Source: an uncultured Clostridia bacterium
GTDB lineage: Bacteria; Bacillota; Clostridia; TANB77; CAG-508
Reading direction: 5' to 3'
NCBI GenBank assembly: GCA_948735595.1
Contig: CAPXSA010000002.1
Location: forward strand, 33,713-97,712
Length of the DNA stretch: 64,000 nt
Under the pieces are notes generated by a model. It searched no databases. It was given only the letters and a program-made list of their open reading frames with translations, and had not been told where the DNA came from. Numbering within the stretch: the first letter of the stretch is position 1; every line of letters starts with the position of its first letter. The translations under genes were made by a program, and so were the position numbers. Shown here in pieces: positions 1 through 64,000 of this stretch.

Positions 1-246
1 AATGGTGTAGTAAAAGGATTTGATAGTGCTGAAAATATTACTACTAGAGTAGAATTAGACAAGGAAAATAATGTGATTGTATTTGTAAATTTAAGTGTAA
101 AAGAAAATGCAATTATTAAAGAATTATCTACTAATTTACAAACTAAAATTAAGACAACTATTAAGAAAACATCAGACTTAGATGTTAAAGAAGTCAATAT
201 TAAAGTAAAAGATGTTGAACCTATCAAAAACGAGGTTCAAGAATAA
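1..246 (+). CDS. Asp23/Gls24 family alkaline-shock protein, C-terminal part (5' end outside window)
   Basis: Frame open from window edge to TAA 244-246; translation ...VKGFDSAENITTRVELDKENNVIVFVNLSVKENAII... is typical of the Asp23 family; followed by its usual DUF2273 partner. Confidence 0.6.
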   Translation, partial: NGVVKGFDSAENITTRVELDKENNVIVFVNLSVKENAIIKELSTNLQTKIKTTIKKTSDLDVKEVNIKVKDVEPIKNEVQE

Positions 247-260
247 AGGAGGCCATAAGA

Positions 261-476
261 ATGGATGGTTTTACAACATTTTGGAACAAATATGGAGGAG
301 CCATTGTTGGCTTAGTAGCAGGAATTATACTGGCGGCTTTAATTGTATTTACCAATTTTTATAAAGTAATTCTAGCTATTGCACTTATCATTGCATGTAT
401 TTGGATAGGTGGATATGTACAACAAAATAAAGAAACAGTAAAAGAAAAGATGAAAAACTTTATTGATAAACTATAA
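261..476 (+). CDS. DUF2273 small membrane protein (Asp23 partner)
   Basis: 71-aa ORF with RBS AAGGAGG upstream, two TM helices, position after asp23. Confidence 0.55.
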   Translation: MDGFTTFWNKYGGAIVGLVAGIILAALIVFTNFYKVILAIALIIACIWIGGYVQQNKETVKEKMKNFIDKL

Positions 477-497
477 GAAGGGGAATTGAAGGAAATG

Positions 498-914
498 ACT
501 AGGTCAGAAGGAAGAAATTTGGCATTTGAACTATTATATAGTTTAGAAATACAAAAGGTAGAAAAAGAAGAGAGACAAGAGCAAATTCAATTGTTTTTAC
601 AAGAAAGTGAAATTGAAGAAGAAAAGACAGCACAATATATTGAACAAACTATGAATGGAATTTTCCTTCAAGAAGCAGAAATTGAAAAAATGATTTCTCA
701 AAACTTAAAAGAGAAATGGGACATTGGCAGAATTTCTAAAGTAAATTTAGCATTACTAAAATTAGGAATTTATGAAATGGTATATAGTAAATTACCATAT
801 AAAGTAGTAGTAAATGAAGTAGTCGAATTAGCTAAGAAATATGGAGAAGATACATCTCCTTCTTTTGTGAATGGCATTTTGGCAAATATCATAAAACAAA
901 AAAATTTACAGTAA
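498..914 (+). CDS. nusB: transcription antitermination factor NusB
   Basis: ORF 486..914; MTRSEGRNLAFELLYSLE...LGIYEM motifs; GAAGGA RBS before ATG 498; conserved nusB-xseA-xseB order. Confidence 0.8.
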   Translation, partial: TRSEGRNLAFELLYSLEIQKVEKEERQEQIQLFLQESEIEEEKTAQYIEQTMNGIFLQEAEIEKMISQNLKEKWDIGRISKVNLALLKLGIYEMVYSKLPYKVVVNEVVELAKKYGEDTSPSFVNGILANIIKQKNLQ

Positions 915-934
915 ACTGACAAATAGAGGAGCAT

Positions 935-2134
935 ATGATTTACAATCCAATTAGTGTTACAGAATTAAATAAGTACATAAAAGGGAAATTTGAAGAAGAT
1001 GAGTACTTTGCAAATGTATTGGTAGAAGGTGAAATTTCTAATTATAAACATCATTACACAGGACATTTATATTTCACATTAAAAGATGAAAATTCTTTAA
1101 TCAAATGTATTATGTTTAAAACCTATACAGGACACTTAGAATTTGAGCCAAAAGATGGAATGAAAGTCATGATTTTAGGGAGTGTTTCTGTTTTTGAAAG
1201 AGACGGAACTTATCAACTATATGCAAAAGCAATGAAACCTATGGGAATGGTAGGAGATTTAAGAGCAGCTTATGAAGAACTAAAACAAAAACTAGAAAAA
1301 GAAGGGCTTTTTGATAGCATACATAAAAAGCCAATACCTGCTTACCCAAAGGTTATTGGGGTTTTAACTTCTAATACAGGAGCAGTAATTCGTGATATTA
1401 TTAATGTTTCCACCAGAAGAAACCCGAATGTAGTGATTAAGCTATTTCCTGTACCAGTACAAGGAGAAGGAGCAGCAGAAAAAATTGCAAAGGGAATTGA
1501 ACTCATGAATGAGCATAAGTTAGCTGATGTGCTAATTGTTGCTAGAGGAGGAGGATCTCTAGAAGATTTATGGACATTTAATGAAGAAGTAGTTGCAAGG
1601 GCTATTTATGCATCAGAATTACCAGTTATTTCAGCAGTAGGGCATGAAACAGATTTTACCATTTCAGACTTTGTAGCAGATTTAAGAGCACCAACGCCAT
1701 CAGCTGCAGCAGAACTTGCCGTTCCTGACATAGCAGAAGTGCAGTCAAAAATAGAAGGGTATCAGAATCGATATAAACAAGCATTGATTCGAAAAGTACA
1801 ACTTATGAAATTGCGTTATGAAAAATGTATGCAAAGTAGGGTATTTACACAGCCATTGCAAAAAGTAAATGAACAATACATGGTTATTGATATGAAAGTA
1901 AAAACAATGGAACATAGCGTTTTACAAAAACTACAAAAGGAAAAATCGAATTTGCAAAGGCTTATAATGCAATTAGACACTTTAAGTCCACTCAAAACTT
2001 TAGCAAGAGGATATGGCATTGTATACAAACAAGGAGATAGAGTGAAAAGCATTACAGATTTAAAAGAAAAAGATGAAATTTCTATTCGTTTGCAAGGGCG
2101 GAGAAGCAAAAGCAATGGTCATAGAAAAAAGTAA
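935..2134 (+). CDS. xseA: exodeoxyribonuclease VII large subunit
   Basis: 399 aa; OB-fold N-terminus and catalytic core (GVLTSNTGAVIRDI..ARGGGSLEDLWTFNEE); followed by xseB. Confidence 0.85.
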   Translation: MIYNPISVTELNKYIKGKFEEDEYFANVLVEGEISNYKHHYTGHLYFTLKDENSLIKCIMFKTYTGHLEFEPKDGMKVMILGSVSVFERDGTYQLYAKAMKPMGMVGDLRAAYEELKQKLEKEGLFDSIHKKPIPAYPKVIGVLTSNTGAVIRDIINVSTRRNPNVVIKLFPVPVQGEGAAEKIAKGIELMNEHKLADVLIVARGGGSLEDLWTFNEEVVARAIYASELPVISAVGHETDFTISDFVADLRAPTPSAAAELAVPDIAEVQSKIEGYQNRYKQALIRKVQLMKLRYEKCMQSRVFTQPLQKVNEQYMVIDMKVKTMEHSVLQKLQKEKSNLQRLIMQLDTLSPLKTLARGYGIVYKQGDRVKSITDLKEKDEISIRLQGRRSKSNGHRKK

Positions 2135-2162
2135 AAATAGTTAGGAAAGGAGAACTATCAGT

Positions 2163-2690
2163 TTGATTAAAAAACTGATAGGAATCAAAAGTATGAGTAA
2201 ATCAACCAAAAATATTCTTATTTTAATTGTAATAGGCTTATTAATATTAGGAATTTCAATAGCGGTGTATAGCCATTTTAAGACAGAACCTATGGATGCT
2301 AATACCAGTAAAGAAAATATTTTAGATGATGCCAATAGTGGATTAGATAATTTTATTAATGACATTTTTGATGAAAATGACATAAAAGATGAAACAGATA
2401 CCACAGAAAAAGGAAATACGCAAGTAAATAATACACAAACTAGTAGCAAGCCAGAAAACTCTGGTAATACTTCTAACGATAATCAAATTACTCCAGGAGA
2501 GAAAAAAGCTTTAGAACTTGTGAAAGAAGAATGGAAAAAAGAGTGGGGCAATTTAGACGATGTATCTTTTAATAATGAAAGTATTCGAAGTGATGGAAAA
2601 TATATTGTTTCTGTTAATGATAGCAGAACTACAAGAGTAATTCGTCGTTATGTTGTAGATACTATTACAGGAGTAGTAGAAGGTCAATAA
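2163..2690 (+). CDS. hypothetical membrane-anchored protein (Ser/Thr/Asn-rich)
   Basis: 175-aa ORF, TTG start with AAGGAGA RBS, one N-terminal TM, low-complexity acidic/polar region. Confidence 0.4.
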   Translation: MIKKLIGIKSMSKSTKNILILIVIGLLILGISIAVYSHFKTEPMDANTSKENILDDANSGLDNFINDIFDENDIKDETDTTEKGNTQVNNTQTSSKPENSGNTSNDNQITPGEKKALELVKEEWKKEWGNLDDVSFNNESIRSDGKYIVSVNDSRTTRVIRRYVVDTITGVVEGQ

Positions 2691-2705
2691 ATAGGAGGAA
2701 GAAAA

Positions 2706-2939
2706 ATGGAAAGCAAAGAATTACCTTTTGAAGAAGCAATGCAACAATTGGAAGTTGTGGCATCAAAACTAGAAAAAGGTGACCTGAATTTAGATGAATC
2801 AGTAACTATATTTGAAGAAGGTATGAAATTATCAAAACAATGTAGTGAATTATTAGAAAATGCAGAAAAAAGAATTACTATCTTATTAAAAGACGAAGAT
2901 GAAATCAAAGAAGAAAATTTTATACAGGAAGAGGAATAA
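2706..2939 (+). CDS. xseB: exodeoxyribonuclease VII small subunit
   Basis: 77 aa, MESKELPFEEAMQQLEVVASKLEKGDLNLDESV.. is the classic XseB signature. Confidence 0.85.
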   Translation: MESKELPFEEAMQQLEVVASKLEKGDLNLDESVTIFEEGMKLSKQCSELLENAEKRITILLKDEDEIKEENFIQEEE

Positions 2940-2945
2940 AAATAA

Positions 2946-3389
2946 ATGCAGGGGATTGTAGCTTTTATTAGAGAATATAAGTATATTATTGTGCCATTTT
3001 TAGTATGGTTTGGGATACAATTATTTAAATTTCTTTATGATATCGTAAAAGAGAAAAAAGTCAATTTTAAAAGACTTATGCAAGCAGGAGGCATGCCAAG
3101 TTCACATTCAGCAGTAGTAGTAGCGCTAACTACTATGATAGCAAAAGCGGAGGGATTAACATCTCCTTTATTTGGTGTATCCCTTATTTTTTCTTTTGTT
3201 GTTATGTATGATGCAGCTGGCGTAAGAAGAGCAGCAGGAAAACAAGCAAAATTATTAAATAAAATAGTAGAGACTCCCGGCTTAAGTGGTGTAGAAGTTT
3301 CAGAAAGATTGGTAGAAGTACTAGGGCATACGCCTATACAAGTAATTGTAGGTGCAATTATTGGATTAGTAGTAGGATTGATTATTTAG
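2946..3389 (+). CDS. divergent PAP2 / YuiD-family membrane protein
   Basis: 147 aa; GGMPSSHSAVVVALTT...MYDAAGVRR motifs of the divergent PAP2 (acid phosphatase/vanadium haloperoxidase-related) family. Confidence 0.6.
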   Translation: MQGIVAFIREYKYIIVPFLVWFGIQLFKFLYDIVKEKKVNFKRLMQAGGMPSSHSAVVVALTTMIAKAEGLTSPLFGVSLIFSFVVMYDAAGVRRAAGKQAKLLNKIVETPGLSGVEVSERLVEVLGHTPIQVIVGAIIGLVVGLII

Positions 3390-3443
3390 TTTGTCAGGTT
3401 AGGGACAAACCTTGAAATAGTATAAAACAAGGAGGAACCTTAA

Positions 3444-5105
3444 ATGGAAGATGTGGAAATTGCAAGAAATACGAAATTAGAAAGAATTTCAAAAATAGCA
3501 CAAGATTTAGAAATTCGTGAAGAGGAACTAGAACAATATGGAAAACACAAAGCCAAGATTTCTCCAGAGGTATATCAAAGATTAAAAGACAAGAAAAATG
3601 GAAAACTAATATTGGTAACAGCTATTAATCCTACACCTTTAGGAGAAGGAAAGACAACAATGGCAATTGGGCTAGCTGATGGTTTAAGAAAGATAGGAAA
3701 AAAGGCGGTTCTTGCATTAAGAGAGCCTTCTTTGGGACCTGTCTTTGGAATTAAAGGTGGAGCAACTGGCGGAGGCCATAGTCAAATAGCACCGATGGAA
3801 GATATTAATTTGCATTTTACAGGTGATATTCATGCAATTACTTCAGCAAATAATTTGCTTTCTGCTATGATAGATAATCATATTTATTTTGGAAATGAAT
3901 TAGGTTTTGATAGAGTAGTATGGAAGAGATGTGTAGATTTAAATGATAGACAATTAAGAAAAGTGAATACGGGGTTATCAGAAGAAAAAAACATTGTGCC
4001 TAGAATGGATGGATTCGATATTTCTGTTGCCTCTGAAATTATGGCGATTTTTTGCTTAGCTACAGATATAGAAGATTTGAAAAGAAGAATTGGTAATATT
4101 ATTGTTGGTTATACCAAAGAGAATAAGCCAATTACTGCGAAGGATTTAAAAGCAGAAGGTAGTATGACTGTTTTATTAAAGGATGCAATCAATCCAAATT
4201 TAGTACAAACTTTAGAAAAAACACCTGCAATTGTTCATGGTGGACCATTTGCGAATATTGCGCATGGATGCAATAGTGTAATTGCTACAAAGCTTGCTCT
4301 AAAATTAGGAGATTATGTGATTACAGAGGCAGGGTTTGGAGCAGACTTAGGAGCAGAGAAGTTCTTAGATATTAAATGTAGAAAAGCAGATTTAAAACCT
4401 GATGCAGTTGTATGTGTAGCAACAATGAAAGCCTTGAAATATCATGGTGGAATGCCAAAAGAAGAATTGAATCAAGAGAGTTTAGAATATTTAGAAAAAG
4501 GTTTTGAAAATTTAGAAAGACATGTAGACAATTTAAAAAATCGTTATGGTTTAAATGTAGTAGTAGCAATTAATAAATATACACAAGATACCAATGCAGA
4601 AATAGAATTTTTGCAAAGCAAATTACAAGAAAAAGGAATTGAACTAAGCTTGGTCGAAAGTTGGGAAAAAGGTGGCGATGGTGCTACTGATTTAGCAAAG
4701 CAAATAGTCAGCTTAGTAGAAAAACAAGAAGATTTCAAATTTGCTTATGAATTACAGGAACGTATAGAAAATAAAATTAAAGCAATAGCCCAGAAAATAT
4801 ATGGAGCGCAAGATGTAGAATATACCGAAGAAGCTAAAAAACATATTGTAGAAATTGAAAAATTAGGATATGGTAATTTGCCAGTGTGTATTGCAAAAAC
4901 ACAATACTCTTTCTCTGATGATCCTAAAAATTTAGAATGTAAAGAACCATTTCATATTCATGTACAAGATGTGGTATTAAGAGCAGGTGCAGAGTTTGTA
5001 GTAGTACTTACAGGCAAAATTATGACTATGCCAGGACTTCCAAAAATACCTGCAGCTGAGAAAATTGATTTAGATGAGAACAATAATATCATAGGTATCT
5101 TTTAG
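3444..5105 (+). CDS. fhs: formate--tetrahydrofolate ligase
   Basis: 553 aa; PTPLGEGKTT P-loop and full-length FTHFS-like sequence. Confidence 0.9.
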   Translation: MEDVEIARNTKLERISKIAQDLEIREEELEQYGKHKAKISPEVYQRLKDKKNGKLILVTAINPTPLGEGKTTMAIGLADGLRKIGKKAVLALREPSLGPVFGIKGGATGGGHSQIAPMEDINLHFTGDIHAITSANNLLSAMIDNHIYFGNELGFDRVVWKRCVDLNDRQLRKVNTGLSEEKNIVPRMDGFDISVASEIMAIFCLATDIEDLKRRIGNIIVGYTKENKPITAKDLKAEGSMTVLLKDAINPNLVQTLEKTPAIVHGGPFANIAHGCNSVIATKLALKLGDYVITEAGFGADLGAEKFLDIKCRKADLKPDAVVCVATMKALKYHGGMPKEELNQESLEYLEKGFENLERHVDNLKNRYGLNVVVAINKYTQDTNAEIEFLQSKLQEKGIELSLVESWEKGGDGATDLAKQIVSLVEKQEDFKFAYELQERIENKIKAIAQKIYGAQDVEYTEEAKKHIVEIEKLGYGNLPVCIAKTQYSFSDDPKNLECKEPFHIHVQDVVLRAGAEFVVVLTGKIMTMPGLPKIPAAEKIDLDENNNIIGIF

Positions 5106-5126
5106 ACATAATAATTAAAAGAATTA

Positions 5127-5283
5127 TTTGATATTTTTATACACTATCCAAGCTACATAGAGTTTGTACGAATCTTTTCCATCGAACGCCTTCTCTTGGA
5201 AAATATTTTTACAAACTCTAATTTGTTGGGCTCGGAACGTCGTAAACTCCTAACTCGCACGCTTTAAAAATATCAAATAGTTC
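5127..5283 (+). other. structured intergenic element with nested inverted repeats (fhs-sleB spacer)
   Basis: outer arms TTATTTGATATTTTTAT / AAAAATATCAAATA; inner arms TAGAGTTTGTA / TACAAACTCTA enclosing a GC-richer core. Confidence 0.3.
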
Positions 5284-5368
5284 TTTTGTTTGTTGATAAA
5301 TATGAATAAATGTACCAATTCTGGTTAAAATACACATAACAGATTTTAACAGAAAGTGGTGTATTTTT

Positions 5369-6070
5369 ATGTTCAAAAAAATAACAAAGAATAAAAGAAG
5401 CATGTGGGCAATGGTAATAGTAACCTTAGCATTTAGTTTATTCTTTTCTTATCATATATTTGTCAGAAATAGTCAGACAGAGGCATTATCTAAATATGGT
5501 TCTAGAGGTGATGAAGTAAGACAAATTCAAACAAAACTAAAAAGATGGGGATATTATAAAGGAAATGTAGACGGGATTTATGGCAGTCAAACACAAGCAG
5601 CAGTTAGATGGTTTCAGTCTAAAAATGGCTTGACAGTAGATGGAATTGCAGGAAAAAACACTTTAAAGGCAATGGGGATTATGAATTCAAGTAATAGTTC
5701 TAGTTCAGGTGCAACAACATCTAATGATTTGAATTTATTATCAAGACTTGTTTATGGTGAGGCAAGAGGAGAACCATATTCTGGGCAGGTTGCTGTTGCA
5801 GCAGTTGTATTAAATCGTGTTAGAAGTAGTTCATTTCCAAACTCTGTATCAGGAGTAATTTATCAAAAAGGAGCTTTTGATGTAGTATCAGATGGACAAA
5901 TTAATTTAACACCAAATGATACAGCAAGAAAAGCAGCCCAAGATGCATTAAATGGTTGGGATCCAACTTATGGAGCAATTTACTATTTTAATCCAAGTAC
6001 TGCAACTAATAAATGGATTTGGTCAAGACCAATGACAGTAACTATTGGTAGACATAGATTTTGTAAATAG
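5369..6070 (+). CDS. sleB: spore cortex-lytic enzyme SleB (PG-binding domain + Hydrolase_2)
   Basis: 233 aa; signal/TM, PG_binding_1 repeat (YGSRGDEVRQIQTKLKRWGYY..VDGIYGSQTQAAV) and SleB hydrolase domain (LLSRLVYGEARGEPYSGQVAVAAVVLNRV). Confidence 0.8.
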   Translation: MFKKITKNKRSMWAMVIVTLAFSLFFSYHIFVRNSQTEALSKYGSRGDEVRQIQTKLKRWGYYKGNVDGIYGSQTQAAVRWFQSKNGLTVDGIAGKNTLKAMGIMNSSNSSSSGATTSNDLNLLSRLVYGEARGEPYSGQVAVAAVVLNRVRSSSFPNSVSGVIYQKGAFDVVSDGQINLTPNDTARKAAQDALNGWDPTYGAIYYFNPSTATNKWIWSRPMTVTIGRHRFCK

Positions 6071-6087
6071 AAATTTTGATGATAAGA

Positions 6088-6115
6088 AGCATAGTCAACT
6101 GATTATGCTTTTTAC
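6088..6115 (+). terminator. rho-independent terminator after sleB
   Basis: hairpin AAGCATAgtcaactgatTATGCTT followed by T-run. Confidence 0.5.
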
Positions 6116-6207
6116 GTTCTGAAAAAACGCATTTTCTCCTTGACAAAAACATAAGCTATTGATAAGATTATAAAAGAAAAATTGTCTAAATCTGAAATGG
6201 AGGCACT

Positions 6208-6711
6208 ATGATTTTATATCCCAAACTCTATTTAAATAGTGTAACAGAAATAAGCATAGAAATACTAGAAAAATATCATTTAAAAGGTCTCATTTTAGAT
6301 GTAGATAATACTCTAATTGATATTAATAAAAATATGCCAGAAGGCATACCAAAATGGATAGAAAACTTAAAAAAACAAAATATTGCTTTATGTATTGTAT
6401 CCAATACGAATCAGAAAGAAAAAGTAGAACAAGTAGCAAAAAAACTAGAAATTCCATATATCTATTTTGCGAAAAAGCCACTTAAAAGCGGTTTCAAAAG
6501 AGCAAAAGAAATTTTGAAATTAGAAAATGAACAAATAGGAGTAGTGGGAGACCAGATCATGACAGATATTATAGGAGCCAATAGAAGTCATATGTTTCCT
6601 ATTTTAGTAAAACCAATTGATGAAAAAGATATTTGGATTACCAGAATAAAAAGACCAATCGAAAATAAAATAATTGAGAAATACAAAAGGAGCCAAAATG
6701 TACATAAATGA
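6208..6711 (+). CDS. YqeG-family HAD phosphatase
   Basis: 167 aa; LILDVDNTL HAD motif I, size and sequence typical of YqeG. Confidence 0.65.
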   Translation: MILYPKLYLNSVTEISIEILEKYHLKGLILDVDNTLIDINKNMPEGIPKWIENLKKQNIALCIVSNTNQKEKVEQVAKKLEIPYIYFAKKPLKSGFKRAKEILKLENEQIGVVGDQIMTDIIGANRSHMFPILVKPIDEKDIWITRIKRPIENKIIEKYKRSQNVHK

Positions 6712-6728
6712 TATCCATATTTTAATTT

Positions 6729-7439
6729 ATGTTGTTGTTCGGAGTAGCGGGATTACTAATCGGTCAATTCATAGACTGGTGCAATAAACGTTTACCAGAC
6801 TACAAAAAAATATTAAGCAAAGAATTTTTTACAGAATATATGAAGCATTTTAAGCCAAACTATTTATTAATGGTCATTACAGCAGTAATGTACCTAGGTT
6901 TGCTATATACTTTTAACATAAGTATAGATTTCTTTAAATATGCAGCTTTAATTCCAATGTTATTATCTGCATTTTGTATTGATTATAAATTGCAAATTAT
7001 TCCAAACCGCTTGAACTTAACTATTTTAGAAATTGGATTATTCTTTACCTTTTTAAATGTTGCTATGAATGTTAGTTCAGGACTAAATACGATTATTGAA
7101 AGTGTAATAGGTGCAGCTGTAGGCGGCGGAATTTTCCTACTTATTACTGTGATAGGCGGTTGGATTGCAGGAAAAGAAGCGATGGGATTTGGTGATGTGA
7201 AACTAATGGGAGCTTTAGGGCTATTATTAGGTTGGAAGGGAATTCTTATGGTTTCTGTACTATCCTTTCTAATAGCTGCTATTATTAGTTTACCAATTTT
7301 AATTATCAAGCGAAAAAATGACTATATACCTTTTGGACCATTTATTGTAATAGCAACTTTTATTGCTATTTTTACACCATATGAGTTATTGTTAACAATT
7401 CTATTAAAAATATTTACTTTAGGAATGTATCAAGGTTAA
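6729..7439 (+). CDS. prepilin peptidase (A24 family)
   Basis: 236 aa polytopic membrane protein; N-terminal ...LIGQFIDWCNKRLP and GFGDVKLMGALG motif. Confidence 0.65.
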   Translation: MLLFGVAGLLIGQFIDWCNKRLPDYKKILSKEFFTEYMKHFKPNYLLMVITAVMYLGLLYTFNISIDFFKYAALIPMLLSAFCIDYKLQIIPNRLNLTILEIGLFFTFLNVAMNVSSGLNTIIESVIGAAVGGGIFLLITVIGGWIAGKEAMGFGDVKLMGALGLLLGWKGILMVSVLSFLIAAIISLPILIIKRKNDYIPFGPFIVIATFIAIFTPYELLLTILLKIFTLGMYQG

Positions 7440-7459
7440 ATTTTTAGGTGGTGATTTTT

Positions 7460-8527
7460 ATGAATACAAAGATTAAGTGGTTAAGAGAAAAAATGCGTGG
7501 ATTAGACATGCAAGGAATGATTGTTTCCAACCCCGTTAATATTAGGTATTTAACAGGGATAAATGCCGAAGGGGTGTTATTAATCACGCGTAAAGAAAAT
7601 CACTACATTACAGATAGTAGATATATAGAAGATGTACATAGCACAGTCACCATAGATGATGAAATTATTATTTCTAATTTTACAGATATTAGTCCATATG
7701 ATTATGAAAATTTCTTCTCATTTTGCGAAAATGTTGGATTTGAAGAGAATTACATTACTTATGCACAATACAAAAAATATATGCAAAAATACAAAGTAAA
7801 TAATTTTGAAGAAACTGAAAACATGATAGAAAAGCAAAGAGTGATAAAAGATGAAGAAGAAATAGCAAAAATTCAAAAAGCCTGTGAGTTAACAGACAGT
7901 TGCTTCAAACATTTACAAGATTTTATAAAAATAGGTATGACAGAAAAAGAAATTGCTTATGAAATAGAAAACTACTTTTTGAGAAATGGAGCAGATGGTC
8001 TTGCTTTTGAAACAATTGTAGCATCTGGCAAAAATTCTTCTAAACCACATGCTATTACAACTGAAAAACAAATAGAAAAAGGTGATCCAATTACGATTGA
8101 CTTTGGTTGTAAATATCAAGGATATTGTTCAGATATGACAAGAACCGTATTTGCAGGACATGTACCTGATAGAATGAAACCAATTTATGATTTGGTATTA
8201 AAAGACCAATTGCAAACTTTAGAAGACATGAAAGAAGGAGCAATTATCCGAAATTTATCTCGCAATGTAGAGAATGATTTTAAATTATATGGGCATAATT
8301 TAATACATAGTTTAGGACATGGAGTTGGATTAGATATTCATGAAATTCCATATATTAATGGAAAAAATGATAATATGTTAAAAGAAAATATGGTTATAAC
8401 AGATGAACCAGGCATTTATTTGCAAGGAGAATTTGGAATTAGAATAGAAGATACAGTATTAATTACAAAAACTGGTTGTATAAATTTAACAAAATCGGAT
8501 AAGAATTATATTATAGTAGATAATTAA
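7460..8527 (+). CDS. Xaa-Pro aminopeptidase (M24B)
   Basis: ORF 7448..8527; creatinase-N plus M24 core (HSLGHGVGLDIHE, metal ligands). Confidence 0.75.
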   Translation: MNTKIKWLREKMRGLDMQGMIVSNPVNIRYLTGINAEGVLLITRKENHYITDSRYIEDVHSTVTIDDEIIISNFTDISPYDYENFFSFCENVGFEENYITYAQYKKYMQKYKVNNFEETENMIEKQRVIKDEEEIAKIQKACELTDSCFKHLQDFIKIGMTEKEIAYEIENYFLRNGADGLAFETIVASGKNSSKPHAITTEKQIEKGDPITIDFGCKYQGYCSDMTRTVFAGHVPDRMKPIYDLVLKDQLQTLEDMKEGAIIRNLSRNVENDFKLYGHNLIHSLGHGVGLDIHEIPYINGKNDNMLKENMVITDEPGIYLQGEFGIRIEDTVLITKTGCINLTKSDKNYIIVDN

Positions 8528-8613
8528 CAAATAAGAATGTTGATTTTTAGGTAGAAATAGTGTATAATAGTAAAGATTTTAAGAAATAAACAAATTTGAA
8601 AGGGGAAAATATT

Positions 8614-9180
8614 ATGGCAGAAGTATATATGGCAGGAGATTTTAGAAACGGAACAACATTTGAAATGGAAGGAAATGTATTCAAAGTAGTAGAATTTCAA
8701 CACGTAAAACCGGGAAAGGGTTCAGCTTTTGTAAGAACAAAAATTAGAAATGTAATTACAGGAGCAGTTTTAGAAAAAACTTTTAACCCATCTGATAAAT
8801 ACCCAGCAGCAGAAATTGAAAAGAAAGAAATGCAATATTTATATGAAGATGGTGGAATTTATTACTTTATGGATAATGAAACATATGAACAATTACCATT
8901 AAATAAAGACCAACTTGGTGATAGTTTAAAATTCTTGAAAGAGAATATGAATGTAAAAATTCTTTCCTATAAAGGAAATGTGTTCTCTGTAGAACCACCA
9001 ATGTTTGTTGAATTAGAAGTTACATATACAGAACCAGGATTTGCTGGTAACACAACTACAACATCAGGAAAACCTGCTACACTAGAAAATGGTTATGAAA
9101 TTTCAGTTCCAATGTTTGTTAATATTGGGGATGTTATTCGTATTGATACTAGAACTGGAGAGTATATGGAAAGAGTTTAA
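8614..9180 (+). CDS. efp: elongation factor P
   Basis: ..[42 protein letters not shown].. is canonical EF-P; RBS AAAGGGGA before ATG 8614. Confidence 0.9.
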
Positions 9181-9201
9181 TTTGGAAGGGAAGATGACAA
9201 A

Positions 9202-9738
9202 ATGTCAGAATTAAGCAATCGTTATCAACAAATTATGAAAGATTTACAAACAAATATCAAAGATGAAAAAGATAAAGAGTTTGTAATCGGTAAATTCCAA
9301 GAACTTTCAATGATGTTTATGGATGTTATTGATCGTTTAACGTACTTAACAGATTTAAGAATTAAAGAAGTAGAAGAACAGCAAAAACAAATTGATGACA
9401 GAATGTCAAAAATTCAAAAGGCAGTAGATGGCATTGAAAGTGACATTTATGAAGATGAAGAATCTTATGAATTTGATATTATGTGTCCATATTGTAATCA
9501 TGAATTTACGACTGATATCAGTAGCGAAGTAAATACAGAAGTGGAGTGTCCAGAATGTCATAACATGATAGAATTAGATTGGAATGGTGATGAAGAGGAA
9601 GAGTGTGCACATAACTGTTCTGGATGTGGACATGATTGTAGTGCAGAATTGGCAGAAGAATTAGGAATAGAGCCAGAAATGCCAAAAGCAGAAAAAGAAG
9701 AACCAGATGAAGAAAATAACAATGAAGAAGATATGTAA
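9202..9738 (+). CDS. hypothetical acidic protein with C-terminal CxxC zinc-ribbon motifs
   Basis: 178 aa; CPYCNHEF...CPECHN...CSGCGHDC cysteine pairs, acidic tail. Confidence 0.4.
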   Translation: MSELSNRYQQIMKDLQTNIKDEKDKEFVIGKFQELSMMFMDVIDRLTYLTDLRIKEVEEQQKQIDDRMSKIQKAVDGIESDIYEDEESYEFDIMCPYCNHEFTTDISSEVNTEVECPECHNMIELDWNGDEEEECAHNCSGCGHDCSAELAEELGIEPEMPKAEKEEPDEENNNEEDM

Positions 9739-9782
9739 ATGAATGGAACAGTTTTAATTTTAAAGAATTAGAACTGTTTTTT

Positions 9783-10296
9783 CTATTTTTCAAATAAACT
9801 TATAGGATCAATATATTTTCCATCAATACGCACGCCTAAATGCAAGTGTGGACCAGTAGTAGCTCCATTTGTGGGGTTACCATTTTCATCATAATATTGA
9901 TTACCGAGGAACTCCATATACATTTTTAGGTCCAACAGAACCAATAATATCTCCTTTTTTTACGATGTCACCTTTTTGGACAATATAAGTAGGAGAAACA
10001 TGACAATAAGTAATTTTCATATTATTTACGGAAAGTGTAATGGTATAGCCACCACCGCCTAAAAAGCCAGTGAAAGTAATTTTACCGTCACAAACAGCAA
10101 GAAATTTGGTTCCTTCAGGAGCGCCAATATCCATTCCAGCATGATAGGACGTGGCACCACTAGTGGGAAGGTCACGATAGCCGAAAGGAGAGGTAATATA
10201 GGTATAACCGAGGAGTTGGCCATATATATTCTTGAGATAAATCAAAAGAATAATAAGTATCATCAAAAGAAGAATTACCAAGAATACTAGGACCAA
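9783..10296 (-). pseudogene. M23 family metallopeptidase, C-terminus displaced by frameshift near 9905
   Basis: ORF 9901..10296 encodes the M23 core (HAGMDIGAPEGTKF...GDIIGSVGPKN) and ends prematurely; the conserved ..NGATTGPHLHLGVRIDGKYIDPISLFEK* continues in another frame to stop at 9783. Confidence 0.6.
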
Positions 10297-10412
10297 AGAA
10301 GCAAGAAATAAAGAAAATAAGAAAGATAAGAATAAAAAAGAAATAATAAAAGGGCTTGAAAAAACTATTAGACATATAACAATACCTCCGTTTTTTAGCC
10401 CCCGATAATATT

Positions 10413-10874
10413 TTAGTTTTCCTTTTTAAAGGCGAAAAATTTACTGATAAAGAAATTTAAGATAATGACAATAATAGTAATTAAAACTTTGTTAATTAGA
10501 TAGGCCATGTTATCACTAAACATTCCATAGAAGGAGTGAATAACATCATTTAATAGAAACACTCCTACAATTTCTATTACCATAGTAAATGCTCTACCTA
10601 AAATAAATTTTCCAAATTCAATCCATTTGTCTTTAGCGGTATGTGCATCAGAATGAAATACCCATTTACGATTGGTAAAATAAGCAAATAGGATAGAACA
10701 AATAATTCCAATAGTACTTGCAATATTTCCTTCTATATGACAAAATGCTTTTAATAAATAAGAAATGATGATATTGACAAGAGTAGTTAATACCCCGAAA
10801 ATCAGATAAGATATGACTTCTTTATTACATATTTTTTTAATAAGTGTTTTTAATTTTTCCATATTTTTCTCCAT
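10413..10874 (-). CDS. GtrA-family polysaccharide-synthesis membrane protein
   Basis: 153 aa, 4 TM, KFILGRAFTMVIEIVGVFLLN GtrA-like pattern. Confidence 0.55.
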   Translation of the reverse strand: MEKNMEKLKTLIKKICNKEVISYLIFGVLTTLVNIIISYLLKAFCHIEGNIASTIGIICSILFAYFTNRKWVFHSDAHTAKDKWIEFGKFILGRAFTMVIEIVGVFLLNDVIHSFYGMFSDNMAYLINKVLITIIVIILNFFISKFFAFKKEN

Positions 10875-10919
10875 GTAAGATTTAATATTAAAAAATCACT
10901 AGTTTAAAACTAGTGATAA

Positions 10920-10994
10920 TGGCAGGGGTAGAAGGATTCGAACCCTCACAGGCGGTTTTGGAGACCGATGTGCTACCATTAACACTATACCCCT
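10920..10994 (-). tRNA. tRNA-Trp (anticodon CCA)
   Basis: reverse complement AGGGGTATAGTGTTAATGGTAGCACATCGGTCTCCAAAACCG...GGTTCGAATCCTTCTACCCCTGCCA folds as cloverleaf with CCA anticodon; GC-rich against AT-rich background. Confidence 0.85.
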
Positions 10995-11119
10995 AAGTGC
11001 TTAAGTAAAACTACATATATTATATTAGCATAGTTTCCAAAAATGTGCAATGTTTTTTCGCAAATTTTACTTGTTATTTTTTTATAAATAAGCTATAATT
11101 AAAGATACAGTTTATATAT

Positions 11120-11480
11120 GGGGATGTATTTTGGCTTCGACAGTATTCCAGAAGTATTAGTAGCGAGTAGTGGATTCTCACTTGGCCACTTAAATCATGT
11201 GAGAAATTAAAATTAAACGCTGATAATAGAGAATTAGCATACGCTGCCTAGTTGCGGCGACGTCTTACTTTAAGTGCCCACGCTTTTAGATAAGGCGTAG
11301 ATATAGTGGGAAACGAAACTGTTTTTAGTTATGGAAACAGTGGGTAACTTTAAATAACTACTTTCTATATAAGCTTGTTTGTTAGGTTATATAGAAGGGA
11401 ATTTTGAAAACAAACTGCACTCGGAGAAGCTGGTATGGAAAGAATATTGGACAGGGGTTCGACTCCCCTCATCTCCACCA
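11120..11480 (+). ncRNA. ssrA: tmRNA (ssrA), tag reading frame ADNRELAYAA*
   Basis: 5' GGGGATGT..GGCTTCGACAG tRNA-like start, 3' GGACAGGGGTTCGACTCCCCTCATCTCCACCA T-arm/acceptor; internal ORF GCT GAT AAT AGA GAA TTA GCA TAC GCT GCC TAG; -10 TATAAT at 11091. Confidence 0.9.
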
Positions 11481-11507
11481 GTTATAATAGCCTACGATTA
11501 AATACAA

Positions 11508-11548
11508 ATAAAGAATTCGAGATTAATATATTTCTCGAATTCTTTTTG
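11508..11548. terminator. bidirectional terminator (tmRNA / convergent ORF)
   Basis: 12-bp stem AAGAATTCGAGA...TCTCGAATTCTT with T/A runs on both sides. Confidence 0.6.
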
Positions 11549-11822
11549 CATTTTCAAGTGTTATTCTATTATTCATAACAGCACAATTAATTAGATAATA
11601 TAAATTATCTTTGCAAGTACTATCTTCATGTTCTATGATTTCGTCTAATATATAGTTAGGAATAGCAAAATCAAAGCGAGATTGTATCTTACTTGCTTTT
11701 TGCTTCCATATTTTAACTTCTTCAGGCATTTCTATATGAATAGATGAATTTGTATTAAACAATAAAGTATCTTCAAACTCCTCTAAGCGAGAAGAAAATG
11801 TTTTTTTAAACTCTTTTGTCAT
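11523..11822 (-). CDS. hypothetical protein
   Basis: 99-aa ORF downstream of and co-oriented with the XRE regulator gene. Confidence 0.4.
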   Translation of the reverse strand: MTKEFKKTFSSRLEEFEDTLLFNTNSSIHIEMPEEVKIWKQKASKIQSRFDFAIPNYILDEIIEHEDSTCKDNLYYLINCAVMNNRITLENAKRIREIY

Positions 11823-11922
11823 ATGTATATGTCCTTTTATAAAATATAATATAATATATTTTATAAGAAGAACAATCCAATGTCAATATAAAAATTTCAA
11901 AACAAATAAATATATTCGAAAT

Positions 11923-12249
11923 TTATTTACTCTTTAGAAATAAGACTAACTTTTGCAACGCCTCACAACCAACCTCTATTTGTTCATTAGAAAATTCTGA
12001 TAAAATTGTTTTTGTGTTGTTAATAATATCATTATCTTTACCAAATAAGATATAATCAGCTGACAAATTGGTTATATCACAAAGAATTTTTAATTTTTCT
12101 ATGGATAAATAGCTTTTGCCATGTTCAACGACGCCTAAATATTGACCAGAAATTCCAAGCAATTTAGCAAACTTTTCTTTCGTCATACCCATATTTTCTC
12201 TAATTTGTCTAATTCTTTTTCCTACTTCTTCTTTCATCAGTAAATCCAC
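11923..12249 (-). CDS. XRE-family HTH transcriptional regulator
   Basis: 108 aa; GKRIRQIRENMGMTKEKFAKLLGISGQYLGVVEHGK is a Cro/C1-type HTH; divergent from the response-regulator gene. Confidence 0.75.
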   Translation of the reverse strand: MDLLMKEEVGKRIRQIRENMGMTKEKFAKLLGISGQYLGVVEHGKSYLSIEKLKILCDITNLSADYILFGKDNDIINNTKTILSEFSNEQIEVGCEALQKLVLFLKSK

Positions 12250-12386
12250 TCCTCGTAAATCTTTATATATAAGTTATTCTAGACGATTAGATAAACATAA
12301 AAATGAATATAAATAATATTAAAATGTGGAAAGATATTACAAATTATGATATTATATGACCATAAATTTTTAACGGAGGAAGAAAA

Positions 12387-13169
12387 ATGTCAAGTGCACC
12401 AATAAAAATATTATTAGTAGAAGATGACATAGATGAATGCAATAGATATAAAGTTATTAGTGATAAAAGAAGTGACATCAATTTAGTAGCAGTTACAAAT
12501 TCATCCACTAAAGCGATTGAATATTTAAAATACTATAAACCAGATGCTGTAATTCTAGATTTAGAATTGAATAAAGGTGAAGGTAGTGGTTTTGAATTTA
12601 TTGAAAACATGGCGAAACAAAGTGTAACGAAAAGACCTAACATTGTTGTAACTACTAATGTATGTTCTGACTCTGTATATGATTTTTGTCATAAGAACAA
12701 AATAGATTTTATCTTTTATAAGAAACAAGTAAATTATTCACAAGAAAAAATTTTGAATACCTTACTGCTATTAAGTGGCTATGAGAATGAGAAAACAGTG
12801 GAATATGAAGTAGATGAAAAAGTAGAAGAAGACAAGATTATAGATAAAATTAATAAGGAACTAGAATTAATTGGAATTAGTTCACATTTGCAAGGTAAGA
12901 AATATTTATGTGATGCTATTTATTTTGTTATTAAAAATGATGCAAGAGATACCAAAATATCAATTATTCAACATCTGGTAGGCAAATACAAAAAGTCAAA
13001 CAGTACGATTAGTAGGGCTATGCAAAATGCAATATTACATGCTTGGAGAATATCATCATTAGAAGATTTAACAACTCATTATACTGCAAGAATCAATTAT
13101 GAAACTGGTGTGCCAACTCCTACAGAATTAATTTATTATTATGCAGACAAAATAAAGAAGGAAGTATAA
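12387..13169 (+). CDS. Spo0A-like response regulator (REC + Spo0A_C DNA-binding domain), divergent paralog
   Basis: 260 aa; REC domain with acidic pocket (LLVEDD...VILDLEL); C-terminus ISSHLQGKKYLCDAIYFVIKND...ISRAMQNAILHAWRIS...PTPTELIYYYADKI aligns to the Spo0A C-terminal domain but diverges from the near-invariant Spo0A recognition helix. Confidence 0.65.
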   Translation: MSSAPIKILLVEDDIDECNRYKVISDKRSDINLVAVTNSSTKAIEYLKYYKPDAVILDLELNKGEGSGFEFIENMAKQSVTKRPNIVVTTNVCSDSVYDFCHKNKIDFIFYKKQVNYSQEKILNTLLLLSGYENEKTVEYEVDEKVEEDKIIDKINKELELIGISSHLQGKKYLCDAIYFVIKNDARDTKISIIQHLVGKYKKSNSTISRAMQNAILHAWRISSLEDLTTHYTARINYETGVPTPTELIYYYADKIKKEV

Positions 13170-13269
13170 AACTAATTACTCCTAGCGTTATATTTTAGAA
13201 AAAGTAAGAAAATTGTCATTTTATGTCATAAAAAATAATGGAATGCAACAGAAAAACACCTCTGAATAT

Positions 13270-13293
13270 CATGTATACAATCACGTATACATG
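13270..13293. promoter_or_regulatory. 9-6-9 perfect palindrome CATGTATAC-AATCAC-GTATACATG (candidate regulator binding site)
   Basis: read directly from sequence; lies between the RR gene and the peptide ORF/HK promoter. Confidence 0.4.
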
Positions 13294-13337
13294 GTATTTT
13301 TTTATTGTAAATATAAGCACACAGGGGAGGTGATAGT

Positions 13338-13388
13338 ATGAGTTTTTGGGAGTGGTTATTAAAATGGATTGGCGGATCAGGAAAATAA
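13338..13388 (+). CDS. 16-aa Trp-rich peptide MSFWEWLLKWIGGSGK (candidate signalling/regulatory peptide)
   Basis: ATG 7 nt after strong RBS GGGGAGGTG; 3 Trp in 16 aa; ~100 nt upstream of the AgrC-like kinase gene; not in the ORF track (<60 aa). Confidence 0.35.
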   Translation: MSFWEWLLKWIGGSGK

Positions 13389-13492
13389 TAAAAACGCAGT
13401 TTGTAGTAATCAAAATAATACAATGAAATAAAAGTATTATATTGATTGCTACATTTTTTTTATATATAATTATATTCAAAAGGGAGAAAGCA

Positions 13493-14995
13493 ATGAATTT
13501 ACAGATAAATACAATTGTAAATTTTATGAAATTATTTATACTAAATTTATATGTATATTTAGTATTCATGAAAATTATTAATAATACAAAATATAGCATA
13601 AGAAAGGTAAATTTAGTAGTAATATCAAATTTTATATTAAGCATGATAACAGTATATATTGATACTTATATAGATTTTTTTCTATCAATAGTATTTTTAA
13701 TTGTAATCTATAGTGGACTAATAGGTATAATTTATAAGATAAAACTTGGATATTCATTTATAGTTAATTTGATTTCTTATGCAATATGCATGGTTTTATA
13801 TGTAATAAGTATAATAATCAATTTTATTCCATATAGAATATGTTCTGAAGTCTTTCATATAGATAATGACTATCTAACACTATTCTTGTTGCTAATGGTA
13901 TTGTCCATTTTGTTATATGGATTTTTCAAGATTAAAAGATTTAAAAACGGATTTGATTTTTTGAAAATAAAATTAAATAATGATTATACAGATATTATTG
14001 TAATGAATATTAGTACAATAATCATATTAATATATAGTTCGCTTGGAAGCTTTGTAAGAATTAATTTTGAAAAACTAACAAGAAATTTATTTATTTCATT
14101 TAGTATTATAGCAATTATTATGATTATAACGATCCAAAAAACTCTCACTATGTACTATAAACAAAAACTATTAAAGCAAACTATGAAAGATTACGAAAGA
14201 GAGTTAGTAGAAAAGAATAAAGAAATAGAAAGACTGAAAAGTGAGAAATTTAATATCAGTAAAATTACACATGAATTTTATAACAGACAAAAAGCATTAG
14301 AAAAATCTGTAAAAGATAAATTAAGTAATATGGAAACAGCAGAAGAGTTAGGTGCTATTAATAGAATACAAGATTTAACAAAAGAATATTCACAAAAACT
14401 AGAAGCAATGAAAAGTCTAACCACATTGCCTTTGACAGAAATTCCTGAAATAGATGATATGTTCAAATATATGCAAACAGAATGTGATAAAAATAAGATT
14501 GAATTTAAGTTAAAGATAGTGGGAGATATGTTTTATTTAGTAAATCATATTATTCCTAAGAACAAGCTTGCAACAATGATAGGTGACCACATTAGAGATG
14601 CCATTATTGCTATTAATTCTAGTAAAACAACTGATAGAGAAATATTTGTAATATTGGGAATCAAAGATAGAAAATATGAATTGTGCATTTATGACACAGG
14701 AATAGAATTTGAAATAGATACTTTATTGAAACTTGGACTAGAGCCGGTTACTACTCACAAAGATACTGGAGGTAGTGGAATAGGATTTTTAACAACATTT
14801 GAAACATTGAATGAAACAAAGGCCAGTTTAATGATTAAAGAATTATCTGATTCAGAAGGAAATCATTATACAAAAGCTGTTATTATTAGATTTGACAATA
14901 AACACCAATATAAGATATATTCTTATAGAGCAAAAGAAATGAAAGAAAAGAATCAAGATAGAAAAATAATAATAGAAGATATAACAAGTTATTAA
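13493..14995 (+). CDS. membrane sensor histidine kinase, AgrC/ComD-like (HPK10 family, GHKL ATPase)
   Basis: ORF 13442..14995; ATG 13493 follows RBS AAAGGGAGAAAG; 6-7 N-terminal TM helices; H-box ..KITHEFYNRQKAL..; C-terminal DTGIEFEIDTLLKLG...GGSGIGFLT ATP-binding motifs; -35 TTGATT / -10 TATAAT at 13442-13470. Confidence 0.7.
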   Translation: MNLQINTIVNFMKLFILNLYVYLVFMKIINNTKYSIRKVNLVVISNFILSMITVYIDTYIDFFLSIVFLIVIYSGLIGIIYKIKLGYSFIVNLISYAICMVLYVISIIINFIPYRICSEVFHIDNDYLTLFLLLMVLSILLYGFFKIKRFKNGFDFLKIKLNNDYTDIIVMNISTIIILIYSSLGSFVRINFEKLTRNLFISFSIIAIIMIITIQKTLTMYYKQKLLKQTMKDYERELVEKNKEIERLKSEKFNISKITHEFYNRQKALEKSVKDKLSNMETAEELGAINRIQDLTKEYSQKLEAMKSLTTLPLTEIPEIDDMFKYMQTECDKNKIEFKLKIVGDMFYLVNHIIPKNKLATMIGDHIRDAIIAINSSKTTDREIFVILGIKDRKYELCIYDTGIEFEIDTLLKLGLEPVTTHKDTGGSGIGFLTTFETLNETKASLMIKELSDSEGNHYTKAVIIRFDNKHQYKIYSYRAKEMKEKNQDRKIIIEDITSY

Positions 14996-15011
14996 GATAA
15001 TCTTAAAATGC

Positions 15012-15046
15012 AAAGTACAACTCTAATAAAGTTGTATTTTTTTTGA
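15012..15046 (+). terminator. rho-independent terminator after kinase gene
   Basis: AAAGTACAACTctaataaAGTTGTATTTTTTTT. Confidence 0.6.
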
Positions 15047-15113
15047 ATTTATGATATAACAGAAACATAGAATGATGTATTGATGCTTAAGGGCATCAAG
15101 AAAGGAAGAAAAA

Positions 15114-15797
15114 ATGAAAAAATTTGGAAATATTTTATGGGGATTAGTATTTATTGTACTAGGTCTTGTACTAGGCTTAAATGCTATGGAAATAACTGAT
15201 ATTGATATCTTCTTTAGAGGATGGTGGACCTTATTTATTATTATTCCATGTTTTATAGGGATTTTTAGAGAAAGAGAAAAAATAGGAAATTTAATTGGAT
15301 GTTTAATAGGTGTAGCATTATTACTATGCTGCCAAGGAATTTTGGATTTTGATATGATGTGGAAATTATTGGTACCAACTGTTTTAGTAGTTGTTGGATT
15401 ATGCTTTATTTTTAGAGAAGCAATTGGTGGAAAAATCAATCAAGAAATCAAAAACTTAAATGCAAATAAAAAAGGACAAACAGAATATTGTGCTACTTTT
15501 TCAGGACAGAATTTGAACTTTGATAGACAAGAATTTAAAGGAGCAGACTTTACAGCTGTATTTGGCGGAGTAAAATGTGATTTAAGAAATGCGATTATTA
15601 ACTCAGACCAAGTGATTAATGCTAGTAGCACTTTTGGAGGAATTGATATTTTTGTACCATCTAATGTACAAGTTAAAATCAAATCAACTCCAATATTTGG
15701 TGGAGTAAATGATAAAGCAAGCCATACCTCAAACCCAGAAGCACCAACTCTATATATTAATGCTACTTGTATATTTGGAGGTGTTGAAATAAGATGA
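15114..15797 (+). CDS. LiaF-like / DUF2154 cell-envelope stress membrane protein
   Basis: 227 aa; N-terminal TM segments and C-terminal repeated FGGV/FGGI beta-strand motifs. Confidence 0.5.
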   Translation: MKKFGNILWGLVFIVLGLVLGLNAMEITDIDIFFRGWWTLFIIIPCFIGIFREREKIGNLIGCLIGVALLLCCQGILDFDMMWKLLVPTVLVVVGLCFIFREAIGGKINQEIKNLNANKKGQTEYCATFSGQNLNFDRQEFKGADFTAVFGGVKCDLRNAIINSDQVINASSTFGGIDIFVPSNVQVKIKSTPIFGGVNDKASHTSNPEAPTLYINATCIFGGVEIR

Positions 15798-16642
15798 CAA
15801 CCATACAAAGAATTATTAAATATTGTGCCATTGCTTTTGCTATTTTTATTATAGTTAGCATTATATCATCTATTCTTTTTGGATTAAATACCTTTAGTGA
15901 AATTTTAGGATTTGCAAGAACAGAAAGAGAGCCAGAGCCTTCCAATAATATAATTCATAATGAAGTGGGAAGAGATGAAAAGGTAGAAAAGGAATTTGAC
16001 AATACGCAAATTGCAAAATTAAAAATAGATATTGAGTATGCAACATTAACTATTCAACAAGGTGATAAATTCAAAGTGGCTAGTAATACAAGTAACATAG
16101 AAGCAAAACAGTCTGAAGATGAAATAGTAATTAGAGAAAAGAATGTAAATTTATTTAGACAAAATAGCCCAAGAAGAATTATTATTACTGTTCCAAGAAA
16201 CACTGTATTAGATACAATTAAAATTGCAGCAGGAGCAGGTGAAATTAAAATTGAAAAACTAGAATGTAAAAAGTTAGATTTAGATATTGGAGCGGGAAAG
16301 ACCACGATTCAAGATTTAAATGTTACACAAAAAGCAAAAATCGAAGGTGGAGCAGGAAAAGTAGAAATCCTATCAGGAGAAATTGCAAACCTAGATTTAG
16401 ATATGGGAGTAGGTATGTTTAAAATGGTGTCAAGCTTATTGGGAGATACTAAAATTAATGCAGGAGTAGGAAAATTAGAAGTTACTCTAAAAAATGGAAT
16501 TGACAAATATACAATAAAAGCAAATAAAGGAATTGGATCTATTACAATAGATGGAAAAGAAGTATCAGATGGTGCTACTTATGGTAAAGGAGAAAATAAC
16601 ATTAAAGTAGAAGGCGGAATAGGAAGCATTACTATAAAATAA
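15794..16642 (+). CDS. DUF4097 (toastrack/putative adhesin) domain protein
   Basis: 282 aa; N-terminal TM then repeated G.GxxxI beta-helical repeats (IAAGAGEIKIE, IGAGKTTIQD, EGGAGKVEIL...). Confidence 0.5.
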   Translation: MTTIQRIIKYCAIAFAIFIIVSIISSILFGLNTFSEILGFARTEREPEPSNNIIHNEVGRDEKVEKEFDNTQIAKLKIDIEYATLTIQQGDKFKVASNTSNIEAKQSEDEIVIREKNVNLFRQNSPRRIIITVPRNTVLDTIKIAAGAGEIKIEKLECKKLDLDIGAGKTTIQDLNVTQKAKIEGGAGKVEILSGEIANLDLDMGVGMFKMVSSLLGDTKINAGVGKLEVTLKNGIDKYTIKANKGIGSITIDGKEVSDGATYGKGENNIKVEGGIGSITIK

Positions 16643-16721
16643 AGGACATACAGCATACTTGAACTAAAAAGTATGTTGTATTATTTTATATTTTATGATA
16701 TAAAATAAAGAAATACGAACT

Positions 16722-16814
16722 AACAAATTCTAAAAGCAAAGCTTTAAGAATTTGTAACGTTTCGCATAACTCTCTTCTACGTCATTACACTTACGTGTAA
16801 TTCCTAGAATATAG
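16722..16814 (+). promoter_or_regulatory. conserved upstream motif, copy A (shared with 60714..60824)
   Basis: ACAAATTCTAAAAGCAAAGCTTTAAGAATTTGTAAC...TCGCATAACTCTCTTCTACGTCATTA...hairpin ATTACAC/GTGTAAT...CTAGAATATAGA; near-identical block precedes the cohesin/dockerin gene. Confidence 0.5.
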
Positions 16815-16832
16815 AAAAAAGGAAATAAAAGG

Positions 16833-17673
16833 ATGATTAATCTATTATTAAGTGGAAATGAAAAAGTATTTGATGGAGCATTAACACAATTAATTTCTAT
16901 CAAGAATAGAACAAAAGAGCCTGTTCACTGTTATATTTTTACAATGGACGCTACTAGAATAAAGCCAGAATATACGGCGATTCGAGATGAGCAAATTGAT
17001 TTCTTAAATCAAGTAGTAAAAGCAAAAGATGAAAGAAATCAAGTAACAAAAGTGGATGTAACAGATTTGTATGAGCAAGAGTTCAAAGGTTGTCCTAATG
17101 AAGGAGCCTATTGTACGCCATATACTTTGTTGAGGCTTTTAGCAGATAAAATAGCAGAAGTTCCAGACAAGTTACTTTATTTAGATATTGATATGATGGT
17201 AGCTGATGATTTATCTAAGCTATATGATATTGATGTTTCAGAATATGAGTATGCAGCAGTAAGAGAAAAATATCGGTTGTTGGTTTGTTAGACCAGATTA
17301 CATTAATGCAGGTATGCTACTCATGAATATGAAAAAAATAAAGGAAACTGGACTTTTAGAAAAAGCCAGAGAAAAAATCAAAACAAAGAAAATGCTATTT
17401 GCAGACCAAGATGCAGTGTTTAGGTCTACTACTAAAAAGAAATTACTTCCACGCATTTATAATGAACAATCTAAATTCAATAAAGAAGATACAGTCATTT
17501 GCCATTTTTGCAAGAGATTAATGTATAGACCATATCCACATACAGAAAATATTAAGCAATGGCATATTGATAAAGTACATAGTGTATATAAGTGCCATGT
17601 ATTTGATAGCGATTTAGAAGAGTATTTAAAGCTAAAAGAGAAATTTGAACAAAAAGAACTCATAACAAAGTAG
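16833..17673 (+). pseudogene. glycosyltransferase family 8, interrupted by frameshift near 17268 (A5 run)
   Basis: ORFs 16833..17291 and 17314..17673 are two halves of one GT8 protein; second frame reads ..EKNIGCWFVRPDYINAGMLLMNMKK (GT8 'NAGVLL' motif) directly continuing the first. Confidence 0.6.
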
Positions 17674-17685
17674 GGAGAAAATAAG

Positions 17686-19584
17686 ATGGAGAATAATTTA
17701 GAAGTAATACCGATTTTTTATGCGGTAGATGATGGATATGTACCGTTTTTTGCAGTGTCTATCCATTCATTGATAGAAAATAGTTCGAAAGAATATTATT
17801 ATGCAATTAAGGTGTTATACACTAATATTTGTGAAGAGAACAAAAAGAAGATTCTAAAATATGAAAGAGATAATGTCAAAATAGAGTTTGTAGATTTGAA
17901 CTATTATATCGAAGAGATTAAGGACAAATTATTTACACGTGACTATTACACAAAGACAACCTATTTTAGATTATTTATTCCAAACATCTATCCACAATAC
18001 AATAAAGTTATCTACTTAGATAGCGATACAGTATTATTAGGAGATGTAGCAGAGTTATATCTCCAAGATATGGGTAGTAATTTAGTGGCAGTTGTACCAG
18101 ATGATATTATTCAAAATGAAGAGATTTTCCAAGAATATGTAGAAAAGGTAGTTGGAGTAGCAGATTACAGAAAGTACTTTAATGCAGGTGTTTTGGTCAT
18201 GAACTTAGATGAAATGCGTAAATCTAAGTTTCAAGAAAAATTCTTGTATTTATTAGAAACAGTAAAATTTGCAGTTGTACAAGACCAAGACTACTTGAAT
18301 AGATTATGTAAGGGAAGAACTAAAATACTAGAGAATGGTTGGAACAGGATGCCTGTGCCAAATAACAAAACAAAAGTAGAAAAATTAAATCTAATCCATT
18401 ATAATCTAAACTATAAACCATGGCATTATGATGGTATTGTATATGAAGAGTATTTTTGGCAATATGCTGAAAAAACCGAATATTATGAGGATATTAAAAA
18501 TATCAAGGACAATTATTCAGAAGAAGAACGTTTTAGAGATAGAGAACAATACGAAAATTTGAAAGCTTTAGCAAAGAAAGAATCTGACTGTGTGGGTGAT
18601 GATAGAATTCCCAAAAGGAAGTTAGACGAAATTAATGAAAATACAAAAAGATGGACGCTAAAGACTTTATTAAAACGAGATAATAGTACATTAGAAGCAA
18701 TATTAGAAGATAGAGAAGAAGGGTTAAATGAAAAACATCAAGAAAGATTAAATGTCTTAAAAAGAATTGAAGATATGGAAAGACAGGGAATTTTCGATAT
18801 TGACGCAGAAGAAGACCCACCAACTATTACTTTAACAGCAGACAATGTAGATTATTTAAACAAGAAAAGTAGTAATAAAATCAAAACGAAATTTGCTAAT
18901 AAAATAGGAGAACACTTTTTAGATAGTTTACTAAAAAACAAAAAATTAATTATTAAAGATGTGCAAGGAATAGAAAACTTACAAAATATTGAAACAGGTG
19001 CTATCCTTACGTGCAATCACTTTAATCCTTATGATAGTTTTGCAATTGAAGAAGTATGCAGGCGTGCAGGACAGCTAAAGAAAAGAAAATTATATAAAAT
19101 TATTCGTGAAGGAAATTATACTAACTTTTCGGGATTATATGGTTTCTTTTTTAGACATTGTGATACTTTGCCATTAAGTTCTAGCAATGAAACTATGATG
19201 GAATTTATAAAAGCAGTAGATACCATTTTACAAAGAAAAGACTTTATTTTGATTTATCCAGAGCAAAGTATGTGGTGGAATTATCGTAAACCAAAGCCAT
19301 TAAAAAATGGAGCATTTAAGCTAGCTAGCAAAAATAATGTGCCAATTATTCCAATTTTTATTACCATGGAAGATAGCGACATTATGGGAGAAGATGATTT
19401 CCCAGTACAACAATATATTATTCATATTGAAAAGCCAATTTATCCAAATAGTGAGTTATCAGATAAAGAAAATGTGGTACAAATGAAAGAACAAAATGCC
19501 ACAATTTGGAAAAGAGTATATGAGGATTTTTACAAAGTTCCATTAGAATATACTACTGAGAAGAAAGAGATAGATGTTATTTAA
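17686..19584 (+). CDS. fusion protein: N-terminal GT8 glycosyltransferase + C-terminal lysophospholipid acyltransferase (LPLAT/PlsC-like)
   Basis: 632 aa; N-term IPIFYAVDDGYVPFFAVSIHSL..(GT8); C-term ..ILTCNHFNPYDSF.. NHx4D acyltransferase motif and ..IYPEQSMWWN.. Confidence 0.6.
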   Translation: MENNLEVIPIFYAVDDGYVPFFAVSIHSLIENSSKEYYYAIKVLYTNICEENKKKILKYERDNVKIEFVDLNYYIEEIKDKLFTRDYYTKTTYFRLFIPNIYPQYNKVIYLDSDTVLLGDVAELYLQDMGSNLVAVVPDDIIQNEEIFQEYVEKVVGVADYRKYFNAGVLVMNLDEMRKSKFQEKFLYLLETVKFAVVQDQDYLNRLCKGRTKILENGWNRMPVPNNKTKVEKLNLIHYNLNYKPWHYDGIVYEEYFWQYAEKTEYYEDIKNIKDNYSEEERFRDREQYENLKALAKKESDCVGDDRIPKRKLDEINENTKRWTLKTLLKRDNSTLEAILEDREEGLNEKHQERLNVLKRIEDMERQGIFDIDAEEDPPTITLTADNVDYLNKKSSNKIKTKFANKIGEHFLDSLLKNKKLIIKDVQGIENLQNIETGAILTCNHFNPYDSFAIEEVCRRAGQLKKRKLYKIIREGNYTNFSGLYGFFFRHCDTLPLSSSNETMMEFIKAVDTILQRKDFILIYPEQSMWWNYRKPKPLKNGAFKLASKNNVPIIPIFITMEDSDIMGEDDFPVQQYIIHIEKPIYPNSELSDKENVVQMKEQNATIWKRVYEDFYKVPLEYTTEKKEIDVI

Positions 19585-19587
19585 TAA

Positions 19588-19700
19588 GTCTATTTTGTAC
19601 TAGTTTTCTTGTTTTTCAAATGCCCGTTGCAGTCAACAAAATCAAAGAAGAAAGTCAGAACGGTACCTTTCAAAACTGCGAAAACTAGTACGAAATAGAC
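19588..19700. repeat. 113-bp element bounded by 21-bp imperfect inverted repeats
   Basis: GTCTATTTTGTACTAGTTTTC (19588-19608) vs reverse complement of GAAAACTAGTACGAAATAGAC (19680-19700), 20/21 match; ~71-nt GC-richer interior. Confidence 0.45.
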
Positions 19701-19721
19701 TTAAAAAGATAAAAAAGAAAG

Positions 19722-20510
19722 ATGAGTATGAAACAAGAACGAGTAATTTACTACAAAGATGAACTAAATGAGGAATTTTCAAGAGCAAAAATAACACCTA
19801 GAGTAATCGATGAAAACTATTGTTATTTACATCGAAATCCATTGTGGAATTTTTGCTCTTTTGTGGTGCAAAATATTTTAAGTATGCCTATTAAAGTGGG
19901 ATATAATAAACTAAAATTGCATATGAAATATATAGGAAAAGAAAAGCTAAAACCATACAAGAAGCAAGGATATTTTATCTATGGAAATCATACACAAGAT
20001 TTTGCAGATACGTTTATTCCAAGTGTAGCAATGTATCCCAAAAGAAACTTTTTTATTGTTAATCCAGAGAATATTTCTATGAAAGGGCTAGAACATTTAG
20101 TAGAAATGCTAGGAGCGATACCTGTTCCGGGAAATAAGCAGGCAATGAAGAATTTTTTAGAAACGGTTAATAAAAGAATTGCGCAAGGATATGCTATTAC
20201 CATTTATCCAGAAGCACATATCTGGCCATATTATACCAAGATTAGACCATTTAAAGCGGTTTCTTTTGAATATCCTGTGAAACTAAAAACACCAGTATTT
20301 TGCTTTACCAATACTTATCAAAAATATGGAAAAAAGGGGGATAAAGTACAAATTGTCAGCTATATTGATGGACCATTTTTTCTAGATGAAACTTTAACAG
20401 CAAAAGAGGCAAAGCAAAAACTAAGAGATGAAGTATATAACTGTATGGTGGAGAAAAGTAAAAATAGTAATGTAGAGGTGATTAGGTATGTTAACATTAA
20501 AGAACATTAA
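19722..20510 (+). CDS. 1-acyl-sn-glycerol-3-phosphate acyltransferase-like (LPLAT family)
   Basis: 262 aa; GNHTQDFADTF (NHx4D) and ..IYPEAHIWPYY.. motifs. Confidence 0.6.
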   Translation: MSMKQERVIYYKDELNEEFSRAKITPRVIDENYCYLHRNPLWNFCSFVVQNILSMPIKVGYNKLKLHMKYIGKEKLKPYKKQGYFIYGNHTQDFADTFIPSVAMYPKRNFFIVNPENISMKGLEHLVEMLGAIPVPGNKQAMKNFLETVNKRIAQGYAITIYPEAHIWPYYTKIRPFKAVSFEYPVKLKTPVFCFTNTYQKYGKKGDKVQIVSYIDGPFFLDETLTAKEAKQKLRDEVYNCMVEKSKNSNVEVIRYVNIKEH

Positions 20511-23091
20511 AAAAGATTATCAAGCAGGCGAGAATGTAGTTCATGCCTTAAAAGGAATTAATGTAGAGTTTAGAAAAAGTGAGTTTGTATCTATACTAGG
20601 GCAAAGTGGTGGAGGAAAAACAACTTTGCTTAACATTATTGGTGGACTAGATAGATATACAAGTGGAGATTTAATTATTAATGGCAAGTCTACCAAAGAA
20701 TTTAAAGATAGAGATTGGGATGCTTATCGCAATTATTCTGTTGGATTTGTATTTCAAAATTATAACTTAATTCCACATCAAACTATTCTTTCTAATGTAG
20801 AACTTGCTCTTACTTTATCAGGTGTTAGCAAAAAAGAGAGAAGAGAAAGAGCAATTAAAGCTTTAGAAGAGGTTGGACTAAAGGAGCAAATATATAAAAA
20901 GCCGAACCAATTGTCTGGTGGTCAAATGCAAAGAGTAGCAATTGCTAGAGCGATTGTGAATAACCCAGAAATTATTTTAGCAGATGAACCAACAGGTGCG
21001 CTAGATACAGAAACAAGCAAGCAGGTTATGGAGATTTTAAAAGAGATTGCAAAAAATAAGCTAGTAATTATGGTTACCCATAATCCAGAGTTGGCAGAGA
21101 AGTATTCTACTAGAATTATTAGAATTTCAGATGGAACAATGCTAGATGATACAAATCCATATACTCAAGAAAAGCAAGAAATCAATAGCAACAAAGAAAC
21201 AAGACGTACTTCTATGAAATTTTTTACGGCTTTGAACTTAAGTTTAAATAACTTATTAACAAAAAAAGGAAGGACATTGCTTACGTCTTTTGCAGGCAGT
21301 ATTGGAATTATTGGTATTGCCCTAATTCTTGCTATTTCTACTGGAATGAGAAACTATATTGCAAAAGTAGAAGAAGATACATTGTCTTCTTACCCAATTA
21401 CGATTGAGGAGGCTGTGATTGATACTTCTAGTATGATAGAAAAAATGATGTCAATGGAAGCTGAAGAAAAGCAGAGGGAAGAAGGAAAGATTTATTCTCG
21501 TAATGTTATGTCTGAAATGATGACAACTCTTTCTAATAAGATGGACAATAATAATTTGACTGAGTTAAAGAAGTTTTTAGAACAAGAAGAGAATGAGATT
21601 GTAAAAAATAGTAATAGTATTAAATACAACTATAACTTAGATTTGAATTTATACAAAGAAGACACCAAAGATGGTATTGTGCGTGTGAACCCTAGTACAG
21701 TTATGGATAGTATGGGAATGGGAGCAATGCAAGAGGCTCAGCAAAATTCTCCTATGGCAATGATGGGAGGAAGTTCTATGAGCATTATGAACACCAATGT
21801 ATGGACAGAAATGCTAGATAATAAGGAGTTATTACAATCACAATATGATATGGTAGAAGGAAAATGGCCAGAGAAATATAATGAGGTAGTATTAATTGTT
21901 AATAGTAATTATGAAATTGATGATTATACGCTATATACCTTAGGATTAAAAAGTCAAGAAGAGTTGACAGATAGATGGGAAAAGGCAAAAAAAGGAGAAG
22001 AGATAGAAGAAGAACCCGAACTTTCTTATACTTACGAAGATTTATTAAATTTATCTTTCAAATTAGTTTTAAATTCTGACTATTATCAAAAAGAAAAGGG
22101 ATTATGGATTGATAAAAGTGAAGATACAGATTACATGAGAGAGAAATTGAAAGACTGTGAAAATATTAAAGTAGTTGGAATTATTAAACAGAATAAGCAA
22201 AGTACAGCGATGGCAATGGATACAGGAATTGGCTATATAACAGAATTAAAGGAATATGTCATTAACAAAACAAATGAAGCAAAAATCGTAAAAGAACAAA
22301 AAGAGAAAAAAGATGTTAATGTGTTTACTGGTCTTAAATTTCCAAAAGAAGGAGAAAAGAAAGAGTTTAACTTTAATGATTTAAGCAATGAACAAAAATT
22401 AGCAATTAGTCAAATGAGTAGTGAAGAAATTGCAAAGATAATGCAAACTTATACAGAAAATCAAAATGCAACCTATGAAAATAACCTAAAAACATTAGGT
22501 GCTATTGATTTAGATAAACCTACTTCTATTTCCATTTATCCAAAGAATTTTGAGAGTAAAGAGGCCATTAACAAAGCAATAGAAGACTATAATCAAAAAC
22601 AAAGAGATGATGGAAAAGATGAAAATGTGATTAACTATACAGATTTAGTTGGTACTATGATGAAATCCATTACGCAAATTATTGATGCGATTAGTTTTGC
22701 GCTCATTGGATTTGTTAGTATATCTTTGGTAGTTTCTTCTATTATGATTGGTATTATCACCTATATTTCAGTATTAGAAAGAACGAAGGAAATAGGAATT
22801 TTAAGAGCAATAGGGGCTTCTAAAAGAGATATTTCAAGAGTGTTTAATGCTGAAACCTTTATTATTGGATTAATTGCAGGACTTATGGGAGTAGGAATTA
22901 CGATGCTTATGACTATTCCAATTAACTCCATTATTTTAGCTGCAACAGAAGTGTCTATTCATACAACTTTGAAAGCAACACATATGGTAGGGCTAGTATT
23001 AATTAGTTTAATATTAACGATAATAGCAGGTCTAATTCCTGCCAAAGTAGCTAGTAAGAAGGATCCAGTGGAGGCTTTGAGGGCAGAATAA
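20488..23091 (+). CDS. ABC transporter, fused ATP-binding and FtsX-like permease domains (MacB-like)
   Basis: 867 aa; Walker A GQSGGGKTT, signature LSGGQMQRVAIARA, Walker B ILADEPTGALD; large extracytoplasmic region and C-terminal 4-TM FtsX permease. Confidence 0.8.
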   Translation: MLTLKNIKKDYQAGENVVHALKGINVEFRKSEFVSILGQSGGGKTTLLNIIGGLDRYTSGDLIINGKSTKEFKDRDWDAYRNYSVGFVFQNYNLIPHQTILSNVELALTLSGVSKKERRERAIKALEEVGLKEQIYKKPNQLSGGQMQRVAIARAIVNNPEIILADEPTGALDTETSKQVMEILKEIAKNKLVIMVTHNPELAEKYSTRIIRISDGTMLDDTNPYTQEKQEINSNKETRRTSMKFFTALNLSLNNLLTKKGRTLLTSFAGSIGIIGIALILAISTGMRNYIAKVEEDTLSSYPITIEEAVIDTSSMIEKMMSMEAEEKQREEGKIYSRNVMSEMMTTLSNKMDNNNLTELKKFLEQEENEIVKNSNSIKYNYNLDLNLYKEDTKDGIVRVNPSTVMDSMGMGAMQEAQQNSPMAMMGGSSMSIMNTNVWTEMLDNKELLQSQYDMVEGKWPEKYNEVVLIVNSNYEIDDYTLYTLGLKSQEELTDRWEKAKKGEEIEEEPELSYTYEDLLNLSFKLVLNSDYYQKEKGLWIDKSEDTDYMREKLKDCENIKVVGIIKQNKQSTAMAMDTGIGYITELKEYVINKTNEAKIVKEQKEKKDVNVFTGLKFPKEGEKKEFNFNDLSNEQKLAISQMSSEEIAKIMQTYTENQNATYENNLKTLGAIDLDKPTSISIYPKNFESKEAINKAIEDYNQKQRDDGKDENVINYTDLVGTMMKSITQIIDAISFALIGFVSISLVVSSIMIGIITYISVLERTKEIGILRAIGASKRDISRVFNAETFIIGLIAGLMGVGITMLMTIPINSIILAATEVSIHTTLKATHMVGLVLISLILTIIAGLIPAKVASKKDPVEALRAE

Positions 23092-23204
23092 GAATTATCA
23101 TGAGTTTGCAAATCAACATAAAATGTTGTATAATTACTTTAGTATGAGTAATATCTCATATCCGAAACAAGAGGCACAACAAGACATTTTGAAAGGAGCT
23201 TATT

Positions 23205-23549
23205 ATGCGGAGAGATTTAATTGTGCCAAAAGGCAAATGTCCCTTAGACATTCTAGCTGAACAGGGAGAGAAAATCCGCAATACATGGATTTTCTTACAT
23301 GTAAGTGTTGTTTATGAACTGGCAACTGACGAAAAGGTTATCATCGGAAAGGCTCCAAATGGTGGTCAAATTCTTTTTTGGGAAGCGACAGAGATGCTAC
23401 CAGAAATTAGAATTGTTTCTAAGAATTTTGAAGGAACAGTTTGGCACTTTCTCACCAATGCTTCAATAGGAGATATTGCATTTGATGTTACTGAAGATGT
23501 GAAGGAGCCAGAAGATATCATCTTTGTTAAGATGGAGGGAGCTGCATAA
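23205..23549 (+). CDS. hypothetical protein
   Basis: 114-aa ORF with good coding periodicity followed by a strong terminator. Confidence 0.4.
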   Translation: MRRDLIVPKGKCPLDILAEQGEKIRNTWIFLHVSVVYELATDEKVIIGKAPNGGQILFWEATEMLPEIRIVSKNFEGTVWHFLTNASIGDIAFDVTEDVKEPEDIIFVKMEGAA

Positions 23550-23566
23550 AGGGACATTTAAATTTA

Positions 23567-23613
23567 AAAGGCGTGTGGCAAGATTAGTTCTTATCTCGCC
23601 ACACGCCTTTTAT
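23567..23613. terminator. bidirectional rho-independent terminator
   Basis: AAAGGCGTGTGGCaagattagttcttatctcGCCACACGCCTTTT. Confidence 0.7.
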
Positions 23614-23624
23614 TATTGCAATAT

Positions 23625-24441
23625 TTAGCGAGAGTGGTCTAACTTTTCAAAAGCTAAACCAATACAAAAACTAATCACAAAAAGAACAACAGACCAAATA
23701 CCTTGAATGGTAAATTCTATGCCTGGATAGAGTACAAAAATAGAGCCTAACACAAACCCGATAATCGCATAAAAAGTTTGAGAGTAATACCTGTCTAATA
23801 GGAATTGAATGATTTTCAAAAGTAAAATACTTCCTAGTAAAACTCCAATTCCCATTGGGAATAAAATAGCAAGGTTAACAGTAGCAACTGCATTTAAGTA
23901 GTGTGAATATACTCCTAAACACATTAAAATAACAGTACTGCTTACACCAGGAACAACGATACCAATAGACATTGCAAACCCAGCTAATACAAAATAGAAA
24001 AAGGAGATGCTATTGCTATCCACTTGAATAAGAGATGGTAGTATAGTTTCTAATTGGATAGATAAAAGCCCAATACCAAAAGCAGCAAGTAAGAAAATAC
24101 TATAATGAAGGCGAAAGCCTTTCTTTTGATTAGCTTGTTTAAAAAGAATAGGGAGAGAGCCACAGATTAAACCTATAAAACAAAAACTAGTTGGCATAGG
24201 GAAATTTGCAAAAAGAAAATTTAAAATTTTGCCTACTAGAAATACACCTGTTATTCCTCCTAAAGCAATAGGGAGAAGAAACATAAAGTTTTTCTTAAAA
24301 TCTTGGAATAAATTTAGTACACTATTTACTAATTTTTCATAAATTCCAAAAATAACACAAAAAACACCACTACTAATGCCGTGGAAGAATAGCGCCACAG
24401 CCAATTAATATACCTTTACAATAATCTAATAAAAACTTCAT
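23625..24441 (-). pseudogene. DUF368-family membrane protein (putative polyprenyl-phosphate translocase), N-terminal frameshift near 24385
   Basis: ATG at 24441 (RBS AAGGTGG) gives MKFLLDYCKGILIGCGAILP.. then stops; the DUF368-like continuation ..GISSGVFCVIFGIYEKL.. through the C-terminus is in another frame (ORF 23625..24404). Confidence 0.5.
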
Positions 24442-24555
24442 AGAAAACCACCTTTTATGTTTTATAAAAGGTATGCAAAAAAAATTAAAAAAATTCAAAA
24501 AAGTTCTTGACAAAATAATAGATAACATTTATAATAATACTTGTTCAAACGAAAT

Positions 24556-24629
<74 letters not shown>

Positions 24630-24631
24630 AA

Positions 24632-24676
24632 AGAAGAACCACTAAGAAATAGGAATCTTAGTGGTTCTTCTTTTTT
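24632..24676 (+). terminator. rho-independent terminator after tRNA-Gly
   Basis: 15-bp stem AGAAGAACCACTAAG...CTTAGTGGTTCTTCT followed by TTTTTT. Confidence 0.7.
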
Positions 24677-24689
24677 ATAACTAGATTTT

Positions 24690-25214
24690 TAATAATTCAT
24701 TTTTAAAATTTTGAGAAATTTTGGAAATATATTTGACAAAAAAAGGAAACTATAGTATAATAAATTTTGTGGTGCATTATTCTAGTCGCATAAATAATAT
24801 GAAGGTGGGGCTAAAAATCCACTAATTGTGTGAAAAGCACTTTATATATTCTGCTTTCTTCGCCCAGATGAGGGTGGGTATATAATTTAAGATTTAAGGA
24901 AAAGTTGTAATGGCATACAATGAAATTCCTTTTGTCGATTGCAAATGAAAATAAAGCACATGTCGTGAGTGATAATATGGGATAGCGTAATCTGCTTTGA
25001 AAATATTATTGCAAAAGCGAATAAGTATTATCTTATATGTGTTAGGGAAAACCTCTAGAGTGTCAATATCACAAGGATTAAGGTACGGACTAAGTGGCAA
25101 TCGAGTCATTAAGCTGGTAACACTTAATTACTTTTCTTAAAGAGAAATCGCCCATGGGTAACCTAAGGTGAAAAGTAGAGAAATTCAACTCGACCTAAGC
25201 CGTAAAATTAATTT
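24690..25214 (+). promoter_or_regulatory. unusually long (~520 nt) non-coding leader upstream of a membrane-protein gene; possible cis-regulatory RNA (unidentified)
   Basis: no ORF with coding signal; -35/-10-like TTGACA...TATAAT around 24727-24760; contains AGGGTGG but no complete T-box or other riboswitch consensus I could recognise. Confidence 0.25.
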
Positions 25215-25788
25215 GTGAGATACCATGATTTTTATAAAAGAAAAACTTTTGAAGAAAGAGTGAAGATTTCATTGAAAGATAAATGGATTATTCAAGTATT
25301 TATTATTTCATTCATTTTATCCGCAATATTTAGTGGATTATCGTCCTTATTATCAGACATTAATGTTATTGCTTTAGTCGTAATTATTCTCATTGTTATT
25401 GGAATTGGTATATTATTTGATATGATTGGTGTTGCAGCGTTAACTGCGGAAGAAGCGCCTTTTCATGCGATGAATTCAAAAAAGATAAAAGAAGCAACAG
25501 CTTGTATCAATTTATTAAAAAATAGCACAAAAGTTTCTAGTGTTTGTAATGATATTGTAGGAGACATTTGTGGTATTGTAAGCCGGAGGGTTAGGCGCAA
25601 CTTTAACAGTGTACTTAACAACAGCATGTCATATGCACGCACTACTGGCTAGTATTTTAGTAGCATCTTTTATTTCAGCATTAACAGTAGGAGGAAAGGC
25701 GTTCTTTAAAACAGTTGCTACAAAAAAATGTGATGAAATAGTATTAGTAGCAGGAAAGGTATTGCAAATATTTACAAAATCGAAATAG
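25215..25788 (+). pseudogene. polytopic membrane protein of unknown family, frameshift near 25590
   Basis: ORF 25215..25652 ends ..DIVGDICGIVSRRVRR..*; +1 frame continues GGLGATLTVYLTT...ALTVGGKAFFKTVATKKCDEIVLVAGKVLQIFTKSK* as a plausible membrane-protein C-terminus. Confidence 0.4.
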
Positions 25789-26009
25789 ATAAGAAAAGCG
25801 AATGTTAAGAATAACATTCGTTTTTTGGTATCTAAAATAATATCTTTTTCAAATCAATATAGTTTTCATAAGGTTCACAAACAATATCAAAGCCTGCTTG
25901 GAAATCTTCTAAAGAATTACAAGGATCGTTAGGGTCATCAGGCTCAAATCCAATTGTAATAACACTATCATGTAAATTTTTATCAACCATATTTAAATCT
26001 GAAGTTTGG

Positions 26010-26630
26010 TCACCGAATTAACAAGACTTGATTACGTCCTTTTAATTTATTTGTTATTTCAGTAGGCAAAGAAACTTCATTTTTATTAAAACTATGAATA
26101 ATATTTTCGCCTACACCAACAGCAACGCCATTTTCAAATAGTATTTTATTACTACTCACATAAATATTATCAAAATAGCAGTTATGCTTTTTCAAAAAGG
26201 CTTCAATGAAATTTCCAATTCCAGCACTAATAATGATTAAGGGAATATGATTATTATACAAAAATTCCAGAAACTCTGGAGCACCAATACGGAAATCCAT
26301 AACTCGTAAATCAGTAGCAGCCTTTTCAAAAACTTCTTCTGTCATTTTATATTTTACAAATAACCCTATATGAGCTCTAAACCATTCGGCCATCATTTTC
26401 ATACGATATTCAAAAGGAAGAGAAGTATCTACTTCAATAGGACGATATTTATCATATTGTTTATGTCTCTCAGTAGAATATTCTTCGGGTACCAAGTCTG
26501 TATCAGCTAAAACAGACCAAGAAGTTTTACTACTTCCAGCTGTAATGGTTCTATCAAAATCAGCAACTACATAAAGGTTATTTAGGTTTTGAATAGGTAA
26601 TAATTTTTCCACGAAATCTTTTATATACAT
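26010..26630 (-). CDS. HAD-superfamily hydrolase (HAD-IB/phosphoserine-phosphatase-like)
   Basis: 206 aa; motif I VVADFDRTIT, later ..IISAGIGNFIE.. and distal aspartates. Confidence 0.55.
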   Translation of the reverse strand: MYIKDFVEKLLPIQNLNNLYVVADFDRTITAGSSKTSWSVLADTDLVPEEYSTERHKQYDKYRPIEVDTSLPFEYRMKMMAEWFRAHIGLFVKYKMTEEVFEKAATDLRVMDFRIGAPEFLEFLYNNHIPLIIISAGIGNFIEAFLKKHNCYFDNIYVSSNKILFENGVAVGVGENIIHSFNKNEVSLPTEITNKLKGRNQVLLIR

Positions 26631-26728
26631 AAAGTTTCCTCCTTATGGTTAAATTATAAACTATTTATAAGAAAAAGAAAAGTGCTTGAAAGAAATAAAT
26701 GATTGAGATATAATGTGATACAAAAGGA

Positions 26729-27295
26729 GTGAAAATTATGCCATCACATCAAATTCATTTAGCAATAGCAAAAAAATATATAGAAAAACATGAAGTAGAA
26801 GATAAAGAAGCTTTTATAGAAGGGAGTATTGCTCCAGATTTTGTGAAACCAAAAGAAATTAGCCATTATACAATACCAAGTTCTAAAGAAGATTTATATG
26901 AACATTTAAAGGCAAAAGTGGATTTAAATAGATTTTTAAGAGAAAATGAAATTAAAACAGATTATGATAAAGCTGTATTATTACACTTAATGACAGACAG
27001 AATATTTTTTACAGAATTTTTTAGTGAAGAATTTTTAAAGCATACAAATTATCATGAATTTACGGAAGATTTATATACTAGTTATAGTCAAACGAATGGA
27101 TATTTAGAAGAAAAATATCACATCATATTAAAAGAAGAATTAGCAGAGAAAATAAGAGAAGAAATAGAGGCATCGAAACAACATCATAAGGTGTCTGCAA
27201 AGACAGGAAAAAATATAGTACCACTAGATAAATTAAACGCTTTTATTGAAAGAATGTCTAGTGTGAATTTAGAAGAATATATCACGAAAGAATAA
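26729..27295 (+). CDS. possible zinc-dependent phospholipase C family protein
   Basis: 188 aa; N-terminal His-rich MPSHQIHLAIAKKYIEKH..GSIAPDF pattern; weak assignment. Confidence 0.3.
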   Translation: MKIMPSHQIHLAIAKKYIEKHEVEDKEAFIEGSIAPDFVKPKEISHYTIPSSKEDLYEHLKAKVDLNRFLRENEIKTDYDKAVLLHLMTDRIFFTEFFSEEFLKHTNYHEFTEDLYTSYSQTNGYLEEKYHIILKEELAEKIREEIEASKQHHKVSAKTGKNIVPLDKLNAFIERMSSVNLEEYITKE

Positions 27296-27339
27296 ATATA
27301 AAATACAAAGGGCAAAATGATAAAATGAGGAGGAGACGA

Positions 27340-30112
27340 ATGGAAGAAAACAAAAAAGAGTGGTTTAATCAGTCTGTAGAAGAAATAAAAGAAAAATTAA
27401 AAGTAGAAGAAACACAAGGATTATCAGAAGAACAAGTTGCGAAAAATAGAGAGATTTATGGATTAAATGAGTTAGCAACCAAAAAGAAGAAGAGTTTATT
27501 TGTGAAATTTTTAGAACAATTTAAAGATTTCATGATTATTATTTTAATTATTGCAGCTATTATTTCAGGAGTAGTTGGCTATTATGAAGGAGAAGGTATT
27601 ACAGATTCGATTATTATCTTAATCGTGGTTATTGTCAATGCTATTATTGGTGTTGCTCAAGAGAATAAAGCGGAAAAATCACTAGAAGCTTTACAGAGAT
27701 TAAGTTCCCATGTGGTGAAAGTAATGCGCAATCGGCAATATAACAGTGGTACCTTCTAAAGAATTAGTACCAGGAGATATTGTGGTGCTAGATACAGGAG
27801 ATTATGTGCCTGCAGATTTGAGAATTATAGAAGCAGTAAATTTAAAATCGCAAGAAGCCTCTTTAACAGGTGAGTCTGTTCCAGTAGAGAAAAATACACT
27901 AGTAATAGAGAAAGAAAAAGTAGGAATTGGAGATAGAACCAATATGCTATTTTCTTCAAGCCTAATTACTTATGGTAGAGGAAAAGGAATTGTTGTAGAA
28001 ACAGGAATGACAACAGAAGTAGGAAAAATTGCAGGAATGATTAACGAGGTAGAAGATACTGAGACACCACTTCAACAAAAGTTAAATAAGCTAGGAAAAG
28101 TATTAGGAATAGCTGCCATTGTAATTTGTGTTTTCATTTTTGGAATTGGTTTACTTTATGGAAAAGACCCAATGGATATGTTTATGACAGCGGTTAGTTT
28201 AGCAGTAGCAGCAATACCAGAAGGATTAGCTGCGGTATCTACCATTGTTCTTGCAATTGGTGTACAAAGAATGGTAAAAAAGCATGCCATTGTGAAAAAA
28301 TTGCCAGCAGTAGAGACTTTGGGAAGTACAACGGTTATTTGTTCAGACAAAACAGGAACATTAACACAAAATAAAATGACAGTCAAAAAGTTATTCTATA
28401 ATAACCAATTAGTAGAAATAGAAAACGTCAATACAAATGAAACTACTGAAGAACTAGAAAAGTTAGTATATATTAGCATGTTTTGCAATGATACAAAAGT
28501 AGCATCTGACAAAACGTTAACAGGAGATCCAACAGAAACAGCTTTAATTGATATGGCTTTTAACTTAGATTTTCAACCAACAGTGTTAGAACAATACCCA
28601 CGTGTAAAAGAATTACCATTTGATTCAGAAAGAAAGTTAATGACCACTGTTCACAAGTTAACTGATAAATATGTAGTATACACAAAAGGCGGAGTAGATG
28701 AATTATTAGCAAGATGTGATAGCTATGTGATAAATAACGAAGCGAAGCAAGACTTAGAGAGTTTCAAACAAGAAATTGCAAAACAAAATGAAGCAATGGC
28801 AAAAGATGCTCTTCGTGTACTTGCTATGGGATATAAAGAAATAGACCATGAGCCAACAGATGAGGAAATGAAAGATATTGAAAAAGATTTAATCTATGTT
28901 GGAATGGTAGGAATGATAGATCCACCAAGAGAAGAAGTAAAAGACGCAGTTGCAAAATGCAAAAGAGCTGGTATTAAAACTGTGATGATTACAGGTGACC
29001 ACAAGGCAACAGCTATTGCCATTGCAAAAGCATTAGGCATTTTAGAAAGTGAGGAAGAAGCACTTACAGGGGCAGAACTAGAAGAAATGTCTGACCAAGA
29101 CTTAATTGCAAATGTAAGAAAGTATAGTGTGTATGCTAGAGTATCTCCTGAGCATAAAGTGAGAATTGTCAAGGCATGGAAAGAAAATGGAGAAATTGTA
29201 GCTATGACAGGTGATGGTGTCAATGATGCACCAGCTTTAAAAACAGCAGATATTGGTTGTGCAATGGGAGTGGTAGGAACCGATGTAGCAAAAGAAGCAG
29301 CAGATGTTATTTTGACAGATGATAATTTTGCGACAATTGTATCTTCAGTAGAAGAAGGAAGACGTATTTATGATAACATTTTAAAGGCAATTCAATTTTT
29401 GCTATCTAGTAATGTTGGAGAAATCATCATCCTATTTGTTGCAATACTAATTACACCATTACTTAGTAAATGGTTTAATATAGATGTTAATTTAATTGTA
29501 CCATTATTACCAATACACATTTTATGGATAAACTTAGTAACAGACTCTTTGCCAGCACTTGCCTTAGCAGTAGACCCAGCAGAAAAAGATATCATGGATA
29601 GAAAACCTATCAAACCAAAGCAAGGTGTTTTTACGAAAGGAATGACTTGGAGAGTAATTTACCAAGGCGTTATGATTGGAATAATTACACTTACTGCCTT
29701 CATTATTGGTTTAGCAACACCAGTAGACCAGCTACCAATGGTAGAAGTGACGGATAGTGAGGGGATGATAAGAACATTATCAGAGGAAGAAGTAAGAGTG
29801 GAAATTGGTCAGACTATGGCATTTACTGTGCTAGCACTTTCAGAATTGGTTCATGTGTTTAATATTAGAAATAATAAAAAGTCTATTTTTAAAACAGGAA
29901 TTTTCAGCAATCGCAAATTAATTTTAGCAAATTTGGCTTCAGCGCTATTGATGCTAGTGATACTAATTGTACCTGCATTAAGAAACATTTTCAGCATTCC
30001 AGTATTACCAGTAATGAATATTATTGAAATTGTATTTTTGATATTTATACCAGTTGTGGTTGTGGAATTGTTTAAATTGTTTAAGATAAATACGACGAAA
30101 GATGAAGTGTAA
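27340..30112 (+). pseudogene. P-type Ca2+/cation-transporting ATPase (P2-type), frameshift at ~27733
   Basis: ORFs 27325..27759 and 27746..30112 together form a complete P-type ATPase (Cation_ATPase_N, DKTGTLT phosphorylation site, TGDGVNDAPAL hinge, 10 TM); removing the C in AAT-C-GGC restores ..VMRNGNITVVPSKELVPGDIV.. Confidence 0.75.
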
Positions 30113-30207
30113 AAATTAAAAATTCTTAAATCTAAAAAAATACCTTAAATTAACTATTAATTTTTTTCAGAATAGTATATACTATAGAAGAAAATTGTCG
30201 ATTTAAG

Positions 30208-31137
30208 GTGTTTTTTATGATAATATATGACATTGAAAGTTTTGAGAAAAAGAAAAGTAAAAAATGGATTTTTTGGACTATACTGATAGGGATAATTGTT
30301 ATTGGTATAGCTATTTTTGGTGGAATAAAAACAGCAGAATATGTGGCAAATCAAAAAGAGAAAAAATTGGCACAAGAGAGTGAAAGTAACCCACAAAATA
30401 AAGATACAAATAATGGGAAAGTAAATGAAGAAAGTAAAAATCTAAATAAAGGGCAACAAGATACAACAAATCACAAAGGTTTAACAAAAGAACAATTAAA
30501 AGCAATAGATAATATTTATGATAGTAAAGAAAAAGTAGCATTTCTTACCTTTGATGATGGACCTTCTAGTAATGTAACTCCAAAGATATTAGATGTATTA
30601 AAAAAGGAAAATATTAAAGCAACGTTTTTTGTATTAGGTACTATGGCAAAAGCAAATCCTGAGGTGTTAAAAAGAGAAAAAGAAGAAGGTCACTATATTG
30701 CAAATCATAGTTATTCTCATGTTTACCCAAAGGTATATGCTAATGAAAATAAACCATTAGAAGAATATAACAAGACAAATAAAATAATACAAGATGCATT
30801 AGGTGATAGTAGTTATCAATCGAATCTTTTCCGTTTTCCAGGTGGATCAGTAGGCGGATATTATGATAAACTAAAACAAAAAGCAAAAAAGAAGTTTCGA
30901 GAAAAAGGTATTTCCTCTTTAGATTGGAATTGCTTAACTAATGATTCAGATGGTGCAGAAACAAAACAAGCCATTATGCAAAATTTAAAAGCAACAAGCA
31001 AAGGTAAGAAAAGTTTAGTAATATTAATGCATGATGCTCCTAATAAAGATTTAACAGCTAAAACATTACCAGATGTGATAAAATATTTAAGAGAGCAAGG
31101 TTATAGTTTTCAAAATATGTATGATGTGATAGAATAA
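30208..31137 (+). CDS. polysaccharide deacetylase (NodB homology domain), membrane-anchored
   Basis: 309 aa; N-terminal TM, AFLTFDDGPS.. and ..ANHSYSH.. NodB motifs. Confidence 0.75.
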   Translation: MFFMIIYDIESFEKKKSKKWIFWTILIGIIVIGIAIFGGIKTAEYVANQKEKKLAQESESNPQNKDTNNGKVNEESKNLNKGQQDTTNHKGLTKEQLKAIDNIYDSKEKVAFLTFDDGPSSNVTPKILDVLKKENIKATFFVLGTMAKANPEVLKREKEEGHYIANHSYSHVYPKVYANENKPLEEYNKTNKIIQDALGDSSYQSNLFRFPGGSVGGYYDKLKQKAKKKFREKGISSLDWNCLTNDSDGAETKQAIMQNLKATSKGKKSLVILMHDAPNKDLTAKTLPDVIKYLREQGYSFQNMYDVIE

Positions 31138-31197
31138 AAACAAAAAAATGAAATATAGTTACAATTAGATGGATATCATAAAAAGGAGTAGAGGAAT

Positions 31198-32046
31198 ATG
31201 GTATATGATGTAATTATTGTAGGAAGTGGACCTGCAGGAATTTCAGCTTCGTTATATGCTAAACGTAGAAAATTATCAGTTCTTGTTATTTCCAAAGGAA
31301 AAGGTGCTTTAGGAAAGACAGAGCAAATAGACAACTATTATGGATTTCCAAAAGGAATTTCAGGAAAAGAACTTTATCAAAATGGAATAGAACAAGCAAA
31401 AATATTAGGAATAGAAATAATAGAAGATGAAGTAGTGGCACTCAATTATTTGGAAAACTTTGAAGTAGAAACAGTTAATTCACAATATACCGCAAAATCT
31501 GTTATTCTAGCAACAGGAACGAATAGAGTAACTCCTAACATTAAAGGAATTCAAGAATTTGAAGGTAAGGGAGTTAGCTATTGTGCCATTTGCGATGCAT
31601 TTTTCTTTAAAGGCAAAGACGTAGTGGTTTTAGGAAATGGCAATTATGCAATTCACGAAATGGAACAATTAAAACCAGTAGTAGGGTCTATATCTATTTT
31701 AACAAATGGCGAAGAAATGATAGAAAATAGGGATGTAGAAGTAGAAATTGATAGTAGGAAAATTAGAGAATTTAGAGGAGAAGATAAGCTAGCAGAAATA
31801 GAATTTGAAGATAATACGAAAAGAAAAGTACATGGAGTATTTGTAGCAGTAGGTACTGCTTCAAGTAATGATTTAGCTAGAAAAATTGGAGCAAGAATAG
31901 AAAACAATCATATCGCTGTTAATGAAAATATGGAAACAACGATACCAGGGCTATTTGCTTGTGGAGACTGCACAGGAGGCTTACTTCAAATTAGTAAAGC
32001 AGTTTACGAAGGAGCAAAAGCAGGGTTGACAGTATTAAAAAAGTAG
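31198..32046 (+). CDS. trxB: thioredoxin reductase-like FAD/NAD(P)-dependent oxidoreductase
   Basis: 282 aa; FAD-binding GSGPAG, redox CAICD, second dinucleotide fold; immediately upstream of trxA. Confidence 0.55.
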   Translation: MVYDVIIVGSGPAGISASLYAKRRKLSVLVISKGKGALGKTEQIDNYYGFPKGISGKELYQNGIEQAKILGIEIIEDEVVALNYLENFEVETVNSQYTAKSVILATGTNRVTPNIKGIQEFEGKGVSYCAICDAFFFKGKDVVVLGNGNYAIHEMEQLKPVVGSISILTNGEEMIENRDVEVEIDSRKIREFRGEDKLAEIEFEDNTKRKVHGVFVAVGTASSNDLARKIGARIENNHIAVNENMETTIPGLFACGDCTGGLLQISKAVYEGAKAGLTVLKK

Positions 32047-32097
32047 AATATTATAATAAAAATAGTATAAAATAATAAAGAGAAGGAGAGATGAAAA

Positions 32098-32409
32098 ATG
32101 TCAGTAATAACAGTAAACAATGAAAATTTTGAAAAGGAGATTTTACAATCAAGAATGCCAGTCTTATTAGACTTTTGGGCAACTTGGTGTGGACCATGTA
32201 GAATGATGTCACCAGTAGTAGATGAAATTGCAGAAAGTATGAATACTTCCATTAAGGTAGGAAAAATCAATATTGATGAATGCCAAAATTTGGCTGAAAA
32301 GTATGGGGTTATGAGTATTCCTACATTTGTAGTATTAAAAGATGGAGTAGAAACTGGAAGAACAGTAGGAGTTCAATCAAAAGAAGAAATTGTAAAACTT
32401 TTAAAATAG
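32098..32409 (+). CDS. trxA: thioredoxin
   Basis: 103 aa with WCGPC active site. Confidence 0.85.
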   Translation: MSVITVNNENFEKEILQSRMPVLLDFWATWCGPCRMMSPVVDEIAESMNTSIKVGKINIDECQNLAEKYGVMSIPTFVVLKDGVETGRTVGVQSKEEIVKLLK

Positions 32410-32447
32410 CACTTGACGACATAGCAAAAAGCGCGTATAATAAATAA

Positions 32448-32690
32448 TAGTTGAAATAAGAAAAACAGAAATGAGACAGAGTAAAATCAAGGTTGTGGAA
32501 AGAGAGAATTAGTTACCAGCTGAAAGCTAATTTACAAAAACAGATTTGAAAAACTACCTCATTTGTTCCTAGCAAAAAACTAGGCGTAAAATCTGCGTTA
32601 AAGAAAATAAAGTAAAATTAAGGGATGGAACCGTGTAAATAAGCACTCCTTTTAACTAAGAGATTAGTTAAAAGGAGTGCTTTTTTTGTT
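32448..32690 (+). promoter_or_regulatory. T-box leader (Thr-specific) with terminator, upstream of thrS
   Basis: promoter TTGACG(32413)-17-TATAAT(32436); T-box-like AATTAAGGGATGGAACCGTG at 32616-32635; terminator AGCACTCCTTTT...AAAAGGAGTGCTTTTTTT at 32642-32688; ACC triplet in candidate specifier region. Confidence 0.65.
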
Positions 32691-32762
32691 ATTAAGGTGT
32701 GTCCCCAACATGACAAAAGTGGCAGAAAAAGGAACGTCCCCAATATGACAAGGAGGAAAAAT

Positions 32763-34679
32763 ATGGTAAAAGTAGAATTAAAAGATGGTTCTAAAATAGA
32801 AGTACAAGAAGGTAGTTCTATTTTAGAAGTGGCAAAACAAATTAGTGAAGGTCTAGCTAGAAATGCGATGGCTGGAAAAATCAATGGTGAAGTGAAAGAT
32901 TTAAGAACAGCAATTAACGAAGATTGTAAATTAGAAATTATGACTTTTGATAATGAAGAAGGTAAAAAAGCATTTTGGCATACAACTTCACATATTATGG
33001 CACAAGCTGTAAAGAGGCTTTATGGAGATAATGCCAAACTAACAATAGGACCTTCTATTGATAATGGTTTCTATTATGACTTTGACGTAGAAAAACCATT
33101 TACAGAAGAAGATTTAGCCAAAATTGAAGAAGAAATGAAAAAGATTGTGAAAGAAAATTTAGAACTTACAAGATATACTCTTCCAAGAAGTGAAGCTATC
33201 AAACTAATGGAAGAAAGAAAAGAGCCATATAAAGTTGAATTGATTGAGGAATTACCAGAGGGTGAAGAAATTAGTTTTTATGACCAAGGAGAATTTAAAG
33301 AGTTATGTGCAGGACCACATATTATGAGTACAGGAGGAGTAAAAGCTTTCAAATTATTAAATTCTTCATCAGCTTATTGGAGAGGTGATGAAACAAAACA
33401 AACACTTCAAAGAATTTATGGTATTTCTTTCCCTAAAGCTAGCATGTTAGAAGAATATTTATTTATGTTAGAAGAAGCAAAGAAAAGAGATCATAGGAAA
33501 TTAGGAAAAGAATTAGATTTATTCTTCTTTGATGAAACTGCGCCAGGTATGGCTTATTGGATGCCAAAGGGCTTTACTATGATGAATGTGCTAATTGACT
33601 TATGGAGAAAAGAACATAAAAAAAGAGGATATCAAGAATTTTCTGGTCCACAATTAAATAGTAGCGTACTATGGAAGACTTCAGGTCATTGGGACCATTA
33701 TAAAGAGGATATGTTTGTATTAACAGATGCTGATGGGAACGAACAAGCATTAAAGCCAATGAACTGTCCAAACTCTATCAAAATTTATCAAAGCAAACTA
33801 AGAAGTTACAAAGACTTACCACTTCGCTTTAGTGATATTGATGTTATTCATAGAAATGAAAAATCTGGTCAATTAAACGGACTATTTAGAGTAAGAATGT
33901 TTAGGCAGGATGATTCTCACAATTATGTAATGGAATCTCAAATTAAAGATGAGATTAAAGAAATTTTAGAGATCGCCAAAAAACTATACAACATTTTTGG
34001 ACTAGACTTCATTCTAACTCTATCTACTAGACCAGATGACTACATGGGTGAATTAAGTTTATGGGATAAAGCAGAAGCAGACTTAAAAGATGTGTTAGAT
34101 GAAATTTGTGGAAGGGATAATTATCGTATCAATGAAGGTGATGGAGCATTCTATGGCCCTAAGATTGATATTAAAATGAAGGACTGTTTAGGAAGAGAGT
34201 GGCAAATGGGAACTGTACAAGTAGACTTCCAATTACCATTAAGATTTAATTTAAGCTATATTGACTCTGATGGAGAAAAGAAAACTCCAATTATGATACA
34301 CAGAGCATTATTTGGTTCTTTTGAAAGATTTATTGGTATTTTAACCGAACATTATGCAGGTGCATTTCCAACATGGCTTTCACCAGTACAAGTAAGATTA
34401 CTTCCTATTGCAGATAGCCATAAAGAATATGCAAACAAAGTAGCAGAAGAAATAGATAAAGCCGGAATTCGTGTAGAAGTAGATGAAAGACAAGAAAAAA
34501 TTGGCTACAAAATACGTGAAGCACAACTTCAAAAAATACCATATATGTTAATTTTAGGAGATAAAGAAGTTGAGGGCAATAGCGTTGGTGTTAGATCAAG
34601 AACAGAAGGAGATATTGGACAAATAACAATAGAAGAGTTTATTACTAAGATAAAACAAGAGGTAGAAAACTACAAATAA
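32763..34679 (+). CDS. thrS: threonine--tRNA ligase
   Basis: ORF 32697..34679; ATG 32763 after RBS AGGAGGAAAA; TGS, editing, class II catalytic and anticodon-binding domains across 639 aa. Confidence 0.9.
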   Translation: MVKVELKDGSKIEVQEGSSILEVAKQISEGLARNAMAGKINGEVKDLRTAINEDCKLEIMTFDNEEGKKAFWHTTSHIMAQAVKRLYGDNAKLTIGPSIDNGFYYDFDVEKPFTEEDLAKIEEEMKKIVKENLELTRYTLPRSEAIKLMEERKEPYKVELIEELPEGEEISFYDQGEFKELCAGPHIMSTGGVKAFKLLNSSSAYWRGDETKQTLQRIYGISFPKASMLEEYLFMLEEAKKRDHRKLGKELDLFFFDETAPGMAYWMPKGFTMMNVLIDLWRKEHKKRGYQEFSGPQLNSSVLWKTSGHWDHYKEDMFVLTDADGNEQALKPMNCPNSIKIYQSKLRSYKDLPLRFSDIDVIHRNEKSGQLNGLFRVRMFRQDDSHNYVMESQIKDEIKEILEIAKKLYNIFGLDFILTLSTRPDDYMGELSLWDKAEADLKDVLDEICGRDNYRINEGDGAFYGPKIDIKMKDCLGREWQMGTVQVDFQLPLRFNLSYIDSDGEKKTPIMIHRALFGSFERFIGILTEHYAGAFPTWLSPVQVRLLPIADSHKEYANKVAEEIDKAGIRVEVDERQEKIGYKIREAQLQKIPYMLILGDKEVEGNSVGVRSRTEGDIGQITIEEFITKIKQEVENYK

Positions 34680-34688
34680 AATAAAAAA

Positions 34689-34715
34689 GGAGCCACCAAA
34701 ACGGTAGCTCCTTTT
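34689..34715 (+). terminator. rho-independent terminator after thrS
   Basis: GGAGCCACCaaaacGGTAGCTCCTTTT. Confidence 0.6.
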
Positions 34716-34716
34716 G

Positions 34717-35010
34717 CTTGGATTAGTGGAGCGCAAGCATATAGGGCGTGGCCAGTCTGTCAACAGTTAAAAGAGAGTCGGGACGGTTGAAATCATAGCG
34801 CAACTGCCCGGGGGACTCTTCTTTTAACTTGCCGCCAACTTCCTCTACTTGGTCCATAAATTCCACCAATTGGTGGTCAGGGACAGTGCAGACGTAGAGA
34901 CCTATTGTGGTTTCTTCGTCTTGCGAGGTAGCAGGGCTAACGAAAAACAGCGATACCTTTGTGGAAGTGCCAACCGAAGAATCTTGCTGCTGATCCATAT
35001 TACCACTCCA
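34717..35010. other. GC-rich (~50% GC) ~290-nt island in 28%-GC context: candidate structured ncRNA of unknown identity (alternatively a foreign 91-aa ORF on the minus strand)
   Basis: compositional jump; internal palindromes CCACCAATTGGTGG and GTTAAAAGAGAGTC...GACTCTTCTTTTAAC; minus-strand ORF 34723..34998 uses GC-rich codons atypical for the genome. Confidence 0.3.
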
Positions 35011-35190
35011 ATCAAATAAAATGGCTTGTCTATTTTAGACAAAAGCACTAACAGTATATCACATTATGTTAAGAACGTCAAATTCATAAAAATATGTTGT
35101 AAATCAAAATACTTTTATGATATACTTTCAAAAGAGAAATTCCACTTAAAGTGGAATAGACGATAAATTGGAAAGAGGAAAAACATAGAA

Positions 35191-37521
35191 ATGCCTAAAA
35201 ATACAGAAGAAAATCAAGATAAAATGAAAGAGAAATTAGCTTATTTAGGACTTAATTTAACAAGAATACCTAAAATCTTAAAAGAATTCACACCAATTAG
35301 TTACAGACCAACTAAATCTTATGATGACACAAGCTATAAGGTGTATCAATATATTCCAGTTTGTGATATTCAAATTTTGCTAACGCCAACACACCGATTA
35401 GCAGAGTTAAATCAAAAATATAAATTATCAGCACCCATAGGAACTTATCTAGATACAAAATCAGAGGAAAATATTGAGAGATTTGCAACATTTCTAACAA
35501 TGCTAGGTGGCATGAAAGAGGGCGAAATTGAAGAACTAGAAAAAGAACAAGAAAAATTAAAGCAAATGCTTCCTTATGAAATCAAATATTCTCATAACTA
35601 TATTTGGCAAATTTTTTATTCAGAAGTTTCAAATAAATACTTTATGCTAGTACCAACAAATGAAACGAATAACAATGCATTTTTCTATTTACTAAAAAAG
35701 CAAATAGCATGTAGCAAATCTCGAAAAAAAGAATATATCTTTGCACCAGTAACCCATCAAGATTATTCAGGACGCTACTTAGTACAAAGCCAAATAACAG
35801 ATATTGAAAACTATTTATGGTATTTCACGAAAGAATGGCCTAATATTTATGAAGTATATGAGATGAAAGGCAAAATGACTTTGAAAATAGTAGGAAAGAC
35901 GAAAGTATATGGAGAGGTAAAAAGTGATTATGTCATCACTTTAGAAACAAAAGAGCAAGCAATAGAGTGGTACAAATTAATGAAAGCACTTTTCATTTTA
36001 GCAACAGGTTTGCCTAATGATTATCAGTTTCAAACAGCTATTTCAGAGCAAGGAGAATTAGAGTTCTTACATAAAGAAAAAATAAAAATGGAATATACCA
36101 CTTTGCCACTTTTCATCAGAGAACAAGTAGAACTAAAGAAGCTTTTAGTAGTAGAAGAAGATCAAAGATTAGTAGAGGAACAAGAAAAACTACAAGACTT
36201 AAAAAAGATTACAGAAAGTCAAACAGAAGAATATTTAACAAAACAACGTCAAATTGCTACTTTTTTAGAATGTAAAAAGACTTTTTTTGGAAAGATTAAA
36301 TACTATTTTGGAACTCGCAAAAAGCATCAAGGCAGTGTGGAAAGCCATCAGAATAAAATAGAATTAGAAGAAAAGAAAAAGGAAGAGATTAAGCAAGAAA
36401 TAAAAGAAGAGGCAAAAGAAAACTATACTATTGAAGATTTAATTGAAATTTGTACAAAACTAGATGGCAGAAAGAAAATGGTTAAAAATCTGCAAATGGA
36501 TAAAAAAGCATTAGAATTAAAGAGAATTAACTTAGAACGAAAAATTAAAAATGCAAATATCTACTTAAATGAGATTGAACTACATAAAAAAAGTATTTTT
36601 GAATTTTGGAAGTTTACGAATAAAGATGAATTACCAAGCTTAAATGAAGGTGAAGAAGAAGACGGAAGTGAAAAAGAGAAAATAGGAAAGAGCTTCGTAT
36701 TTGAAGAAGATATAGAAAGCTTAGGAAAGCAAATGGATGAATTACAAAGAAGGAAACTTTCTAAAAATGAAACTGACGCTATTTTTGCTGTACAACATGC
36801 AATAGATTCTTGTCAAATCTTGATGAAGACAAATAGCAAGGATTTAAAACCAAAAGAATTAGCTAAAATACAAGCGGGATTAGATAATTTAAAAACAGAA
36901 TATGAGGGGAATATAGAAACAATTGAATTGAAAGATTTTGATGTTTTTGGTGGAATGATAGAAGACAGCACGAAGGTAAAGCTATTACATAATGAAAAAC
37001 ATCGTGAGATAGAAAAAGATAAGTACAAAGTGCTAAACATTACGCCAAATACAGAACTAAAAGTGTTTATTGACAATTTAAGAAATAGCTTAAAATTAGT
37101 AAAAGAAGCATTCTGCAAGATTACGACTCCATTTGAAATGCCAGTCTATATGGCAAATACAAAGCAAGTGGAAATGGATAATTTAAATATTGCAAACTTA
37201 AATGCAACTGAAGAACTATATCAGACAGTGGCAAAAATGCAAGAAGGAGAAAAGCTATATTTCTATACCATACAACTACCAAAAGGTGCTCCATTAATTT
37301 ATGATACGAACATTACACAATATGATAACTTTAATCAAACTTTGCCAGTTGGCATGGATGTAACAACAAAAGTGTTGATTAATTTGGAAGACTATAAACT
37401 AGTCAATAAACATGAAAAGCAAATTCGTATTAACTATCAAGAAGATGAATATGTAAATCGAGTAGTTGAAGTACAAGTAGTAGATTATGAAGCTAAGCTA
37501 TTGCAAAAAGAAAACACGTAG
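35191..37521 (+). CDS. large hypothetical protein, coiled-coil rich (776 aa)
   Basis: long ORF, charged K/E-rich coiled-coil central region, no domain recognised. Confidence 0.5.
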   Translation: MPKNTEENQDKMKEKLAYLGLNLTRIPKILKEFTPISYRPTKSYDDTSYKVYQYIPVCDIQILLTPTHRLAELNQKYKLSAPIGTYLDTKSEENIERFATFLTMLGGMKEGEIEELEKEQEKLKQMLPYEIKYSHNYIWQIFYSEVSNKYFMLVPTNETNNNAFFYLLKKQIACSKSRKKEYIFAPVTHQDYSGRYLVQSQITDIENYLWYFTKEWPNIYEVYEMKGKMTLKIVGKTKVYGEVKSDYVITLETKEQAIEWYKLMKALFILATGLPNDYQFQTAISEQGELEFLHKEKIKMEYTTLPLFIREQVELKKLLVVEEDQRLVEEQEKLQDLKKITESQTEEYLTKQRQIATFLECKKTFFGKIKYYFGTRKKHQGSVESHQNKIELEEKKKEEIKQEIKEEAKENYTIEDLIEICTKLDGRKKMVKNLQMDKKALELKRINLERKIKNANIYLNEIELHKKSIFEFWKFTNKDELPSLNEGEEEDGSEKEKIGKSFVFEEDIESLGKQMDELQRRKLSKNETDAIFAVQHAIDSCQILMKTNSKDLKPKELAKIQAGLDNLKTEYEGNIETIELKDFDVFGGMIEDSTKVKLLHNEKHREIEKDKYKVLNITPNTELKVFIDNLRNSLKLVKEAFCKITTPFEMPVYMANTKQVEMDNLNIANLNATEELYQTVAKMQEGEKLYFYTIQLPKGAPLIYDTNITQYDNFNQTLPVGMDVTTKVLINLEDYKLVNKHEKQIRINYQEDEYVNRVVEVQVVDYEAKLLQKENT

Positions 37522-37608
37522 TTATTTATTCGAATAACTGACTAAATGGGGGCAACTGAAAGAAAATATAGGTTGATTTAACAATTAGCCTAACAAGGAG
37601 GTTGTCAA

Positions 37609-37938
37609 ATGGAAAGAAAAGAAGAGTTAGGGGCAAAGAGAAATACAGATTTAGGTTTGGGAGTAATTGCTCAAAGTTGGATACAAAGTTTTTTAAAACA
37701 AATTGCAGAAAGGCTAGAGAGAATGGAAGAAGTATTAGTAGTAGATAGAATAGAAGGAGATATTGCAGTCTGTGAAAATAGGAAAACAGGGAAAATGCAG
37801 AATATTTATAGGTCAGAATTGCCCGAAGATATTCAAGAAGGCAATATTCTAAAATGGCAAAATGGAAAATATGAGATAGATACTTCAAAGGGGATTGAAA
37901 ACAGAATAGAACAAAAAATGAAAGATGTGTGGAAATAA
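37609..37938 (+). CDS. DUF3006-family protein
   Basis: 109 aa; ..VVDRIEGDIAVCENRKTGKMQNIYRSELPEDIQEGNIL.. matches DUF3006, commonly found upstream of ComEC-like MBL hydrolases. Confidence 0.5.
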   Translation: MERKEELGAKRNTDLGLGVIAQSWIQSFLKQIAERLERMEEVLVVDRIEGDIAVCENRKTGKMQNIYRSELPEDIQEGNILKWQNGKYEIDTSKGIENRIEQKMKDVWK

Positions 37939-37941
37939 TTT

Positions 37942-38883
37942 ATGGGAAGAAAAATAAAAAAGCAAAGTAAGTTAATCATATACTTGTTATCCATCATTAT
38001 TGTCAGTATCTTATCTTTTGTAGGAATCGAATATGGCACAACTGAAACAGTGGGTAACACTATGCCCATTAACATTGTCAAGCCAGAAAATCTGCAAAAT
38101 ATAACGATTAAGATTGGTCCTACAATTACAAAAGATTTTCTATCAGAAACGAAGCAGAATTTAAAAGTGTATTTTTTTGATGTAGGACAGGCAGATAGTA
38201 TTTTAGTCATGAATGAAGGGCAAACAATGTTGATTGATGCAGGAAATAATGATGATGGAGAAATGTTAGTGCAAAATTTGAAAACATTAGGAATTGATAA
38301 AATAGACTATTTAATTGGCACACATCCACATGAAGACCATATTGGAGGGCTAGATGATATTATTAAGAACTTTGAAATAGGTACCATTTATATGCCAAAG
38401 GTACAAACGAATACAAAAACTTTTGAAGATGTATTAGATGCAATTAGCGAAAAAGATCTAAAAGTTACAACACCAAAAGTGAAAGATACTTTTCAGGTAG
38501 GACAAGCAGAATGTCAAATTTTATCAGTGGATAATAAGGCGGAGAATTTAAACCTTGCTTCTATTGTCATTCAAATGAAATTTGATGATATGACTTATTT
38601 ATTTACAGGAGACGCTGAAAAAGAAGTAGAAGAAAAAATATTAAAAGATAATAAAGAACTAAAAGTTAATATCTTAAAAGTAGGACATCATGGGTCAGAA
38701 ACGAGCAGTAGTGAAAGATTTATACAAACCGTAGCACCTGAAATTTCAATTATTTCAGTAGGAAAGGACAATTCTTATGGGCACCCACATCAAGAGATAT
38801 TAGATAGATTAGAAGAGGCTGATAGCAAAATTTATCGAACAGATGAAGTAGGAAATGTATTTATAGAGCAGAAAAAGAACTAA
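37942..38883 (+). CDS. MBL-fold metallo-hydrolase, ComEC/Rec2 C-terminal-domain-like, membrane-anchored
   Basis: 313 aa; N-terminal TM; HPHEDHIGG and ..VGHHGSETSS.. beta-lactamase-fold motifs. Confidence 0.7.
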   Translation: MGRKIKKQSKLIIYLLSIIIVSILSFVGIEYGTTETVGNTMPINIVKPENLQNITIKIGPTITKDFLSETKQNLKVYFFDVGQADSILVMNEGQTMLIDAGNNDDGEMLVQNLKTLGIDKIDYLIGTHPHEDHIGGLDDIIKNFEIGTIYMPKVQTNTKTFEDVLDAISEKDLKVTTPKVKDTFQVGQAECQILSVDNKAENLNLASIVIQMKFDDMTYLFTGDAEKEVEEKILKDNKELKVNILKVGHHGSETSSSERFIQTVAPEISIISVGKDNSYGHPHQEILDRLEEADSKIYRTDEVGNVFIEQKKN

Positions 38884-39081
38884 AAATAGAATGATTATGA
38901 GTGTTACAAATTATACTATTGGACATGAAAAATGCCAATAGTATATTCTAAGCATTTTCTTGCAGTATTAGAACATATATCTTTTAAATTTGTCAAAACA
39001 AATAAGTTAAAATTAATAAATATATTGAAAATATGAAAAATAGTTGATATAATGTAGAAAAGGCATGGAGGCTTAATATAA

Positions 39082-39582
39082 ATGAAAGAAGATATAAGTG
39101 AATTTTTAAAAGTAGCGTATAAAACTAATAGAGTTAGAAATTTAAATGAGGCTTTTGAAGAATATCCAGTAGAAGAAGAATGGCACAAAGGTAAAGTAGA
39201 AAATATATTAAGAGAAGAAGAGGCTGCTTATAACTCTAACTATGAAATTGGAGATATTGTTTTCGTAAAAGAATATCAATATTCTAATGAGAAAAAAGGA
39301 AATAACCATTTATTTGTAATTATAGATCAAGATAATACAGCCGTTCCTATTGAAAATTTTGGAATGTTGATATCTTCAAATTTAGAAAAACTAAAATTTA
39401 CTTCTAATAAATTATTAGAAAAAGATAAAATAAATCATCTTCATAAAAATAGTTTAGTAAAGACAGATATTGTATATAAAATAATGAATGAACAAATTGC
39501 TTTTAAAATTGGAAAAGTAGATAATGAAAAGATAGAAGAATATAAGGAAAGTTTTTATAATATAGTAAAAAATAGCAATTAA
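39082..39582 (+). CDS. hypothetical protein; central segment resembles the PemK/MazF-like SH3-barrel
   Basis: 166 aa; ..IGDIVFVKEYQYSNEKKGNNHLFVIIDQDN.. reminiscent of the MazF/PemK 'GDIv.v.f....g.e..g.RPavvv' pattern; no adjacent antitoxin candidate. Confidence 0.3.
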   Translation: MKEDISEFLKVAYKTNRVRNLNEAFEEYPVEEEWHKGKVENILREEEAAYNSNYEIGDIVFVKEYQYSNEKKGNNHLFVIIDQDNTAVPIENFGMLISSNLEKLKFTSNKLLEKDKINHLHKNSLVKTDIVYKIMNEQIAFKIGKVDNEKIEEYKESFYNIVKNSN

Positions 39583-39598
39583 GTCCAATATGATAAAT

Positions 39599-39642
39599 AA
39601 AGATACATTGCAAATAGTAAAAAATAAAGCAATGTATCTTTT
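39599..39642. terminator. bidirectional terminator between convergent genes
   Basis: 13-bp stem AAAGATACATTGC...GCAATGTATCTTT. Confidence 0.65.
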
Positions 39643-39650
39643 CTGTACTC

Positions 39651-40350
39651 TTATTCTCTAATTTCTTTTGCTAGCTTTCCAATGGCTTTTGTTTCAATAC
39701 GAGAAACATAGGAACGAGAAATTCCCATACTGTCTGCAATTTCATTTTGGGTTTGAGGCTTTTGACCACCTAAGCCAAAGCGAAGTTCTAAGATAGTTCT
39801 CTCACGAGATTTTAAGACATCTTTCATTTTTTCATAAAGTTGTTTTACTTTGAATTTCAAATCAACTTCATCTTCAATATTTCTATCACTATTTTCTAAT
39901 ACCTCTTGTAATGTTACGGTATTATCGTCCTTATCTTTTCCAATAGGGTCTTCTAAGTAAACTTCAGAGTTTAATTTCTTCGTACTACGTAGATACATTA
40001 AAATTTCGTTATCAATGCAACGAGCGACATAGGTTGCAAGTTTAATTCCTTTAGAATTATCAAAACTATTAATTCCTTTGATAAGCCCAATAGAACCAAT
40101 AGAAATTAAATCATCAGGGTCGATATTAGTAGAACTGTATTTTTTTGCAATATGAGCAACTAGTCTCAAATTATGTTCAATTAAGATGTTTCTAGCTTCT
40201 TCATCACCATTTTTGAAGAGTTCTAAATATTTTTTCTCATCATCACTATTTAATGGTTCGGGAAATAAAGAATTATTTGAAATATATCCGAGTTAAGCAA
40301 ACTGCAGATTGTAAAAAAGCAATAAAACTAGCAAGAGAAAGAGCCAACAT
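39651..40350 (-). pseudogene. sigK: sporulation sigma factor SigK (pro-sigma-K), 1-nt frameshift in propeptide region near 40290
   Basis: ORF 39651..40169 encodes regions 2-4 (..LVAHIAKKY..DLISIGSIGLIKGINSF..); upstream frame gives ISNNSLFPEPLNSDDEKKYLELFKNGDEEARNILIEHNLRLVAHI; ATG at 40350 (RBS GGAGG) gives MLALSLASFIAFLQSAVCL.. in a different frame; deleting one base near TTAACTCGG joins them into a canonical pro-sigma-K. Confidence 0.7.
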
Positions 40351-40484
40351 AAACATACCTCCAAATCGATATATAAGAAGTATATGTTTGGAAAATGGTA
40401 ATCGTGCCTGACCGAAAAAAATAAAATTCTTGTGAAAAAATATTGCTATTTTTTCATTTCTTTGGTATTATGATAGAGTCATAT

Positions 40485-40525
40485 GCTGATGTGGCGAAAT
40501 TGGTATACGCACTGGATTCAAAATC
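40485..40525 (+). pseudogene. 5' half of disrupted chromosomal tRNA-Leu(CAA) (acceptor 5' strand, D-arm, anticodon stem 5' strand and loop)
   Basis: GCTGATGTGGCGAAATTGGTATACGCACTGGATTCAAAATC then diverges; pairs perfectly with the 3' half at 52087..52138. Confidence 0.75.
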
Positions 40526-40664
40526 TAAATGGATTTTTAAATATGTAAATCTTAAATATATTGAAAAATAGTAATGTTTAGATATTTGCTAGTGCCGAAA
40601 TTAGTTCCAACATCTAACAAATATCTAACATAATTGTAAAACGCCTAATTTTTATAAAATATAT

Positions 40665-40747
40665 GTCGATGTGGCGAAATTGGTATACGCACAGGTCTCA
40701 AAAACCTGCGGGAAACCATGTGGGTTCGATTCCCACCATCGACACCA
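40665..40747 (+). tRNA. tRNA-Leu (anticodon CAA), element-borne replacement copy
   Basis: GTCGATGTGGCGAAATTGGTATACGCACAGGTCTCAAAAACCTGCGGGAAACCATGTGGGTTCGATTCCCACCATCGACACCA; long variable arm; acceptor and anticodon stems self-consistent but differ from the disrupted chromosomal gene. Confidence 0.85.
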
Positions 40748-40751
40748 TAAC

Positions 40752-50955: not shown

Positions 50956-51852
50956 TTAAAGATTTCCATATACAAATCTAGTAGAATTTTTTATTTGTAA
51001 TGTATTCCAAAAGTTTATAGTATTTAATGATTCATCCTTTATTGTAAAACATTTATCAGCTTCAAGTGTTATTCCGCCTAAAAGATATTCATTAGGAAGA
51101 ATAGCTAAGTAGTAATTTGGAGTTAAAGGAAAACCAATAAAAACATCGTTTCTGCCAATTCCATTTTTGAGAAGTTTAGTTCTATAATTGTATCGAATGA
51201 CAGGATTATCACTAATTATAAATTTTCGAGTAGATAAATTGTGAAATAAAATCCATGTTTTTGATAAAATTTCTGTGGAGAAATTCTCTATTCTATCATT
51301 GTTAGTAACTATGCTAAGCATAAGATCCTTATAATATAAATCATCTTGATACTTTTTGATTACACTAGAAAATTTTTTTAGTTCATCTGAACTATTTAAT
51401 TCTCTATCTATAAAATTTAGAGTTTCTATATAATTATCTTTCATATTATATATCATATCTGGAACTCTACAAACTTGATTTACTAATATTCTTGCTAAAT
51501 CTTGCTTTAATGAACCTATACTTAATGGATGTTCTACTAAATTATTAAGTTTTGCATAGAAAATTACCTTATTTATAGTGCTTGAATAGATAGAGTCAAC
51601 TGAATAAGTATAGAAATCTTCATAACTTTTCTTTCCAAAGTTATCATTTGCATTGTAAATATTCTTTTCAAATCCTATATTTTTCTTTGTTGAAGTATAT
51701 ACAGTATTTAATTTTTTATCATATACAAAAATAGTACCATTTTTATTCTCAAAAAAGTGTAAATAAGATTGTGGAATAAAATGATTTTTTATAGTTTTAA
51801 TATCTCTACTAGGAATATATTTTTTTATTTTATTATTCATAACTATCACCAA
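50956..51852 (-). CDS. DUF4238 domain protein
   Basis: 298 aa; N-terminal ..IKNHFIPQSYLHFF.. matches the DUF4238 signature (H-x-IPQ-x-YL-x-F). Confidence 0.55.
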   Translation of the reverse strand: MVIVMNNKIKKYIPSRDIKTIKNHFIPQSYLHFFENKNGTIFVYDKKLNTVYTSTKKNIGFEKNIYNANDNFGKKSYEDFYTYSVDSIYSSTINKVIFYAKLNNLVEHPLSIGSLKQDLARILVNQVCRVPDMIYNMKDNYIETLNFIDRELNSSDELKKFSSVIKKYQDDLYYKDLMLSIVTNNDRIENFSTEILSKTWILFHNLSTRKFIISDNPVIRYNYRTKLLKNGIGRNDVFIGFPLTPNYYLAILPNEYLLGGITLEADKCFTIKDESLNTINFWNTLQIKNSTRFVYGNL

Positions 51853-52086
51853 TATGGTTATAGCATAAAATTAATCAATAGTAAACATTCTATTACATCT
51901 AACATTATTTATCACATCTAGCATAATATCTAACATTTTTACCAAATACTTGCAAAATGTAGAAGATTTATGTTATAGTTAAGCAAGTAAGAGAAACAAA
52001 GATAAGTGCTAGAAAATCCATAGTTTTGGACTATATAAAAAGTGTTATTTAATACTAAGTATTAATAAGTATAAAACACATTAAAA

Positions 52087-52138
52087 AATTCAAAATCCAG
52101 CGGGAAACCATGTGGGTTCGAGTCCCACCATCAGCACC
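52087..52138 (+). pseudogene. 3' half of disrupted chromosomal tRNA-Leu(CAA) (attR side)
   Basis: ATTCAAAATCCAGCGGGAAACCATGTGGGTTCGAGTCCCACCATCAGCACCA; acceptor 3' strand CATCAGC pairs with GCTGATG at 40485. Confidence 0.75.
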
Positions 52139-52353
52139 AACGACGTATCTGTTCGAACTAAATTAAGTAGATAGATACAAATATCGTTCTGAAAAGGATG
52201 GTATTTTTTTTATTTGAGAAAAGAATTATTGTCTCGCAGAACTCCATGTTATGATGGTACATTATAACATATAGGGGGGGACTTCAGCCAAGACGAAGTT
52301 CTGTGCTACGAAGGAATAAGAGAGCACACTCATCGAGTATGCTCTCCATAGCT

Positions 52354-52878
52354 TTAAAGACCTAAATCTTTAGCTTGTGCTTCTGTGACAATGCGTACAC
52401 CCTGTTTAATAAGGATATCTTTCAAAAGTTCCACAATACCTTCCAGTTGCGCAATTTTTCTCTGTTTGCGAGAGAGTTTTTCCATTTCATGCATAGCATT
52501 CCATGTCAACCACTCTTGAGCATCGTAGAGATAACTTTCACTAGTTCCGTGAAACTCGTCTTGAAGCTTAATGCGATTACCATTAGCATCGCTCAGAATG
52601 TAATATCCGTCTTTTCCTTCCTTTCTTTCCACAATAGTGAAAATGGAAGGACAGGGATACTTGGAAAGAGGGTACTTAGTAGTGTCAGGGGTTACACCCC
52701 AATTCACCCGCTGTCCGAAGATAACTGTCTGTCCCACTTTGCCTTTGCCATAGATTGCATTGACTTCAATCTTCTTGCCGTTCTGCCAAAACTCTAGCAT
52801 GGTGATTCCTACCCTTCTTTTACCCGTGAGATTGGATTTGCCCGTGAGGACTTCCACCGAGTAATAATGCTCCTTCAA
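52354..52878 (-). CDS. hypothetical protein in a GC-elevated (~42% GC) patch just outside attR
   Basis: 174-aa ORF with protein-like composition; local GC clearly above flanks; G7 homopolymer at 52273-52279 lies just downstream. Confidence 0.4.
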   Translation of the reverse strand: MKEHYYSVEVLTGKSNLTGKRRVGITMLEFWQNGKKIEVNAIYGKGKVGQTVIFGQRVNWGVTPDTTKYPLSKYPCPSIFTIVERKEGKDGYYILSDANGNRIKLQDEFHGTSESYLYDAQEWLTWNAMHEMEKLSRKQRKIAQLEGIVELLKDILIKQGVRIVTEAQAKDLGL

Positions 52879-52982
52879 ATGTCACAAAGCTTTGAAACAG
52901 AAAGTAATACCGTTTCAATTTTTAATACATTTAAAGAATATATTTATAATATCATATTTATGTAAAATTGTCAAAATTTATT

Positions 52983-53106
52983 TGACAATTAACGAGAATC
53001 TGTGTATAGTAAATATAGAAAATGACAAGTCCACAAACGTGGTTTTGCCAAATAGATTTGAAAAAACTCATACATAACTCGCCAAAGATACAGATGTGAG
53101 TTTTTT
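52983..53106 (+). ncRNA. candidate small RNA: consensus sigma-A promoter then ~90-nt transcript ending in terminator
   Basis: TTGACA(52983)-17-TATAGT(53005); hairpin AAAAACTCATACAT...ATGTGAGTTTTTT at 53062-53106; no ORF >11 codons. Confidence 0.25.
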
Positions 53107-53560
53107 ATTTATGTAGTTGCTTATCAACTCAGTTCTTATACAGAATTGCTGTTAAGGCAACGTTTAATGTTAAAGAGAACATTAAGGATATTATAAAAAT
53201 AGTATCACTTTAACCATAAACATCACCACTTTTCCTACGATAATTCGTATAATTGGTGGCAAAACCACATCTGTTTATTATCATTTCCTATGTTTCACAG
53301 TATAGCATAATATTTATAGTAAAACAATAGAAAAAGAACAAATATTTGCTCATTAAAAATACACCTCCGAATGTTAGATTTTTGTCCAACATTTTGAGTG
53401 CACTTCAATAATGGATAGTTCTTTTTTTATAAAGCAATGCATCCTCACAGACTATCATGGTATCAATCACTCGATTAATATCAGCAATGATATACTTTAT
53501 TATCCCTTTTCCAAAAAATGAAATTGACAAAAAACGACAGAAATATTACAATAATACTAG

Positions 53561-54715
53561 GTGAGAAAAATGAGAAAACAAACCAAAGAAAAAATTGTTA
53601 TTTTCTGTATGATAGCAATTGCGATACTAATCATTTCTAAAGTAAGTTATGCAACGGATTCAGAACTAGACATTAGAAAAATCATAGCAAACAATAGCCA
53701 AAGTATTAAGAAGGAAGAAATTATTACGAAAGAAAAGGATTTAGAATATACTACAAAATACATAGAAAATCCAGAACTTCCAAAAGGGATGATGCAAGTC
53801 ATGCAAGAAGGAATCGATGGTAAGCAAGAAATATATACTAAAAAAGTTTATGAGGGTGAAAAGTTAGTTTCAGAAGAAGAAATTGGAAGCAAAGTAACAA
53901 AGTCCCCTGTCAATAAAATGATAGCAATTGGAACGGCTCCTTATAGAAGTAGTTATAAAGTAAAAGTAGGAGATAACATTTATGTTACCTCCAGTTTGCT
54001 TGCTGTTAGAATTGAAGCAAATGACAAAGCAAACAAATTAATTTCATTAAATAGAGACACACAAGTAAAATTGTTACAAAAGCAAGAGGAGTGGTATCAA
54101 GTACAATATCAAAGCTATATTGGTTGGGCAAAAGCAGAATGCTTTACCTATTTAGACCCTAACAGTAGCAAAGAAGAAACAAGTGGTACAAGTCAATATA
54201 CAAAACAACAATTATTAAATAGATTGAACTTCAATATGGCATTAAATAAACCAAGTGGATTATCTCTGGAACAATTTAAAAAGATATTTGCAAACGAGCC
54301 AAAAGATACCAAAAATGTTTTCAAAAACAATGCACAGTATTTTTATTATGCAGAAAAACAATATAATGTTAATGGAGTATTTTTAGCAGCAGTAGCAATT
54401 CATGAAAGTGGATGGGGAGGTTCTAGTATAGCAAGTAACAAAAACAACTTATTTGGTTACGGTGCTTATGATAGAAATCCATACGAAAGTAGCTATCAAT
54501 TTAATGATTATTCAGAAGGAATTGATTTAGTAGCTAGAGTATTTGCAAAATATTATTTGAATCTAGCAGGAACCAAAATTTATGATGGCAATAAAGCTTT
54601 AGGTACTTATTATAATGGACCAACTTTAACAGGTGTCAATGTTAGATACGCCAGTGACAAAAATTGGGCAAATGGGGTTTACACATGGATGAAATATTTA
54701 TATAAAAAATTGTAG
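53561..54715 (+). CDS. cell-wall hydrolase: G5 + SH3-like + GH73 N-acetylglucosaminidase domain
   Basis: 384 aa; signal/TM; G5-like ..LPKGMMQVMQEGIDGKQEIYTKKVYEGEK..; C-terminal ..YYAEKQYNVNGVFLAAVAIHESGWGGSSIA..NLFGYGAYD.. glucosaminidase motif; promoter TTGACA-17-TACAAT at 53525. Confidence 0.7.
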   Translation: MRKMRKQTKEKIVIFCMIAIAILIISKVSYATDSELDIRKIIANNSQSIKKEEIITKEKDLEYTTKYIENPELPKGMMQVMQEGIDGKQEIYTKKVYEGEKLVSEEEIGSKVTKSPVNKMIAIGTAPYRSSYKVKVGDNIYVTSSLLAVRIEANDKANKLISLNRDTQVKLLQKQEEWYQVQYQSYIGWAKAECFTYLDPNSSKEETSGTSQYTKQQLLNRLNFNMALNKPSGLSLEQFKKIFANEPKDTKNVFKNNAQYFYYAEKQYNVNGVFLAAVAIHESGWGGSSIASNKNNLFGYGAYDRNPYESSYQFNDYSEGIDLVARVFAKYYLNLAGTKIYDGNKALGTYYNGPTLTGVNVRYASDKNWANGVYTWMKYLYKKL

Positions 54716-54811
54716 TTTTTTCCTTGCTATTTTGGAGAGTTTATTGTATGATATATGCTAGTAGAAAAATAGGAATATTATGGAACAAAATAAGGAAGGG
54801 GCAATTGATTT

Positions 54812-55219
54812 ATGAAAAAAGTAATTGCAGTCATATTTATTATCTTAGTAATTTTTGGAACAGTAAGCGTTTATGCTGCCAATACAAATAGTAATACATT
54901 AACAGCAGAAACAGCAACTAGTAATTTAGTAGAATTAAAAGACAAAGCATGGAAAACTATGCAAGATTATCAAGCAGCATATGGAAATGATACTTATGGA
55001 ATGGTAGCATATTTTTTAAATATCGTAAGAATATATAGTATTCCTTTCGGATTTGTAGGAATCGTAATGGCAGCTATTTACCGTTATGTAATTGGTATTA
55101 GAAAGCTAGATGTTCAAGATAAAGGTTTTGGAACACTTGTAGCCATTATTACAGTAATGGTAATTTGTCAAGTATTGCCATTGATTTTTGCAATCGTTGT
55201 TAGAGGTTGGAGGGGTTAA
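54812..55219 (+). CDS. small membrane protein
   Basis: 135 aa, signal peptide and 2 TM, overlaps start of next gene. Confidence 0.45.
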   Translation: MKKVIAVIFIILVIFGTVSVYAANTNSNTLTAETATSNLVELKDKAWKTMQDYQAAYGNDTYGMVAYFLNIVRIYSIPFGFVGIVMAAIYRYVIGIRKLDVQDKGFGTLVAIITVMVICQVLPLIFAIVVRGWRG

Positions 55220-57798
55220 AACGAATGAAAGTATTATTTGCAGTCAATAATGAAAACATTTCTGAGTCAATCATCAAGAGGTATCAACAAGATTATAAAG
55301 AAATTATCTCAGCGAAAAATGTCTATTATTTTAATGCAATTGTAAAAGAGTTACAAAGGGATAAAAGCTATGACAGAATAGTCATAAGCGAAGATTTAGA
55401 GCCATTTTCAAATAATAATTATGATGCGATTGATAAGTTCATTTTTGAAAAAATGGACAATATTAGTGATGAAGCAACAAATGGGTCAGGAAATGACATT
55501 CCAATTATTTTGATTTGTGCAGATAGAAGAGAGAAATCAGAGCCATTACTTGTAAAACTATTTGGTATTGGTGTATATAATGCGCTTCTAGGAAAAGATA
55601 GAAGTATTACAACAGTATGTGAACTTATCAATAGACCTCGTGGGAAAAAAGAAGCAAAATCTTATTATCGTATTGATGCAGAAGATGTAGACTACAAAGT
55701 GGAAAATGAAGGAGATGTTAGTGAAACTGAAATTCAAAACATCTTAAATCATTACAAAAAGTTAGGAAAAAATGAAGATAAGTACGTAGAAAGTTTTGAA
55801 CATATTGCTAGTCAATATACAGATGCACAATTAAGACTAATTGCAAAGTTTTTGCCATTAGGAGTAAAAGCTGTATTAGAAGCCAATAGTCCAAAATATC
55901 AAGAAGCAGTTTCTTTTGGAGGAGGAACAACGCCTAAAAAGCAAACAGTAGCATCTGATTATGGTAGAACACCAAAAAATAACAAGCAAGACAAAAAGGT
56001 AAAAAATGTTCCTGCTAAAAAAGAAGAACCTAAGTTAGAATTTATAGAGAAGAACTTAAGTCAAAATAAAATTACAGAACCAGTGGTTATTCCATCAGCA
56101 GTTAATGCGTCTAAGGTAAGAAAAGTAGAAGAACCTACTATCCCAATGCCACAAGAAGAGCCTCAAGGTATTGATGACATTTTAGGGGATATTACAGCAC
56201 CAACTGCACCACAGCCAGTAGAGGCACCTATTATAGCAGGATTTGATGATGAAGACAATATGTATATAGTTCAAGAAAATGCAAATAATGAGCCAATAGA
56301 AAAAGAACAGATAAATAGTATATCAAACAAGGAAGAATCACAAGAAGTGTTAACTGCTCAACCAAAGAAACGAGGCAGGCCAAAAAAAGGACAAGAATCT
56401 CTAGCACCAGTAGCAGAAGAACCTAAAAAGAGAAGAGGAAGACCTAAAAAATCAGAATTAGAAGCAGTAGAAGATAAAGTAGCTAGTTCAGTAAATGAGA
56501 ACATAGTACCAGAAGCACCTGTCAATTTATTTGAATTAGGTGATGAAACATCAGGAAGTACATCTCAAAGTAGTACAAGCGGTGTATATTCAGATATGAT
56601 TTTACCGGGATTAGATGATGAGAATATGTACATGGTACAAGAAAGTGTAAATAGTCAAGAAGACACAGTTATGCCAAACAGCACACAACAAGAAGTACCG
56701 CCAATAAACAATGTACAACCAAATACAACACCATATGAGGTAGTAGCATCTAATGAATCAGAAATAGAAGAACCAAATGTGATAGAACAAACAACACAAA
56801 ATGCAACATCAAGTTTTGGAGAAACTATGACACCAAGTTCTATTCCGAGTTTTGGAACAGCTACAACACAAGCAGTGCAAAATACAGGAAAATATAACTT
56901 AGTTAATTCCGATTTAAGTGGCTTATTAACAAGAGATAAGAAAGTTGTTGCGTTTGTAGGAACTTCTAAAAATGGAACATCATTCTTAGTTAACAATTTA
57001 GCAGAAATGTTATCTAAAAAAGGTATTAAAACAGCACTTTTAGATTTAACACAAAATAGAAATGCTTACTATATTTATACAGAAAATGAAGAAAATTTAA
57101 GACAAATTGCATATAGTACTATGGCAAATCTAAGAAGAGGTGACCCAAGAGGAATTGAAGTAAACAAGAATTTAACAGTATATACTACTCTTCCAGGAGA
57201 AAATGAAGATATTAATGATTATGCTAATATTCTTGAAACTTTGATTAAAAATTATTCTTTAGTACTATTAGACTGTGATTTTGAAACCAATTATGGATAT
57301 TTCAAAGAAGCACAAGAAATTTATTTAGTACAAAGTTTAGATGTTCTAACCATACAACCACTTACTGCATTTTTGAGGGACTTAAAAGCAAAAAATGTAT
57401 TAAATCCAGAAAAAATTAGAGTGGCACTTAACAAAATAGTAAAAGTAAGAAGTATTACAGACAAAATTATTATTGGTGGAATGGCTTACTATAATGACCC
57501 AGCAATGTCATTCATGACAGAATTATTTAATAAAGATGCTGTGCCATATTGCACAATTCCATTTGAAGAACAAGCTTATTCAAGATATTTAGAAGGACTA
57601 ATTAACTGTAAAATCAGCCTGAGTGGATATTCTAAAAACTTTATGCAAGCATTTGAAAAATTAGCAAATATGGTATATCCTTTAATTGGAAATGGAAAGC
57701 CTACTAATTATGGAGGTTATAACAATTATGCAGGTGGCCAAACAAGTAATTTTTCAAATGGTATGAATGATACTTTAAATAAAATGAAAAACTATTAA
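55207..57798 (+). CDS. multidomain protein: N-terminal receiver-like domain, low-complexity linker with two AT-hook (RGRPKK) motifs, C-terminal ParA/MinD/CpaE-like P-loop domain with degenerate Walker A
   Basis: 863 aa; ..MKVLFAVNNEN.. flavodoxin-like N-terminus; PKKRGRPKKG and KKRRGRPKKS repeats; C-terminus ..VVAFVGTSKNGTSFLVNNLAEML.. resembles CpaE/MinD but lacks the GKT/S lysine. Confidence 0.5.
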   Translation: MEGLKRMKVLFAVNNENISESIIKRYQQDYKEIISAKNVYYFNAIVKELQRDKSYDRIVISEDLEPFSNNNYDAIDKFIFEKMDNISDEATNGSGNDIPIILICADRREKSEPLLVKLFGIGVYNALLGKDRSITTVCELINRPRGKKEAKSYYRIDAEDVDYKVENEGDVSETEIQNILNHYKKLGKNEDKYVESFEHIASQYTDAQLRLIAKFLPLGVKAVLEANSPKYQEAVSFGGGTTPKKQTVASDYGRTPKNNKQDKKVKNVPAKKEEPKLEFIEKNLSQNKITEPVVIPSAVNASKVRKVEEPTIPMPQEEPQGIDDILGDITAPTAPQPVEAPIIAGFDDEDNMYIVQENANNEPIEKEQINSISNKEESQEVLTAQPKKRGRPKKGQESLAPVAEEPKKRRGRPKKSELEAVEDKVASSVNENIVPEAPVNLFELGDETSGSTSQSSTSGVYSDMILPGLDDENMYMVQESVNSQEDTVMPNSTQQEVPPINNVQPNTTPYEVVASNESEIEEPNVIEQTTQNATSSFGETMTPSSIPSFGTATTQAVQNTGKYNLVNSDLSGLLTRDKKVVAFVGTSKNGTSFLVNNLAEMLSKKGIKTALLDLTQNRNAYYIYTENEENLRQIAYSTMANLRRGDPRGIEVNKNLTVYTTLPGENEDINDYANILETLIKNYSLVLLDCDFETNYGYFKEAQEIYLVQSLDVLTIQPLTAFLRDLKAKNVLNPEKIRVALNKIVKVRSITDKIIIGGMAYYNDPAMSFMTELFNKDAVPYCTIPFEEQAYSRYLEGLINCKISLSGYSKNFMQAFEKLANMVYPLIGNGKPTNYGGYNNYAGGQTSNFSNGMNDTLNKMKNY

Positions 57799-57826
57799 TA
57801 ACAAAGAAAGTAAAAGAGGTGATTTT

Positions 57827-58954
57827 TTGATACTCGCGGTTATCCTATTATTAGTACTAATTATTGGACTATTAATGGCATATAATATGTCCATACATAA
57901 GAAAATAGAGAATTTTAATAACTTAAATCAAAAGATAACCAGTCTAAATGTATTACAAGATTTTATGAATACAGTTAGTGAAGTTACATCTGTAGACGAG
58001 AAATTTCAGAAAATCAATGACATTTTAATTGAAAGATATGAAATAAAATATTCGACTATTGTTGTCTATAATGGAACAGAATATGTAGTAAAAGCATCTA
58101 ATGTAGACCAAAAACATTGGGATACCTTATGTAATTTGCACAATGAAGAAATTTTTGCGGAAAGTATCCAAACAGCAACTCCAAAGTATGTTACGATAGA
58201 AAAAGAAGGGGAAAGATTACCATATCAAAAAATGGAATTTGGTAGAGCAAAATCTGCTATGTTCTATCCTTTATATATTGAAAATGTTTATATTGGCTAT
58301 TGGATTATTGAAGGTAGTAGACCACATGAATTTGATAATATTGATACTACATTATTAGAAGTTGTAAAAAATAACATTGTTTCTGTTTTAAAAACAGTAG
58401 AAAATCAACAAGTTATAGAAAATATTGTCAGAGATGATTTGTATAGTAGTTTAAAATCTGCGGAATACTTATATGGAGAAGGTAAAAAAATCATTAATCA
58501 ATATACGACTTCAACAGTATGTTTATTTAGAATAGCAAACTTAGAGGAAATTAATCAAAAGTATGGTAGAGAAGCAGGAAATCACATTGTTACAGAAGTA
58601 AGTTATGTAGCAAAAAATAATCTGGCAGCAGAATATATTTTTGTAAGATATATGGGACCTAAATTTGCCATTGTATTTTCAGGAATTGATATGGACGCAG
58701 TAGCAGATTTTATGAAAGATTTGAAACAAAAGTTAGAAGCTATCCAAGTAAAATTAGTAGGGAAAACAGTATTAACATCTCAAATGCTAGAAGAAAATGA
58801 AATAAGTAGCGAACAAATAACGAAGGTACAACCAAAAATTAATACAGTATTATCTACTTATTATAAAGGAACAGCATTAGAAGGACTAACAAAGAAAATG
58901 GAAGAATATTTAGATAATGCTCCAAAGAGTGAAAATACCATTAATTATTTGTAG
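57827..58954 (+). CDS. membrane-anchored GAF-like + degenerate GGDEF-domain protein
   Basis: 375 aa; N-terminal TM; C-terminal ..[13 protein letters not shown].. in place of RYGGEEF, so predicted catalytically inactive. Confidence 0.5.
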
Positions 58955-58965
58955 GAGGTAAAACT

Positions 58966-59220
58966 ATGATATCTGATGAGACCGTTAATTTTAAAATTGA
59001 AAAAGATAAAAATATTAAAGCAAGAGAAATTTTGAAAGAAGTGTATAAGGCTTTAGAAGAAAAAGGATATAATCCTATTAACCAAATTGTTGGATATATT
59101 TTGTCAGGTGATCCAACTTATATTACCAGTCATAATGATGCTAGAAATATGATTAGACAAGTAGAAAGAGATGAACTATTAGAAAAAATGGTAAAAAATT
59201 ATATTGGATTAGATGACTAA
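58966..59220 (+). CDS. ireB: IreB-family regulatory phosphoprotein (UPF0297)
   Basis: 84 aa; ..[45 protein letters not shown].. is the conserved UPF0297 core; precedes ruvX as usual. Confidence 0.75.
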
Positions 59221-59235
59221 GAATTGGATGTAAAA

Positions 59236-59661
59236 ATGAGAAAATTAGGAATTGATTATGGAGATAGTCGAGTAGGAATTGCAATAACAGATGAATTAGG
59301 AATTACAGCACAAGGTTTAGAAACAATCCATCATAAAGGAAATGATAAAATTGTATTAAAAAGATTAGTAGAACTATTAGAACAGTATCAAGTTGATACC
59401 TTTGTAGTAGGAATGCCAATTAATATGAATGGAACAAAGACAGAGAGAGTAGAAGTAACCAACAATTTTATTCATAAATTAAAGTGTAGATTTCCTGAAA
59501 TTGTAATAGAAACAATTGATGAAAGACTGACTACTGTTGCTGCTCATAAAACAATGAATTACTTAAATATCAATAAAAATAAGAAAAAGGAAATTGTGGA
59601 TACTATTTCAGCAGTATATATTTTAGAGACTTACATGAGAAAGCAAGAACAAAATAAATAA
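59236..59661 (+). CDS. ruvX: Holliday-junction resolvase-like RNase RuvX/YqgF
   Basis: ORF 59224..59661; MRKLGIDYGDSRVGIAITDELGITAQGLETI.. is typical of YqgF. Confidence 0.8.
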   Translation: MRKLGIDYGDSRVGIAITDELGITAQGLETIHHKGNDKIVLKRLVELLEQYQVDTFVVGMPINMNGTKTERVEVTNNFIHKLKCRFPEIVIETIDERLTTVAAHKTMNYLNINKNKKKEIVDTISAVYILETYMRKQEQNK

Positions 59662-59776
59662 AAGAAAAAACAATAGTATAGTTTTAGAAAAATTTGAAAT
59701 AATAATATTGATATTACTATTGTAGAAATACAATAAAAGATATATATAATTAAAAAAACGAGAGGAGAAAATAAAA

Positions 59777-60097
59777 ATGAGTGAAGATGTAAATAACACA
59801 CCAGAAAATCAAGGAGAGGAATTAGATAACGTATTAGTTTTGAATGACGAAGACGGAAATGAAGTTGAATTTGAATTTTTAGATCTAATTGAATATGAAG
59901 GAGAAGAATATGTAGTACTTCTACCAGTAGAGGAAGAAGAGACAGAAGAACCTGGAGAAGTAGTAATTTTAAAATTAGAAGATACAGAATCAGAAGAAGA
60001 AGAATCTTATGTTAGTGTAGAAGATGAAGAAGTACTTAATAAAGTTTTCGAAATGTTCAAAGAAAAGTTTGAAGATGAATTTAATTTTGTTGACTAG
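59777..60097 (+). CDS. DUF1292 acidic protein
   Basis: 106 aa; ..DEDGNEVEFEFLDLIEYEGEEYVVLLPVEEE.. matches the DUF1292 signature; conserved position after ruvX. Confidence 0.7.
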   Translation: MSEDVNNTPENQGEELDNVLVLNDEDGNEVEFEFLDLIEYEGEEYVVLLPVEEEETEEPGEVVILKLEDTESEEEESYVSVEDEEVLNKVFEMFKEKFEDEFNFVD

Positions 60098-60146
60098 TCC
60101 ATGCAATTGATAACAGAGATTTGCATATATTTAAGGAGGGCAAACA

Positions 60147-60621
60147 AATGAAAAATTTATCAAGTTGGCTAATTGCCATGTTTGCTTTTATGTTTTGGGC
60201 CTTTAGAGTTATGACAACAGTTATGTATTCTTTAGGTTCAGAATTTGCAGCAGTACCAATGGATATGACTATGGAAATAGTACTATTATTTGTTACATTT
60301 ATATGTATTTGTTTTATTGCAAAAAGGAACTTGGTATCAGCATGCATTTATTTAGTAGCACATGGATTGTATTATGGATATTATTTATATCAAAATATTA
60401 TGAGCATTATAGATGGCAGTGGAACGATGAACAGTTATTTATCTCTTTTAATAGCTGTTGTTGGTGTTATCATACCACTTGCAGCATTCTTTGATGTATT
60501 ATTAGATAAAAATAGAAAAGCACACCCTGTTGACAAGCAAACAGATTGGTTTTATAAGAATAAAGATTTTGATAGAGAAGTAGATGAAAGAGCAGACAGA
60601 AATCAATATAGAACAATGTAA
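60147..60621 (+). CDS. hypothetical 4-TM membrane protein
   Basis: ORF 60121..60621; ATG 60147 after RBS AAGGAGGG. Confidence 0.45.
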
Positions 60622-60713
60622 AATAAAATTGAAAATATTTTACATAATCTGTTGACCGAGAAAAAATTTTATGTTAAAATAATAATTGTTATGTTTATAC
60701 AAAAGCGATGTTA

Positions 60714-60824
60714 ACAAATTCTAAAAAGCGTAGCTTTAAGAATTTGTAACAATCGCAATAACTATCTTCTATGTCAATTATGCAAATTGTTAAAACAATT
60801 TGTATAATTGGCTAGAATATAGAG
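60714..60824 (+). promoter_or_regulatory. conserved upstream motif, copy B (shared with 16722..16814)
   Basis: ACAAATTCTAAAAAGCGTAGCTTTAAGAATTTGTAAC AATCGCAATAACTATCTTCTATGTCAATTA + 15-bp-stem hairpin CAATTATGCAAATTG/CAATTTGTATAATTG + CTAGAATATAGAG. Confidence 0.5.
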
Positions 60825-60854
60825 AAATACCAAAAAAAGGGAGAGATTTAATTT

Positions 60855-64000: not shown

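Follow-up and report, generated by a model that had tools for sequence, protein, structure and literature searches.

A widespread signalling cassette of uncultured gut Clostridia joins a Trp-rich peptide gene to a membrane sensor kinase of a new type and a Spo0A copy, which apparently evolve together like pherotypes

What is the role of a Spo0A-type response regulator that is separated from a sensor kinase gene by a reading frame of just 16 codons? The arrangement lies in a stretch of 64,000 nucleotides from an uncultured Clostridia bacterium, here called the window. A preliminary description saw in it a peptide-associated two-component system built on a Spo0A-type output domain, with an architecture that was not known to have been characterised. 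All elements named there were found at the positions given, and the comparative data reported below add weight to that reading; a literature search likewise returned no account of a peptide/kinase/Spo0A-type regulator cassette. Uncultured gut Clostridia carry a widespread signalling cassette that consists of a Trp-rich peptide gene, a membrane sensor kinase of a new type and a copy of Spo0A, and that is apparently new to the literature. The evidence consists throughout of sequences of uncultured organisms, from which the gene parts, the domains, the conservation of the peptide, its co-variation with the sensor, the hairpins, the periodic boxes and the promoter-like elements can be read directly (Table 1).

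Table 1. Features of the cassette and its surroundings, in window coordinates.
Feature	Coordinates	Strand	Remarks
orf99, 99 aa, second gene of the XRE transcription unit	11523..11822	-	accessory module member
XRE/Cro-C1-type HTH regulator, 108 aa	11923..12249	-	HTH_3, E=8.6e-12; divergent from response regulator
Three tandem boxes, TATTACA, TATGATA, TATGACC, 10-bp period	12335..12361	+	XRE-regulator intergenic region
Response regulator, 260 aa, putative Spo0A paralog	12387..13169	+	receiver and Spo0A_C DNA-binding domain (Pfam)
Tandem 0A-box-like direct repeats, 10-bp period	13214..13248	+	putative site of phosphorylated regulator
Hairpin T1 and T-run	13264..13306	+	stem 13264-13299; intrinsic terminator of regulator gene
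Hypervariable pherotype-like block	13300..14100	+	peptide transcription unit and TM sensor part of kinase
Peptide gene, MSFWEWLLKWIGGSGK, 16 aa	13338..13388	+	RBS GGGGAGGTG at 13323-13331
Hairpin T2 and 8-T run	13402..13461	+	stem 13402-13453; ends peptide transcript
Kinase promoter	13442..13470	+	-35 TTGATT (in T2 3' arm), 17-nt spacer, -10 TATAAT
Sensor histidine kinase, 500 aa	13493..14995	+	7-TM sensor, DHp helix, GHKL CA domain

The regulator had been predicted to combine a receiver with a Spo0A-type DNA-binding domain, and a profile check matched both: Response_reg with 36.2 bits, and Spo0A_C over its full length (profile positions 1-104/104) with 56.5 bits (cutoff 25). Residues 155-259 can be aligned to the Spo0A DNA-binding domain structures 1FC3 and 1LQ1. 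Against the Spo0A equivalog TIGR02875 (NCBIfam) the protein scores 81.8 bits, below the cutoff of 200, and the recognition helix, which is nearly invariant in Spo0A (SRVERAIRHAIEVAW in 1FC3), here reads STISRAMQNAILHAWR. This helix is kept across 63 regulator homologs as a family-specific signature, and the same homologs retain E12, D13, D14, D58, T88/T89 and K112. The residues that we take to contact DNA are not all retained. The score, the diverged helix and the presence of tandem copies in some genomes agree with the earlier view that this is not the housekeeping Spo0A; judged by its domains, it is a non-canonical Spo0A, a full-length two-domain homolog. The strict term "paralog" needs a canonical spo0A, and none was found in the ~85 kb of the source genome that were read. 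No sporulation genes linked to the regulator lie within the window, and nothing was found that connects the cassette to a sporulation or toxin regulon, a link that had been suggested as possible. In nearly all loci the kinase gene stands directly 3' of the regulator gene.

The small reading frame in between, previously unannotated, and its strong RBS are kept in front of the kinase gene in ~65 related loci, some with kinases of as little as 33% identity. The family comprises 62 distinct sequences of 12-18 aa with 21% Trp (MSFWEWLLKWIGGSGK has three Trp codons in 16). The peptides carry no signal or leader sequence and are short, aromatic and amphipathic; at the N-terminus most of them are near-neutral or acidic rather than cationic. 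Synonymous changes are seen at conserved Ser, Phe and Glu codons, which indicates that selection acts on the amino-acid sequence. To gauge chance occurrence, both strands of 820 kb were searched for ORFs of 11-20 aa that follow an RBS and contain two or more Trp. Of the 70 matches, 68 are this peptide at its expected site in front of a kinase homolog; the background is 2 matches per 1.6 Mb. The small ORF is far above chance expectation.

The kinase had been labelled AgrC/HPK10, which holds as an analogy of architecture (6-7 TM helices joined directly to the DHp domain). An AF2 model (mean pLDDT 77) has seven helices in residues 7-215 and then a continuous helix into the DHp domain; the polytopic sensor (residues 1 to ~215, ~7 TM helices, N-terminus outside) has no large extracellular, HAMP or PAS domain. 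Its K/R residues are concentrated in the predicted cytoplasmic loops, which fits an N-out topology. As a family assignment the label was not supported. None of the 64 family members matches HATPase_c_5 (PF14501) at E<=1, none matches the HisKA models, and 50 match the generic HATPase_c, weakly; a Foldseek search of the PDB gave generic DHp-CA kinases, with AgrC (6e52) at rank 40, and a PDB sequence search with the kinase found no AgrC chain. The kinase belongs to an isolated family (1,437 matches among 1.84e9 representatives) and is not demonstrably AgrC/HPK10; neither the viral contigs of IMG/VR nor the plasmids of PLSDB contain it. Its DHp helix carries an invariant SKITHEFYNRQKALE (His260), and across the family the G1-like DTGIEF and the G2 GGSGIGF do not vary; in the N-box Asn is replaced by Asp (RDAI). 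His260 and the GHKL motifs would fit a working two-component sensor, whereas the Asp in the N-box and the lack of a HisKA match would count against one.

How are these genes transcribed? The 9-6-9 palindrome that had been noted 3' of the regulator gene, and put forward as a site at which to look for regulator binding, is exact (CATGTATAC-AATCAC-GTATACATG, 13270-13293). It forms the centre of hairpin T1 (15 pairs), the sole terminator-like site within 11400-15200 (folding z-score -5.3). Compensatory double changes occur at 8 of 11 consensus pairs of this hairpin, and many single changes yield G-U. The palindrome is part of a covarying terminator in the RNA, and we do not regard it as the main site of regulator binding; the likely boxes lie 20-50 nt further upstream. 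The 3' arm and T-run of T1 can also be read as an extended -10, TGGTATTTT, at 13292-13300: 45 of 51 loci have the motif TGnTAyyTT, for the most part 34-46 nt ahead of the ATG, and loci in which the hairpin is missing retain it. Hairpin T2 (dG -19.7 kcal/mol, z-score -5.8) has a counterpart 3' of the peptide ORF in all 50 loci examined, a long hairpin with arms that differ yet remain complementary (median 19 pairs). The kinase promoter matches at least 10 of 12 positions in 60 of 65 loci, nearly all with a perfect TATAAT. Because a covarying terminator and a near-consensus promoter intervene, the single peptide-kinase transcript envisaged earlier probably does not exist.

The tandem TGTC(A/G) boxes upstream of the palindrome are, from their sequence and spacing, the likely binding sites of the regulator. 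They comprise TGTCATT at 13214, TGTCATA at 13224, one degenerate copy and TGCAA at 13244; the core of the 0A box is TGTCGAA, with contacts at G2, C4 and G5 (PMC3485338). Among 51 non-redundant loci, TGT[CA][AG] boxes exactly 10 bp apart were observed 30 times (0.39 expected), and TGTCGA was seen in 9 loci (0.5 expected, an 18-fold enrichment). The helical phase between the boxes and the -10-like element is constant. Read on the opposite strand, the boxes between the XRE and regulator genes correspond to the TRTCATA-type boxes of the peptide promoter; they overlap an extended -10-like TGATATTAT, and a promoter-like site at 12327-12355 carries TG ahead of its second hexamer. Autocorrelation over 53 non-redundant intergenic regions of this kind gave 76 counts at d=10 (6.4 expected) and 32 at d=20 (5.9 expected). 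No regulon was found, and elsewhere in the window tandem boxes are not significantly enriched.

The XRE gene, whose membership in the module the preliminary description had passed over, is a conserved module member: it lies directly upstream of, and divergent from, 59 of 63 regulator genes, across ~120-140 nt. The closest solved relatives of its product are PezA and controller proteins, not SinR. A homolog of orf99, which has no family in Pfam, NCBIfam or PADLOC, occurs in 14 of 77 loci and recurs with each tandem module copy in L011. In a co-occurrence survey of the loci only XRE, and sometimes orf99, accompanied the module; among its conserved genes there was no exporter, protease, modification enzyme, immunity gene or ABC transporter. 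AgrB, AgrD and a C39-type exporter are absent from the neighbourhood of the cassette, as had been stated of AgrB/AgrD and double-glycine exporters. The tmRNA (11120-11480), whose adjacency had been listed as a feature, is an incidental neighbour: its gene is within reach in 4 of 45 loci, in two different arrangements.

Nucleotide identity to four close relatives (L005, L006, L007, L054) falls from ~90-97% to ~60-68% only within ~13300-14100, a hypervariability that the earlier description did not mention. Peptides and sensors were compared for locus pairs with a kinase core identity of at least 85%. Where the peptides are identical the sensors are 86-98% identical; where they differ the sensors are 29-64% identical, though the kinase cores are 89-100% identical. 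Over all loci the correlation of peptide with sensor is modest (partial Mantel r=0.22, p ~0.001), and one pair is an exception (L015 and L023: near-identical peptides, sensors just 58% identical). Sensor dS is saturated at 0.6-1.4 and core dS is low at 0.08-0.58, which points to old alleles and recombination. A hypervariable signal and sensor, co-varying with one another, stand beside a conserved core and regulator, and on this sequence pattern peptide, kinase sensor and Spo0A copy apparently evolve together like the strain-specific pherotypes of quorum-sensing systems. Tandem duplicated modules (L011 and L014) and orphan peptide-kinase pairs among related loci add to the resemblance to other pherotype systems; duplicate cassettes that lack the peptide gene also exist.

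We favour, with somewhat better than even confidence, an autoinducing quorum-sensing module of peptide, kinase and Spo0A paralog as the best reading. Three short transcription units and the divergent XRE unit would, as part of this reading and with the same confidence, make up a self-contained peptide-pheromone two-component system. A predicted transcript of ~13307-13461, between T1 and T2, would yield a leaderless Trp-rich peptide of 12-18 aa from its own mini-gene. The peptide would reach the outer face of the membrane, probably via a general exporter encoded outside the module, and bind the cognate kinase at its membrane-embedded 7-TM sensor, the kinase being presumably expressed from its own constitutive promoter. 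The kinase would autophosphorylate on His260 and pass the phosphate to Asp58 of the regulator, which could then bind the 10-bp-spaced TGTC(A/G) repeats ahead of the peptide promoter, and so create a positive feedback, as well as its own promoter region, common to XRE. Peptide and sensor would diversify jointly into mutually exclusive specificity alleles, swapped by recombination. Counting against this reading are the lack of a conserved exporter, protease or modification enzyme and of a leader on the peptide, the exceptional pair L015 and L023, the modest overall correlation, the Asp in the kinase N-box and the failure to find a regulon.

Does the peptide leave the cell at all? It could instead be a cell-autonomous modulator at the membrane interface, a feedback subunit that partitions into the inner leaflet and tunes the kinase or phosphatase activity of its own kinase, by a logic like that of MgrB-PhoQ or SafA-PhoQ. 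The missing exporter or processing gene, a short, aromatic, amphipathic peptide without leader and its apparent control through boxes to which the cognate regulator likely binds, which would form a feedback loop, would all suit such a role, as would the cytoplasmic location of the best-conserved sensor segments (loop 147-163 and the juxtamembrane region). The outer- and inner-leaflet halves of the TM helices are similar in variability, which does not indicate on which side of the membrane the peptide acts. We nonetheless consider this alternative unlikely: extreme allelic diversification, with old alleles recombined between near-identical backgrounds, is a hallmark of socially selected signal-receptor pairs and not predicted for an intracellular partnership, the peptide is too short for a membrane span, and peptide-less duplicates and orphan pairs fit signalling between units.

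Less probable still, indeed improbable, is that the peptide serves mainly as an effector, an antimicrobial or surfactant without leader, akin to PSMs or Trp-rich AMPs and made under two-component control and perhaps self-inducing, like nisin via NisK, its hypervariability reflecting arms-race or immunity selection. The Trp-rich amphipathic composition and a strongly signalled mini-gene with a strong RBS would be in keeping with this, and staphylococcal PSMs are likewise leaderless and under a quorum-sensing regulator; the near-neutral or acidic charge of most peptides and the lack of a conserved immunity or ABC-transporter gene speak against it, and co-variation specifically with the sensor domain speaks for recognition, not killing. 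That the ORF is a regulatory leader or uORF (such as a Trp-sensing attenuator of the kinase), or that the 150-nt transcript is mainly a small RNA with an incidental peptide, is very improbable for all its Trp codons, its position ~100 nt upstream of the kinase, the structured 3' end of the short transcript and a nearby tRNA-Trp gene, because terminator and promoter part it from the kinase in nearly all loci, so that it is not a kinase mRNA leader, amino-acid identity is kept through synonymous changes at non-Trp positions too, the peptide co-varies with the sensor, tRNA-Trp adjacency is confined to few loci and an Rfam search gave no family match.

The quorum-sensing reading can be carried further, albeit tentatively and with somewhat less than even confidence. 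The cassette may represent a new Gram-positive quorum-sensing class, widespread in uncultured gut Clostridia, in which a leaderless, probably unmodified peptide is the allele-specific ligand of 7-TM kinases, a duplicated Spo0A output still reads 0A-box-like sites, and orphan pairs may address canonical Spo0A. Orphan pairs such as L047-L052 have perfect 0A boxes in front and lie beside sporulation genes; the related locus L048 adjoins spoIID and spoIIID. If orphan pairs do talk to canonical Spo0A, then a peptide pheromone would feed into the decision of clostridia to sporulate, the natural signals for which are, to our knowledge, still largely unknown.

Among known systems, agr (AgrBDCA of staphylococci, clostridia and listeriae) likewise combines a peptide signal, a ~7-TM kinase without large extracellular domain and a response regulator, has sites arranged as tandem direct repeats in front of the signal gene, as would fit autoinduction, and shows a hypervariable peptide-sensor block with specificity groups beside a conserved core and regulator. 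The cassette, however, lacks AgrB, the 40-50-aa AgrD precursor and the thiolactone-forming Cys motif; its peptide is leaderless, its kinase CA domain is not HATPase_c_5, its output domain is Spo0A_C where agr has LytTR, and its genes occupy separate transcription units where those of agr share one P2 operon. ComQXPA of Bacillus subtilis also has a multi-TM kinase that senses a peptide signal dependent on Trp, striking pherotype polymorphism limited to the signal and the sensor part, with a conserved regulator, and old alleles spread through recombination, but the cassette has neither a ComQ prenyltransferase nor a ~55-aa precursor, and in place of ComP and the NarL-type ComA it pairs an unclassified kinase with a Spo0A-type regulator.

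The streptococcal Rgg/SHP and ComR/ComS (XIP) systems likewise have a separate mini-gene for a very short ribosomal peptide with many aromatic residues (some XIPs contain a WW motif), no adjacent dedicated exporter and an adjoining XRE-type HTH gene. Their receptor is a cytoplasmic RRNPP protein (HTH and TPR, ~280-320 aa) that meets a re-imported peptide, whereas the XRE protein of the cassette has HTH_3 only, with no TPR, and the candidate receptor is the membrane kinase. MgrB/SafA-type modulators have a TM helix, which the cassette peptide is too short to form across the bilayer. Spo0A_C proteins are borne by phages and mobile elements of gut Firmicutes (PMC10294663; bioRxiv 10.1101/214213); with these the cassette shares a non-canonical Spo0A DNA-binding domain copy in circulation, but the phage copies are truncated, without receiver, and its regulator is of full length and coupled to a kinase. 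[quoted passage not shown] Unlike Spo0A, the regulator described here has a dedicated kinase gene next to it, in a cassette that varies and is sometimes duplicated.

The elements named in the preliminary description (a Spo0A-like response regulator, a Trp-rich mini-peptide gene and a sensor kinase, here modelled with seven TM helices) are present in the order given there, and its 9-6-9 palindrome is exact; a divergent XRE-type gene also belongs to the cassette. The window itself comes from a metagenome-assembled genome. Counted as clusters at 90% identity, relatives of the regulator number more than 1,100 and those of the kinase more than 2,400; the cassette occurs in hundreds of species-level gut lineages without cultured representatives. 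Comparisons were made across 77 loci from reference genomes (designated by L-numbers), nearly all of them in genomes of uncultured organisms labelled 'Clostridia bacterium' or 'Clostridium sp. CAG', from the guts of humans, mice, ruminants, rabbits and chickens. The regulator lies ~300 nt 5' of the kinase in almost all loci of sufficient sequence length, a divergent XRE gene stands 5' of 59 of 63 regulator genes, and 14 loci carry an orf99 homologue. Comparison of the XRE protein with its relatives gave no support for a SinR-like identity, and an Rfam scan of 11400-15200 returned no family apart from tmRNA.

Positions of features in the window
Feature	Position	Strand	Remarks
SleB-like cell-wall hydrolase	5369-6070		Hydrolase_2 + PG_binding_1
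tRNA-Trp	10920-10994	minus	
tmRNA	11120-11480		
orf99	11523-11822	minus	
XRE-type HTH gene	11923-12249	minus	
Inverted boxes	12335-12361		XRE-regulator intergenic region
Response regulator	12387-13169		260 aa
Hairpin T1	13264-13306		15 pairs, plus T-run; core is the 9-6-9 palindrome
Peptide ORF	13338-13388		16 codons, encodes MSFWEWLLKWIGGSGK; preceded by GGGGAGGTG
Hairpin T2 + T-run	13402-13461		3' of peptide stop codon; dG -19.7 kcal/mol, z-score -5.8
Membrane kinase	13493-14995		500 aa
Kinase N-box region	14579-14602		residues 363-370
LiaF-like and DUF4097 'toastrack' genes	15114-16642		directly 3' of kinase
Glycosyltransferase-8 fragments	16833-17291, 17314-17673		span with following fusion gene 16833-19584
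P-type cation ATPase, split	27325-30112		Cation_ATPase_N ORF 27325-27759; main ORF 27746-30112
tRNA-Leu(caa)	40665-40747		
Probable integrative mobilizable element	40665-53000		
Element integrase	40752-41369, 41443-42033	minus	split in two ORFs
HipA N-terminal domain ORF	46060-46449		in element
HEPN/Toprim_N	47242-48474		in element
Mob_Pre relaxase	49223-50398	minus	in element
DUF4238	50956-51852	minus	in element
G5-SH3-glucosaminidase gene promoter	53525-53550		TTGACA-17-TACAAT

About 65 loci have, 50-150 nt before the start of the kinase gene, a 12-18-codon ORF whose RBS reads GGAGGTG or GGTGGTG, and the ORF is kept at kinase identities as low as 33-36% and a regulator identity of ~40%; the expectation that homologous loci retain a small Trp-rich ORF between regulator and kinase is thus borne out. 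The encoded sequences fit M-(S/T/D)-(F/W)-W-(E/D)-W-(L/I/V)-x-(Y/F)-(W/I)-x-(G/R)-type patterns plus related classes, are 21% Trp, and are distinct in 62 of 65 cases. Conserved Ser, Phe and Glu positions vary synonymously (AGT/AGC, TTT/TTC, GAA/GAG), which shows that selection acts on the amino-acid sequence of the peptide. A generic mini-ORF scan of 1.64 Mb found 68 ORFs at the expected place and 2 elsewhere. Judged from sequence, this mini-ORF is a genuine gene.

The variation of the peptide is matched by that of the sensor, the N-terminal transmembrane part of the kinase. In the close relatives of the window locus, which are fully syntenic with it, the flanking genes, regulator and kinase core (the DHp-CA part) are 88-100% identical at the protein level, whereas the first 225 kinase residues are just 47-54% identical and the peptides differ. 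Nucleotide identity falls from ~90-97% to ~60-68% solely within about 13300-14100, that is, in the peptide unit and the transmembrane sensor. Among all pairs of loci with kinase cores at least 85% identical, those with identical peptides (cores 85-93%) have sensors 86-98% identical, whereas those with different peptides (cores 89-100%) have sensors only 29-64% identical; at the extreme, the sensors of L039, L045 and L058 share 29-44% identity beside cores at 99%. One exception is the pair L015/L023, with sensors 58% identical though the peptides differ by a C-terminal Leu only. With core distance controlled for, peptide and sensor distances correlate at 0.22 (partial Mantel test, p about 0.001). 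Synonymous divergence between sensor alleles is saturated (dS 0.6-1.4) beside a low dS in the cores (0.08-0.58), and the sensor alleles are accordingly seen as old and moved by recombination. The outer and inner membrane leaflets of the sensor show no clear difference in variability (1.90 vs 1.75 bits).

Comparable structure in peptide-sensor variation is known from agr groups and comQXP pherotypes, and by this analogy the pattern argues for direct, specific recognition of peptide by sensor under social or diversifying selection. Given the parts, conservation, co-variation and cis-element architecture established by sequence comparison, we regard the cassette as probably an autoinducing module of peptide, kinase and regulator whose specificity is of the pherotype kind, with matched alleles of peptide and sensor. 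In such a module the peptide would be exported and bound by the sensor, phosphotransfer would connect kinase and regulator, and the regulator would recognize the boxes described below; we infer the sign of regulation likewise. The module contains no exporter, which favors a peptide that acts at the membrane, cell-autonomously, to modulate the kinase, but the pherotype pattern speaks against this and we consider it unlikely. That the peptide is instead an effector under two-component control seems to us more doubtful again.

The cis elements bear on how the peptide gene is expressed. T1 is the sole terminator-like site found in its region (z-score -5.3). Across 28 diverse loci it shows compensatory double changes at 8 of 11 consensus pairs, and since most single changes lead to G-U, it would pair in plus-strand RNA rather than act as a protein-bound DNA palindrome. 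The covarying arms (11-15 bp), with many strand-specific G-U intermediates, disfavor the palindrome as an operator for the regulator or the XRE protein, although an operator role additional to the RNA hairpin is conceivable. Read together, the 3' arm of T1 and its T-run give TGnTAyyTT, which resembles an extended -10 element; 45 of 51 non-redundant loci have it, in most cases 34-46 nt 5' of the peptide start codon. Because this element is kept in hairpin-less loci, including orphan loci in which no regulator gene stands upstream to be terminated, T1 would be a regulator terminator overlapping a putative peptide promoter, and TGnTAyyTT is likely that promoter. In one subset of loci (L016, L021, L028, L033-L035, L039, L040, L045, L046, L051, L055, L058, L062, L066, L068, L075 and L078) the T-run after T1 can also pair with a downstream A-run (ATCTTTTTATTGTAAAAAATAAAAAGAT), ~20-45 nt before the peptide ATG, to form a second 5' UTR hairpin just before the peptide RBS.

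Downstream, all 50 of 50 loci examined have a T2-equivalent hairpin, its arms different yet complementary. The -35 (TTGATT) of a kinase promoter lies in the 3' arm of T2 and is followed after 17 nt by TATAAT; this promoter matches at 10 or more of 12 positions in 60 of 65 loci. On this architecture the peptide gene resembles a small transcription unit of ~150 nt with a terminator at either end, and the kinase looks to be driven by its own constitutive-looking promoter. The terminator and promoter that separate ORF and kinase, together with selection at the amino-acid level, make it very improbable that the ORF is a leader ORF or small RNA; on the same two elements a Trp-attenuation leader is rejected.

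Upstream of T1, TGT[CA][AG] boxes are spaced by exactly 10 bp (30 observed vs 0.39 expected), with essentially no other spacing, and hold a fixed helical phase to the -10-like element (about -53, -63, -73, -83 and -93). Exact 0A boxes (TGTCGAA / TTCGACA) occur in several lineages, and 9 loci contain TGTCGA where 0.5 would be expected; the 0A-box core has documented contacts at G2, C4 and G5 [PMC3485338]. In the XRE-regulator intergenic region the box type is inverted (TATGAYA) and keeps a strict 10-bp period (76 matches vs 6.4 expected at d=10). Over the whole window the tandem-box pattern occurs 3 times against 0.58 expected, which is not significant and gives no regulon: the sites are the cassette itself, one within an ORF, and one on an ordinary TTGACA-17-TACAAT promoter. 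The last, before a G5-SH3-glucosaminidase gene, carries TGACA, CGACA and TTACA at 10-11 bp spacing, a resemblance that is probably due to chance.

The regulator matches Pfam Response_reg (36.2 bits) and retains the receiver pocket residues E12, D13, D14, D58, T88/T89 and K112. The proposed Spo0A-type C-terminal domain is confirmed by a match to Spo0A_C over the whole profile (56.5 bits, cutoff 25) and by alignment of the last 105 residues with 1FC3 and 1LQ1, structures of the Spo0A DNA-binding domain. In line with the preliminary description, the protein is not a canonical Spo0A: the NCBI Spo0A equivalog model scores it at 81.8 bits against a cutoff of 200, and its family-specific recognition helix reads STISRAMQNAILHAWR where Spo0A has SRVERAIRHAIEVAW. 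Four loci (L047, L048, L050 and L052) hold orphan peptide+kinase pairs with no regulator or XRE gene upstream, each following three tandem 0A boxes that are perfect or nearly so (TGTCGAA-TTT-TGTCACA-TTT-TGTCAAA); the pair in L048 (5838-7428) sits between ftsH and a VirD4/TraG-like ORF, spoIID and spoIIID. Canonical Spo0A may be the partner of the orphan pairs.

The AF2 model of the kinase (mean pLDDT 77) has seven TM helices; residues 147-163 form a conserved cytoplasmic loop that is basic and amphipathic, His260 sits on a long helix, and a further DHp helix and a CA domain follow. Clustering of K/R residues in the predicted cytoplasmic loops supports an N-out topology. The AgrC-type HPK10 assignment finds no support at the family level: none of 64 family members matches HATPase_c_5 or any HisKA model, and Foldseek matches in the PDB are to generic DHp-CA kinases (HK853, CusS, LvrB), with AgrC at rank 40, so that the label expresses an architectural analogy rather than demonstrated membership. 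Generic HATPase_c is the sole match, and a weak one, in 50 of 64 members. A profile search recovered 726 clusters (50% identity) at E<=1e-30 and, with the threshold relaxed to E<=1e-3, just 1,437 matches out of 1.84 billion representatives, which marks the family as sizeable yet sharply isolated from mainstream kinases. Its invariant motifs are SKITHEFYNRQKALE, GDHIRDAI, DTGIEF and GGSGIGF. The N-box Asn, which in GHKL kinases normally coordinates Mg-ATP, is replaced by Asp (GDHIRDAI) in at least 90% of members, and the G1 box (DTGIEF) is without its second Gly.

The setting of the cassette varies. Adjacency to tmRNA, presented in the preliminary description as part of the locus, does not generalize: tmRNA is near the cassette in 4 of 45 checked loci, on the same side in the close relatives L005 and L007 and on the opposite side in L021 and L028. 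Its absence from the other 41, with the full synteny of close relatives, rules out a tmRNA-associated genomic island. Nor does the cassette look like phage or plasmid cargo, the kinase being absent from IMG/VR viral contigs and PLSDB plasmids, and PHROGs and PADLOC giving generic HTH matches only; regulator matches in phage records reach only about 25% identity. PF08769 is reported as enriched on gut mobile elements [bioRxiv 10.1101/214213], and truncated phage Spo0A_C proteins are a conceptual neighbor [PMC10294663]. L011 (at 4732-10947) and L014 each carry two tandem modules (orf99-XRE-regulator-(peptide)-kinase), of which the first copy has lost the entire peptide unit and has a regulator-kinase gap of 10 nt; between copies, regulators are 90%, sensors 78% and kinase cores 82% identical.

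The suggested link to sporulation or toxin regulons found no support, no such genes being linked to the cassette in the window. The SleB-like hydrolase upstream hints at a sporulation/germination heritage of the lineage. The LiaF-like and DUF4097 genes, which come without LiaSR genes, are placed outside the cassette because they are common to close relatives only. Beyond them, a GT8-acyltransferase fusion of 632 aa is preceded by two glycosyltransferase-8 fragments, perhaps the remains of a duplicate, and a Cation_ATPase_N ORF overlapping the start of the main P-type ATPase ORF suggests a frameshift or assembly error. The probable integrative mobilizable element is inserted at tRNA-Leu(caa).

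Searches of the literature outside subscription-only sources, including peptide strings, Spo0A-like/PF08769 and small-protein surveys, yielded no description of the cassette, in agreement with the suggestion that its architecture is uncharacterized; the small-gene survey of Sberro et al. concerns a different, AgrD-like family. Because the putative signal is short, linear and synthesizable and comes with natural allele sets, such as MSFWEWLLKWIGGSGK, MSFLDWIRYWFGGGK and MSFWEWITYWFGGHK on near-identical backgrounds, the hypothesis of an autoinducing module is directly testable in a heterologous host. The cassette could be of use as a source of orthogonal switches under peptide control, for marking the social structure of gut Clostridia at strain level, and for testing cell-cell signaling input to Spo0A-type decisions. 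The trigger of Spo0A-type regulators in Clostridia is a long-standing question, and only a few architectures (agr, com/blp, comQXPA and RRNPP) are known for quorum sensing by peptides in Firmicutes, a gap on which the cassette could bear by uniting a kinase family that is new, a leaderless peptide of minimal size and an output derived from Spo0A. The known conceptual neighbors also include agr, comQXPA and Rgg/ComRS. Pherotype-forming quorum sensing in which a peptide acts by way of a two-component pathway is already known, and what is new, as predicted from sequence, are the three components and their organization.

Follow-up and report, generated by a model that had tools for sequence, protein, structure and literature searches.

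Several kinds of described element resemble, in one respect or another, a GC-rich island that lies next to thrS in the genome of an uncultured gut Clostridia bacterium. The RNase P, SRP, 6S, tmRNA and OLE RNAs likewise form GC-rich islands in AT-rich DNA and have their own promoter and terminator. The dual-function sRNAs, SR1/SR1P of B. subtilis and RNAIII/hld of S. aureus, are short, highly structured, stand-alone transcripts that encode a small protein. There are also uncharacterised, lineage-specific small-ORF proteins in Firmicutes, of about 90 aa, cytoplasmic, monocistronic, belonging to no family and of narrow taxonomic range. Finally, there are Firmicute mRNAs, that of aprE among them, to which a 5' stem-loop gives stability, according to works in the reference list of PMC3997798. 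The island has features in common with all of these, and it differs from each. Our analysis puts the probability at roughly 80% that it is a protein-coding gene on the minus strand, an orphan that is dispensable and fast-diversifying and that has a structured mRNA.

The window, by which we mean the whole 64-kb stretch of DNA that was analysed, has a GC content of 29.6%, and the island at 34717-35010 reaches about 50%, as had been claimed for it from the letters alone. With windows of 200 nt the GC fraction is 0.505 at 34700-34899 and 0.495 at 34800-34999, both flanks being at 0.27-0.34, and the richest 250-nt segment of the entire 64 kb is 34726-34975 (0.508; the runner-up has 0.46). The sequence landmarks described at the outset are also in place: the palindrome CCACCAATTGGTGG at 34863-34876 and the arms of a long-range helix, GTTAAAAGAGAGTC at 34766-34779 and GACTCTTCTTTTAAC at 34814-34828. 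There are five perfect 14-nt palindromes in the window, approximately the chance expectation, with CCACCAATTGGTGG the sole GC-rich one; its lone occurrence is not beyond chance.

Judging by its predicted signals, the ORF at 34723-34998 forms a separate transcription unit, bracketed by a promoter and a terminator. The product would be a monocistronic mRNA of about 360 nt that starts from a strong sigma-70-type promoter (35081-35053), opens with a 5' stem-loop, has a GGAG motif for ribosome binding 7 nt ahead of the ATG and ends at a terminator shared with thrS. The features of the locus are as follows.

35053-35081, minus strand: predicted sigma-70-type promoter of the small gene (TTGACG, 17 nt, TG-n-TATACT with an extended -10; 10/12 consensus matches)
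34999-35046, minus strand: predicted 5' leader of 48 nt, its start near 35046 being deduced from the -10 box
35026-35042, minus strand: 5'-proximal stem-loop TTGTCTA-AAA-TAGACAA, about 5 nt past the predicted start; candidate mRNA stabiliser
35006-35009, minus strand: Shine-Dalgarno GGAG, read from the sequence, 7 nt 5' of the ATG at 34998
34723-34998, minus strand: coding sequence of the 91-aa protein, stop included (10.2 kDa, pI 4.3, GC 0.50, GC3 0.54)
34863-34876, unstranded: palindrome CCACCAATTGGTGG within the coding sequence, at the codons His-Gln-Leu-Val of helix 1; local mRNA hairpin
34761-34834, minus strand: long internal mRNA hairpin containing the 14/15-nt arms GTTAAAAGAGAGTC/GACTCTTCTTTTAAC, in the part of the coding sequence for strands 3 and 4
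34685-34715, both strands: bidirectional intrinsic terminator (14 pairs, T-run), common to thrS (plus) and the small gene (minus)
32763-34679, plus strand: thrS, threonyl-tRNA synthetase, the convergent neighbour
35191-37521, plus strand: gene for a 776-aa orphan protein, the divergent neighbour, with a promoter-like site at 35097-35126

The same promoter accompanies every version of the small gene at related loci, and the leader is 41-50 nt long in all of them. A hairpin about 5 nt past the predicted start is found in most of the promoter-bearing versions (it is weak in L023 and none is predicted in L051), and it occupies the same position with quite other stems: TTGGTCT/AGACTAA in L019, GTCCA/TGGAC in L093, TAGCC/GGCTA in L022, AGATTTC/GAAATCT in L031 and TTAGTC/GACTAA in L041. 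Every recognised family member is preceded by GGAGTG, while the ORFs of uncertain homology in the same slot have other GGAG- or AGGTG-type sites, and the distance from GGAG or GGAGTG to the ATG is 6-9 nt in every version. At the other end of the unit, the thrS terminator that had been noted as the island's border is indeed present and bidirectional, and its stem has undergone compensatory changes between loci (alignment columns 344/360). Within the coding body, the palindrome CCACCAATTGGTGG is unchanged in all six sequences of the window's subclade; the same six retain the long hairpin, in which a few pairs are altered on one side and two on both, and in the 57%-identical version L092 this hairpin is unrecognisable by eye. 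Taken together, a 5' hairpin, a strong Shine-Dalgarno sequence, a structured body and a strong terminator would, by analogy, constitute the architecture of a long-lived Firmicute mRNA. The stem-loop a few nt from the predicted 5' end and the strong Shine-Dalgarno sequence recall the aprE leader and ermC mRNAs (PMC3997798), but the coding body of the small gene is GC-enriched and over-folded as well, which is not known to have been described for those mRNAs.

Evidence for a gene comes from the way in which the ORF has evolved. The 91-aa minus-strand ORF had been put forward as a second choice to an RNA gene; it exists, and it changes in the manner of a coding sequence. A jackhmmer search begun from it retrieves ORFs of 87-93 aa that match it in position and strand, from L012, L013, L017, L019 and L022 (E = 1e-30 to 1e-47), and the diverged homologues in the same slot of related genomes have 25-57% identity. 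By blastn the full island is matched only in L012, the matches in L013 and L017 extending only over a 68-nt leader region. Between versions the synonymous sites are saturated (pS 0.6-0.9) and pN is 0.25-0.5, dN/dS is roughly 0.15-0.35 where it is computable, and identity is about 0.7, 0.73 and 0.45 at the first, second and third codon positions (two of the comparisons give 0.71/0.73/0.47 and 0.68/0.74/0.41). For sequences of the window's subclade, the ORF's own frame has a pN/pS of 0.2-0.66, and the two alternative frames have values of 0.6-3.4, most of them close to 1 or higher. The ORF stays open in the diverged homologues by means of in-frame indels of 2, 7 and 14 residues, and both the Shine-Dalgarno sequence and the ATG are conserved across versions. 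It is because dN/dS is below 1, conservation has a three-base periodicity, the indels are in frame and the ribosome-binding site and start are conserved that we consider 34723-34998 to be coding. The case shows that an island of high GC in the AT-rich genome of a Firmicute need not be an RNA gene, and it provides a worked example of how codon periodicity, read from diverged versions at a syntenic locus, can tell an RNA gene from a coding sequence.

With respect to its distribution, the family is small. A profile search of 5.8e9 proteins gave 17 clusters of 83-108 aa, and an exhaustive HMM search of 1.84e9 representatives gave only about 12 real ones. In every readable context the family is endemic and syntenic at the thrS/776-aa slot: all of the members for which DNA was fetched sit between the 3' end of thrS and the 776-aa gene, where the contig reaches both. 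The slot can hold more than the small gene, with HTH and Big_2 genes inserted between it and the 776-aa gene in L094-L096 and a DUF6273 gene on its other side in L093; other GC-rich accessory genes, with a RelA_SpoT domain, are found there in L066, L075 and L067. The hosts are low-GC Clostridia of the gut, uncultured and related to Clostridium sp. CAG:508 and CAG:567, a clade that we take to be the CAG-508 / TANB77-type Clostridia of GTDB. The small gene is dispensable, since in L014-L016 the ORF is absent and the promoter, 'CTAATCCAAGC' and the terminator remain, and since a small ORF preceded by a ribosome-binding site occupies the slot at only 11 of the 74 species-level loci. Most related species show either a clean deletion of the gene or no member that can be recognised. 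When the family profile was aligned by hhalign to the slot ORFs of L051, L041 and L031, the register looked plausible, with E values that are not significant (0.05-0.3). The result is an unannotated small-protein family defined in an uncultured gut clade that is attracting interest in microbiome studies. Similar as it is to other lineage-specific Firmicute small-ORF proteins, it is set apart from them by three unusual properties: a GC3 about three times the genomic value, over-folded mRNAs, and very different versions that occupy one fixed slot in close genomes and are incongruent with its flanks.

The first of these properties bears out an earlier remark on foreign codon usage. The small gene has a GC3 of 0.54, whereas the 41 long ORFs from the window that served for comparison average 0.178 (sd 0.035, maximum 0.233); homologues of the gene have 0.31-0.54, and their host genes 0.08-0.23. 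The island's 50% GC stems mainly from synonymous sites, and this is a property of the whole family. Compared with permutations of synonymous codons, the minimum free energy of the mRNA has a z of -4.0 for the window's gene and of -3.2, -2.4, -4.3, -1.8, -1.7, -1.5, -1.6, +0.3 and -2.0 for the other versions, L093 being the one without excess structure; for 32 control coding segments of the window, which are AT-rich host genes and not GC-matched, the mean z is -0.22 (sd 1.08; Mann-Whitney p = 0.0015 against the family). Among polarised third-position singletons there are 8 S>W and 6 W>S changes, against a ratio of about 5:1 expected from mutation bias (p = 0.016; 14 sites). The mRNA structures themselves differ from version to version, and the subclade shows next to no covariation. 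Because the GC is mainly synonymous and family-wide, and because the mRNAs are more stable than the protein or the codon usage requires, we infer, at about even odds, that G and C at silent sites are maintained by selection for a compact, nuclease-resistant mRNA. If so, this would be a clean natural case of selection at synonymous sites overriding a strong mutational bias; if not, the locus would be a small hot spot for the gain and loss of accessory genes, situated downstream of thrS.

The latter possibility deserves some attention. The GC richness could be the un-ameliorated signature of a recent acquisition from a GC-richer donor, with the slot downstream of thrS acting as an insertion hot spot; we consider this rather unlikely. 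A GC3 that lies more than 10 sd above the host genes and a patchy distribution would both be natural consequences of such an origin, and the GC-rich RelA_SpoT genes in the slot of other species (and the HTH and Big_2 genes of L094-L096) favour foreign DNA as the explanation for the slot's GC richness. The relationships among versions also speak for it to some extent. In the 776-aa gene, any two of the window, L012 and L013 are equally far apart (pS 0.45-0.47), whereas in the small gene the window and L012 differ by a pS of only 0.14 and a pN of 0.07 (flanks pS 0.39-0.47), and each of them differs from L013 by a pS of 0.70-0.73 and a pN of 0.41-0.42. On these counts the versions are incongruent with the divergence of the flanking genes, which implies that they have been exchanged or sorted among lineages within the clade and that the window-type version is younger than its flanks. 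The low pS between the window and L012 fits a recent transfer of the version and a constraint on silent sites equally well.

Against a foreign origin, all of the 12-17 or so clusters are of this size, and every readable context is this one slot in a low-GC clade. A blastn search of phage and plasmid collections gave no match to the island, PHROGs and BFVD gave none to the small protein, and neither an integrase or other mobility gene nor border repeats were found flanking the small gene in the window. The promoter, leader and ribosome-binding site are of host type and common to all versions. Furthermore, GC3 is raised in all versions, even the deeply diverged ones, and this would be hard to keep against an AT-ward bias of about 5:1 without selection or repeated import. 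The original prediction had mentioned a horizontally acquired gene, and this idea survives in part: within the clade, versions do seem to have passed from one lineage to another, but the family is confined to one locus and one clade, and no member turned up on a phage or plasmid. A diversity-generating retroelement target or internal repeat was considered too and rejected, there being no second copy of any part of the island in the 64 kb and no reverse-transcriptase gene among the neighbours.

One could go further with selection on the message and regard the over-folded, GC-rich mRNA as a selected device, either a dual-function RNA or a nuclease-resistant message (for dormant or slow-growing cells, for instance), that is maintained against the AT-ward bias in a hypervariable, clade-confined locus, where balancing or antagonistic selection retains versions, or has them exchanged, across species. 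So complete a scenario is distinctly unlikely. The first of its two options taken by itself, a transcript that has a regulatory or structural role of its own besides encoding the small protein, like SR1/SR1P or RNAIII/hld, we judge to be improbable. The small gene does have a short, structured and, by prediction, stand-alone transcript that encodes a small protein. Dual function would leave the silent sites constrained and GC-rich, and the excess of mRNA structure in nearly all versions, the depressed synonymous divergence in the 5' half and the W>S excess at third positions are in keeping with this, as is the stand-alone transcript architecture. However, the coding parts of the versions have no structure or sequence block in common, so that a specific RNA function would need to be re-invented for each version. 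In contrast to the two described systems, there is no known RNA target and no element conserved across versions, and the ORF fills nearly the whole transcript. A generic selection for stability accounts for the same data.

The reading preferred in the original prediction was an unclassified structured ncRNA, which would here be a minus-strand gene of some 360 nt with a fortuitous ORF. Its attractions are understandable: structured RNAs typically stand out in this way, at about 50% GC where the genome has 30%, the island has its own promoter and terminator, it folds better than its dinucleotide shuffles (z -2.3 for the plus strand and -2.5 for the minus strand), the first 150 nt of the ORF are almost invariant as DNA in the subclade (pS 0.06, the flanks having about 0.4), and there are a few compensatory changes in the long hairpin. 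Nevertheless it is very improbable. The earlier failure to match the island to known RNAs is upheld by Rfam 15, which gives no match on the island itself for 34400-35400 on both strands at E <= 10; five weak matches centre on the thrS terminator (34655-34723), and only the weakest of them, MicX (13 bits against a gathering threshold of 75), extends to 34825. A scan of the whole window at gathering thresholds finds OLE, tmRNA and three tRNAs, all elsewhere, and tmRNA was dropped as an identity for the island, the actual tmRNA being at 11120-11480. For the six subclade sequences the covariation term of RNAalifold amounts to -0.27 of -104 kcal/mol, and only 4 of the 116 consensus pairs have double changes, one of these four being in the terminator. 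The more diverged homologues cannot be aligned as DNA and are recognisable only as protein, with open ORFs, in-frame indels, saturated synonymous sites and three-base periodicity; their Shine-Dalgarno sequence and ATG are conserved, the helices noted earlier are not recognisable in L092, and the product has a confident AlphaFold fold. Unlike RNase P, SRP, 6S, tmRNA or OLE RNA, the island has no covariance-model match and evolves as codons, and the codon-position pattern leaves an RNA-only reading strongly disfavoured. That the island is an assembly chimera or a contaminant, for which the sole support is the abrupt change of composition, has a negligible probability and can be dismissed: the exact 91-aa protein is encoded, with identical neighbours, on at least 20 independent metagenome contigs from independent samples, and close variants occur in the Logan, ENA and JGI collections, one of them in a metagenome-assembled GenBank genome.

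There remains the protein itself. From its sequence it is predicted to be acidic and cytoplasmic, with neither a signal peptide nor a membrane segment. AlphaFold2, run with an 18-sequence alignment, models it (pLDDT 81.9, pTM 0.68) as beta-beta-alpha-beta-beta-alpha, i.e. two beta-hairpins with a helix after each. The ABM-type monooxygenases have a ferredoxin-like beta-alpha-beta-beta-alpha-beta fold. A faint ABM-like motif had been seen in the ORF, and there is some likeness to PF03992 in size (about 90-100 aa), in the mixed alpha/beta character and in a superficial 'PG.L.Y.F' stretch, but this proposal does not hold: the window protein has no Pfam match to the ABM domain at E <= 10 and the 18 members none at E <= 1, the order of the modelled elements is different, and there is no ABM structure among the top 50 PDB matches. 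Sequence searches of Pfam, NCBIfam, PADLOC, PHROGs and the PDB gave no match for the window protein or for any of the 18 members, and the PADLOC and PHROGs models, which cover anti-phage defence and phage families, gave nothing against the 18 at E <= 0.09. Foldseek searches of the PDB and BFVD likewise found no structure at E <= 1e-3; the N-terminal domain of BofC comes first (7xt1, E 0.02, TM 0.42), and protein L B1 is among the weak matches (E 0.04-0.1). These BofC N-terminal and protein L/G B1-type domains also have a four-stranded sheet of two hairpins and a crossing helix; however, the matches are below significance and lack sequence similarity, the small protein has an extra C-terminal helix, and BofC is secreted whereas the 91-aa protein has no signal peptide.

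Since the family has no functional annotation in the databases searched, we can only infer a role for the protein. Its presence/absence polymorphism, the very different versions in close relatives and the accessory-gene nature of the slot would suit a non-essential binding or modulator protein engaged in a co-evolving, perhaps antagonistic, interaction, although this suggestion is speculative and doubtful. As a polymorphic-toxin partner, the 776-aa neighbour was considered and rejected: its divergence is uniform along its length, and the small gene lies upstream of it and is divergently oriented. Among the tryptic peptides expected of the 91-aa protein, VSLFFVSPATSQDEETTIGLYVCTVPDHQLVEFMDQVEEVGGK and LATPYMLALH are candidates for its detection.

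With GC contents of 0.505 and 0.495 in 200-nt windows across 34700-34999, and flanks of 0.27-0.34 on either side, the island between the thrS terminator and the next promoter includes the most GC-rich 250-nt stretch (34726-34975) of the 64 kb, whose overall GC content is 29.6%. This bears out the composition jump of the original prediction. That prediction also named two elements that are likewise present, CCACCAATTGGTGG as a palindrome at 34863-34876 and a helix with arms at 34766-34779 and 34814-34828. A perfect 14-nt palindrome is by itself unremarkable; the window has five, and CCACCAATTGGTGG is the only GC-rich one among them. On both strands the island is more stable than dinucleotide shuffles (z = -2.3 and -2.5). 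A chimeric or contaminant origin, raised at the outset, is ruled out because 20 or more contigs, assembled independently, encode the identical 91-aa protein among the same neighbouring genes. The transcription unit is as follows.

35081-35053, minus strand: promoter of the small gene (TTGACG, 17 nt, TG-n-TATACT; 10/12 consensus matches, extended -10)
35046-34999, minus strand: predicted 48-nt leader, from a predicted transcription start
35042-35026, minus strand: leader-opening hairpin, TTGTCTA-AAA-TAGACAA
7 nt upstream of the ATG at 34998, minus strand: ribosome-binding site, GGAG
34723-34998, minus strand: small-gene ORF, 91 codons
34715-34685: terminator (14-bp hairpin and T-run) common to the small gene and the convergent thrS
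32763-34679, plus strand: thrS, convergent neighbour
35191-37521, plus strand: gene for a 776-aa protein, divergent neighbour, with its own promoter-like site

The thrS leader (32459-32653, plus strand) matches the T-box model at 47.1 bits (gathering score 93; E = 2e-9), a sub-threshold match that the default Rfam scan does not report; it is probably a diverged T-box riboswitch. The 776-aa protein, too, is an orphan: Pfam, NCBIfam and PDB contain nothing that matches it. Its gene is nevertheless conserved, at least 80 species-level genomes in the clade having it downstream of thrS (42-90% identity). Next after it come DUF3006 and ComEC-like MBL-fold genes.

The preferred reading of the original prediction was an unclassified ncRNA. 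No known RNA family accounts for the island: at E <= 10, Rfam gives just five weak matches on either strand of 34400-35400, each with its centre at the terminator hairpin; the lowest-scoring of them, MicX (13 bits; gathering score 75), extends to 34825. The same library recovers a tmRNA (11120-11480), an OLE RNA (24753-25242) and three tRNAs in the window, so the search works on this genome. The first protein search yielded only four homologues (85-95% identity, each of 91 aa, same synteny), with 12, 15 and 23 variable sites at codon positions 1, 2 and 3, pN/pS of 0.2-0.66 in the ORF frame and of 0.6-3.4, for the most part around 1 or higher, in the other frames, and an ORF 5' half nearly invariant at the DNA level; taken alone, their coding evidence is ambiguous.

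The decisive evidence for coding came via synteny, with the 776-aa neighbour as a handle to 80 species-level loci in MAGs of uncultured gut Clostridia (relatives of Clostridium sp. CAG:508 and CAG:567, 25-33% GC). By blastn the full island occurs in only one related locus, L012, and two others (L013 and L017) share only the 68-nt leader region. The slot flanked by thrS and the 776-aa gene nevertheless holds, in L013, L017, L019 and L022, an ORF of 87-93 aa on the same strand, which a jackhmmer search connects with the window ORF (E = 1e-30 to 1e-34). Between these versions synonymous sites are saturated (pS 0.6-0.9; pN 0.25-0.5), codon positions 1 and 2 are much more conserved than 3 (e.g. 0.71/0.73/0.47), indels are in frame, and the SD and ATG are retained. 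For the six sequences that can be aligned, a small sample, the RNAalifold covariation term is just -0.27 kcal/mol. Because the versions evolve as codons and covariation is so slight, we reject the ncRNA reading. By its pattern of substitution the island reads as a protein-coding small gene. The alternative first offered, a small ORF with foreign codon usage, was right: its GC3 is 0.54, against 0.178 +/- 0.035 (maximum 0.233) for 41 long ORFs of the window.

This gene defines a new, unannotated small-protein family, distinguished by an unusually GC-rich, over-structured mRNA and by very different versions in close relatives. Searched with a profile, 5.8e9 proteins yielded 17 clusters (83-108 aa), all of them unnamed and devoid of Pfam domains; exhaustive HMM scanning of 1.84e9 representatives added just a few, its long matches being tandem-repeat junk. 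Searches of Pfam, NCBIfam, PADLOC, PHROGs and PDB sequences return nothing for any family member. The window protein is of 10.2 kDa and pI 4.3, an acidity not common to the whole family. AlphaFold2 on an 18-sequence alignment (pLDDT 81.9, pTM 0.68) predicts beta 12-21, beta 31-40, alpha 41-53, beta 57-62, beta 65-70 and alpha 75-90. Foldseek against PDB and BFVD returns nothing at E <= 1e-3, the best matches including the BofC N-terminal domain (the top one, E 0.02, TM 0.42) and protein L B1 domains. The suggested ABM-monooxygenase-like motif fails on both counts, there being no Pfam match in any member and a predicted fold that disagrees.

In every member with readable DNA (L001-L013, L017, L019, L022, L092-L094, L097 and L098) the small gene is flanked by the 3' end of thrS and by the 776-aa gene as far as the contigs extend, and it is preceded by the same module of promoter, leader and RBS. 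In L094-L096 (L094:1822-3875) the stretch between it and the 776-aa gene contains two inserted genes, one XRE-type HTH and one Big_2, so that the two flanking genes do not adjoin there; the HTH gene (80 aa) immediately precedes the small gene in the same orientation, and the Big_2-domain gene is of 534 aa. In L093 a DUF6273 gene lies beyond the small gene, at the position held by thrS in the window. The small gene is dispensable; in L014-L016 the ORF is gone and a promoter remnant runs directly into CTAATCCAAGC, the stop-codon region, and then the terminator, leaving a gap of 195-197 nt (L014:3806-4001 for the first). A slot small ORF is preceded by an RBS in only 11 of 74 loci, and profile comparison does not demonstrate homology to the family for the slot ORFs of L023, L031, L041 and L051. 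The same slot carries a GC-rich RelA_SpoT-domain gene (150-nt GC up to 0.58) in other species (L066:2756-3667 and L075:2990-3853, both plus strand, and a partial one in L067) and is therefore a hot spot for accessory genes. These proteins (287-303 aa; weak PADLOC PDC-S33 match) look like small alarmone synthetases.

For the 776-aa gene, the window, L012 and L013 are mutually equidistant (pS 0.45-0.47). The small gene differs little between the window and L012 (pS 0.14, pN 0.07) and greatly between either and L013 (pS 0.70-0.73, pN 0.41-0.42), its pN against L013 being 8 times the flank value. Its history is incongruent with that of its flanks. To explain this takes either old versions, deeply diverged and exchanged or sorted between lineages, or a recent spread of the window-type version, or both. 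As a simple transfer, the horizontal acquisition originally proposed does not hold: the collections searched contain no family copy from a donor, phage or plasmid, and versions seem rather to have moved between lineages within the clade.

Why, then, is the gene so GC-rich? We give a probability of about one half to selection on its silent sites for a compact, long-lived message. GC3 is elevated in every member (0.31-0.54, against 0.08-0.23 in neighbouring genes). The family coding sequences also generally fold more stably than permutations of synonymous codons that preserve protein, codon usage and GC content: z is -4.0, -3.2 and -2.4 in the window subclade (window, L003, L005), -4.3, -1.8, -1.7, -1.5, -1.6, +0.3 and -2.0 in the other versions, and -1.1 to -1.9 in slot ORFs of uncertain homology, whereas 32 control coding segments of the window average -0.22 (sd 1.08; Mann-Whitney p = 0.0015, the controls not being GC-matched). 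Polarised third-position singletons in the subclade, a small sample, comprise 8 S>W and 6 W>S, a ratio that mutation bias would put at about 5:1 (p = 0.016). Most versions have a 5'-proximal hairpin, placed relative to a predicted transcription start, with differing stem sequences; according to references in PMC3997798, 5' stem-loops in combination with ribosome binding are known to stabilise aprE and other Firmicute mRNAs. The main rival, which we hold unlikely, is repeated import of foreign GC-rich DNA into the hot spot; the RelA_SpoT-domain genes of L066, L075 and L067 speak for it, and the lack of any donor, phage or plasmid copy in the collections searched speaks against it. We give a small chance to RNA-level properties of the transcript being themselves functional.

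Elsewhere in the window, the OLE (ornate large extremophilic) RNA (plus strand; 238.7 bits against a gathering score of 50) immediately follows tRNA-Gly (24556-24629); it is a large structured ncRNA for so small and low-GC a gut Clostridia genome to carry. The tmRNA (plus strand; tag peptide ADNRELAYAA) adjoins tRNA-Trp (10920-10994, minus strand). Immediately after tRNA-Leu (40665-40747) comes a minus-strand ORF (40752-41162) whose translation resembles, by eye, a tyrosine recombinase C-terminus, followed by a small ORF (42104-42310) that looks, likewise by eye, like an excisionase-type HTH protein; the arrangement suggests an integrated mobile element beginning at the tRNA (40665-42310). After the island, the window is most GC-rich at 52651-52900 (0.46), in a 174-aa ORF (52354-52878, minus strand) that is possibly part of the same mobile region.
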